DNA of 64,000 nt from Paraspadella gotoi (lineage: Eukaryota; Animalia; Chaetognatha), in contig CM119270.1 in assembly GCA_051294375.1 (NCBI GenBank), positions 835,238-899,237 on the forward strand, read 5' to 3'. Made by a program: the position numbers and the translations under genes. Positions within the stretch are counted from its first letter, which is position 1. Every line of letters starts with the position of its first letter. Of the stretch, positions 1 through 64,000 are shown in pieces. The notes beneath the pieces were generated by a model that was not told the DNA's origin, searched no databases, and was given only the letters and a program-made list of their open reading frames with translations.

Positions 1-39
1 TTAAGATTCAGAGGAGGAAGATTTAAGATTCAGAGGAGG
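1..39 (+). repeat. Tail of 22-bp minisatellite array (GATTTAAGATTCAGAGGAGGAA)
   Basis: TTAAG recurs at 1 and 23 (period 22). Same unit as the arrays at 2930 and 15911, followed by the same flank (TCTTCCTATAACCTCGATACC). Confidence 0.9.
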
Positions 40-1033
40 TCCTCTTCCTATAACCTCGATACCAACTCCTAAACACCTCTCTCTATCACTTCTACTTATC
101 ACCTCTTTCTATCCTCTATCTCTATCATCTCCACACCCAGTTCCCATTACTTCTCTCTATCACTTCTCCCAATCGCCTGTCTCTATCACTTCTCCTCATC
201 ACCTCTCTCTATCATTTCTCCTTATCACTTCTCCTTATACCCTCGACATCATCACTTCTTCTTCCCCCCTTCTGCCAACCCATTTGCGCCAAGGCGATCT
301 GGCGACCATCAACTCTAATGAGAAACTTCAATAATTTCCACATCGANNNNNNNNNNNNNNNNNNNNNNNNNNNNNNNNNNNNNNNNNNNNNNNNNNNNNN
401 NNNNNNNNNNNNNNNNNNNNNNNNNNNNNNNNNNNNNNNNNNNNNNNNNNNNNNNNNNNNNNNNNNNNNNNNNNNNNNNNNNNNNNNNNNNNNNNNNNNN
501 NNNNNNNNNNNNNNNNNNNNNNNNNNNNNNNNNNNAGTTGTCGTTGTTGTCGTCGTTGTCCTTGGTCTCGTTGTCATTATCTCCGTCGTCATCGTTAGAA
601 TTCGTCATCGTTGCTGTTTCTTGTCGTATCTGCCACCGAGGCCACTGATGGCGAAAGTCNNNNNNNNNNNNNNNNNNNNNNNNNNNNNNNNNNNNNNNNN
701 NNNNNNNNNNNNNNNNNNNNNNNNNNNNNNNNNNNNNNNNNNNNNNNNNNNNNNNNNNNNNNNNNNNNNNNNNNNNNNNNNNNNNNNNNNNNNNNNNNNN
801 NNNNNNNNNNNNNNNNNNNNNNNNNNNNNNNNNNNNNNNNNNNNNNNNNNNNNNNNNNNNNNNNNNNNNNNNNAGAGTGAAAGAGTGAAAAAGTGAGGAG
901 TGATAAATGTAGGAGTGATAGAGAAGTGTTGGAGTGAAAGAGTCTTCATTGGTGTCCAGATGGCCAAGACTCACGCGGCTTTTCGATTCACGTCGATGAT
1001 TGGTTAACGAGAAACAAAGTAGGGGCAGGGAAA

Positions 1034-1068
<35 letters not shown>

Positions 1069-1450
1069 ACTGCGCTCCGTGGCGATGAACATTATCCCTT
1101 CTAATGTTTTCCATTCAATTTTTCCAATGACTTTACCTTCTGCCCCTTTATTCTCTCCTGTTCTCCTTCTTTATTCTCTCCTGTTCTCCTTCTGTCTCCC
1201 TGTTCTTCTTTTTATCCCCGTGTTCTCCCTCTTTTTTCTCGCCTGTTCTCCTTCTTTTTATCTCTCTGTTTTCCTTTTTATATCCCTGTTCTCCTTCTTT
1301 ATTCTCGCCTGTTTTCCTTTTTATCTTCCTTTTTTCTCCCTTTTTCTCCTTTCTCATTCTTCCGCGCTCCATTTTTTTAATATTTTCCCCCTCCATTTAA
1401 ATCGCCTTTTTATTTTCTTTTTCTTTTTCATTTTCATTTCATTTTTTCTC
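40..1450 (+). repeat. Composite repeat block B, copy 1 (contains N-gaps and (GGC)n)
   Basis: Anchors GCCAAGGCGATCTGGCGACC, GAGGCCACTGATGGCGAAAGT and CCAGATGGCCAAGACTCACGCGGC recur at ~4250-6300 (degraded) and ~17165-18570. Confidence 0.9.
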
Positions 1451-2929
1451 TCCTCTTCCTCTCTCTCTCTCTCCTCTTCTCTCTCTCTCTCTCTCTCTCT
1501 CCCATTTTTTCCGCGCACTTTCCACCCCCAACCTTGTTTCCGCCTCGCCGTCTCCGGAACGATATTCGGCGCAACGAAGCCCAAACGACCGCCCGAATTC
1601 CGAATCGGGCGTTCCAAAAAACGGCCCGGCCAGGTTGGAATTCTAAAGACTGGGCGCCGCTGAGGAGCCGAGCTGGTAGCAGCCGAGATGTCTTGGCACT
1701 GTGAATTCTTTTTTGTTTCTTTGATTTTTTTAATTTCCACGTTGAAATATAATTCTTTTGTTTAAATTTATTTAATGCGCAATATTACTTAATTTTGTTT
1801 TAATTTTACTCCCTGTCTTTTTCTTTCCAACAAATTCATTTTTTTTTTTCTTTTTTTCCTTTTTTTTGTTTTTCTTGTTAAATTTTCCTTTTTTTTTTCT
1901 CTTCTTATTTTTTAATTTTTCTATTCCAACAAAACCACTCCCTTTTTCTCCCTTACCTTTTCGTTGACTTTCTCATTTCTTAACTATCCCCATTTCCTTT
2001 CTTTCCCGTGATTTCCCTTTCCTCTTCTTTTTTAAATTCTCCACTCTCCTCTCTCTCTCTCTCACCATATTTTTCACCTTTCTGTCCCTTCTTTTTTCTC
2101 TCCCTATCCTATCCCCCTCTTTCCCCCCCCCCCTAACCTTTTTTCCTTTTTTTTTTTTTTTCCTCTCTCTCGTATCTCAAGCTGAAAAAGGAAAAGGGGA
2201 AAAAAGAAAAAAGTAACAAAAAAGGAAACAGGAACACACAGGGGGGAGGGAGGGGGGAGCGTGCTTCTTCCGGTTGTCAGGACGCCCGACCGCGTGAGCC
2301 AAAAGGAACAAAACCGGAAAGTGAAAGCGACGGACGACGACGACGACGACGACGACGACGGACCGACCGCGATACGGCCCAAGGGAGGTTCTGGACCGCG
2401 AACAAAATTGACGCTGGGAAGAAGACGCCCGAGAAAAATGCGGCGGAAGAGGGGGGGAGGAAAAGGGGGAGGTGGGCAGGGAGGAAAGGGAAAAGGCCGA
2501 GGTCGCTAAATGGGAGAAAAAGAAAACAAGGACAAGAGGGAAGGGAAGGAAAGAGAAAATGGAGGGAAAGGGAAAAAGAAAAGAGAGAGAGAGACAATGG
2601 AGAAAAAAGAAAGGAGAAAAAAAAGAGGAGAGGAAAGGAAAGGAATGAGGGGAATGGAGGAAAGAAAAGAAGAGAAAAAAAAGAGGAGAAGAAAGGAAAG
2701 GAAGCGAGGAAATGGGAAAGAAAATGAACAGGAGAAAAAAAAAGAGGAGAGGAAAGGAAAGGATAGGATGGGAATGGGACGGGGAAAAAGAAAAGAAAGG
2801 AGAGGAAAACAAAAAGAGGAGAGGAAAGGCAAAGGAAGGGAGAGAATGGACGGGAAAAAAAGAAGCAGAAGAAGGAACGGTGAGCTTTGATTCAAGAAAG
2901 AGAAATATATATGAGAACATGAAGGGAAA

Positions 2930-4251
2930 AGATTTAAGATTCAGAGGCAGGAAATTAAGCATTCGAAAGGAAAGAATTTAAGATCCAGGGGAGGGAAATT
3001 TAAGATTCAAGGAAAAAGATTTAAGATTCAGAGGAGGAAGATTTAAGATTCAAGAGGAGGAAGATTAAGATTACAGAGGAGGGAAAAGATTTAAAAAGAT
3101 TTCAGGAGGAGGAAGAGATTTAAGATTCAGAGAGAAGATTTAAGATTCAGGAGGAGGAAGATTTAAGATTCAGAGGAGGAAGATTTAAGATCAACGAGGA
3201 AGTGTAGTGAAATTTTAAGATTCAGTAGGAGGTATTAGATTTTAGATTCTAGCAGAGGGAAGATTTAAGATTCAGAGGAGGTAATTAGTTCAGGAGGAAA
3301 GGAAGATTTTTAAGAAGAGTTCAGAATTGGAAAGATTTTAGATTCAGAAGAGGAAGATTTAATTCAGAGAGAGGAAAGATATTAAGATCAAGGAGAAACA
3401 GATTTAAGACTACAGAGGAGGAGAATTATTTTAAATCAGAGGAGGAAGAAGATCTAAGATCAGAGAGAAGATTTAAGATTCAGAGTGAGGGAAGATTTAA
3501 GAAGGAAGGATTCAGAGAAGAAGATTATAGATTCAGAGGAGGTAAGATTTAAGATTCAAGAGGAGGAAGATATAAAAGATCAGAGGATAGGCAAGATTAA
3601 GATTCAGAGGAGGAAGATTTAAGATTCAGAAGGAGGAAGGATTTTTAGATTCAGAGGAAAGAATTTAAGATTCAGAGAAGGAAGATTTTAAGGATTCAAA
3701 GGAGGAAATTTAAAGATTCAGAGGAGGAAGATTTACAGAATTCAAGGACGGAAAGATAAGATTCAGAGGAGGAAGATTTAAGAAGATTCAAGAGAGAAAA
3801 ATTTAAGAATTTCATGAGAGGAAGATTAATATTCAGAATTGGAAGATTTTAGATTCAGAGGTATGGAAGATTTTACCATCAAGGAGTGAAGATAAATACA
3901 GAGAGGAAATTTAAGATCGAGAGGAGGGAAAAGATTTTAAGATTAAGATTCCCAAATCTGAAGATTTATTATCGCCCAAGGAGGGAGGATTTTTTAGGTT
4001 CAGGAGGAGGGAAGATTTAAAGATGTCAGAGAAGGGAAAGATTTAAGATTCAGAGGGAGGATGAAACGGGATTTGAAGATTCAGAGGAGGAAGATTTTTT
4101 AAGGATTTAGGAGGAGGGAAGATTTAAGATTCAGGAGGGAGGAAGAAATAAGAAGTTCAGCGAGAGGAAGATTAAGGAATTGCAGAGGAGGAAGATGTAT
4201 AAGATTAAGATTGGCAGGGGAGGGAGGAAGGATTTAAAGATTCAGGAGGAG
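2930..4251 (+). repeat. 22-bp minisatellite array (GATTTAAGATTCAGAGGAGGAA)n, ~1.3 kb
   Basis: Directly visible tandem unit with many single-base indels. Confidence 0.95.
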
Positions 4252-6300
4252 TTCTCTTCCGCTATAACCTCGATTACCAACTCCTAAACACCTCTCTCTA
4301 TCACTTCTACTTTATCGACCTGCTTCGTATCCTCTTATCCTAATCATCTCCCACCCGTTCCCATACTTTCTCTCTATCACTTCTCCCCAATCGCCCTGTC
4401 TCTGATGCACTTCTCCTCATCACCCTCTCTATCATTTCTCCTTATCCAGCTTCTCCTTATACCCCTCGACTCGAATCATCACTTCTTCTTCCCCCTAATT
4501 CTGCCAGACCCCCAATTATTGCGCCATACAGCGATCTTTGGCGGACAAAAATTTTCAACTCTAATGAGAAACTTCAAATAATTATCCACATCGAAACTGC
4601 GAGTCGGTGCGCAGGAGATGAGGGAGAGGAGAAGAGAGAGAGAGAGAGACGTGAGAGCGAGAGAGAGACGTGCGAGAGAGATAGAAGCATCCCGAGACGA
4701 GACGGGGAATAAGGGGAGGGAGAGAGGACGTGATGGACAAGAGAGGAGAGAGACGAGGAGAGAGGAGACATAAGCCGGAGTTGTCGTTGTCTGTTCGGTC
4801 GTGTCCTTGGTCTCTGTGTATTATCGCCCGTCGTCATGCCGTTTAGAATTCTTCGTCATTCGTATGCTGTTTCTCGTGTCGTATCGCAACTGCCACCCCG
4901 AGGCACTGCATTGGCGAAAGTTTCACCTCGGCTTCGGAACCCACCGATCCCCGATCACAATGGGAGTGAGGCGAGAGAGAGAGACAGAAGAAGACGAGAG
5001 AGAGAGAGCACGAGAGGAGAGAGGAGAGAGAATGAAGAGACGGAGAGATGAGGCGTGAGAGAGAGAGAGAGAGGGAGAAAGTGAAGGCCGTAAGGAGACA
5101 AAGAGAGTGAGTGAAAAATGTTATGAGGTGAAGAAACATAATAATTGTGTATATAGAATTTAGGGAATTTCTCAGTTTGCTAATCATTTTAATGATAATA
5201 AATTTTATATATAAAGATGTTTTAGAAGTGGTATAGTTAGTGTTTTAGATGATTCATAAGGAATTTAGATCCTGAACAGTGTGGATTATGGTGGTAGGGT
5301 GATGATATCAGGAATGAGGTTTGAGATTTCTAGTTTCTCTATTATGATGCTGAGATGGGTGTTACCGTTTCTGATGATTGAGCATGAGAATAAGATGGGC
5401 CTCCGAACGAGTCATCGACACGACGGACAACCGCGCGCGGGCCGTTTCAATCAATAGACTCCTACTGCCGTACGATGAGTGATATGAGCGTCTACACTCA
5501 GCACGTAACGCAAACAAGAAAGTGAGCAGAAGGTCCATGGGAAAGCGGCTCGGCGCTCTCGCCGGCGGCGGCGGGCGGCGAGCGGCGCACTGCGGACTCG
5601 AGAGAGAGATCGGAGAGAGATGTCGACTTCTACAAAACTATGTTGAGAGCGCGACACTCTGACTGATAGTACGGGCCTCTGTCTCAACAGTGTAGTGGAA
5701 TATCGCAGTCAAGAGATGTATTAGTGGCGCCAGTAACAGGAGGGAAGAGAGGTGCAACACATTTCTCAGTATATACTGGGCCCCTCCTTTTTTTCTCTCT
5801 GGTTTGCTCCTTTCTTTATTGTACGATCTCCTGCGTGCAGTGCATCTTGTAGCTGTGCGATCCCTGTTTCTTGAAGAGCGTTGTTATATTTATGTACCCC
5901 GTGTTCCCTCTTTTTTCTCGCGCTAGTTATCTGCCCTGTTTCTTTGTTATCTCTCTCGGTCTTTCCTTTGTTTATATCCCTGTTCTGCCAGTGATCGATT
6001 ATTCTCTTGGGACGAAATGATGGCGGGCGCATATAGGGCCTGAAATAAGAGAGGTATATATCGTCCTATTTTTTACTACAGACCCTCTTTCTGACCATTT
6101 CTCTGTTTTCGTTCGACGGCTCCATATTTGTTAACTAGATATTCAGTCCCCCCCCATATGAAGGGCGAATAATCCGGCGAGGCAGAGGAAACTTCGTTTG
6201 CCTGTGAGATAAGTATGAGTATTTACCTTTTCCCTTCATCTTTCAATTTCATCGTCCTCGCCCCCCCCCTCCTCGCCCCCGCCCCCTCCGGGCCTGTAAA
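4252..6300 (+). repeat. Composite repeat block B, copy 2 (error-rich)
   Basis: Colinear with 40-1450, with numerous insertions. Confidence 0.85.
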
Positions 6301-6607
6301 GAAAAACATAAAGAATCAGAGAGTATTTGGATTGGGCTAAGCTGACGGCTCATAAAAACTTAACTGACCTTTTGTGCGATCTTCACTATATCGCGAAGAG
6401 ACCCTGAAGGATAATGGCCTCAATCTTTACCCAAACCCTCGACACTTACCCGTCGTCCAACTTCCTACTCCCTTTTTTTTTTTTTCTTCTAATTAGTTGA
6501 TTGGACCGACAGGGATAGGAATAATAATATAATGATAATAATAATTGATAATAATTAATATAATAATTAATCAATTAATAAANNNNNNNNNNNNNNNNNN
6601 NNNNNNN

Positions 6608-6608
<1 letters not shown>

Positions 6609-6641
<33 letters not shown>

Positions 6642-7296
6642 GTAATTCCAATATGTTGCGTCGTACCAATGGGGTTTTTATTTACTGCATCGAGATTTGT
6701 CTTTTATTCGTTATAAAATAAAAATATATATATATTTTTTTAAACAAAAAATAGCATTAGCAGTGGCTCAGATTCGAGGTTCTTTTCATTTAAGCAATAA
6801 TAACAAAAGAGCAAACAAATTTAAGCTACTATTTTATGCCCAGCCTATGACTTACCCTCCGCTTTCATCTTGCACAGACTAACCATTTTCTCATCATTCT
6901 TTGATGTAATTTACTTAGTCTGAATTTTTGGCAAAAAGAGAACAATATAATCAAATGGAACTGTGGATTACGACTTTTTTTTAATGAATGTAGGAAAGAA
7001 GTTATGGATGCAAAAAAGTGGAAGAGAAAGAGAGAGAGAGAGAGAGAGGTAGGAGGAGAAGAGAGAGAGAAGGGGAGGAAGAAGAGGAGCAACAGAGAGA
7101 GCAGTAGTAGAGATAGGGACAGAGAGAGAGAGAAGGAGAGAGAGAGAGAGAGAAGAGAAGGAGAGAGACAGAGAGAAATAGGGGAGAAGAAGGAGAGGAG
7201 AGAGAGAGAGAGAGAGAGTAGAGGAGAGAGAATGAGAGATAGAGAAAAGGGAGAGAACGAGAGAGAGAGAGAGAGTAGACTGAGAGATGACCGAGG

Positions 7297-7340
<44 letters not shown>

Positions 7341-7660
7341 AGAGGGAGAGAGAGGGGAACAGACGACAGAGATGTGATAAATGAGCGGCGTTTAATAAGA
7401 TCATGCTGACGAAAAGATGAAAGGAAGGTCGAAAGGGAGAAATATCTATTCCGCGAATTTTCTGACCTTCAGTTTTTGGGCATCACCCCCCCCCCGCCCC
7501 CCTAATCGTTGCCATCATTCCCCCCCTACCCCTTTTCCCCGCCTATCCGCCCGCTTCTCCTATCTCTCCCAGCGACACTCTTCCTCTTCCCTACATATGT
7601 CTCTTTCACTTCTCTTACTCATCTGCTCTTTCTCCTTCTCTTCTCATCTTTTCGTACAAG
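6609..7660 (+). repeat. Composite repeat block C, copy 1 ((AAT)n, unique segment, (GA)n, C-run)
   Basis: AAATAGCATTAGCAGTGGCTCAGATTCGAGG and GACTTACCCTCCGCTTTCATCTTG recur at ~18975 and ~26355. Confidence 0.9.
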
Positions 7661-10504
7661 TACAGGAAAATGGTTAATTATCAAACATTACAACAATTTA
7701 AATTTACACACAAGGTCTAGAATATTAATCTCTTCTTTAGGCTAACTTCAACTACGCACATGTTAATATAGCTAAATTCCAACAACCCTTTACTTAACGT
7801 ATTAGAATTCTACTGAAGGTGTCGGTATTAGCCCAACAACAACTACATTCATTTCCTCATCGTTACCGATGAGACATCAACAATTCCAAGGGGTTCCAAA
7901 AATCGCTCGTTGCCGGGATGCGTCGATCGAGATCCGGCGACGCTCGAAGAGATCGAGTGCGCGATCGCTTCTGGGTCCTTCTCCCGACCGTTCCTGGGAT
8001 CCTTCTGCGTTTTTTTGTTTGTCGCTTCATTTCAAAACGAGAAAAGAACAACCACAAAGAAATAACTTCAAATACGCTAAAAGTCAAGTTATACCGGGAA
8101 ATAAAATTAGACAAGAAAAGAAATCGTTGAATGCTCTGACTGATCACCATTTCTCTCATTATTTCCGCAAGAGACATCAAGTCAGCATATTATCCACTAG
8201 TTCAGTATGTTAAACTTGTTGTATGGATTATGCAGACAAAAAATGAACTAGATGCTGAGTTGATACCGTCCTTATTACCAATTCAACGATAAACACTATT
8301 TTTTTGGTATTACCAGAGTATTGCTTCTATATAGTTTTTAAAGGACCTCAGACATTCGAACTTCAGCTATGTCCATAGAATTAGTCTGATTATATATTAT
8401 TTTATAAAAGAAAACAAGCCAAAAATAAAAAAATAAATTGTCATGAAGAAAAGAGTAATTGATCAGATTTGTATTATTGGTTCTAAAAGTTGGAATGTAT
8501 GGTCAATCAGCAGAGATTAACTAGCTCACTCAGTTGAGATCTAGCGTATTTCGAAATTATTCTTCTCTACGAACTGCATCGACGTTGACTCGTTGCTATC
8601 CGATTCCGCTCGATCTAATTTTCATTTCCTTCGTTGAACGCCTAAAAAGAATTAAAGAAAAATAATATAATAATAATTCTTCAGAAATGAATCTTCGCAT
8701 TTCAACGACGTCTGCTTTTTCCTAAAGATCGATAATTTTTCCCCAAATCATGCAATAAATTTTTCCGACAACTGAAGAGAAGGCATCTATAACGCGCAGT
8801 GTCCACGCGCCTGCGAAGGACAGTGTACCCTCCTGAAAATCGCCTGTGAAAAACTGTTTTTGAACTTTTCTCCGGATAACCCCGAAACATTTTCACCCCG
8901 ATCTCATTCCTCTCTCTCTCTCTCCTTCACTCTCTGCTCCTCCTCTCTCCTCCTTCCTTTCGCTCGATTTCTCTCTTCCTCCTGGTTCTCCCGTCACGTC
9001 GCCCTTCCCTCATCCTTCCTTCTTCTCTCTCTCACTGGCCTCTCCCTCCGCTTCGCGCGCAGGTCAAATGTTTGTTTGGATAACCGAGAAATTTTCTTTT
9101 CAAAATTTTCCGGTCTACGTCGAAGTAAATGAGAGATTAAAATACGGCGGGAGGCGTTTTGTCTTTTTTTCTTCCTCGTCTCTCTTTAAAACTCTGCTTT
9201 TTTTTCTTCCTCTCGTCTCTTTAAACTCCTTTTTTTCTTTCCTCTCTCTTTTTAAACTCTCCTTTTTTCATTATGCTCTCGTTCTTAGGAAAATCTCTTT
9301 TTTCTTACCTCTCTCTCCTTAACCGCTCTCTTTTTTTCCTATCTCTCTCTCTCTTAAACTCTCTTTTTTTCTTTCTTTCTCTCCTTTTTGAAGCGTCTCT
9401 TTTCTTTCCTGTCTTTCTGGTTGAACTCTTTTTTCTTTCCACCCCTCTCTTTAAAACTCTCCTCCTTTCTTTCGCACCCTCTCTTTAAGACTCCTTCCTC
9501 CTTGTCTTTCCACGCGCTACTCTTTAAACCCTGCTCTTTTCTTATTTCCTTTCAATCTGGGACTTTTCCATTCCTTAGTGTCCTTTTTCAAGCATACTAC
9601 GTTATGTCCTTAACGTCTTTACCGTCGCTTAGTACTTACCTCCTTACTGTTACTCCTTAGCCTCTTCTACTCCTTAGCCGGTCCTTACTCCTTTAACTCT
9701 GTACCTCCTTGTCCTTACCAGTCCTTACTTTCTACCTCTACCACCGAAACTTTCTAGAAAAGGATAAGGGGGAAACCGGTTTCAACCGGCATAAACATTC
9801 ACTTTTTAACCTCGGAAATTGATTGGAATGTGTTGAAAACCTTTTTTTTTTTCTTTCGATCGTCGCGCCGTCGCGATCTTTGATTTAAATTTAATCTTGC
9901 AAAGATTTACCTTTGGAATCGAATGCGATTCGGTGTCCTCAGTTTTCCTCTGAAACGATTGGGGCGTTTCTTCGATTTTAAAACTACCAACCGATAATAA
10001 TTATGTAATCAAAATGGGATTTCTGTGCTGACAAAAACTATGTACACTACAAAAGTATATTAGTCTAACGCAAGTAGTCTTTAGCAAAATATGGTTCAGA
10101 GAGAGAAGAGAGAGGAGAGAGAGACGAGAGAGAGAGAGAGAGAGAGAAGAGAGAAATGGAAATTATTTGCAAAAAATAACATAATTTGTCTTTCTTTTTC
10201 CTGCTAACCGTCACACCTCAACATGTCTTAGATCATTCCTCTTTAGCTATTTGGTAGGCATAGTATTTGTAATTCATTTACTGTTGCAAATGACTAATTA
10301 TTACACTTTACTTTCATTCGCTTTTTTTGTACTTGATTAAGTTTATCCGCTTAACGATTGCTTCATTCAAGTCATTTACCGCAACTGATCATCCAATTTC
10401 ATTGAGCACTCTATTCTCTCATCCCCTATAGGATAATAATGCCCTTCAATACCATCCCATTCATTATATTTTCCGTCCACTCATTTACCGCAGCTTCAAA
10501 CAGA

Positions 10505-10945
10505 CTTTTATAATATCTCTCTTTTTTTCTTAATACCGATCCTTTTTTCCTTTTAATACCAACGCTCTTTTTTCCTTGTTAATACCATCCTATTTTTTCC
10601 TTTTAATACCAACCTCATTTCCCTTTTAATACCTATCCTCTTTTTTCTTTTAATCTATCCTCAGTTATTTCCTTTTATACCAACCTCTTTTTCCTTTTAA
10701 TACCAAACATCTTTTCATTTAATACCATCCTATTTTTTCCTTTAATACAACTCTCGTTTTTCCTTTTGAATAACCCACTCTTTTCGCTTTTGAATACCAT
10801 TGCCTATTATTTCCTTTAATTACCAACCTCTTTTTCGCCGTTTAGGATACCATCCGCTCGTTTTCCTTTTAATAGCATCCTCTTTTTTGCTTTTAATACC
10901 ATTCTCTTTTTCCTTTTATACATCTCTTTTTTTTCTTTTAATCTT
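10505..10945 (+). repeat. 23-bp minisatellite (error-rich copy of 37728-38140)
   Basis: Recurring TTTTAATACCA(A/T)CCTCTTTTTCC. Confidence 0.85.
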
Positions 10946-11253
10946 CTGCTTACAACATTTCGTCTCGTTTACCTTTTAATCCTTTTTTTTCTCTTTCTTC
11001 TTTCTCATAATTTTGTTTTCTTTTCTTTCCTTTAACTTCAACTTTTCTTTCTTTTTTTATTGTCGTTTCAATAAACATAAAATTCTTAAAAAAATCTATG
11101 CTTCGTTTAAACAAAAATGGAAAGAAGAGAGAAAATTGAAATTAATGTGCCCTTCTCTTCTCATCATTTCTCTCTCTCTCTCTCTCCTCTCCTCTCTCAT
11201 CTCTCCTCTCTCTTCCTCTCTCTTCTCCTCTCCTCTCTCTCTATCTATCTCTC

Positions 11254-11285
<32 letters not shown>

Positions 11286-11627
11286 ATTCTTATCTCTCTA
11301 TCTCCCTCCCTCTTTTCTTTCTCGTATCTCACATTTTTTTTAATCTTTCTCCTCATTCTCTTTCTTTTTCCTTTCTTTCCTCTTCTCGCGCGACTTTTTT
11401 ATTCATTTTATTCACACTAATGCGGTTAGGGATTAACGCGTCTATCTCTCTCTCTCTCTCTCTCTCTCGTCTCTCTCTGTCTCTGTCTCTCTCTCTCTCT
11501 CTCCTCTCTCCGTCCTAATCTCTCTCTCTCTCTCTCCCTCGTCTCTACTTCACGAACGTATTGCCTGAGGGGCGAAAAGATCAGTGTTTTCCACCCATCG
11601 ACTTTACTGGAGAAGAGAGAAAAGAGA

Positions 11628-11660
<33 letters not shown>

Positions 11661-14600
11661 GGAGAGGAGGAGAGGACGGGAGACAGAAAAGAGAAAGACA
11701 GATAGAGAGAGAGAACCGGCGGGTCGGGTTGCCGAGAGAGAAAAAAAAAAAGATTCTAATCGAAAAGATAAAATTGTGAACGAGGGAAACCAAAACAACA
11801 ACCGGACAACAAACAATAGCAACAACCGATTTTTCTCTCTGTCATGATTTTAGCGAAGAAATTGAAAGGGTGTGGGAAGGAAGTGATGGAATTAAATAAT
11901 TGATTAATTATTAATTAATTAATGATTGAATTAATTATTATTTATTTATTTATTTTTATTTATTTTTTTATTATTTTAGATTTTTTAATTTTTTATTTTT
12001 TATATATTTATTTATTATTTGGTTTTGATGCGGTGCGTGTGTATTTATTTTATTTAATTTAAAATATTTATGTATTTATTTATTTTATTTAGGTTTATTT
12101 AATGAATGAATGAAATGAATGAATGAATGAATGAGTGAATGAATGAATGAATGAATGATGAATGAATGATGAATGATTAAGTTAATTAATTAATTAGATT
12201 TTAAATTAATTAATGTATAAAGCAGTTACATAATGAGCGACAGGATGTACTAAATTCTTAGTGAAAGAAATATAAAATGGAAATTGAAAGAGAGACAAAG
12301 ATATAGAACAAAATGTTAAGAATGTATTATTATTATATTACTTAGGAGATATTGAACGTGTATATTTATATAATTTTTTGTGATAGAATAAATATACTAT
12401 TATAATCGCGTTAAAACATACGGAATGAATAAATTGGTAGAAAACATCTAAAATTATGCAAATATTTAGTTAAATATATATAAATTTAAAATAAATAAAT
12501 AATATAATTTACAATTAGCAATTAACTGTAAAATATAACTGAAAATTAAAACACAATTATTATAGCTATAATATTGACAGACCAGATGAATCCAAGTACA
12601 AACTTTCAGTTTACTCGGTTTATTCTTAGTTCTAGCGCATTCAAATCCGCCATCCATTCTCAAATTATCAGTATTTGGATGACTTATGCTAAACCATTCG
12701 AAAACGAACACTCTGGTACTCTGTTGATATTTTCTACGATTAAATTAAATCTTTAAAATTACTTAATGGAATTAGGTAAACAAATATAACAAGACAAATC
12801 TTGAAAAGCATAAAGCGGAGTCTGAGGCCGCTTTCGGTCATAGGTAACCTAAATATTTGATGGGATTGATTGGAGACCAAATATGATGCGATGATAACCA
12901 AGTTATGGACGCGGATGATATACCGATTAATTGTACCTGTCTGTATGTATTGATACCATATTGTTAATTACTGTATGGGTATAGATATCAATTCCAGTGC
13001 GTATTGATGGAATGATAGCACATTCATTTGATATTTAGATTACTGATTTTCCCGATTATTGACAATCTTTGTTTTTACTTTGATCTGCACAGTGTCTTCC
13101 AATTGATGCGATTGATAGTCATTCCATTGACGCGGCTTCAATCAAAATCTCATCCGCGAGAAACCTAAGAGCCAAAGGTTACAAATTGCTCCGTGTATGA
13201 TCGTCTTATCTGGATCAATTGTCTAAGATGAGTAGTAGAGAGCTCTGATTTCTGGTCTACCGAGAGGCGACGATGAGTACGCAGAGAGGCTGGACATGTT
13301 TTCTCTCCTCCTCTCCTCCGCTCTCTCTCCATCTCTCTCAACGAAACTGCTATCGCATTATTAGGTGCCTCTCTCGTTTTATATAAAGATAATCAGATAT
13401 TTTTTAGACAAAATACATCTCCACGAATCAATCTCGATGTAAATTTCGTGATTCTTCTGTACCTGAGAAAAAACGCGGATAATCAGGCGATATAAAAGTT
13501 CTTTAGAAGGATCACAACATCAAGAGAGAGGAGAGAGAGAGAAGGGACCAGAGAGAGAGAGAGAGAGAGAGAGAAAGAGGGAGGGAAGCTGAGAAAGACG
13601 AGAGAGAGAGAGAAGTTTCCCCCAACGAGAACGCATTATTAAGGTCACTCTGTTATATCGGTTATCCGTTGCCTCGCAACGCGCGTAAATTGCGGTCTAT
13701 GTTGATTTTTTTTATACACGTACGCGTTATTAGGTCATGTTCCTCACATTGTTTACTTGTTGCTCCCCAACGACGCACGAAATCTAGGTTAAGTAAGTTA
13801 TTGTATTTTGGGATTTTGTATTGAGATGAAAATATAATGGCGATAATAAAGTTCTTTAGAAGGAAAAAATCCCCACGAAAATCTCGGAATAATGGCGATA
13901 TAAGTCTTTTTAGAAGGACACAAAAGAGAGAGAAAGAGAGAGAGGAGAGAGAGAGAAATAGAGATAGAGAGAAAAAGATTGGTTCTTTTTTTAAGGAAGA
14001 AACTCCAGACCGAGGTCAAATTTAATATTTGCATATTTGAATATTTATAATAGTTATCAACAACTCAAATAATATTATTTTAAAAAAAGTTAAAATGATT
14101 AAATATATACATAAAATATCTTAAATTTAATAGTACAATTATCAGAATAAAAAAAAAGTAATGTTTAATTCTGATATATCTGCTCTATCAACTCCTTTTT
14201 AGTTAATTTGCCAATAGTGGCCAACCGGTCCAAAGTTGCAATAATAAATAAAAACAAAATTTTTTTATAAAATGTGCGATGCATGCAATTATATTATTCG
14301 GCGAAGCTAGTAGTGCTGCATTAATAGGTCACATTAGCTGATTATCATTGAGTAAGCATATCATTACTACACCGTCTACTCTCCATTTTTTAAATAACTA
14401 ATGAGAGAGACGCAGAGAGAGAGAGCAGAGAGGAGAGAGAAAGAAAGAAAAAGAAAAACCGCAATTTTCTTTCCAATATATCTAGCTATATAATTTGGGA
14501 TTTTGTATGAAAAAAACAAAGCGTGGAATAAATGGCGTAATAAAAGTTCTTGAGAAGGAAAAAATAATCAGATTTTTCAAAAAACGACGATCGTACAGAG

Positions 14601-15099
14601 TGAGAGAGACAGAAAAACAGAAAGAGAGAGAAAGAGAACAGAAAAGAGAAAAAGAGAGACAAAGAGACAGAAAGAAAGAGAAAGCTGGAGCCAGCTGAAC
14701 CAGTCACTGCAGAACCTGCAATCCGTTTTTAAGGGTTTCAGAAAAGCAGCACTGATATAGGAAAGAATCTATATAATCAAGATCTAGAAAGAAATAAAGA
14801 AAGGCAAAAAATGTGTACAATGTTTACAATTGGAACATTTTCCAATTTTCCAATCGCATGCTTTAAGATTAATTATATTTATTAAAATTAAGATATAGCT
14901 CTCATTAAAAAATCTTTGAGTTCCCATTTTTTAAAATTTAAACAAATTTTTTGAATTTATCTCAATATTATTACTGCAATATGTAAATTAGATTAAGCAT
15001 TTCATATACAATTTGGATATTATAAGGAGTACTTTAATTCTCATTTGCATATTGCAGTAAATCATAATGAAGTGAAAATTCAAACAGAAAATACTAAAA

Positions 15100-15380
15100 A
15101 TCCAAATGTAAGATGAAATATCACAGTATTTCAAGATGAAAAGCCATATCTAAATTTTAACTACTATGATTGCACACTTTTTGTAAAAACTCTTATCATA
15201 ATTTTATAATATTTTTATTTAAAAAAAACGGTAATTTCACAGCCAACCTATAAAAGCGTAGTAGTTTTTATAATACAAAAACAGCGTGACGGACGACGAC
15301 GACGACGACGACGACTACGTCACAAAGAAGCCAACTCCTAAAACATTATAGAGCTACCCGCCTTCGCCGGTCAAGGCTCG
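15100..15380. mobile_element. Possible Helentron-associated (HINE/DINE-like) non-autonomous element end
   Basis: GACGGACGACGACG microsatellite followed by AAAACATTATAGAG and a GC-rich segment (CCCGCCTTCGCCGG); repeated at ~42000-42310. Architectural resemblance only. Confidence 0.25.
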
Positions 15381-15639
15381 ATAATTAAACATATTTAATA
15401 ATAAGTTACTTGCCCTGACTTTGGACAGGCTTTGTGGTTAAGGCCTCCATCCTCTTCAAGATACATATATATATCATATTATATTTATATTATATTTATA
15501 ATTATATATATTATATTAAAATAGGGGGAAAGGAATAATTTTCGCGATGACGAAACTTTGTTTGACTTATTGAAGCCAAAACGAAATTAAAACGGTTTTT
15601 TCGGCGCGCGTTTACAATCTCTCTCTCTCTCTCTTCTTC

Positions 15640-15680
<41 letters not shown>

Positions 15681-15910
15681 NNNNNNNNNNNNNNNNNNNN
15701 NNNNNCTCCCCTAGGAGAGATGAGCGAGCAGTGAAACGGAAACGGAACGGAGGGGAATGGGAGGAAGAAACAAGAAAGGCGGAAAAAAAAAAGGGAGAAG
15801 GAAAGGAGGAAGGAGGGGAATGGGCAGAACGAAACGGTCAGCAAAGACGGACGCCGAGTCTTGATTAAGAAAGTAGGACATATTACTGATGAGGATGATC
15901 ATGAAGGGAA

Positions 15911-17165
15911 AGATTTAGATTCACGAGGAAGGAAAGATTTAAGATCTCAGAGAAGGAAAGATTTAAGATTCAGGGGAGTGAAGATTTAAGGATTCAGAGG
16001 AATGATTTAAGATTCCGGAGGAGGACAGATTTAAGATTCAGCAGGACGCCGACAGATTTAAGCATCAGCGGACGGAAGATTAGATCTCAGAGGAGGAAGA
16101 TTGTAAAGATTCAGACGGACGGAAGACTTAAGATTACCAGAGCGAGGAGCATCATAAGCATTCGAGGAGGAACGATTTCAAGACCTTCAGCCAGGAGGAA
16201 CAGATTTAAGATCAGAGGGAGGTAGATTTTTTAGTTCAGAGGAGGAAGATTTAAGATTCAGAGGAGGTAGAATTTAGATCTCAGAGAGGAAAAGATTTAC
16301 AGAATTCAGAATTGGAAGCATTTTAGATTCAGAGACGGAAGCATTCTTGATCTCAAGAGGAGCGAAGCATTTAAGAATTCCAGAGGAGAAAGATTTAGAT
16401 ACAGAGGCCAGTGAAGATTTAAGATTCAGACGGAGGACAGTTTAAGTTCGAGCGAGGAAGATTTAGACTTCAGAGACGAGGAAGATTTTAACATCCAGAG
16501 AGGAAGATTTACAGATTCAGCAGGAGGACAGACTATAAGATTCACGAGGAGGAAGACGTTTGAAAGAATTCGCAGGAGCGAGTAATAAGAATTCAGAGGA
16601 GGACGGATTTAAGCAGTTCGGAGGAGTAGTGATCGAACGAGGAAGAATTTTAGTTCAGGCGAGGCATCTAGATTCAGAAGAGGAGATTTAACGATTCAAA
16701 GGAGGAAGATTTAAGGATTCAGAGGAGGAAGATTAAGATTCAGGGGGGATTAAGATCGAGGAGAAGATTTGTGAGGAGGGTTGTTCAGGAGGAACGAGTT
16801 TTAATATTCAGATGGAAGTTTTGATCGGGGGAAGTTTTAAATTCAGAGGAGGAAGATTTAAGATACAGAGAAGGAAGATTAAGTCAAGAGCAGGCAAGAT
16901 TGTAAGCATTAGACATTAGGAAAAGATTTTAGATTCAGAGGAGGGAGATTTTGGCTCGAGAAGCGGATATTTGATTTCAGAAGGAGATTTAGATTCAGAG
17001 GAGGAAGACTTAGAATTCAGACGGAGGAAGATTATAAGATTTAGAGGAGGAAGATTTAAGATCCACGAGAGGAAGATCTTAAGAATTCAAGAGGAGAGAG
17101 AGATTGTAAGATTCAGAGGAGAAGATTTAGATTCCGAGGAGGAAGATTTAAAGATTGCAAGGAGG
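15911..17165 (+). repeat. 22-bp minisatellite array, second full copy
   Basis: Same unit and same 3' flank as 2930-4251. Confidence 0.95.
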
Positions 17166-17518
17166 TCTCTTCCTAATAACTCGATACCGCATCGCTAACG
17201 ACTCTCTCTATCACTTTCTACTTTCACCGTCTTTCTATCCTCTATCTCTCATCATCTTCACCCAGGTTCCCATTACTTCTGGCACTTCTCTCTATTCACT
17301 TCTCCCAATCGCTCTGTCTCTATCACTTCTCTCATCACCTCATCTCTATCATTTCCTCCTTATCCACTCTCCTTATAGTCCTCGACAAGATCATCACTGT
17401 CTTCTTCCTCCCTTCTGGCCAACCGCATTGCTGCGCCCAAGGCGAATCTGGCGACCATGCAACTGCTAATGAAGAAACTTCATAACTTTTCCACATCCGA
17501 AACTAGAGTTCGTTCGAG

Positions 17519-17561
<43 letters not shown>

Positions 17562-17813
17562 AGAGAGCAGAGAGAGCGAGAGAGAGCAGAGAGAGAAGCG
17601 AGTCTCGTCGTTGTTGCTCCGTCGTTGTCTTCGGTTCGTTGCTCATTATCTCGTCGTCATGTTAGAAGTTGTCTCGTTGGCTGTTTCTTGTCCGTATCTG
17701 CAGCCAGCATGCCATAGAGGGCCACTGATCGGCGACAAGTCACTCGGTCGAACCCCACGTCTCCCGATCACAATTTGGAGTTGAGGCGAGAGAGAGAGAC
17801 AGAGAGAGAGAGA

Positions 17814-17850
<37 letters not shown>

Positions 17851-18086
17851 GAGAGAGAGGAGAGAAGAGAGAGCAGAGAGTGAGAAGTGAAGCGTAAGAA
17901 GATAAGAGTGAAGAGAGAGTGAAAACAGTGAGGAGTGATAAAGTGTAGGAGGTGATAGAGGAGTGTTGAGCTCGAAGAGAGTCCTTCAATTGGTGTTCCA
18001 GATGGCCAAAGACTCACGCGGCTTTTCCGATTCACGTCGATGATCGTGGTTACCGAGATAACAAAGTAAGGGGCAAGGGAAACGGC

Positions 18087-18117
<31 letters not shown>

Positions 18118-18800
18118 GCGGCACGAACTGCGCTCCGTGGCGAATTACCAGTTATCCTTCTAATCGTTTTCGCACTTCAATTTGTTTCACATGACTTTAG
18201 CCTTCGTGCCCGCTTTATGTCTGCTCCCAATGTTCTCCTTCTTTATTCTCTCCTGTTCTCCTTCTGTCTCCCTGTGTCTTCTTTTCTATCCCCGTGTTCT
18301 CCTCTTTTTTTCTCTTGCGCCTGTTACTCAGTTAGCCCTCTGTTTGGGAATGCTCTCTGTTTGTTGCCTTTTTAATATCCTGTTCTCCGCCTTCTTTTAT
18401 TTCTCGCCTGTTTTTCCGTTTTTACTCTTCCTTTTTTTGCTCCCTTTTTCTCCTTTCTCACTTCTTCGCGCGCTCGCATTTTTTTAATATTTTCCCGCCT
18501 CCGATTTAAATCCCTTTTTGTATTTTTCTTTTTCTTTTTCATTTTCATTTCATTTTTTCTCTCTCCGCGGCCCCCCTACTGCCTGCCGCCCTTCCTGCTT
18601 CCCCTATTCGTCAATTAATTATATTTTTCCCCTCATAAAAACTTAACTGCCTTTTGTCTCATCTCACATATCGCGAACTGCAACTTACCCAACCCGACAC
18701 TTACCGCCTTTTCTCAACTTCCTCTCCCTTTTTTTCTTCTTTAAGTTAAACCGACGGATAGAAATAAATAATAAATAATGATAATAATAATGATAATAAC

Positions 18801-18852
<52 letters not shown>

Positions 18853-19738
18853 CATAATAATAATAGTAATTCCAATATGTGCGTCGTACCAATGGGGTTT
18901 TTATTTACTGCATCGAGGATTTGTCTTTTATTCGTTTATAAAATAAAAATATATATTATATTTTTTTTAAACAAAAATAGCATTTAGGCAGTGGGCTCAG
19001 ATTTCGATGTTCTTTTTTCATTTAAGGCAATAATACAAAAGAGCAAACAAATTTAAGCTACATTTTATGCCCAGCCTATGACTTACCCTCCGCGCTTTCA
19101 TCTTGCACAGACTAACCATTTTCTCATCATTCTTTGATGTACTTTACTTAGTCTGAATTTTTTGGCAAAAAGAGAACAAATAATCAAATGGAACTGTGGA
19201 TTACGACTTTTTGTTTAATGAATGTGTAGGAAAGAGTTATGGATGCAAAAAAGTGGAAGAGAAAGAGAGAGAGAGAAGAGAGAAAGAGAGAGAGAGAGAG
19301 AGGAGAAGAGAGAACGAGAGAGAGTAAGAGAAGGGACAGAGAGGGAAGAGGAAGGAGCGAAAGAGAGAGAGAGACAGAGAGATATAGGGAGAGAAGAGAG
19401 AGAGAGAGCAGACGAGAGAGGAGAGAGAGAGTAGAGGAGAAGGGAGAGATGAGAGATAGAGGAAGAAGCAGGACGAGAACGAGAGATAAGGAGAGAGAAG
19501 AGAGGACTGAGAGATGACCGAGAGAGAGGAGAGAGGAGAGAGAGAGAGAGGAGAGAGAGAGCGAGAGAGAGAGAGGGAGAGAGAGGGGGAAAAGCCAGAC
19601 GACAGAGATGTGATAAATGAGCCGGCGTTTAATAAGATCACGCTGAGAAAAGATGAAAGGAACGTCGAAAAGGACAGAGAAATTTTTCCGCGAATTTTCT
19701 ACCTTCAAGTTTTTGGGCACTCACCCCCCCGCCCCCCC
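17166..19738 (+). repeat. Composite repeat blocks B and C, next copy
   Basis: Colinear with 4252-7500 up to the C-run TCACCCCCCCGCCCCCCC, where an insertion begins. Confidence 0.9.
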
Positions 19739-22735
19739 CACTATGGAAGCCATAGTAAGGTGGACAGACGCAGAAATTTCATACGCCTCGCTACCCGACC
19801 TGTAATCACTGACCTATCGAAGCCATACGTACCAGTGGCACAGCAGAACAAGGTCATCTCACCAGGTCTCGCTACCACCTGTAACGCACTAACACGTATG
19901 AAGCCATAGTACAGGTGTGAACAGCAGAAACATTTCATACAGCCTCGCTGCGCGCCTGTAAACCACTACACTATGAAGCCATAGTAAGGGGTGGACAGCA
20001 GAAAATTTGCATACAGGCCTCCGCTCCCTGGCACGCTGTAAGCCACTACACTATGAAGCCATAGTAAGGTGGAACACGCAGAAAACTTTCATAGCAGCCT
20101 CGGCTACCACCTGTAACCACTACACTATGCAAGCACTAGTAGGTGGACAGCACGAACATTTCCATACAGCCTCGCTACCGCCACCTGTACCACTACACTA
20201 TGAAGCTAGTAAAGGTGGACAGGCAGAAAATTTATACCAGCCTCGCTACGCCGCACCTGTAAACCACTACAGCACTATGAAGCCAGTAGTAGGTCGCGAC
20301 AGCAGCAACGAATTTCATACAGGGCCTGCTACCCCTGAACCACTACACTATGAAGCCAAGTACAGGTGGACAGCAGAGAAATTTTCATACAGCCTCGCTA
20401 ACCCCCTGTAGACACTACAACTATGAAGCCATAGTAAGGTGGCGCAGAAAATCTTCAATACAGGCGCTCGCTTACCGCACCTTACCACTACAAAGCTATG
20501 AGCCACAGTAAAGGTGGACAGTGCAGAAATTTCATACAGCCTCGCTACCGCATGCACACTGTAACCACTACACTATGACAGCCATAGTAAGGTGGACAGC
20601 AGAAAATTTCATAAGCCTCGCTACCTGCACACCAGGTGTAACCACTACACTATGAAGCCATAGTAAGGTGGACAGCAGAACAATTTCATAGCAGCCTCGC
20701 TAACCGCCACGCTGTAACCCACTACACTATGAAGGCCATAGTAAGGGTGGACAGCAGAACAATTTCATACAGCCTCGCTACCCACCTGTAATGCCGACTA
20801 CACTATGAAGCCATAGTAAGGTGGACAAGCAAGAAATTTCAATACAGCTTCGCTACCCACATGTAACCACTACACTATGAAGGCCACTAGCTAAGGTGGG
20901 ATCAGCAGAAAATTATAGCAGCCTTCGCTACGCCACCGTAACCACTACCTCATGAAAGCCAGTAAGGTGGACAGGCAGAAACAATTTCATAATAGCAGGC
21001 CTCGCTAAGCCCACCTTAACGCAACTAACAACTATGAAGCATACGTAAAGGGTGGAGGGGCAGCAGGAAACATTTTTCATACAGGCCTCGCTACCAGCAC
21101 CTGTAACCACTAACACTATGGAACCAGCCATAGTAAGGTGGAAGCAGAAAGATTTCATACAGCCTCGCTACCACGCTGTACAACCCTACAACTTGAAGCC
21201 CGTAGTAAGGTGGACAGCAGAAATCTTCATACAGCCTCGCTACCCGCTGTAACCAACAACCTAGAAGCATAGTAAGGTTGGAGCAGCAGAAAATTTCATA
21301 ACAGCGCTCGCTACCCACCTGTACCACTAACACTATAAGCCATAGTAAGGTGGACAGCAGAAAACTTTCATAACAGCCTCGCTACCCACCTGTAACCCAG
21401 CTACCACTACTGAAGCCATAGTAAGGTGAGACAGCAGAAATTTCAATAGCAGCCCTCGCTACCCACCTGTAAGCCCTAACACTATCGAAGCATAGTAAGG
21501 TGGACAGCAGAAAATTTCATAACAGCCTCGCTAACCCAGCCTGTAACCACTGACACTATGAAGCTCATAGTAAGGTGGAAGCAGGAAAATTTCAATACAG
21601 CCTCGCTATACCGCAGCTGTAACGCACTAACATGAAGCCATAGTAAAGGCTGGAGCCAGCCAGAAAACTGTTCATACTAGCCTCGCTAACCCACCTGTAA
21701 CCACTACACTATGACAGCGCATACGTAAGGTGGACCACGCTCAGAAAATTTCATACAGCCTCGCTACCCCCTGTAACCAACTAACACTATTGAAGCCATA
21801 GTAAGGTGGACACCCGCAGAAAATTTGTCATACAGCCTCGCTACGCCACTCCCTGTAACCACACAGCTATGAAGCCATAGTAAAGGTGGAACAGCAGAAA
21901 TTTCATACAGCCTCCGCTACCCACTGTCCACTACACTATGACAGGCCATAGTAAGGTGGACACGGCAGAAAATTTCCATACAGCCCTCGCTACCCACCTG
22001 TATAACCACTGACAAACTATGACAGCCATAGTAAGGTGGACAGCAGAAAATTGTCATACAGCCCGCTACCCACCTGTAACCACTACACTATGAAGCCATA
22101 GTAAGGCTGGACACGACAGAAAAATATTTCATATAGGCCTCGCTACCCACCTGTACACTACACTAATAGAAGCCAATACAGTAAAGGTGGAACAGCAGAA
22201 AATTTGCATGACACGCTCGCTGACCCACTGTAACCACTACACTATGAAGCCATAGTAAAGGTGTGACAGCGAGATGAATTTCATACAGCTCGCTACGCCA
22301 CCTGTAACCACTACTAGCACTATGAAGCCCATAGTAAGGTGGACAGCAGAAACATTTCATACAGGCCTCGCTACCCACCTGTTTAACCACCTACACTATG
22401 AAGCATAGTAAGGTGGAACAGGGCAGAAAATTTCCATACCAGCCTCGCTAACCCACACTGTAAACCACCTACACTAATGAAGGCATAGTAAGGTGGGACA
22501 AGCGAGCATTAGAAAATTTCATACAGCCTCGGCTACCACCTGTAACCACTACACTAATGAAGCGCATAAGTAAGGTGGACAGCAGAAAATTTCATAGCAG
22601 TCCTCGCTACCCCACCTGTAACCACTAACTATGACAGCCATTAAGTAAGGTGGACAGCAGAAAATTCATACAGCCCCTCGCTAGCCCACCTGTAACCACT
22701 ACACTATGAACGCCATAGTAAGGTGGACAGCAGAA
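19739..22735 (+). repeat. 70-bp satellite array, about 40 units
   Basis: Consensus CACTATGAAGCCATAGTAAGGTGGACAGCAGAAAATTTCATACAGCCTCGCTACCCACCTGTAACCACTA, head-to-tail with no spacers. Confidence 0.97.
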
Positions 22736-23619
22736 TCCGGCGCTATTTCTAATGCATTAAGCTCCACCAACGCCACGCCACTCCAATAATTTGTTTTTGA
22801 TTTCTATCTATTAAGCAAAAAGCTTATCCTTGGAACTTGTTTGATTGGAAAAGTAATCTGGCAGTATACCCTTCATTTGACTTTGAAGTATCTTCAAATT
22901 CTATATGGTTTTAATGTTAGAAATGCATATCTACTTAATGATGTCATCTCTATAACATGTAAGTTTCTGATTTTTTTTATTCTTCTTTCTTAAAACACTA
23001 TAATACTACAATATGCAACATTAGAGTTATATACTACTCAAAGGTTTTTTTTAAATAATGCAAAATACAAGTCAGAGAAAAATTTTATTTACAAACGTTA
23101 AAAATTATTAAGAAAGGAACTACAGTTACAAAAAAATTAGACATGAGACTGAGAATAGGCAGGGATTTTTTAAATATAAACCGTTTTAACCTAAAAATTG
23201 AGTATAATGTACATTTCTCCTCGATCGTTGTTGTTGGTAAGTATTAGTTACAACGTTTTTTAACTTATTTTAAAAACAACGGTTAAATTAAACAAAAAAT
23301 AACGGATATGTTTTCGTCTCTGATGAAGGGAGCCCTTCTTCAGCGCGAAAAAATTGTTTTCTATAAATATTTTTTTGTCAGCAGAAATTTGGACAGAAGA
23401 GAGACAGAGACGAGGAAAGAGAAGAGAGGGACAGAGATAAAAGTTTTCAAACAAAGAATTTTATTTGCACTACCACATCTTTACTTATCTAGTCCTCTGA
23501 ATTAACTCTTATAATTTCACAAGGTTTCATTCATTTCAATTTTTCAAATTTCAAAAATGATTTAATTGCAAATTGACAGAGACAGTAATTATTGATTAGT
23601 GTTAATGCAGACCGTTCAA

Positions 23620-23817
23620 TATAAGAGCAGTCCCTGAGCTTAGGAAATCAGGCTGTAACACGCAATGTTAGCAGGCGGACTTTAAGCGCCCGCGTCTCTT
23701 AAAACTGCCAGAGACGACCACCGGGCTAGACCACCCCGGACCACTTTGGTTGGGAGGAGCGAATGACTTGCCTACGGCACCATGGCCGCGATGAACGGTT
23801 GGGAGGTGTTTTTAGTC
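23620..23817 (+). mobile_element. Fragment resembling the 3' UTR of an insect R1-clade non-LTR retrotransposon or a derived SINE
   Basis: GC-rich island with CTTAAAACTGCCAGAGACGACCACCGG and GGAGGTGTTTTTAGTC, motifs I recall from insect R1-type/SINE tails. Not database-verified. Confidence 0.4.
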
Positions 23818-24139
23818 CACTATACAATTTTGTTATTTAGACATACAAATGACAGTTTGTTTAATTTTATCATTGTTGTACATTGCTCAATATGTAATTG
23901 TTTTTAATTATCTCTCTCTCCTTCGTCGAATCGGTCTCTCTCTCTCTCCCTCTCTCTCTCTCACCTTTCACAAATTTCATTTATTTTCACCACTTATTCT
24001 TTCTAGCCTCCACATAAATCGTCACTTCTAAAGCTGACCAACTATCTCTCCAAATTCTTTGTGGAAACTGTTAACCTTATTCTATCCGTCTCTCTCTCTC
24101 TCTTCGCTCTCTCGTCTCTCTCTCTCTCTCGTGTACGAT

Positions 24140-24670
24140 CTCTTGGCGTGATCGTTTTTTAAAAAATTTTGATATATTTTTTCCTTTTCAAACTTTTATT
24201 ATCCATTTTTCCGCGATTTTTTTCTGTCTCTCCAATGCAAATCGCCAATTTACATCCGAAGATTTTCGTGGATTTATCACTTTCTTTCTCTCGTCTTTCA
24301 AGTCTCTCGTCTTCTTCCTCTTTCTCTCTCTCCGTTTCAACTCATCACAGCTGCATATTGGACTTGGTTTATGTATGATGATGAATTCATTGAGTCAATG
24401 AAATGACTATCATCTTATCAATAATGATTGTCTCAACATCAATGAGAATGAAGTCATCATTGCAGTCACTTTTGGTTATTAATCACACAATCATTTGGTC
24501 AATCATATCGATCATTATGGGTATCATCGCATCAAATTATTGGTTTTATCAATCGGCATAAATATTCGGTTATCATCGCAGTCGACTGCCTGTTTGGTTT
24601 ATCATCGCACCAATTATTTGGTGTTATCCAATTGAAGGGAGGCTCGATCCTATCTTTAAGATTTTTTTTC
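24140..24670 (-). repeat. Inverted partial copy of block D, including a ~22-bp ATTGATGCGATGATAACCAAAT minisatellite
   Basis: GGCTCGATCCTATCTTTAAGATTTTTTT and TTATCATCGCATCAA are reverse complements of ~39740-40300 and ~12800-13500. Confidence 0.75.
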
Positions 24671-25682
24671 TCTCTTTCTCTACTTCTCCGATCTCTCTTT
24701 CTCTCTCTGTGCTGCTCTTTCTTTCGTCGCTTATGATTACTTCCAAAATGAGTTTTAACTCTGGGCAGCCAGTGGCTTAAAGTTACGAATCTCTCTTCTC
24801 TCCTCTCCTCTCTCTCTCTCTTCTCTCTCTCGTTCTTCTTTTTTTTTTTTTTTTTCTCTCTAGCCGTCGTCTCTCTTTCTCTCTCTTCTCTCTCTCTTCT
24901 TCCTCCTCTCCCTCCTCTCTCTCTTTGTCCTCTCCTCTTCTCTTCTGATTAGTCAAAACGAGCATCGGCTGATAGTTACGCATCTCTATTCCTCCCCCTA
25001 TTCTGCTCTTTCTACTCCTCTTCTCTTTTCTCTCTCTCTCTCTTTCGTCGCCTTCCGCAACTTCTTAGTTAATTTATTATAAAAATAAAAATTTCGGATT
25101 TACATAAACTAAGTCTACTTGCAAGCTCAGATCTTTGCTTAAAAACGAAAACCGCAAAAACCGCTAACACGGGGGTTTATGTCTCAGAACACCCCCCAGC
25201 TATGAATGCCTTTTTGACAGTTAAGATTTCGATGATCCCTAAATTCCCGACACTTAAAGCTGAACTTAAGGAAAATTCTGGAGGCTCATTTCATCTAAAT
25301 CACCTTTGGGCCGAACTTAATGCCACTGTTATTTGCAACTTTCATTCTATCAAATTAATAAAAAATAATATGTCAACGAGAAACCTAGCGAAAGAGCTGT
25401 TGATTGATTATTACAAAATATAATAGTTTTTAATAAAAATTAGTTATTTCTGACGTGATATAAATGTTGTGGTAACTCAAACCAGCAATGCAAAAATTTC
25501 AATTTGCAAGATCGGCAAAAGACTGCATGAAAATACATAATTCCCGGTACCTAAAGACAAAAAAACGACATAACGTTTAATAGAAATGGCAAAGGAGTTT
25601 TAAAGAACAAAGATAGTTTGCCAAAAATCATAGAAATGTGCTAAAGTGATGCATGACTTTTCCACGGTGTGGATACACTGTG

Positions 25683-26160
25683 CCCGCCCCCGCCCCCCTA
25701 ATCGTTTGCCGTCATTCTCCCCCCCGCGCCTTTTCCGCCCCTTCCCGCCGCCTCCTTATCTCTCCCACAACTCCCTTCCTTCCTCCATATCTTCCCTCTC
25801 TCTCTCTACCTCTCTTATTCCTCTAATCTCTCTTCTCTCTCTTTATCTCTCTCTCTCTCTTTCTCTCTCTCGCTCTCTCTCATCTCTATATCTCTTCTCT
25901 CTGCTCGTCAACGCTTTTTCACTTTCTTGATTCTTGCAAAACAAGATTCTTTCCAGGAAGCCTGTTTCACATGTTGTCGATTAAAAAACAATTCACTAAA
26001 AACAATATTTTTTTTTCGATTGCTCACGTTTTAAAAACTATTTCACAACCAGAATCCGATAAAATTAAAAAAACAAAATAAAAAATAAATTAAGAAAAGA
26101 AAGTTTGACAATCGGTTTTTTAATGAGATGTGAACAGAGTTACTCGAGGTGGAATGAGAT

Positions 26161-26198
<38 letters not shown>

Positions 26199-26658
26199 CA
26201 GCATGATAGGAGTATCAGTAGTGCTGTGACACTCCGAGCGAGTCGAGGTGTATTTTATATAGAGCCGCTGATAAGGATCGATAAAATCAGCTAGAGCGAA
26301 TACAGGTAGACGCGATCGCGTATATATCACGTACTTATGGTTAAGCCACAAAAAATAGCATTAGCAGTGGCTCAGATTCGAGGGTTCTTTTCATTTAAGC
26401 AATAATTAACAACGAGCAAACAAATTTAAGCCTACTATTTCTATGCACAAGCCTATGATTACCCTCCGCTTTCATCTTGACACAACTACCATTTCTCATC
26501 GATTCTTCTGTGACGTACAATTTACTATAGTCTCGGAATTTTTGGCAGACAAGAGAACAATATAGTTCGAAAATGGAACTGTTGGGATTTGACGGACTTG
26601 TTTTTTAATGAAATGTAGGAAAGAAAGTCTAATGGCATGCAAAAAACGTCGAGAGAAG

Positions 26659-26708
<50 letters not shown>

Positions 26709-27433
26709 AGGCAACAGACGAGAGAGAATAGAGTATAGGGACGCAGAAAGAGAGAGAGAGAGAGGAGGAGAGACGGAGAAGAGTACGGAGAGAGGAGGAG
26801 AAAGAGGTGGGAAGCAGAGAAGAGAGACGAGCAGAGAGAGAGAGAGAGACGAGAGAGAAAAGGGGAGAGAGAAGAGAGAGGAGAGGAGAGAGAGCGAGAG
26901 AGAGAGTAGGGAGAGAGAGAGAGGAGACGGAGAGAGAAGAGAGGAAGAGAGAGAGAGGAGAGAGAGGGAGAGGAGAGAGAAGCAGAGAGAGAGACAGAGC
27001 AGAGACGTGATAAATGAGCCGTGCGTTTAATAAGATGCAACGCGGAAAAAGATGAAGGTAAACGTCGAAAAGGACAGGAAATCTTTTTCCGCGGAATTTT
27101 CCCTTCAAGTTTTTGGCAATCACCCCCCCCGCCCCCCATAATCGTTGCCTCATCTCCCCCCCCAGTCCAGACCTTTTCCCCCTTCCCCCCGCTCCCTATC
27201 TCGCTCCCACACTCGCTTCCTCTCCCTCCATATCTTCCTCTCTCCTCTCAACTCTCTTTCCTCATTAATTCTCGTCTTCTCTCTCTTATATCTCCTCTCT
27301 CTCTCTCTCGTCTATCTGCTCATCTCTCTCTCTCTCTTATCTCGTCACTTTTTTCATTCTTGCAAAACAAGATTCTTTCAGGAAGCCCGTGGTTTCGCTG
27401 TCTTGTCAGGATTAAAAAACAATTTCACTAAAG
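25683..27433 (+). repeat. Continuation of block C (with empty LTR target at 25996-26000) followed by another block C copy
   Basis: TTCTTGCAAAACAAGATTCTTT at ~25930 and ~27357; 26350-27150 matches 6750-7510. Confidence 0.85.
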
Positions 27434-27710
27434 TGTCAGGAATGACTCCTGGTGCAACCCATAAGTAAATCTCGGCCCCAGTGTTTAGAAATGACCACTT
27501 TTCTTTCTTTGTAAAATGTAAACATTTGTGTACTTCGTGATTCTGTCGGGAAATCTTGCGTAGTCTTTGCCGTGGCTCCGAAGGAAACGTTTCGCTCTTG
27601 GTATTATTTTGCTATTTGTTTACCTTATATATATAAATAGATTTCAAACACTGTGTTTTATAGGTCAAGAGAATTCGTCAGAACTATCTCGTAGCTAGAG
27701 TATAGTGACA
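27434..27710 (+). repeat. 5' LTR
   Basis: TGTCAGG...GCTAGAGTATAGTGACA; matches 35791-36079. Confidence 0.92.
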
Positions 27711-27720
27711 TGGTGCATCG
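27711..27720 (+). promoter_or_regulatory. Primer-binding site complementary to the tRNA-Gly(GCC) 3' end
   Basis: TGGTGCATCG immediately follows the 5' LTR and is the reverse complement of CGAUGCACCA, the 3' end of insect tRNA-Gly(GCC). Confidence 0.75.
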
Positions 27721-29569
27721 CTTGTTCGGTCCCCACGTTACTGTGCGCTAGAGCTACTTAAGTGGGGTGGGGTGTGTGATATTTATAATGTATAGGTTTT
27801 AAGCTGATAATTATACAGCACTTTAAGTGGGTAATTCCCCGGGGCGGGTAAAAAGTAAAGGTCTCAACTGGCGCGTCGGTAGATGTTTAACTCCAGACCG
27901 CCTGTCGCATTTCACGTGAAGCGAGCGTCGACGTAGCACGTTAATAGCGTATGAAAAAATAATTGTACAGGTATAGGAGGATAACCTGGTTTCCCCTGCA
28001 TATCGACGAGAGGTGCGCTATAAAAATTTTCTCTTCGTCAGCTATAATGACGTTTTGTCACGAATGTAGGGGCAGAAATATTTTTTAAATAAATATTGAC
28101 CTCGATTTTTTTTTATTATTGTTTTTTTTTTTACTAGCGTTTCCGGAGGGTCCGAAGGCATCCAATATCAAAAAAAAAAACGGACTGTCTGAATTTTTAG
28201 CGCAACGTGTGCCGCTCTCCGTCACTTCGAGAATAATTTTTTTGTCGCCTGAGATTTTGAAAGCTTGGCGAATTTTTCGCAATTTTCTTCTTGCCGCGCA
28301 TAGAACGATTTTTGATATTTGGATTCAACGTCGATTTGTGACGGTGTTTCGGCGGCGAAATGTCTCTCTATTTTGTTATAGGGCGATCGAGATTTTGCCT
28401 CCGTTTGGCCGACGAAATAATGGATTTCCTTTATTTTTTTTTCCTAGACTCTCTCTCTACTGATACGTCGCCTCCGCTTTTCGAAGAATTTCGACCCCGT
28501 ATGTTACCGGTGAATTCTCTCTTGCCGAGCCTCGACGTCAAAACTTCTTGAACGGGAAAGACCCGCGTCGACGGCCGGAAATTCCTGAACTAACGCCTTT
28601 CACGTTTGAGTTTTTCTTTGCCGGAGCTTCATGGCGGCGTTTCTCGTTTAGAAAACGCGGGGTGAAGAGCGTGTTCAATGGATGTGATTATTTCAAGGAT
28701 CTAAAAGTTTGAAGTTTCATTGAAAACAAAGGGCGAAATAGCACGTCTCGATCAAATGGAGATAATTTTATTTTTTCGTTGGAAGTCCATTTACAAACGG
28801 ATTCGACGTGTTTTAAAACTAAGTGGAGTCTGTCATCCTCTACGGTTGTATAAGAAGATAAAAGATTACACTCCACGCCCGGTCTCGATCCTTGCGAATT
28901 TCATCGTCGAACAAATTCTTCCCCACGTGATCTGATATTTAAACTAATTTTCATGTAGTCGAAATTTTGTTAAACAACCGGTTTTAAACTGTTTTCTCCG
29001 GCGAAACTGGATATCCTAAACAAAGAGTAAATAGACAAATCTTTTTCTAAATAAAATTCCGATTACACGATCGTTTGAACTAAATTTTCCGAGCGCTTAA
29101 CGAGGACTCGAAACAAGATTCCGATGCACGCATCGGAGCGTTGCGGTCTACCGTGTTCGACGACGTCATTCTTGCTTGAATTCCCGATGGATGCATCGAC
29201 GCTAGAAGTCGAAGCGATAAAACAACTCAGCGACATATTCCGATGCAATCGACGATAGCCTTTTAAAGTTTTGCTTCAGATTACGCGTGTAAATTAAACG
29301 TGATTTCGTGATTCTAGTGAAAGAAGCTCACGCTTTTCAAATTTAAGAGACAAATTTAAGTAACATAAATTTCGATTCCCTGCAAGATGCTAGCAGACTC
29401 CCTTTTTTTCACGAGAACGGGGTAATGGGATGGAATGGATCTTTTGAAGACGACGACGACAACGATTCGTTCTAATTCTGGCATTTGTTTTTGGAAAACC
29501 AAGAAAACAAGAAAATGAAAAAAAAATGGAAAGAACTAACTAAACAAAAAAAAGGGTCAACCTTTCGTC

Positions 29570-29685
29570 TTCCCACTCTAGATTCTCAACCTCTCAATTC
29601 TCCAACTCTCGATTCCTCAACTCTCGATTCTCAACTCTCGATTCTTCTCAACTCTCGATTCTCCACTCTCGAATTCTCAACTTCT
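29570..29685 (+). repeat. ~14-bp tandem repeat (CTCAACTCTCGATT) inside the LTR element
   Basis: Several imperfect consecutive units. Confidence 0.8.
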
Positions 29686-29739
29686 CAATTTCTGCTTAAT
29701 GGAAACAAAGAAACTTCACTGGCGCACCTCGACTCCTAA

Positions 29740-30230
29740 ATCTCGAGTTGGAAATTCTCACGGGCTTGCAATGCGACCTTCTTTCTTCTTCTGTGAAAAA
29801 GTCGGCAACCGAGCCGGGCCGATCGAGCCGCGCGGCTTCGCCGATCACGAGGATTCGGTTCCAGGCGCACAAACGGAACCGGTGCTACGCAGCAGCGAGG
29901 ATCGACGACCTTTGCTGTGCTTGGATCGCAAGCAAGCTGTTCCGGTCCTTGGTCTCTTTCTCTTAAACCTGAACGGAAGAAGAGCAGCAAATTGGGACCA
30001 GCTGCAGCCGACGGGCAACGGTCAAAGGAAAAGTTAACGTGCTCTCTTCTGGATGCGAAGCCAGCAGGCAAGCAGCTGCAGTCTGAAAGACGCTGGAAAG
30101 AAAATACGACGCAAGCTTCTTTCCGCCGATCGTGAGAATGCGGGGCGGAGCAGCAGGCGGAAGCGCCGCAACGCGACCCCTTTTTTTCGCCTGGACCAGG
30201 TGCAGAGTGCCCGAAACGATTGTTATGAAC
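29740..30230 (-). CDS. Antisense coding segment A in LTR element 1 (frameshifted in this assembly; unknown family)
   Basis: Minus-strand codons CAC CGG TTC CGT and AAC CGA ATC CTC versus CAC CGT TTT CGT and AAC CGA ATT CTT in element 2: synonymous changes only (HRFR, NRIL). Boundaries approximate. Confidence 0.5.
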
Positions 30231-31999
30231 TTTGAAAGTTTAAAATGACTTTAAAAGAATCGATTGACATGTCATTAAAATGCGAATTCATATCATAAAG
30301 AATATGTCACTGAGGTAGTGGGCTGTTTAAAAATGCGCAACTTTAATGATTTATTTTTTTTAAAATTTTGGCACCAGGTATTTGTAAAGGTGAAAAGTAT
30401 GTAGGGTGATGTACAGTTTGAAGATCATAGATATTGTAATAAGGTATACAGCAATATGGCCTAGAAAGATGATAAGTTTTGTGAGTTAGACAATTTTGAA
30501 CAAATATATTTTAAGATGAAGCTTACCAGTTGTGAGTTAGGTTTTAGAACATGCGACTTTTAATATATTATAGCTGTTTTAAAAGTCATTTTATAATATA
30601 ATTAGCTTTATCTCTATAGTAATAGATTGTGGAATATTGTTTTAGATAAATAAACAATAATTTGAACTATGCAATTATATATTAGTAATAATAATATAAA
30701 GATTTTAATCTTGACGAAGATGTATTTGTTATTATATTATCTATAAAGTTATTACTGGGTCTTTGAATAAATGTTAAATGTATATATATATATGGTATAT
30801 ATGTAATATAGTAGTATATATATTTGTATATTGGCAGTTAAGTTATATTTTTATATAAAAGTATAGTTCTTTATTCTGAAATATAAGATTTTTTTAGAAA
30901 GAATCAAATCTTCATTACCTATGCATTGATTAATAAATTTTAGATGCGTTGGTGTTTAAGTATTAAAAGAAATAATAGTAATATTAATTAAATATATGAT
31001 AACAATTGAATTATATATAGTTGTACAGAAGAAGTGATGCAATTTAGATCCGCCTTAATGGAATACATTGGGGGGTGAATTATAAAAACGAGTTAGTGAT
31101 AAAATGTGTTTTTTTGATTCTTATATAATTATTTTATGTAATATATGATAATTAATGTTATGTGTTATGGGTTCTTGAAATATGGAAAGATCGAATGTTA
31201 ATGTTAAGTGTTTTTTTCTTGTAAGGAACTACATCTTTGTAAGCGCTAAGGGTAAACTGCAATCTTCAATTTTGGCTATGAATTTTATTGAATTCCATTC
31301 AATTTATTTGGATTGATACTCTTTCTGTTTTTTCCATTAAGTTGTTGGTTATAAATAGGTGATATCTATCATAACTTTTTTTAAAGTTGTTAGAAGATAG
31401 TTTTCATATTCTTTAAATTTTAAGACTACAAATGTGATCTTGGAAGATGGTGTAGGGTGAAGGTTAACTATATACAACTAAACAATTATATCTTAAATTA
31501 TAATACAGTTTATATGCAAACGTTAACTGAAGGTGACAGTTGATTCTTAATTAATTTAAACTGTTAATTAAAATAAGAGAGGGCAACGAATTTAGAGTGT
31601 AACCTTAGTATATTGCATAGTTTTCTGTTACTAAAACATCTCAATGCTGTAACTTGTAATGATAATATGACTTTAATATGTAAGTATGTAATATGTGATA
31701 TATTAACATAGGATAACTATGAATTGTTACATACCAAGTATGAACATTATAATTCACTTTGTGAAATTTTACTAAAACAAGTAGATGCAACCTGTTGTTT
31801 TCTAAAAACTTTTCTTTTCTCAAAGGTCGGAATTTGCGTGATGCTTATACCACCGCACGGAAATAATTAGTTTAAAGTCAGTGTGTGGGAAAAATTGTGT
31901 AAAAATTAACAATGAGATAATATGATAATAATAGGACCGGGGTACTTCATGCCCTTATTAGAAAAGGTGATGATTGTTTTATTCAGGATGCCAGAAAGA

Positions 32000-33200
32000 A
32001 GCTCTGTCTGATGAAAAGAGAATGAATTTGTTACAGCACTTCCTCTAAGATGTTTGATATACCAGTCTGTTTTATTCCTTCGTTTTTAAATGCTGGGATC
32101 AGCTAACAAGGTAGTTGCCCGAGATGAGGTGCCCTGGTGATGCACCCACTGCTGGAATGTTTTTTTGTTGACCTAGTCATGATATAAATCTCATGGTGTT
32201 TGTTCAACTTTCAAGTCGTTTTCCTCTATAAGCAAGGGAAAGTCATGAATAGGTACTTTTGAGGCGGGTAAAAAGGCCCCTTCGGCAAAACTTAAAAATG
32301 TAGGATATATCAGTTTGGAAAACGTGCAGAATCTATTTTTGGGGGTGTCTACGGTTGAGGCTACCAGCTGGCGAGTGTCCAGGGCGGACCACCCTCTGGT
32401 TGTATGCCGAATCTAAACCTAATCCCGTGGTGATGTTAAAATCGGGCGTCTAGGCTGACGTAAAATCGAGCTCAAAATGAAAGGTCCAATCTACGTCAAA
32501 ATGCGTCTCTTATACCTGTGTGTTATATGACCGCACAGGTGATTCTCACTGCACTGCTGTTGTGATTTACTGCATTTGCAATTCTTTTATAAAAAATCCT
32601 CCCAATCAAATTTCTCTAATCGCGCATTGATGAATAGAAGAAAAGGCGCTCATTTTCGTTTCTGAGGAGATCCTCACGGGACAAAGGTTTTTTAGAGATT
32701 ACAAGAGTGAATATAAGGATATATCCAGTTGCCTGAACGCCGGGACCGCGTTTTGTACAAAGATAAAAGTGTTACAGCAGCAGAATCCCCTTCCATTGTT
32801 AAGTGGAGTTAATGGATCTCTGATCGTCTACTACGCCCAGACAAGAATGACTGTCTGTTACTAAGAGTTCGTAAACTTACTGTGCTAAGGATTTTCTCTA
32901 TGTTAAGATGAATGAACAAGGTATAATTTAGCAAATTTTTTATAGAGAAAGGTATTCTCCACATTTTCCTGGAACGAACAAGATATATTTACAGAAATTT
33001 TTTGGTGAGAGAAAAGGGATGTCTCCACATTTTCTGGTTTCTGAATTTGACAAAGACTTCCTGTTTGAAGTCATTCTGGGAGTAACATGATTAGTGGACA
33101 ACTGCTTCGTCCAGACTACGTTTAATTGATTTGCTCTGAAGTATTAACAACAGGGTGAATGACGGTTAAGGGAAAAGATTAAACTTGCCATTTCTTTTAA
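32000..33200 (-). CDS. Antisense coding segment B in LTR element 1 (frameshifted; unknown family)
   Basis: 32814-32785 reads CAT TAA CTC CAC TTA ACA ATG GAA GGG GAT versus CAT TTC CTC CAT TTT ACT ATG GAG GGA GAA at 53715-53686, mostly third-position changes. Further shared peptides: SFLSG, FLSFxxGAF, DL(K/R)V. Confidence 0.6.
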
Positions 33201-35781
33201 AACCGTATGCAGGGAAACTATTGTTGTCATGGTTGTGAGTGAGATTAATGAAATTTTTGTGGGAGGGGTAGTGAGTGAAATTAATAGGAAAATTAAATTT
33301 CATTTACTTGAACAATAGCAACATTTCTTTCGTTTCTGTTTCCTAATGTTGTTCTCTTTAAGGAATCCCACAGTTCCAGATCCACATCGCTCATATCCAC
33401 ACACTCGCCAGCGAGATAACGCGCGCTACAAGCTCACTAGAAGTATAGCCACGAGGTTTTTGTTAAAAGAGGTGATAGGCCCTGCGCAGGATTAGAACAT
33501 GTTACATGTTACGAGTATGTTGACAATAGAAACTGTCACCTAGTTTGAAACTCACGATAATGTGTCTCTTCATTAATACAAAAAGGAACTCTGGATACAG
33601 GATCCAGCTATGGTTAGTCATGTATGGATGAAATAGGTTACTGATATTTTCATTTCAACTATAGCAAAATTCGTCTCTCTAAGAATATAATCGAAAGGCA
33701 TAATGAGACATCAATTTTCAATTATTATAGTTTGCAATTTTATTAAAAATTTTATATGAGAGAGTATTTTAAAGTAAAAATAAAACTACAAGCTCGTGGA
33801 TTAAATGTAAAATACTAAGTTTATTGAAATACTTTCACAGATGAAGAAAAATTTTACTCCACTGCTGATTCATAGTTTTGTGGAATGTCGTGATGGTACG
33901 TACCGCACGGTAATGCATTGGTATGTAACTGACTCGACTGACCGACTTATAACTTGGGTATTAATTTTTCCTCTTCTAAGATGTTCTAAAAATCTAAACT
34001 TTTGTACATATATACTTAAGAGAACAAGTGTTGCTCTCAAGTGATAAGCAAAAATCCGGTTGATAATATTTAAGTTGAATATTCTTTGAAAAAAATTTTT
34101 ATAGCTTATAATGTCTGAAATGATGAAAATAATTAAAGACATTTGTTTTTTTGGCAACTGTTTGTGTGTGCTTCCTGTTATAGCTGTGATGCTGCACACT
34201 GGAGCATTTCCCGCACGTTGCTTTTAACATATATACTCTTCACGGCCTTGCACGCGTTGTTGTTGTCTTGTTCTTTTGTAAAAGAAAGAAAGTTTTAAAA
34301 TTTTATCATGGAATAACTAAGAGATGCAGTAACTTTTCCAATTTAATTTTTTTATGTCATAATGTTATCAACAATGTTAAGGAATAATAAATTAAATATC
34401 AGTTATAGTGATAAAGGACTGTAAATTAGAATGATAAATAATTAAATCACGTATTTTTTGCACAAATGCCACATTAATATTTTTTTGGAAAAGAGGGAAC
34501 AGAATGGAGTGTGACATTGTAAAAAAAAGCATTTGAAAAAAATACTTGAATTGCGTTGTACCATAGTTGAGAGACTGAACAGCATCTTAATACAGGCGGC
34601 GCTGACCTCCTGTGACCAAGTCAAAAGTCAAGAAGGTTACGAAGAAAAAGGTCACATTTAGACGATTGATCAACGTTATTTTATGTGACGGCTAAGTAAT
34701 AATCATGGATTGACATAAGTTATTAATTAATTAATAAGTTTAATTTGTTTAGTTGTCTAATTCATTTACAGTAAGAATTAATTGCATGTCCTATTCGTGA
34801 TGATTCACTCATATTAAAGAACTCTAATCACTGATTACGGTTGAAATCGTGACCCTGCATTAGAATGTGCGGGACTGATTCGTGCACAATATTGTTTCTT
34901 AGCACACGACATTAATCAGCTAATCAAATATGTCTAATTACTATCATTACTTAATTCTTAATATTGTACTTATTGATATCATAATTCGAGTCATTCAAAC
35001 ATCAACCACTTTTATATTTTTATTGATATTCCTTAAGCTTCAAGATGCACCACAGATTCTGGCGTTCCATTGGCGATTCACCATGAGATGAGGAATGCGA
35101 AACCACAGTTCACTGGCCTGCCCATGTCGAGGATTCCATAGTTTGTTTACTTTCGATCGCGCAATTGGTCGAAACAGGAGTTTAACTCAGAGTGACAAAA
35201 GTTTGGTTTACTTCGATCGCGCTTTTGATCGAAGCAACTTTAATTGCAGTATAAAAAAATATAAATTTTGATCAATTTAGTTATTAATTTGGCAGATTAG
35301 TAGCAAAGTTTGAAATTTAAATTAGAGTTATTAGATTGTATTAAGTTGAGCTCTAATCAATAGTTTCAGAAATCCGTTGTCTTCTAAGCTAAACAATGGC
35401 GTTACGTCCGTCAGAGTTAGCCTGAGGTTGCCAAGGAAATATGTAAACATTTTTTTTGTTTTTGTTTCACATTTAGTTGCCAAATATTGGTTTGATTGAT
35501 CATTTATGATATTGGCTATTTTAACTTTGGCTTTGCCGGCTTATTCGCTGCGAGGACTGGTTTTATCCCTTATGACGCGTCTTTCGTTTTTTAAGTGTCT
35601 ATACTATTTAAGCTCACAATTTTATGCCAACTTGTTTTAATCTAATTATTGTAGCTGCATTTACCTTTTCCTCCTGAGGCCACGTGTTGTGTTTAGTATT
35701 GTTGTTTTTGCTCCGTCCTCTATTTTCTTCTTTCCGTTTTCTTTTCGAATAAATAATAGTAACTTTAATTAATTATATTTT

Positions 35782-35790
35782 AGGAGGGCG
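35782..35790 (+). promoter_or_regulatory. Polypurine tract
   Basis: AGGAGGGCG directly before the 3' LTR; equivalent AGGAAGGGCGG at 56803-56813. Confidence 0.8.
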
Positions 35791-36079
35791 TGTCAAGATA
35801 ACTCTGGTGCAACCGCAATAAGAAATCTCGGCCCAGTGTTTTAGAAATGACCACTTTTCTTTCTTTGTAAAATGTACAACAATGTACTGTCGTCCGATTC
35901 TGTCGCGAAATCTTGGAGTCTTTGACGTGGCTGCCGAAGGAAACGTTTCTCTTTTGTATTATTTTTGGTATTTGTTTACCTTATATATATTACAATAAGA
36001 TATTCATACAAACCCCTGTGGTTTTATAGTCAAGAGAAGTCGTACAGAAACTATCTGCGTAAGCTAGAGTATAGTGACA
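35791..36079 (+). repeat. 3' LTR
   Basis: TGTCAAG...GCTAGAGTATAGTGACA; matches 27434-27710. Confidence 0.92.
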
Positions 36080-36514
36080 GCTAAAAACAATATTTTTTTT
36101 TCGATTGCTCACGGTTTTAAAAACATATTTCAAAACCAGAATCCGAGTAAATTAAAAAAACAAAATAAAAAAGTAAATTAGAAGAAGAAAGTTTGACAAT
36201 CGGTTTTTTAATGGATTGTGAACAAAGTTATCGAGGTGGAAATGAGATTGATTTCTACTCTCTCTCTCTCTCTCCGTCTCTGCTCTCCTACGGTTCTCTC
36301 TCTCTTCTCTCTCTCTCTCGTCATCGTCTCTCTCTTCTCAACTGGNNNNNNNNNNNNNNNNNNNNNNNNNCTCTCTCTCTCTCTCACTGCCTCTCCCTCC
36401 CTTCCCAGTCAAATTAATTGTTGGTTGAATAACCGAGAAAGTTTTCTTTTCATTTCGTCTACGTCGAAGTAAATGAAGATAAAATACGCGGGAGGCGTTT
36501 CTGTCTTTTTTTCT

Positions 36515-36860
36515 TTCCTCTCTCTCTTTAAACTCTCTTTTTTTCTTTCCTCTCTCTCTTTAAACTCTCTTTTTTTCTTTCCTCTCTCTTTTTAAACTCT
36601 CTTTTTTCTTATCTCTCGTTCTTAGAAATCTCTTTTTTCTTACCTCTCTCTCCTTAACCTCTCTTTTTTTCCTATCTCTCTCTCTCTTTAAACTCTCTTT
36701 TTTTCTTTCCTTTCTCTCTTTTTGAACTCTCTTTTTTCTTTCCTCTTTCTCTTTGAACTCTTTTTTTCTTTCCACCCTCTCTTTAAACTCTCCTCCTTTC
36801 TTTCCACCCTCTCTTTAAACTCTCCTCCTTTCTTTCCACCCTCTCTTTAAACCCTCTTCT
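36515..36860 (+). repeat. ~32-bp pyrimidine-rich minisatellite (CTCTCTTTAAACTCTC...TTTCTTTCC)
   Basis: AAAC recurs at 36530/36562 and 36785/36817; degraded copy at ~9175-9540. Confidence 0.85.
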
Positions 36861-36889
36861 TTTCTTATTTCCTTTCTCTGGACCTTTTC

Positions 36890-37035
36890 CATTCCTTAGT
36901 TCCTTTTTTCAACATACCTACTTAGTCCTTACTCTTTACCTCCTTAGTCCTTACCTCCTTACCTCCTTAGTCCTTACTTCCTTACATCCTTACCTCCTTA
37001 CTCCTTTACTCCTTACCTCCTTAGTCCTTACCTCC
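36890..37035 (+). repeat. CCTTA(GT/CCT/CT) 7-8-bp tandem repeat
   Basis: Directly visible; copy at ~9570-9745. Confidence 0.85.
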
Positions 37036-37343
37036 GAAACCGAATTTCAACCGCACTAACAATTCACTTTTAACCCTCGAAATTGATTGAATGTGTTGAA
37101 AACCTTTTTTTTTTTCTTCGATCGTCGCGCCGTCGATCTTTGATTTAATTTAATCTTTGCAAAGATTAACCTTTGGAATCGAATCGATTCGTGGTCTCAG
37201 TTTTCCTGAAACGATTTGGGGGCGTTTTTCGATTTTTAAATACCAACCGATCAATAATTATTAATCAAAATGGGATTTCTGTGCTGAAAAACTATGTACA
37301 TACAAAAGTATATTAAGTCTACGCAATAGTTTACAAATATTGT

Positions 37344-37394
<51 letters not shown>

Positions 37395-37727
37395 TGTAAT
37401 TTTGCAAAAAAATAACATAATTTTCTTTCTTTTTCCTTGCTACCGTCACACCTCAAATTTTAATCATTCTCTTTAGCATTTGGTAGCAATAGTATTTTAA
37501 TTCATTTACTGTTCAAATACTAATTATTTACACTTTACTTTCATTCGCTTTTTTGTACTTGATAAGTTTATCCCTTAACGATGCTCATTCAACATTTACC
37601 GCAACTGATCAATCCCAATTTCATTGAACCACTCTATTCTCTCATCCCCATATTAAATGCCCTTCATACCATCCTCATCTCATTAATATTTTCCTCCACT
37701 CATCCGCAGCTTCAAACAACTTTTAAT

Positions 37728-38140
37728 AATATCCTCTTTTTTCTTTTAATACCATCCTCTTTTTCCTTTTAATACCAACCTCTTTTTCCTTTTAATACCA
37801 TCCTATTTTTCCTTTTAATACCAACCTCTTTTCCCTTTTAATACCATCCTCTTTTTCTTTTTAATACTATCCTCTTTTTCCTTTTAATACCAACCTCTTT
37901 TTCCTTTTAATACCAACCTCTTTTTCATTTTAATACCATCCTATTTTTCCTTTTAATACCAACCTCTTTTTCCTTTTAATACCCACCTCTTTTTCCTTTT
38001 AATACCATCCTATTTTTCCTTTTAATACCAACCTCTTTTTCCTTTTAATACCATCCTCGTTTTCCTTTTAATACCATCCTCTTTTTGCTTTTAATACCAT
38101 TCTCTTTTTCCTTTTAATACCATCCTCTTTTTTCTTTTAA
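37728..38140 (+). repeat. 23-bp minisatellite CCTTTTAATACCA(T/A)CCTCTTTTT
   Basis: AATACC at 37748, 37771, 37794 and onward. Confidence 0.95.
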
Positions 38141-38411
38141 TCTTCTGCTTACAACATTTCGTCTCGTTTACCTTTTTAATCCTTTTTTTTCTCTTTCTTC
38201 TTTCTCATAATTTTGCTTTTCTTTTCTTTTCCTTTTTACTTCAACTTTTCTTTTCTTTTTTATTTATTGTCGTTCAAAACATAAAATTTTAACAAAATCT
38301 ATGCTTCGTTTAAACAAAAATGGAAAGAAGAGAGAAAGAATTGAAATTATGTCCCTTCTCTTCTCATCATTTCTCTCTCTCTCTCTCTCTCTCTCTGCGG
38401 TCTCTCCTATC

Positions 38412-38444
<33 letters not shown>

Positions 38445-38753
38445 ATTCTTATCTCTCTATCTCCCTCCCTCTTTTCTTTCTCGTATCCTCACATTTTTTT
38501 AATCTTTCCCTCATTCTCTCTTTTTCCTTTCTTTCCTCTTCTCCCGACTTTTTTATTCATTTTATCACACTAATGCGGTTAGGGATTAACGCCGTCTATC
38601 TCTCTCTCTCTCTCTCTCTCTCTCCTCGCTCTCGCTCTCTCTCTCTTCTCTCTCTCGTCTTCTCTCTCTCTCCTCTCTCTCTCTCTCTACCGTCCTAACG
38701 GAAGCGTATCTGCCTGAGGGCGACAAGATCAGTTTTCCACCCATTCGACTTTT

Positions 38754-38849
<96 letters not shown>

Positions 38850-39074
38850 CGGAGACAGAAACAGAGAAAGACAGATAGAGAGAGAGAACCGCGGGTCGGT
38901 TGCCGAGAGAGAAAAAAAAAAGATTCTAATCGGAAAAGATAAAAATTGTGAAACGAGGAAACCAAAACAAACAAACGGAACAACAACAACAATAGCAACA
39001 ACCGATTTTTCTCTGTCATGTTTTGTAGCGAAGAAATTGAAAGGGTGTGGGAGAGGAAGGTGATGGAATTAAAT

Positions 39075-39110
39075 AATTGATTAATTAATTAATTAATTAA
39101 TGATTGAATT

Positions 39111-39167
<57 letters not shown>

Positions 39168-39172
39168 TATAT

Positions 39173-39240
<68 letters not shown>

Positions 39241-39340
39241 TGAATGAATGAATGAATGAATGAATGAATGAGTGAATGAATGAATGAATGAATGAATGAA
39301 TGAATGAATTAATTAATTAATTAATTTTAATTAATTAATG
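39075..39340 (+). repeat. Compound microsatellite (TTAA)n-(TTTA)n-(GAAT)n
   Basis: Directly visible; copy at ~11895-12215. Confidence 0.95.
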
Positions 39341-40072
39341 TATAAAGCAGTTACATAATGAGCGAAATATACTAAATTCTTAGTGAAAGAAATAAAATGA
39401 AATTGAAAGAAGACGAGAAATATAACAAAAATTTTTAAGATTTATATTATATATATTTTAGATATTATTTATATAATTTTTTTTAAATAATACTTTTATC
39501 GCGTAACACGGGAATTGTGAAACTCAAATTGCAAATATTTTTTTTACGTAACGAAACTGAAAATCAACTAATGAAAAGGAACAATAAAACTTTTTAGTAT
39601 TTTATTTTAAGTTAGGTTCAAATCCGCATATATCATATTGATGACTAGAAACCATCCGGAAAACTAAACTGTATCTGTTGTTTTCTACGATTTAGACATT
39701 TAAACTTTAAAAAATTATTATGAAATTGGTACAACCAATATAAAAAAAATCTTAATCTTAAAAGCATAAGATCGAGCCGCTTTCGAAGTAACCAAATATT
39801 GAATGCGAATATAAACCAAATATTGATGCTCGATGATAACCACATATGGACGGGCGATGATAGACCATATAATTGATGCGACTGATAGACAAAATGACTG
39901 GATGTGATGATAATCAAGATGATTGATGCGATCGATAGTCATGTCATTGATATGATGATAACTCATTCCCATTGATTACGATGATAGTCATTCATTGATG
40001 CGATGATAGTCATATCATTGACGCGCTGAATCATTCATCGAAATAAACAAACAAATGTCGTGTATGAGTGAA

Positions 40073-40104
<32 letters not shown>

Positions 40105-41256
40105 GAAGAGAGAGAGACGAGAGGCTGGACAGTTTTCCCGCCAAACGAACACGCATTGATAGGTCTCTCTCGTTATATAAGAGAATAATCAGAATTTTTT
40201 AGATAAAAAATCAGCGAAAAGTCTCGGATGTAAATTTGTTGATTTTGTATTGAGAAACAAGCGGCGGGAATAATGGCGATAATAAAAGTTTTAAGAAGGA
40301 AAAAAAGAAGAGAGAGAGAGAGAGAGAGGGAGAGAGAATGAGAGAGAGAGAGGAGAAGGAGAGAAAGAGGGAGGGAGAGTGAGAAAGAGAGAGAGAGAGA
40401 GAGTTTTTTTCCCACCAAAACGAGCGCATTATTAGGTCACTCTCCGTTTATAATCGGTTATCCGTCCTCCGCAACGGCGTCGTGAAATTGGGTCTATGTT
40501 GATTTTTTTATGAACACGTACGCGTATATTAGGTCATGTCCTCGACATTGTTTACTTGTTGCTCCCGGACAATCGACCACGAAATCTAGGTTAAGTAGTT
40601 ATTGTATTTGGGAATTTTGTTATGAGATAAAAATAATAAATGGCGATAATAAAAGTTTTTAGAAGAGAAAAAATCCAAAACGAAAATCTTTTTCGGAAAT
40701 AAAATGGCGTATTAAAATGAAAAGTTTTAGAGGAAAAAAAAGAGAGAGAAAGAGAAGAGAGAGAGAGAGAAAGAGAGATAGAGAGAAAAAGATCGTTCTT
40801 TTTTTAAGGAAGAAACGCAGACCGAGGTCAAATTTAATAATTTGCAATATTTAATAATTAATTTATAAATATTATCACAACTCAAGATAGATTATATTTT
40901 AAAAAAAGTTAAAAATTGATTAAATAATATAACGAACAAAATATTTATTAAATTTAATAATAGTCAAATTATCAGAATTAAAAAAAAAGTATATTTAATT
41001 TGACTATATCTCTCTTATCAACATCCTTATTTTAGTATATAATTTGCCAATAGTGGGCACACGGCGGTCCAGAGTGGCAAATAATAAAAAAAACAAATTT
41101 TTTTTTTATAATGTGATGCATGCAATTATATTATTCGGGCGCAAAGTGCCTGCATATATTAATAGGACACATAGCTGATTTATATGTGATAATGCATATC
41201 ATTAATAAGTTATTTCATTATTTTTTAAAAAATAATAAAGAGAGAGAGAGAGGAGA

Positions 41257-41288
<32 letters not shown>

Positions 41289-42879
41289 AAGAAAAAGAAA
41301 AAAACCGAATTTCTTTTTTCCAATTAATATCTCAGATATAAATTTGGGATTTTGTTGAAAAAAAAAAGCGTGGAATAAATGGCGATAATAAGAAGTTTTA
41401 GAAGAGGAAAAAATAATCAGAATTTTTTCTAAAAATACGAACGATCGTAACAGCAGTGAGAGAGACAGAAAAGGACAGAAAGAGAGAACAGAGAGACAGA
41501 AAGAAAAAGAGAGACAAAAGAGACCAGAAAGAAAGAGAAGCTGGAGCGCCAAGTCCTGAACAGACCTTGCAGGAACCTGAACTTCTCGGTTTTTTAGGGT
41601 TCAGAAATAAGAAGCAGACTGACAAATATAGGAGAAGAAAAATCTATATTAATTTAAAAAAAAAAACGACAAGGCAAAAATATGTTAACAAGTTGTTTAC
41701 AATTGGGAAATTTTCACAGAATTTTTTTCCAATCGCAGCTTGTAAAAGATTTAATTTATAATTTGTATTAAATAAGAAATATAGCTTCTCATTAAAAATC
41801 CTTTGACGGTTCCGCATTTTTATTAAAAATTTAAAACAAATTTTTGAATTCAATCTCAAATTATATTACTGCAATATGTAAAATAGATTAAAGCATTTAT
41901 GATACTATTTTGGATATTATAAGGAGTACTTTAATCTCATTGTGCATATGCAGTAAATCATAAATGAAGTGGGAAATTCAAACAGAAAATAAACTAAAAT
42001 CCAAATGTCATATGAAAAAATCACAGCTATTTCAAGATGAAAGAACCATATCTAAATTTTAACTTTTAACTTATGATTGCATCACTTTTGTAAAAACTGT
42101 TAATCATAATTTTATAATGAAATTTATTTTAAAAAAATCGGTATGCAACCAGCCAAACCTAATAAAAGCGTAGTAGTTTTATAATACAAAACAGGCTTGA
42201 CGGGGAGACCGACGACGACGGACGACGACGACGGCTAGACGATACTCACAAAGAAGCACCCGCTAAAACATATAGAGCCTGACCGGCTGTCGCCGGTCAA
42301 GGCTCCGGAATAATTATCTTCATGTTAATAAATAAGTTATTCTTGGCCCGGCTGGACTTTGGACAGGCCTTTGGTGGTTTAAAGGCCTCCATCGACTCTT
42401 ACAAGATAACAGATATATATATCACCATATTATGATTTTATATTGTATAAATTATATTTATATTATAGTTATATTATGTTAATACGGAGGAAAGGATAAT
42501 ATTCTTTTGTTTCTTTGATTCGCAAATTTCCCATTTTTGTTCAGGGGATGATACGAAACGTTTTGTTATGAACTTTAAATTTGAAAGCGCAAAACGAAAT
42601 GTAAAAAAACGTTTTATTTTTCCGCGGGCGCAGTTTACAAACTCTCTCTCTCTCTCTCGGTCTCGTCCCTTGTGTCTCGACATGTCATCCTCACGTCAGG
42701 CTCGTTCTCTTGATCTCTCTCCTCTCAAGCGAGCTCTCCCAATCGACGTCTCCGCTACTCGTCTCGTTCTCCACGTCAATCTCTGACGTCTCGCTCGCGT
42801 CGTCGTTTCTCATTATCTGCCTTCTCGTAGCGGTCCTCTGTCTACTCTTTTCTCTCTCTTCCGCCACCACCAACGGAGC

Positions 42880-43215
42880 GCATAAAAAAGTAGGGGGGGT
42901 GGCAAGGCCTCAGACAGCGGGAGGCGGTGCGGCGAAGATCAATCTCAAAATCATTCTGGCTTCCAGCGCGCCCGAGCCCTGTCCGTTCGCTTCTTCTTCT
43001 GCGGCTTTTTTTTCATGAACTTGGGTCTTGTCCATTAAAGCTAGAGTTTTATGNNNNNNNNNNNNNNNNNNNNNNNNNTATTATATTATATTATATTATA
43101 TTATATTATATTATATTAAAATACGGGGGAAAGGAATAAATTCTTTCGCGATGAACGAAACTTTTGTTTGACTTATTGAAGCCAAAACGAAATTAAAACG
43201 TTTTTCGCGCGCGTT

Positions 43216-43252
<37 letters not shown>

Positions 43253-43598
43253 NNNNNNNNNNNNNNNNNNNNNNNNNNNNNNNNNNNNNNNNNNNNNNNN
43301 NNNNNNNNNNNNNNNNNNNNNNNNNNNNNNNNNNNNNNNNNNNNNNNNNNNNNNNNNNNNNNNNNNNNNNNNNNNNNNNNNNNNNNNNNNNNNNNNNNNN
43401 NNNNNNNNNNNNNNNNNNNNNNNNNNNNNNNNNNNNNNNNNNNAGACCATAAAAAGTAGGGGGGTGCAAAAGGCCGACGCGGCTCGGCGAAGATCAATCA
43501 ATCAATCATTCTGCTTCCAGCGCGCGAGCCTCCGTTCGCTTCTGCGCTTTTTTTTCATAAACTGGTCTTTCCATTAAACAGATTGGCTGCGCGGCGGC
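42880..43598 (+). repeat. Local duplication across N-gaps (42880-43050 matches 43445-43580; 43080-43250 matches the end of block D)
   Basis: CATAAAAAAGTAGGGGGGTG...GGCGAAGATCAATC...TTCCAGCGCGC appears twice; likely gap-fill overlap. Confidence 0.8.
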
Positions 43599-43911
43599 NN
43601 NNNNNNNNNNNNNNNNNNNNNNNNNNNNNNNNNNNNNNNNNNNNNNNNNNNNNNNNNNNNNNNNNNNNNNNNNNNNNNNNNNNNNNNNNNNNNNNNNNNN
43701 NNNNNNNNNNNNNNNNNNNNNNNNNNNNNNNNNNNNNNNNNNNNNNNNNNNNNNNNNNNNNNNNNNNNNNNNNNNNNNNNNNNNNNNNNNNNNNNNNNNN
43801 NNNNNNNNNNNNGAGAGAGAGAGAGAGAGAGAGAGAGAGACAAAGAACACAACTGTGTAAAGTGGTGTGATAAACTTGAAGGATCAGCGAAAACCACACA
43901 CTTCCAAGTGT

Positions 43912-43918
43912 GATTGTA

Positions 43919-44004
<86 letters not shown>
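43912..44004 (+). repeat. (GATT)n microsatellite
   Basis: Directly visible. Confidence 0.98.
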
Positions 44005-47000
44005 GTTATGTTGGTTTCAATTTCACAGTAAAACTCATTTAGTATTAAACCAGTTTTTTCTCATTGTATTTTTACTAAAGATAAATTCAATCAAAAAAAT
44101 TGGTTGATAGTGAGATTGAGACTCAGTTTAAGATAGATATTGAGATAGAGAGCGTAATTGAGAATGAGAGTGAGAAAGAAAATGAGACCTAGTTTGAGAT
44201 AGAGAGCGATAGCGAGCGAGATTTTGAGAGCGATGCTTTTTTGGATTTTTCCCCATTTTTCCTTCATCACCTGAAAATGATCACTTTGTCTGATTAAAGG
44301 GACACAGGTTCTTCATCATCTGAAGGAGAAGGATTTTTGTGCCCGACGTCGAGACCGAACTGACCGACAGAATTTCGGTGAGCCGCCCGCCGCTGCCCGC
44401 CGCTGCCCGCCGCTGCCCGCCGCCGCTATTAACGACATCTCGTCTCATTTCAACCCTTCTTTCCTCAGCTATACCTTCCTCCTCCTCCTCCTCCTCCTCC
44501 TTCTCCGTCTTCCCCGAAACGGTGACCAGAGAAGGAGTCCATTAATGAATGAACCTCGAGAAAAAGCCCAATAAATGACAAACATAAAGGCTGCGGTCTA
44601 GTAGCAGCAACTCCTCGAACGTACGCTTATAATTTTCAACTGTGAAGTTTTATTCTATTCCTTCTTAAACACAACGGACGAAAAAACTTGGCGCGATAAA
44701 TGCACATTCTTTCTTGCGATGTGTTTTTTTTTCTTCTTATTTCCCTTCTTCCAACTTTTATTAATAAATAAATACTTTTCTTTTTTTTTCCTTTTATTTT
44801 TTTCTCAGTCGTTTTCTCATTTTAGTTTACAGAGGGCGGGGGATTTTTACTTTTGTCGCCGTGGTAAATGTTTTTTTCGCTCTTGTTAGGGAGATATGAG
44901 AGAGAGAGAGAGAGAGAGAAAGAGAAGAAGAGAGAGAAGCAGAGCAGAGGAGAGACGCAGATTTGGGAGCATGAGGCGGGCGGAGAGCACGGGGCACGAG
45001 AAACGGCGACTGGGCGGCGGGCGGCAGGGGCGGGAGAAGAGGGACGCGTGGGCTGGGCTCGGCTCGGCCGGTGTGCGTGGTCGGTCGGCTGCAGCGGTGT
45101 GTGGCTGTCGTGCTATGGCGGCGGGGAGAACTCGGGGCGGTCGGCGGACTTATATTGTGTTAGCCTTTGCTAGTGCACTCATCTCATTCGCTCTCTCTCG
45201 ATACGCAGTACCAATCTTTTCTCCTTCTCTTCTATCTCATGCTACCTCCGATTCTGTGAATCTGCCATATCTGCTGTGCGCTCGAGATACTCTCTTGTAG
45301 CAGGACGCAGCGAGTACTGAGAGAAACGACGAAGAGGACATAGTATACGAAGCAGGACAGCAGGAAAAACAAAAGAACGACCAAGTATGCACGGAGCAGA
45401 GCCAGGAGCGAGCACGATGAGGACGCGACGCAGCGCCGCCGCACAGGGCCGCAGCAGAGCAAAGAAACACAACTGCGTGTAGAAGCTCGGCTCAGATCGG
45501 ATAACTTGAGGGACGGCGCCGGACTAAGCCAGCCTGCCCCACTACAGCCTCTGCGCGACAGTAGTTTAGCGATACGAAGAAAACGTAAACTTGCTCACGT
45601 AGCGGTCGGGGCGAAGATGTTAAATGGAAGAAATTGGGTATTTGATCGGAAAACCGGAAATTTGGCGACTGATTCGTAAACGCGGACTGCGACGCGTCCT
45701 CGTCTGGAGTTGCACGCTTGCGACGTCGATTGCACTGTGGATCCGGGATGCCTTTAAGTGCGATCTGGGATATAGAAATAAGGGGATTGATTCTTTTGAT
45801 GTAAATAAGATGCTAAGTAAGAGTGTGTGTTGTGTTGTGTGTGGGCTGTCCGTCAAGAGTATGTACGAACATAAGTTACTAAACAATTCATCTTTAATGT
45901 TATTATTATATTTATTATTTATTCTAGATTTTTTTGTCATACATTATTGGTTATATTTAGAATATAATACATATTAAAGATATAATTTTACTTAGAAATA
46001 TTTTTTATTAAATATAACATAATTACTATATATATAAAAGTGTTGAGAATAGTAAAAGAGTATAATAATGTTCTATGAAGTATTTATCGCGTTAGGCCAT
46101 ATAGTCACGGCACGGGTGTAGCTAGAAGGATAGCATACAATATTTTTTAGTTATTGTAGTAAGGTATAAAGGTAGATAAATTTATGATCTATGAGTTAAA
46201 ATATGTCGTATGAATGAGTGAATAGAAAAGAAAACATGGTAAAGACGAGCTAAGATATTATTATTTAAATTAGAACGCTCCTTGATTAGGCTATTGTGTT
46301 ATAACAGAGCTGATAACATTAAGGTGAACGTGGAGCAGAAGTGGATAGATAATAAACTTAATGATTATGTAGCTCGCTAAATATATAGCTTATTATTTTT
46401 TATTAATAGAGTAATAATATTTGATATTATAAAATTAATATTCATATAATTATCATACATTAAAACCTATTAATGATAAATTAGATTATATATCTCCTCA
46501 CTTATTGTCTATTAAGATAACTTATACAAAATTCGTACTTAAATATTGCAATAAAAAATTAGTTCATTTTATTTTTATTTTATAATATAAGATTTTAAAT
46601 GGGTCCCGATAGTTATAAGATTTCTCAATTCTATGAAATCTAAAATATTAATCCATTTTTTATATCTAAGTATCTCCTTATTGAAAAAAAATTAAAGACC
46701 TTTAGTTTTCTTATTATGTATAATAAAAAAAAAGATTGTGACCAACCCAGTGGGTTCATAAAAAGGCCCGACATCTCTCCATTGTGGAGAGGAACGGTCC
46801 GCACAAGGAGCGGAAAAGAGGTCTGCTCCTAGTGAGGCGTTGACAAGTCTTCGGTGTCCCAGCCTCCGTTCACGGACCTGGGAAGAACAGATTTATCCGG
46901 ATTGTGAGCCCGTGTGTGCATACGACTTTTCAGTGTGTACTGTCGTGAATAGACATCAGCGAAAGATTACGTATTCCAAGGATATAAATTTCGTGACGTC

Positions 47001-47389
47001 CATTCCTTAATAAAAAGCAATAATGCTTGCCCCTGCCCGGACTCCGTGTGATTAGGACGCACTACCATGCCGGGGCGTTTTATATAGCACCTTCTTCTGT
47101 GAGCACGCTGCCGAGCCCCGCCGCCGCGCTTACTTATACTCAATTCGGCCGACACATTGTCCTGGCGCTCGCTCTCATCAACTTTCCAAGGCGCCGTTCA
47201 GTCTGCCTCCTATCATTATCGTACGACTTCTTCGTGTCCCTCCCGTATAGTTCTTGACGCATCGATAGTCCAAGGTAACCGCATGAACTAAGCCGTCGGC
47301 GATTGGACACTGCCCCGCTCTTTCGTTTAGCCGGAAATCTGCAGCTCGCCCGGTGGCTTGGCCCCCCGGGCATGATACCGGGGCCGTGC

Positions 47390-48560
47390 CGGCAGACACG
47401 CAGCCGCCGCAGCACAGGCGCGATAGGCGCATAGCTGAGATCCAGCAGAATATAAAAGAAGGAATGGATAATGAAACCGATATCTCCTAGGTTACTCGCT
47501 GAGGGCGAGGAAAAGATAGAAGGTGAGGAGAGGGAGAGAGAGGGGGAGGATGGAGGGAAGAAGGGCGAGGCAGAGAGGGGGAGGAGAGGGGAACTGAAAG
47601 CAGAGGGAGGAGTATTGGATAGGTAGGAAAGGAGTTTACGTGAACGGCAGGTGAAGGTAAAGGGACGCGAAACGTGTATAAGAGAGGAGAGGAGAGAAGA
47701 GAGAGAAAGGAAGTGTATGTTCACTCACATAACTAGCGCATGTACAATATTGCGAAAAGATAATAGAGATGTGGTGTGGCGGACTGGGGTGGGGGAGAGA
47801 AAGATGGAGACAAACGGTCTCACGCAAACAGAAGGAATGTGGACACGATTGAAACAGTCACTTAAGAGGAACGAGAGGACGTGACGCAGAGAGAGGGAGA
47901 GAGAGAGAGAGAGAGAGAGAGATCGAGAGATGAGCGGAGAAGATAGATGAGACGTCAGACATAGCGCTGGAAATTGGGAAAGCGAGAGGCTCGAAGTCCT
48001 GGCATTTGAAAAGAGTTTTTTTTCTCCGTGTTCTTCGCGATGAACAGTATCTAAGGGTCGGTCAGAGAGGAGACGTGGAGAAGACGAGCAGAGAGGATGT
48101 AGGGATACGTCAGACGCATCAATGCAGAAGAGAGAGGTAGAGGAGAGAGCAGATAGAATTCTTTCTGAGGTACCCTTGACGTTTTTCCAGCGAGTGGGAA
48201 TTTCAGCTAGAATAAAGCATGTGACATGGCTGACGTTCAGCGGTGATGTCGTGGTGCGCACTCAGAGCAAGTGATGCATACATACCCGGCTTTTTTTGAA
48301 TTCCTTTGGTCTCTGCTCTCATGGCCTCTCTCCTCTCTCTGCACCTCTCTCCTCTCTCACTCTCCCTCGGGCTCCTCTCTCTCTCTTTTCACTCATCGCC
48401 TTCTCTCTCGTCTCTCCTCATCTCCGCTCGTTTCTTTCTTCAATGTCTGGAAATTCTTTGTTTCAAAATATGCTTTGTAGTTTTTTATATTTCACATTGC
48501 TTTCAAGAAAAGAAGATGAACAACTGGAAAAAAATTACACCCTCTCTTCTCACGCCCCCT
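47390..48560 (+). repeat. Degraded direct copy of 58215-59080
   Basis: Shared GTGAAGGTAAAGG..CGAAACG, AAGATGGAGACAAA, GGCAT.TTGAAAAGAG and AAGATGAACAA..GAAAAAATTACA. Confidence 0.75.
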
Positions 48561-49093
48561 CGATTCTATCGCCCCGCCTCGCGCTTTCTTTCAATTTGTT
48601 TTTGACGAGCAGGGAAAGGGGCTGAGATTAGCGATGTCGCACATCTGNNNNNNNNNNNNNNNNNNNNNNNNNCCAACCTCGAAAGACAGATGGAATCAGA
48701 TGGAATCAGATGGAATCGAAGATTAAGATTTCATCCGAGTAATTATGAAGAATGGCACCGCCGCTAACTGGCCACGTGGGTCTAATACGCTCTGTCTCTG
48801 TCTCTCTTTGTGCCTCTCTCTCTCTCTGTCTCTCTTACTCTTTCACTCTCTCTTACTCTCTCTCTCTCTCTATTTCCCAATTCGCAGGAACTCTAACTTA
48901 GTCTCAGCTTCTTCAATCCATTTGGTCAAAGTCTATCATTAATAATGATTCATTATTCTTTCAATTTTCTTCACGTTTAACTTTTCTGCTCTCAAATTAA
49001 TTGCCGAATTTTTATAAAATTTATGTCAAAATTTTCTTGTTTTAATAAACCGAAGAATACAGGGTGATTTTTAAAAGCAGATATCGAGTGACA

Positions 49094-50020
49094 TGACTGC
49101 ACACTGCACAGTGCACAATGACATGACTGTAAGTCGGGAAAAAAATACTTTAAAAATTAATTTAAAATTAATTTTCGACAGTGAATTTCATATTAATAAA
49201 AATTAAATTAAAATTAATTTTCGACAGTGAATTTCATATTAATAAAAATTAAATTAAAATTAATTTTCGACAGTGAATTTCATATTAATAAAAACGAAAA
49301 GCAATGACGACGAAAACGGCGATGATTATGACGTTACGGACAACGACGATGACAATAACGACGACAATGACTAAAGTGTAAACGAAGATAATGACAAAGA
49401 GGAAGACAAAGATAATGACAAAGATGACTAAATTTAACTGCGACAATAACAATGAAACCAAAAAAAAATATTACGAAAAGAAAATAAAAACGTCGAATAT
49501 GATTATTTCGGATGAAAAATGGGAAAAGAGGAAATGAAAAAAACGGCCGACGACGACGACGACGACGATGATGACGACGACGACGATGATGACGACGACG
49601 AAGACGAAGAGGAAGGCGACGATGATGACGACGACGAAGAGGAAGGCGACGATGATGACGACGACGACGACGACGACGACCACGAGGACACGGAATACAT
49701 TCAAACTGCCTTCATTTGGGGAAAACGGTCGAGGAAATAAACGAAAGTCTAAACCGGAAGTAGGTGGCGTTGGGGACGTGCTACGTGCTGCGTGCTACGT
49801 GTTTCGTGCTACGTGCTGCGTTGCGTGTGACGTCGTGTGAGTTCACGAGAGCGCGCTGATGTACGAGGACAGGATTGAAGATTGTGTTACTGTGATATTA
49901 ATTAAGAGTTTGAGTAGTTAGAAAATCTTGTTCAAAATAAGTCTAAATATTAACTGTTAAAGAAATCCAGCGGTTTTTTTTTCCTCTACCCACCACTGTG
50001 TACTGACCAAATATCTCATG
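49094..50020 (+). repeat. Left arm of long inverted repeat (partner ~62660-63811); includes 46-bp x3 repeat and (GAC/GAT)n
   Basis: CGACAGTGAATTTCATATTAATAAAA at 49176, 49222 and 49268, with reverse complements near 63655-63730. AAAATAAGTCTAAATATTAACTGTTAAAGAAAT is reversed at ~62720-62750. Confidence 0.85.
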
Positions 50021-50035
50021 CCTTTCACTTAATCC

Positions 50036-50070
<35 letters not shown>

Positions 50071-50169
50071 CTTCTCGCACCACACCTGGCCTCCTCATGG
50101 GGTGGTCATTGTGGATCTCATCTTCCCTCACTCCTCACAGAGGCCCGGAGCGCTTTCGGCTCTCACAGA

Positions 50170-50745
50170 ACCACAAGTTTCTACTCACGGCATTGTAAAC
50201 GTGGCGTACGTCACCCTTCTACCGTCTGGGGAAAAAAGTTCGGGCAACTCCGAGCCGGCCAAGACTGAACAGCCGGGCTTAAGCCGACACCAAGAATTCG
50301 GTTCCGCTAGGCTCAGAGAACGAAAACGGTGCGGCAGCAATCTGCAAGCAGACGTGTCGAGGATTCGACGGAAAATTCTGCTGATGCCAATGGAACGCCA
50401 GCAAAGCAGGGAGAGTGCCTTATTCTCATCATGTCTCTCTTCTTCTTCGTAAATTCAACGGATGAAGGGGGATAAAGGCAGCAGATTTGGCAGAGCATGC
50501 CTGCAGAGGCCGACGAGGCACAATTCGTGTCAACAGAGACACAGTTGAATCTCTCTTTCTGATCGAAAGCAGCAGCACGGCAAGATAGAGGTCTCCCAGT
50601 CATGTGGAAAGGAATTACGTAACCGACGACTGTCTTTATCGTCCGGATCGTGGAGAAAGCCAGACGGAGCAGGCGGGCGCAGCGAAATATGACCGACTAC
50701 CCTTTTTCCCTGGACCTGGGCTGGAGGTTGCAAGAGTAGTGCCCG
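50170..50745 (-). CDS. Antisense coding segment A in LTR element 2
   Basis: Synonymous-codon match to 29740-30230; frame broken by indels. Confidence 0.45.
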
Positions 50746-52599
50746 ATAAAAGGATTGATATTGAACTCATTAAAGTTTAAATAGACTTTAACATAGATCA
50801 TTGACATATCAGCGATTGATAACTGATAATAATCATATTAATATTTTTTAATGTGTATTATATAAGTAGGTATGGGCATGTTTTAAAACGCACATAAATG
50901 TGTTTTAAATGTGTGACAGCCCGGTATCGTAATGTGAAACGTATGTAAGTGATGTAAATTTTTGAGTAGATAATAATATGGTTGTATTTAATTATGTGTA
51001 AGTAATATGTGGCGTTGAAGGAATGAAAACAGTTTTGGTTGGAATTTTTGGTACAAATTATATTGTTAAGGCTAACTTCATCAGTTGTGAAGTTGTAGGT
51101 TTAAGAACATTAGATTATTAAAGATAAAATAAATTGTTATTTTATATAAAGTTTATGAGATAGTAATTTATGAACTCTAGTTTTTGCTGTGAAATATAAT
51201 GTTACTATCTTTTTATAAATATATATTCTTGTTTATGGATTACAAAATTTTTTTGAAAATGAATATGATTTTGGTTGCCTAGCATTGATATATATATTAA
51301 GCTCCAGGGTTATGACTAATGATAATATCTCTGGTTGAAAGAAAGTGGATAAATGCTTGGGTTAAGGTATCTATGGACAATTGAAATTTTATATTTTTAT
51401 TATCACCTATGAGAAAAAAGGAAAAATAATAAGCATATTTTGAATCCAACGCGTAATGGAATTACAAAGTGTGTGAAACTGTGAAAGTGTGCTGTTCGAT
51501 TTAAATTACTTAGAGAGATAAAGAATGGAGTATAGTTTTATAGTATATATTGGTGAATAACATGATTTGGGCAAGCTTTTTATAGATAAAAATGTGATTT
51601 TTGGAAGATGGATGAAAGGGTAACACGATGACTACATTTGAAATAATATACAAATAAACTAAAAACAATTATATCTTAATATTTGATGACATGTTTATAT
51701 AAAGGTTAACATGAAGTTGAGTGAGTTGCAATTATATTAATTAACTGTCTATTACTTGAATCTAATTAATAGATATGCTGTAACGCTTTGATTATATTGA
51801 ATGCCACTCCATCAATGTTTAAGTTAGGTATAGATATTATTTAATGATGATTAGTATAAAAATGTATAATGCTACTTATTAAAATAAACCTAATAACATA
51901 ATAAAAGCTTGGATACCTAACATTTATTAACTTAGATTTTTATACTAGTCCAATTATGTTATATGAAAGTAAGGATCATATTATGGGGAATATGGGTACT
52001 AGCAAACAAATATGAGCAGAACTATATATTTGATGAGTTTTCAACTTTGAGCTGGTTGTATTAAGACACATTGTCGATCCCCGACCTTTTGGTTTCTGAA
52101 ACTTCAAGAGGGACTTGTTTTCAAAACTATTCAACAATTCCTTACGGCTCAAAGGTCGATGAATTGGACCTTTGAGTACTCTGTTGATTGGTGAGAAAGA
52201 ATAAGAGTCAGCAATACAGGGATGTGTGTAAGAGGATAATTGGTGGCCTGTAAATTTGAGAAGTTTGGGCAGAGTCTGAATGGGAGGATCTGAAAAAGAA
52301 CTTAAGGTTTTAGACCTCTTAAGGCTGATAAAATTGGAAATTCAAATTTATTTGGTAAATTATCACAGATATTTTGGACTGACTGTTTGATAACCAGATG
52401 AAAGATGACAACATACTGTCCATACGCATTCCTTCACACAATACACAACCGTCATTGTGGTCTCTGACCTTATACCGTAACCCATAGACAATTGGATATA
52501 GATGGTTTTTACAAATTTCATTCGTTGGAAGATTTGCGTAGGAATTAACAGTAAAAATTGCAGAAGAAGCTGGTCATGCCATTAAGTCAGATGGCCAAT

Positions 52600-54000
52600 T
52601 CGAGTACCGCGCTTCTAATAAGGCAATGAGGAGAAGAAAAGACTAGCCATCGCATTATTGATATTTTTACTGAGTGATGAAAACCGACACGTCTTTATAT
52701 GCGCCCCATTGGAGTTGTTTCTCCTTGTTGAAGACACATTTTTGTCACTAACTTTCTGGTCGGCAGTCTTTGTACATGTCTGTATGGACAGCCATATAGT
52801 TTGCATACTGGGTTAGTATGGACATTGTAGTGAGCGAGCTGCTACAGCTATAGCTTTTATATCAAGATTTGATATCACTCTCCTGCGTTTTATCCGCGCT
52901 TTTTTCAATGCAGGCTGACCAACCTAACTCGTCAGTTGCACTCATACGATGCGTCCGGACAAGTTCGCCAATCGACGGGAATGTCTTCTGGACTCACCTC
53001 GTCTTTTATAACTTCACATGGTGATATTGTCCACCCTTAAGTCTCTTCTCAAGTGACAAAAAGGAGCCAGCATGAAACCTATAACTTTGAGGGAGGAAAA
53101 AAGCGGGCCCTTGGCTAAAACTTAGAAAATAAAGAAATAAGTTCATCTCCACCCTGAAGAGAAAATCTGTTTGGGAAACAAAGCCAATCAACGTACTCAC
53201 TAATTACTGGGCAAGATCAACAATGTAGTAACGCATGTTGGGTGATCTTACCACCCACTGTTCCCAGATGGATAAAAAACGGGCGTCTAACTATAGACGT
53301 AAATTCTCAATGAGCATAATATATGTAAACGTATGAAAATGCAGCCCTTGCTCATGTACGTTGCACGACAGCAAGCAGATGGATGCGGCATTGCAACCCT
53401 GTTTGCTGTGACTTATTAACATTTCTATAAACGGACTAGAGTCCCGCATAGAAAAAGGGAAGTAAACGAATACGTAATTCTGATTCTGAAAATGGATCTT
53501 TGATGTCTGATTCTGATGATGTTATGAAAACGAAAGAGCCTACAAATTGTGCTTCTTGCTGAATGAATTACTACTACGTTCCGCGGTATTTCTTGTCTTG
53601 GAGAATAAATGATGAGCTACAAGGGCATGTCATCCCTGAACTCCAGACCCATATCTGGCCAAACTAAAGGCTTTTACAGTCCGACTTCTCCCTCCATAGT
53701 AAAATGGAGGAAATGGGTTGTACTCGGACGCCGTCTACAGTACCTGATAAAAATGAGAGTCTTTGCCTTAGACTCAAACAGATCTTATCATTGTTAAGAC
53801 ATCTTAACGTGTTCAAATAACAACGTCCAAAACGTTCTATATAGAATTTTTGTGAAAGAATAAGCCGCCAGTCACCAGACACACTTGTAACTGTCGATAA
53901 GGATATACCTGATGAAATCGATCGATGAAAACTCATGAAAATTAATGAAATCACATTGCTCTGCCCTGCAGACACGTTTAAATTAATGGCGAAATAAATA
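52600..54000 (-). CDS. Antisense coding segment B in LTR element 2
   Basis: Homologous peptides (LSFLSG, HFLHFTMEGE, FLYFLSFSQG); track ORFs 53664-53975 and 53006-53200 are fragments of it. Confidence 0.55.
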
Positions 54001-56813
54001 TTATATACGCCTGGTATTAGTGGTAATACATAGAAGAATCAAGGATGCATCAGGCGAATGGTCACATTTGTATAACTATAATATCAGTTAAACCTTAAAG
54101 GGTTGTCCTCTAGCATGCTTCACTGTGGGCCCGCCCCAGATCCTCTGCCTATGATTTTGGGCCCGCCTTGCCAGATCCTCAGGAGCAGGCAGCACCTGCA
54201 CCTGTTACATTCAGGAAGTGTGTGATTATTTTAGCAAGAGAATGTTGTCTGTTTTCATGTGGGAGTGCTTCTGCCAAAGAATAAGCACAAAGTTTCTTCT
54301 AAACTTCACTTCAAATCCCACTGGTAATTGTGGGATTGTGCAGTGGTTGGACGGAAAAATAATGTGAGACGGAAAACATTGTTTGTAAAGTTCTCAGTGA
54401 CTTGGGAGTGAAAAGTGAGATAAAGTGGATTGAAACATCTCACTCTGACAAAAAATGAAAATTTTTGGCGAGAGGGGTAGTGAGTGATTACATCATAGAT
54501 AAAATTTTTATGTCAATGTCAATTTTCATTTTACTTGATAATAACATAAGGCGACATTTCTTTGTTTTGTTTCATTCTTTAAGGAATCCCACAGCTCCAG
54601 GATCCAGACTAGTAAAAATGACAGACCGGAAAGCTTGCCCGCAAGATAGCGAGGACTAACAAGCTGCACAAAATGTGTGAAGCTAATGGCGCTTAAAATG
54701 GCGCCACAAAAGTTACTACCTTACTGACACAAGTATGTCGACACAAACAAGTTAGCAACTACCAACACAGTTTTGATGATAGAACTGGTTAAATTTGTTT
54801 GAAACTTACGAAATTTGCAATTCGTCCTCCATTAAACACACAAATAAAAATGGCTAGGTACAGGGATCCAGCTATGGTATCACGTATAAATGAAAGATTG
54901 CCACTGAATAATTTTATTTAACCTACAACACAAAGTTCGTCTCTCTTCCTAAAGTATCAATAAACTAGAGATATATTGTTTATGTATAATAGAGCATTCA
55001 ATTTTAAAATATTATATTTCCAAGTTTCTTAAAAGGTTATATGCGAGAATATTTTAAATATAAATACTCGTTTCAAAAGATGATAATTGTTGATCGTGTT
55101 TAATACTAAGTAAAATAAAATACTTTTAGATGAGAAAATTATACCTCAGCTGCTGATTTATGTGTATGTTGAAAGGCCTTGTATGTTATGAGTTGATACA
55201 AACTGGGTATTGTTTTCCCTCTTGCTAGATGTTCTTATAAATCTAACTTTTATTATATATAACTTAAGAGCAATGTTTCTAAAATGATAATGAAAACCCG
55301 TTTTGGCAAATATTAATTGAATATTCTTTAAAAAAAAAAATTTATATACTTAAATGGTTAAATGATACGAATACATACATATTTGTTTTTGCAATTGTTT
55401 GTTGTGGCTTTTTCTCCCTGTTATAAGCTAGGCAGCACGGGCCCTCACGTTGCTTTTGTGCATTAATAATACTCATTCAACAGGCCTTACACGTCGTTGT
55501 TGGCCTGTTCTTTTGTAAGAAAAGGTAGTGAAATAGTAAAACGAACCTAAAGTTTAAAATTTCCTTATGGAATGGATAAGAAATGCAGTTACATTTCTCA
55601 GGATAATATAAAATAACGAGATTTTTTATGCAATTTTTTTGGAAAAAGGGACAGGATGGAGTGTGACATGTTAAAATTTTGAAAAAAAAATGCTTGAATT
55701 TGCATTGTAACCAGAATCTTGCAAAATGATTATGAACTTGAAAACATTCAGCTCATAGTGAGAGACTGAACACATCTTAATACAGGCGGTAGTGGACCTC
55801 CTGTTGGACTATCATGTCAAAAGTAAAGTTACGAGAAAAGGTCACATTTAGACGATTGATCAAAGCGTTATTTATGTGACACTACATACATGGGAATGCA
55901 GAGTTAAATTTAATTTTAATAATGAAAATTAATTGGTTAGTGTCTATTTAATTCACAGTAAAAATAAAAGGCATTCCTATTTGTGATGAATGTCACTCAT
56001 ATTAGAGAACTCTTAGCAACAACGGAAAACAGTTAATCAAAATATGTCGATAATATTAATCAAATTACTTAAGTTATTATATTTGAAAACTTTTATTGAT
56101 AGTAATAATTCGACTCATTCAAGTAATCAACTACTTATTATATTTTATTGATATTGTAATTTGATCAATCATATGTCAATTCACTTAATTATTTCTTAAG
56201 GTTAAGGATAAGTCGGCGATACTCGACAACAAAGATTGCATCCCGATGTCCTAAATCTAGGTTGTCGGATTGATTAGAAGCCAAAAGTTTTTATTGAAAT
56301 TCGAGTTTATTAGACAGCTATTAAGTAGAGTCTAAAACGAATTTCAAGAATCCCAGTTTCAAAGCTAGACAATGGCGTTACGATATGTGCCGTCAGAAGT
56401 TAGGACGAGGTTGCCAGGAATATGGTAAACAGTTTTATTTTATAGTTTCACATTTTGGTTGCCAAATATTGGTTTTGATTGATTGTTTAATTGATACTGT
56501 AGTTTTGATTTTGAATTTCTGCAGAACCTGTTTTCCTTTATGACGCATTTATTTTTTAGTATCTATGACTACTTCTAGAGGCATTTATGCCGATTTGTTT
56601 TTAATGCCCAATGTTACTTAAGCGCGTTTACCTTTTACTTTACTAAACTCCTAAAACGTATTTTGCGCATAGCTTAACCTGTATGACGGTGTACACGCTT
56701 TTTTTGCTATTTGTTCTACAATTTGTTTTCTCTTGCCCTCATTTTGTTTTTAACTTTTGAATAATTAATAAATTCATTTAATTGATTTAGATTATATTTT
56801 TTAGGAAGGGCGG

Positions 56814-57095
56814 TGTCAAGAAATATTAAAGTATATTACAAAATCTGCGGTCTTAGTTTTACAATAACGCATTCGCCGAATTGTAAACAAATGCTTTTTG
56901 GTTTTCGATCGCTTTGTAATTCTTTCAGTCGTGATTTTGGCCAGGAGTAACCAATTTGTATTTCTCCTCCGTTTTATTTTCTTTTTGTTTTACCTTATTT
57001 AATATAACTATTAGTGAATACTCCAAATCCTCTAATTAATATATTAGCTAAATAGTATTGTGCAGTTTTACAGGAGTTAGTAAATAAAGACGACA
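56814..57095 (+). repeat. 3' LTR of element 2
   Basis: TGTCAAG...CGACA, 282 bp, preceded by a PPT; shares AAATCT.CGG and TTTGTTT(T)ACCTTAT with the element 1 LTRs. Confidence 0.75.
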
Positions 57096-57439
57096 CCCCC
57101 TCCGCCCCCTCCCGCCCCCCCCCTTCCGCGCCCCCCGAACCATTTCCGGTCATTCAGCGTCTCTTCGCCACCAATCAGCATCTTTCTGTCCTTTTGGGCG
57201 CCATCTTTTTTTTTGAGAGAGAGAGAGAGAGAGGAGGCTGACGAGGCAAAGAGGGNNNNNNNNNNNNNNNNNNNNNNNNNAGATAGAGAGAGTGGGATGC
57301 AGGGAGGAGGAGGGAGAGAGAGAGGAGGAAAAAGAGGGAGAGAGACGTAGAGAGAGAGAAAAGAGAAAAAGAGAGAGAGAAAGAGGGAAGGAGAGAGAAG
57401 GAAGGTGAGAGAGTGATAGAGAGAGAGAGACAGAGACAG

Positions 57440-58188
57440 AGAGAGAAACAGTGCGATGAGGAAGAAAAACGAATAATTACTTTTTTTTTCTAGAATTTTT
57501 TTTTTTATAAATGAGAAGAAAGAGTTGAAGTCTACGCGACGCAGGTAAAAATGGGCGTGGCAATCGCAAAGTGGGCGTGGCTGGAGAAAAGAATAAAAAA
57601 CGAGAGAAAATAAAAAAATTGGAAAAATTCACGACGGAGGCAAAAAAATAAAAGGGAAACTAATAAAAAGAAAAGTTTGAGCAAACAATTCCGGATCTAC
57701 CTACGATCATTAGCGGTAAGCAGCTGATTAGATAATTAATTAATCAATCGAGTAATTTACTAATTATTAAATAATAATTAACAACAATCTCAAAAATGAC
57801 GACAACAACGACAACAACAACAACATTTTCTCGACCTCATCTTTGTCCGGACATCGATTCTCGAAGCTCATCTTTCGTCGCACGTACGAAAAACGTTTGC
57901 GCGGACGTCGGAAGCGTCAAGCGTGCGTACACGCGAATAGAAATGCGTACACGCGAAGGAAAGAAGGGGCCGAGGTGGGATTTGAACGTACTTTGGGCGT
58001 TTGACTATTTATTCCTCCGACCAAGTCTTCGCTGAAGTCTCCCTGGCTCTATCCCTTATCACTCTCCCTCTCTCTTTTATTCTGTCACTCGCTCTCTCTC
58101 TCTCTCTCTTCCTATTTATCTCTCCCTGTCCCTCTCTCTCCCTCTCTCCCTCTCTCTCTCTCTCTCTCACTCCCTCTCTCGACCCCGC
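57440..58188 (+). repeat. Left arm of inner inverted repeat (partner 59820-~60600)
   Basis: CCGAGGTGGGATTTGAACGTACTT..GGGCGTTTGAC at ~57970 is reverse-complemented at ~59995-60030. Confidence 0.9.
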
Positions 58189-58605
58189 NNNNNNNNNNNN
58201 NNNNNNNNNNNNNACACGCAGAAAAGGGGATGGAACCGCGCTTTTTTCACCCGATGACGCGGGTGCCGCTGTAGCCGCCGCCGCACCGCCGCCAGCCGCG
58301 CTGCTGCTACGAAGAGAAAAAAGAGGAAGTAACCGTTCTCGTCTCTGAGGGCGCGAAAATGAGTGGAGGGGAGAGGGGGGAGGAGAGGGGGCGGAGGGGC
58401 CGCAGGTAGGGGATGTGAAGAGGGAGGGAAAGATAATTGATGTGAAAGGTTTGTGACGTGAAGGTAAAGGACCGAAACGTTTAATGTTTCATATAAAAAT
58501 GTATAACGCGAAGATAAAGGAGGGGGGGCGGGGCTGGGGGTTTGGGGGAGGGAAAAGATGGAGACAAAGGATAGAAAAGAAAAATGGGGACATGAAACAC
58601 AAAGA

Positions 58606-58676
<71 letters not shown>

Positions 58677-58773
58677 CATAGCGTGGAAAATGGAAGCGAA
58701 GAGGGAATGGCATCTTGAAAAGAGGTGTTTTCTGTTTCGCCGATGAAGCCACAAAGGCGGGTAGAGAGAGAGG

Positions 58774-58805
<32 letters not shown>

Positions 58806-58924
58806 AGAGAGAGAATAAAAATTCCTTTTCTGATAACCCTTGAACTTTCATGAATTGCAAACAGTCGCTGATCGCTCCTTCACCCCTTTTTTAATTCTTT
58901 GTCTCTCTCTAATCTCTCTCTCTT

Positions 58925-58988
<64 letters not shown>

Positions 58989-59237
58989 ATTTCTTTCTTC
59001 ATTCTGAAATTCTTTTTTCAAATCATCTTTGTAGTTTTTTCTATTTATTTTTAGAAAGTAAGATGAACAATGAAAAAATTACAACAACAACAACAACAAG
59101 TGACGCCCTTAGAGAGATTTTGTGAAACGTAAATCCATCCTTTTCTCTCTTCTTTTTTCTCTCTCTCTCTCTCTCTCTCTCGTCTCTTCTCTTCTCTCTC
59201 TCTCTCTCTCGTCTCTCTCTCTCTTCTTCTCTTCTTC

Positions 59238-59486
59238 CCTTCGGCCGGGTTAACCTTTCTATCTCGAGATATTGTCTTCTTTTCTCTCTCCCTTTCTTGT
59301 CCTTTTTCGCAAACTTCTCTCTCTCTCTCTCTCTCTTCTCTCCTCTCTTCTCTCTCTTTTCTTCTTCTCTCCTACTCTGCTTCTTTCCTTATCTTCTTTT
59401 TTTCTTTCTTTCTCTTTCTCCCTTCGCTTGGTTAACCTTTCTATTCGAGATATTGTCTTCTTTTCTCTCTTCTCTTGTTTTTTCCC

Positions 59487-59568
<82 letters not shown>

Positions 59569-59700
59569 CTTTCTTTCTCTCTTCCCTTCGCTTGGTTAAC
59601 CTTTCTATCTCGGAGATATTATCTTCTTTTCTCTTTCTCTTGTGTTTCCCTAACTCTCTCTCTCCCTCCCTCTCTCTCTCTCTTCTCCTCTCTCTCTCTT
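59238..59700 (+). repeat. Three tandem copies of a ~165-185-bp unit
   Basis: GGTTAACCTTTCTAT.TCGAGATATT.TCTTCTTTTCTCT at ~59248, ~59430 and ~59594, separated by (CT)n. Confidence 0.85.
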
Positions 59701-59819
59701 CTCCGGATGAAAAAAAAAAAGGAAAATAGGGATTAAAGGCGGAAAGAATTCTTGTTATCGTCATAATACAAAAAGGAGAAGAGAACCAGAGCAATCCCGA
59801 AAAAAAATGTTTGACGTTC

Positions 59820-60600
59820 GCGGGGTCGGAGAGAGGAGTGAGAGAGAGGAAGAGGAGAGGGAGAGAGAGGGACAGGGAAGAATAGGAACGAGAGAGAAAT
59901 GAGCAGAGCGAGTGACGAATAGAAAAGAGAGGGAGAGTTAATAAGAAGAGCCAGGGAACTTCAGCGAAGACTTGGTGCGGGAGGAATAAATAGGTCAAAC
60001 GCCCAAGTACGTTCAAATCCCACCTCGGCTCTCGTGTGTGTTCCTTCGGACTGCTTTCGTGTACGCAGACCGAGCTTGACGCTTCAGTACCGCCGTGCCA
60101 AAACACGTTTTTCCGTGTGCGACGAAAATATACGAGAATCTCCGATGTCCGGATAAAATCAGCAAGAAGTTCGGCAGAAAAATGTGGTGGGGTTTTGTGT
60201 CGTCCAATTGATTTTGTTACACTGTTTAGTTAAATTTAATGAAAAGCTAGTTACTGAATTGATATTAATTAATTATCTGTGTGCCTTTACCGCTGAATGG
60301 AACCTCGTAGGTTAGAAGTGCCGGCCTGACTCTGGTGACCCCGACTATTTCTTTTTAGTAGTTTCTCTATTTAATGTGTTGTGCCTCGTGTGAAATATGT
60401 TCTGAGTGGGTTTAATGTTTACTCTCCATTTTTGTTACTTTTCTGTCGCACAAGCACACGCACACTTTGATCGGCGATTGCCACGCATATCTTGTAAGCC
60501 TCTGTGACAGATCGCGGATAGAAAGTCGTTCAAACTCTCTTTCATTTCTCTCGTTTCGAAGAAGAAAAATCTGTGCCTAAGAATAAAGCAAAGTCGGATC
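59820..60600 (-). repeat. Right arm of inner inverted repeat (error-rich)
   Basis: Reverse complement of 57440-58188. Confidence 0.85.
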
Positions 60601-62659
60601 TATGCCGCGATTGTATAGTGATTTCGACACCTCGACAAATCTGCACATGGTTGTTCTCCTCTGGCACTCTCATGCGTACTACACTCTGGCCTCGAACTCT
60701 CTCTAAGTGCTGTCCCCTCTCCTCTATCAACGGCTCCTTCCTTCTCCTCATGTCCATGGTAATCACGTGTCTTTTTTTCTTTCTTTCAAAGTTCCTGCAT
60801 ACCTATATACCTTGCCGTCTCCTCGTCGTTACGTATCTTCCACTTATCTGCAGTCTAGTAATGACTCGTTTGTGGTAATGTAGTAGCGACAATCCAAAGC
60901 CGATGAGAGGATTGTTTGAATTTAGTAAAGAATCAACGAAAAAGACTCATCAGAGAGAGAGAAGTGGAGAGAGAGAGAGCAGTGGAGCGAGAGAGAGAGA
61001 GAGTTAAAGAATGGAAAACAGTTGATGCAAGGAAGAGAGCATGATACATCATGATCGCTTCTTTAAAGAGGAATTTGGGGATTTTAACAGTGAAATCTCG
61101 GAAGGTTCCGGCAGAAAATAACAGATTAGTGTTTGTTAAAAAAATTACCCATGATCTGGTAATGGAGGTGGTACGTAATGGACAAGACGATGAGTGATTA
61201 TCCTGGAGGAATTCATGATATTGAATGTCTGACGGTTTTTATTCTCAACAGGATCGTCCTCCCGAATAATCGCCCACTGTCCGGTTGACGTTCAACGCCG
61301 GCGCCGGTCGTTCTCTGTCAAGGAAACAGCATCGTCATCAACACTGACCAACGACTTGACTTGCGTGCTGCCATCTTGATTGCATCCGGTTGAGACTGTG
61401 CTCTTTCCATCGGGCACTGCTGCCCGATCCCGCCCGTTGACTTATGTCCCTTTGTCCTTACCCAAGCCTTCTCCTGCCCATCTTCGTTTTTTCCGTCCTC
61501 CCACTTTTTCCATCTCTCCCCACTTTTCCCGCTATTTTTCCCTTACCCCGCTACTTCATTACCCGTTCCCCCTCCCGTGCCGTTGCGTTCCTGCCATCGT
61601 CTGCGGCCGCCTAGCGCGCCGAGGTCATCGATCAACTTGGGACGGCTCAGCATCGGCGGGCCAAAATCGGGATGAAGCAGATCAAGACGAAGTTTGAAAA
61701 CAAAACGGTACGACGCTTTTGTTTCCTGCCAGAAAGAGTCCAATCATCCAGCAATGAAATTTGGCATGTTTTTCCCAAAGTGATGAGTCTTTGCGACGAC
61801 GTTTAATCGCAATTTGTTTGTTGCCCATTCTTGATGTATAATCTTAGGACCTTATTATGGCACATTTTATCTCTCCACCACCCGGTGTTATTAGCTCTGT
61901 GCACGAATAATTTTTGTCACTTGAGTCACCTATGCCCTAATCTTTCAAAATAGTTTGTCTTAGTAAAATATTCAAACAATAAACAATTCTAAGAAGAAAC
62001 GGTTATGCAATTTTACCTTTATCGTTTTATTCTTATGTAATGAAAGCTTTGGACGGGCGAAAACCAATTTTGTTTTTGCGATTATTTGTAAACTGAAAGA
62101 TAAGAATGTTTGTCGCGTGCGGTAGAGATCTTATCATCCGGAAGTGTCGTCTATCTCCATCTGAGTACTTGCCTTCCAGCCTCCTATTCTCCGCATATCT
62201 CTTCTTCGTCTGAAGAAAAAGAAGTGAACAGAATTGCCGACTCCAGCCTTGGGAACAGACAACGAATACTTATTCGGTCGTCCGCAAAGAGACGCTGAAT
62301 GACCGAGGAGAAATGCGTTCGGGGCGGAGGGGGGGCCCGGGAAGAGGCCGGCCTCAGAGAATGTGCGCGGGCGGACGTTTGTTGGAGGGTGCAATGCGGA
62401 AGTGCAGGCACGTGGAGAACAGAATTAGGGATGATAGAGAGACGTTTATGTGTCCGACCTCATAATTCGTATAAGTTGGTTGGCTATTTGCTATTGGAGA
62501 TTATTTGGCATTATGGCATAATTTATTATCATATCTGATATAAATGCTATTTTGAATGGGATGTCGATGGCCTGAATTCATATTGTGGTTGTTATTATCT
62601 ATGTTGGTGTCTAAATATTATGTGCTGCGGACTTGATGTGAAAGGTGAAGTATGAGACT

Positions 62660-63811
62660 CTGTGTAGTAACGACAGTGGTGGTATTAGGAACTACAAAGG
62701 ACAACACACCGGCTGGAAATTTCTTTAACAGTTAATATTTAGACTTATTTTGATGTCAAAGAAATGAGATCTTCTCTAAAAAGCTCAAACTTCTTAAACA
62801 TTAATGAACCAGAACGTCACAGTTTAACTTTCCTCATCTTCCCTCTAAATACCTGTCCTCGATGTACCATCATCGTCATGCAGGCTCCTCTCCGTGTGTA
62901 CACTCACCAGTACGGACTCACTACGCTGCTCAACCGCAATGCAAAGTAGCACGAAACAACAGTTAGCTCTAGCTCATGCACAGTAGCACGTCCCACAAGC
63001 TGCGAACCTCTGTTACCGAGATTTTAGACTTTCGTTATTTCCTCGACCGTTTTCCCAAATGAGCAAGTTTGTAATCGAATATTCGCTGATATCCCATGGA
63101 TCGGATACAGTCTCGATCTCGTGTCTGTCATTTATAGCTGCGATGCGACGTGTGTCTCGTTCTCTCAGTGCGTCATCCATTCCGTCGCTTCCTCTTTCCG
63201 TCTTCGTCGTCGTCCAATCATCGTCGTCGTCGTTGTCGTCACGGACTCTTTTCCTATAAATTCTATGCTGCTCTCCCTATATATCACCATGTCTTCAATC
63301 GAACCTCAAAGGTTCAATATATATCGACTCTGTATATTGTTCTTTTGACGTAAGTGATTTTTGTTTATTGGTTATTTGTCAGGACGTTCATTATTGATAT
63401 AATGGCAGTTAAAAAGATTGTGAACATCACTTGTGTGATCATTGATATTCGGTGCTTAGTCTCTCCGTCTTTGTCAATTATCTTCGTTTACGTTTTCTGC
63501 ATTGCGTCGTCGATATGTCTCACGTTCGTGTCCGTCAAGCGAGTCATCAGACTCAATCCTGCAGCTCGTTTTGGTCTGTGATTGCTTTTTCGGTATATCT
63601 TTGCTCGCTAACGTCTAATGAAAATCTCCTCCTCTCTCTCTCTGTGTGAACTTTTATTAATATGAAAGTTCACTGTCGAAAATTAATTTTAATTTATTTT
63701 TATTAATATGAAATTCACTGTTCCGAAAATTAATTTTAAATTAAATTTTAAAGCTAATTTTTTTCCGCGACTTACCAGTCATGGTTCATTGTGGCACTGT
63801 GTATGTGCAGT
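62660..63811 (-). repeat. Right arm of long inverted repeat (error-rich)
   Basis: Reverse complement of ~49094-50020, e.g. TTTAGACTTTCGTTATTTCCTCGACCGTTTTCCC. Confidence 0.85.
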
Positions 63812-64000
63812 AAGGCGTAGTGAAGGTACGTACGGAAAATTCTAAAAGGTCAATTATGGTGAACAATGCAACCATCAGGAAACATTAATTTGTAAACAAA
63901 AAATTTAATTTTATGTTTTTTAATTTTCGCAGGTGGCTATACTTTTGATTCTTATCTAATAGTAATACAATCATTCTATATTAAATCCGAAAAAGGTGTA

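What the first reader, a model, noticed from the sequence alone, without database searches (positions are those of the whole stretch)
27434..36079. LTR retroelement family with no recognisable gag/pol but conserved antisense genes of unknown function
Seen: the cis-signals are complete (LTRs, PBS, PPT, TSD), but I found no RT YxDD, protease, RNase H, integrase or CCHC motifs on the sense strand. Alignment with the diverged relative at 50170-57095 shows third-position substitutions in minus-strand frames at two places: HRFR..NRIL (~29850-29885 vs ~50290-50330) and HxLH(L/F)TMEG(D/E) (32785-32814 vs 53686-53715). Known: LARD-type non-autonomous elements and antisense ORFs (e.g. maize Grande) are described mainly in plants. 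Inference: an animal non-autonomous LTR vehicle carrying selected cargo genes. This is the best candidate for an undescribed system in this window.
Basis: partly seen in the sequence, partly recalled or inferred. Interest (0 to 1): 0.8.

Follow-up and report, generated by a model that had tools for sequence, protein, structure and literature searches.

The report
Pol-less animal retroelement with unknown cargo
This 8.6-kb jumping element, likely a recent insertion in an animal genome, has all the end signals of an LTR retrotransposon but no detectable copying enzymes, and it shares with a distant sister element a short stretch under protein-coding constraint that matched no known protein and is likely, though not surely, read from the opposite strand.

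Summary
The element is real: paired LTRs (27434-27710, 35791-36079; 3% mismatches), a PBS, a PPT, a 5-bp target duplication, and an empty-site copy at 25996. No gag/pol was found, and comparison with the sister element (50180-57095) leaves no room for a 3-kb pol.

Coding constraint is solid in one patch, 32680-33040 (3 of 3 alignments, p 0.001-0.01; 23 of 35 wobble sites differ against 13 of 70 others). It is borderline at 29750-30280 and absent elsewhere. Strand tests lean minus for two patches, tie for the best one and lean plus for one.

No search identified the product, but the sequence has raw long-read indel errors, so blanks are weak. New here: the 2.2-kb non-coding 3' region is better conserved between the two elements (12-19% mismatch) than the LTRs or the coding patches (27-35%).

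Best reading: a large non-autonomous LTR element keeping a selected, unidentified gene, likely antisense.

The parts
27428..27432 (+). Left target-site duplication CTAAA, followed by one extra G at 27433
27434..27710 (+). 5' LTR of element A, TGTCA...TGACA
27711..27720 (+). Primer-binding site TGGTGCATCG; assignment to tRNA-Gly is recalled, not tested
27721..29750 (.). 5' internal region with no partner in element B; a plus and a minus frame have few stops (11 each in 28085-29300), not significant (P=0.23)
29750..30280 (-).
   Evidence: periodic in 2 of 3 alignments; informative transversions 5:1 and 6:1; codon model minus by 1.6-4.6 log units
30280..31880 (.). AT-rich region R2, homologous in B, no codon periodicity, many stops in all frames; candidate intron or spacer
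31900..32580 (.). Region R3a, homologous in B (B has about 0.7-0.8 kb more sequence here); no significant periodicity; codon model leans plus
32680..33040 (.). Patch R3b (holds HxLHxTMEG on minus, SPSIVKW..PDKN on plus): the one robust coding-constraint patch; strand unresolved
33311..33425 (-). Candidate short minus-strand exon R3c (RYLAG..LELWDSLK..RNVA), open in one frame in both elements between an aligned AG and a GT
33560..35781 (+). Conserved non-coding 3' region R4/R5 (12-19% mismatch to B, no periodicity); candidate cis-acting RNA region
34651..34683 (+). Predicted hairpin present in both elements, with the palindrome TTGATCAA at its top (candidate dimerisation or packaging signal, inferred)
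35309..35370 (+). Second predicted hairpin present at the homologous place in both elements
35782..35790 (+). Polypurine tract AGGAGGGCG
35791..36079 (+). 3' LTR of element A
36081..36085 (+). Right target-site duplication CTAAA, preceded by one extra G at 36080
25683..26194 (+). Copy of both flanks joined without the element (empty site at 25996-26000)
50180..56813 (+). Element B internal region, collinear with A 29750-35790; 5' part absent in this assembly
56814..57095 (+). 3' LTR of element B, TGTCA...CGACA, 30-35% mismatched to A's LTRs

Best explanation
This is a large LTR retrotransposon with intact end signals and no detectable gag-pol, which is likely copied in trans by a helper element and likely carries a selected gene of no recognised family, probably read from the opposite strand and possibly split by introns. 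Shown: the cis-signals, the insertion borders, a collinear sister element, codon-level constraint in one patch, and a strongly conserved non-coding 3' region. Inferred: the plus-strand RNA runs LTR to LTR, is primed at the PBS and PPT, and is packaged through the conserved 3' region by a helper's Gag/Pol. Because the two elements share LTR shape, PPT and internal order, the cargo was likely present in their common ancestor and was selected while inside the element. An antisense gene would keep its introns through reverse transcription, which would explain the AT-rich non-periodic region between coding patches. The product's job is a guess by analogy with plant antisense ORFs: a regulator that helps the element's own spread.
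For: Cis-signals and empty site. No pol: motif scan and frameshift-aware alignment of a gypsy Pol at shuffle level on both strands of both elements (41-47 against shuffled maxima 51-62; a closely related natural control scored 2078). Periodic constraint covers under 1 kb and is flanked by non-periodic regions. Constraint: 32680-33040 periodic in 3 of 3 alignments; 23 of 35 against 13 of 70 sites, Fisher p=3e-6 on blocks picked after inspection. Minus lean: transversions synonymous on one strand only, 10 minus against 5 plus in both alignments. The minus frame sharing that wobble phase has 12 stops against 21 for its plus partner in 31900-32930 (likelihood ratio 12-157 for in-frame fractions 0.4-0.6). 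R3c is open in one minus frame in both elements across three length differences that are multiples of three, and the codon model prefers minus there in 4 of 4 settings. Conserved 3' region 12.5-19.4% mismatch against 27-35% for LTRs and patches.
Against: The strongest patch ties between strands (codon model -2.0 to +1.7 log units). Its non-wobble changes (9 against 4) fit a plus reading better, and both elements have a stop near 32905 in that plus frame, as at the end of a sense ORF. R3a leans plus in 4 of 4 settings, and the non-coding controls R4/R5 also lean minus, so part of the lean is compositional. The non-periodic region R2 also gave 8:6 and 7:2 minus-only transversions. The codon model rarely beats the neutral model outright, whereas 14 of 14 simulated true genes gave the right strand by 7-40 units. 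The lowest-stop frame alone is not significant (P=0.24), and the ratio assumes a frame retention shown only for 32785-32931. Frameshift-aware strand scores lie within the null. A good plus-strand donor (33271) and a T-rich acceptor-like tract (about 33362) are also conserved. No transcript evidence and only two copies. The Pol test used one gypsy lineage, and its power on distant, indel-ridden DNA was not measured.
Confidence: 0.5

Rival explanations
1. Same non-autonomous element, but the constrained ORF is on the sense strand (a divergent gag-like or accessory ORF ending near 32905), and the antisense frames are its shadow.
For: The plus frame at 32785-32866 has 10 synonymous changes and two unchanged Trp codons. 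First-position changes exceed second-position changes on plus. Aligned stops occur near 32905 in both elements. R3a leans plus. Plus-strand donor and acceptor-like sites are conserved. R1 frameshift-aware score is 162 on plus against 131 on minus.
Against: The plus partner frame has a chance-level number of stops, 21 against 23 expected. R1 transversions are 5-6:1 for minus. R3c reads through on minus. No CCHC motif or Pfam gag hit.
Confidence: 0.3
2. The patches are dead passenger DNA (a nested DNA transposon, host gene fragment or non-retroviral virus fragment) whose codon pattern was laid down before capture, or through separate captures of paralogues.
For: Constraint is patchy, and only 1 of 4 candidate patches is robust. 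LTR capture of host sequence is documented in animals (PMC5131818, passages read).
Against: The two elements are collinear over 6 kb with homologous LTRs and PPT, which points to one ancestor and to wobble-biased divergence after the split. No parent gene turned up (weak: see Tried and rejected).
Confidence: 0.13
3. An ordinary autonomous BEL/Pao, Gypsy or Copia element whose gag-pol is hidden by sequencing errors.
For: Its size (8.6 kb) fits, and the error level (34 gap columns in about 300) lowers every protein search's power.
Against: A pol would be the best-conserved, codon-periodic 3-kb block between the two elements (established knowledge). Instead the longest conserved block is non-periodic and the periodic patches are under 0.6 kb. 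Gypsy Pol alignment is at shuffle level.
Confidence: 0.05

Closest known systems
LARDs, and the 38 non-coding non-autonomous LTR families of Culex quinquefasciatus (PMC6022998 passages; PMC3286476 passages)
   Same: Large (over 2 kb), LTRs, PBS and TSD present, no recognised domain, no known master copy.
   Different: Those are described as lacking coding potential, the Culex ones with tandem repeats; this one shows codon-level constraint shared by two diverged elements.
Antisense additional ORFs of plant Retand, Grande and RIRE2 (PMC11963269, abstract and passages)
   Same: Conserved ORFs of unknown role antisense to the element; some carriers are non-autonomous.
   Different: Those are plant Gypsy elements, mostly with gag-pol and a TRP28 (PF04195) domain; no Pfam family reached its cut-off here, and the strand is unproven.
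LTR-mediated retrocopies in animals (Tan et al. 2016, PMC5131818, passages)
   Same: Foreign sequence between LTR ends, mobile again as a pseudo-LTR element.
   Different: Those are recent, intron-less copies of identifiable host mRNAs; here no parent is found, divergence is deep, and introns are possible.
Bdelloid LTR elements with extra ORF3s (PMC5408684, abstract and passages)
   Same: Animal LTR elements keeping captured accessory ORFs, including a non-autonomous family that lacks most of pol.
   Different: Those ORF3s lie downstream of pol and are recognisable (env, GDSL, DEDDy).
TR-GAG (definition in PMC6022998)
   Same: Non-autonomous LTR element that retains a coding region; fits the sense-strand rival.
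   Different: No gag domain was detected here.

Membership tests
LTR retrotransposon | Two direct LTRs with TG...CA ends | tested here: met
LTR retrotransposon | PBS next to the 5' LTR | tested here: met
   TGG-initial 10-mer at 27711, unique exact copy in window; tRNA-Gly identity recalled; no tRNA gene in window
LTR retrotransposon | PPT before the 3' LTR | tested here: met
   both elements
LTR retrotransposon | Target-site duplication | tested here: met
   5 bp, checked against an empty site; one extra G per junction
Autonomous Gypsy / BEL-Pao / Copia | gag and pol (PR, RT, RH, IN) | tested here: not met
   power limited by indel errors
Autonomous Gypsy / BEL-Pao / Copia | Superfamily placement by RT phylogeny or a helper sharing LTR and PBS | not testable with these tools
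   no RT; no genome held
LARD | At least 2 kb, no recognised retrotransposon domain (operational definition) | tested here: met
LARD | No coding capacity (recalled; said of the Culex families) | tested here: not met
   codon constraint at 32680-33040
LARD | Conserved, structured internal RNA (recalled) | tested here: inconclusive
   conserved 3' region; two shared hairpins, but whole-block z-scores -0.1 to -1.7 and 0 of 19 pairs compensatory
Retand/Grande-type antisense ORF elements | ORF antisense to the element | tested here: inconclusive
Retand/Grande-type antisense ORF elements | TRP28 domain; plant Gypsy lineage | tested here: not met
   no such Pfam hit in minus frames
LTR-mediated retrocopy | Identifiable intron-less host mRNA segment | tested here: inconclusive
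   no homologue found; no genome to search
TR-GAG | Sense gag domain | tested here: inconclusive
   no gag motif or Pfam hit, but a sense reading of R3b is not excluded

The most novel reading that the evidence does not exclude
An old animal lineage of LTR parasites that lost gag-pol entirely, diversified into families whose synonymous sites are near saturation, and still keeps two selected modules: an intron-containing antisense gene of a new protein family, and a 2.2-kb conserved non-coding RNA region that would secure packaging by a helper.
Probability: 0.3. Interest if true: 0.7.

Novelty: new variant of a known kind. Interest (0 to 1): 0.45.

Why it matters
If the cargo is a selected antisense gene, a retroelement that cannot copy itself still pays to keep a protein-coding gene across deep family splits. 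That would extend the unexplained plant antisense-ORF phenomenon to animals in a stripped-down form, where the gene and the cis-RNA are the only modules left and so easier to test. The conserved 3' region is a concrete candidate for the packaging signal of a large non-autonomous element. If the ORF is a sense gag-like remnant, the element is an animal counterpart of TR-GAG and of modest interest.

Tried and rejected
Protein searches, all blank, all weakened by frameshifts every few codons:
- Pfam on 27 frame translations: element A, all six frames of 33400-35800, three plus frames each of 27700-30300 and 31500-33500, three minus frames each of 27720-29950 and 29500-33500; element B, six frames each of 50100-50900 and 51900-54700. 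No family reached its cut-off; 4 sub-threshold hits (E 0.02-0.09). Not scanned: plus frames of A 30300-31500, and B 50900-51900 and 54700-56813.
- PDB sequences, 3 frames: one E=0.63 hit.
- phmmer of one B minus frame against 1.84 billion representatives: 0 hits. That frame later proved to hold few of the conserved blocks.
- Word-index searches with 3 minus frames: 0 hits. No plus frame went to the large databases.
- ESM Atlas on two natural ORFs of B: nothing at 0.9 or above.

DNA and RNA searches:
- Motif scans for relatives: none in 3 viral scans. Metagenomes gave 0 and 1 hits, the one a chance match in a bacterial ATPase-like gene.
- Rfam: 0. No sequencing run was listed, which is no evidence either way. 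No genome is held.
- A search for a BEL/Pao Pol control gave 2 loci; the one read had no Pol, and the other was not examined.

Readings dropped or downgraded:
- My starting idea of a captured negative-strand virus glycoprotein in R2: dropped, since R2 has no periodicity.
- The 28085-29300 open-looking minus frame: not significant.
- Conserved splice-like sites (3 plus and 2 minus donors): about chance level by my estimate, not by a run.
- The first periodicity null was too narrow and was replaced by within-block permutation, which downgraded R1 and R3a.
- The hairpin z-scores (-2.0 to -3.6) were for windows picked after inspection. In a blind scan, 9 of 401 and 18 of 329 windows passed z<-2.5; the second hairpin passed in both elements, the first only in A.
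- Structure prediction was not run: single error-ridden frames would give uninformative models.

Literature: 10 full-text searches listed no animal pol-less LTR family with a selected antisense gene. I saw listings and abstract starts, plus passages of six papers (PMC10886601, PMC11963269, PMC5131818, PMC5408684, PMC6022998, PMC3286476). No supplements were read, and Repbase-type reports are not in the library.
Full report
The element. Element A spans 27434-36079. Its LTRs align with 257 matches, 10 mismatches and 34 gap columns. In ungapped blocks the mismatch rate is 3.3%, the same as between duplicated host segments in this window, so the LTRs are identical within error and the insertion is likely young. 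Ends are TGTCA...TGACA. TGGTGCATCG follows the 5' LTR directly (tRNA-Gly is my recall), and AGGAGGGCG precedes the 3' LTR. CTAAA is duplicated, with one extra G at each junction, and a second copy of the flanks at 25683-26194 joins at CTAAA without the element. That copy may be another haplotype or a paralogous repeat; either way it fixes the borders. The DNA has raw long-read quality, which limits every protein-level test below. No genome or sequencing run was available. That the host is an animal rests on the window's make-up and on unchecked earlier notes about this genome.

The sister element. Element B (about 50180-57095) is collinear with A from 29750 to the 3' LTR. It has its own PPT and a 282-bp LTR with the same kind of ends, 30-35% mismatched to A's. 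No 5' LTR for it was found upstream. A noisy inverted copy of B's flanks at 62170-63200 lacks B.

No gag-pol. Twelve frames hold no YxDD, CCHC, HHCC or GGRL motif, and a gypsy Pol aligned with frameshifts allowed scores at shuffle level on both strands of both elements. Pfam found nothing above cut-off in 27 frame translations. These blanks are weak given the errors, and only one Pol lineage was tried. The stronger argument is structural: a pol would be the longest codon-periodic conserved block between A and B, and no such block exists.

Coding constraint. Permuting mismatch positions within ungapped blocks shows three-base periodicity at 32680-33040 in 3 of 3 alignments (p 0.001, 0.010, 0.001). 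It appears at 29750-30280 in 2 of 3 (0.027, 0.34, 0.030) and at 33240-33440 in 2 of 3 on few sites. It appears in 0 of 3 for 30280-30800, 31400-31900, 32130-32580, 33560-34330 and 34440-35800. Five consecutive blocks at 32785-32931 share one phase: 23 of 35 sites differ in that phase against 13 of 70 in the others (blocks chosen after inspection). So one patch is clearly under protein-level constraint, with synonymous sites near saturation.

Which strand. For minus: strand-informative transversions 10:5 overall and 5-6:1 in R1; 12 against 21 stops in the partner frames of 31900-32930; and a roughly 40-codon stretch at 33311-33425 open in one minus frame in both elements across three in-frame length differences, between an aligned AG and a GT, preferred on minus in 4 of 4 codon-model settings. 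For plus: the best patch ties, and R3a leans plus; its non-wobble changes, 9 against 4, suit a plus reading; both elements stop near 32905 in the plus frame; and a plus donor and T-rich acceptor-like tract are conserved. Controls weaken the minus lean: non-coding R4/R5 also lean minus in the codon model, R2 gave up to 7:2, and frameshift-aware strand scores fall within the null. I put antisense at about 60:40.

Identity of the product. Unknown. PDB, the 1.84-billion-protein search, three word-index searches and two ESM Atlas queries gave nothing usable. The large-database queries were all minus frames, so the sense reading was tested against Pfam only.

The 3' non-coding region 33560-35790 is the best-conserved part: 12.5-19.4% mismatch, against 27-35% for the LTRs, the AT-rich region and the coding patches, with no periodicity. 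It holds two predicted hairpins present in both elements, one topped by the palindrome TTGATCAA. There is no covariation support (0 of 19 pairs), and whole-block folding is unremarkable. Constraint as a packaging or dimerisation region is inferred; recombination between families could also produce this pattern.

Mechanism. Shown: ends, borders, sister element, one constrained patch, conserved 3' region. Inferred: sense RNA primed at PBS and PPT, packaged through the 3' region and copied by a helper of unknown superfamily. The cargo was likely inherited from the common ancestor of A and B and selected inside the element. If antisense, it would be expressed from an internal promoter and keep its introns through reverse transcription. 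Its role is a guess by analogy with the regulatory role proposed for Retand antisense ORFs (PMC11963269). Confidence 0.5; sense-strand ORF 0.3; dead passenger 0.13; hidden gag-pol 0.05.

Comparison and verdict. It works like a LARD, and like the non-coding Culex families, but fails their non-coding criterion. It resembles plant antisense-ORF elements, without TRP28 or gag-pol, and animal LTR retrocopies, without an identifiable parent. Ten literature searches listed no such animal family, but the library lacks repeat-database reports and I read passages only. An unchecked note from another genome describes a Gypsy family with a multi-exon antisense gene (e1-8616659), so the design may recur. 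Verdict: a new variant of a known kind, interest 0.45; the most novel reading has probability 0.3 and would merit 0.7.

Noticed in passing
window 874-15655 against 17905-43252; 49607-50069 and 57104-57249 against inverted 62169-63196: The window holds several noisy copies of the same loci (79-89% identity, indel-dominated) next to short N gaps: likely redundant raw-read gap fills or haplotypes, so copy counts here are unreliable.
   Followed up: partly
window 27433 and 36080: One extra G lies between the LTR and the target duplication at both junctions; sequencing error or a real end feature, undecided.
   Followed up: no
window 32941-33042: Short internal duplication with a 66-base offset inside element A.
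   Followed up: no
window 19739-22735; 2900-4250 and 15900-17170; 37629-38249: Tandem arrays of roughly 77, 22 and 23 bases.
   Followed up: no
window 44900-47450: A GC-rich / AT-rich / GC-rich block resembling element A's layout; only a weak 64% match of 46346-46596 to 30643-30892 (E 5e-4), probably low complexity.
   Followed up: partly
window 25073-25423: A 116-codon plus-strand open frame in non-microsatellite DNA; not searched.
   Followed up: no
window 50040-50170: An (AAT)n run and about 110 unrelated bases precede the point where element B's homology starts: a possible later insertion or an assembly join.
   Followed up: partly
L003 2132-4684; L005 2-4072: Contigs filed as viral in IMG/VR encode gypsy-type Pol, and L005 also part of an env-like ORF, by my reading of the motifs.
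   Followed up: no
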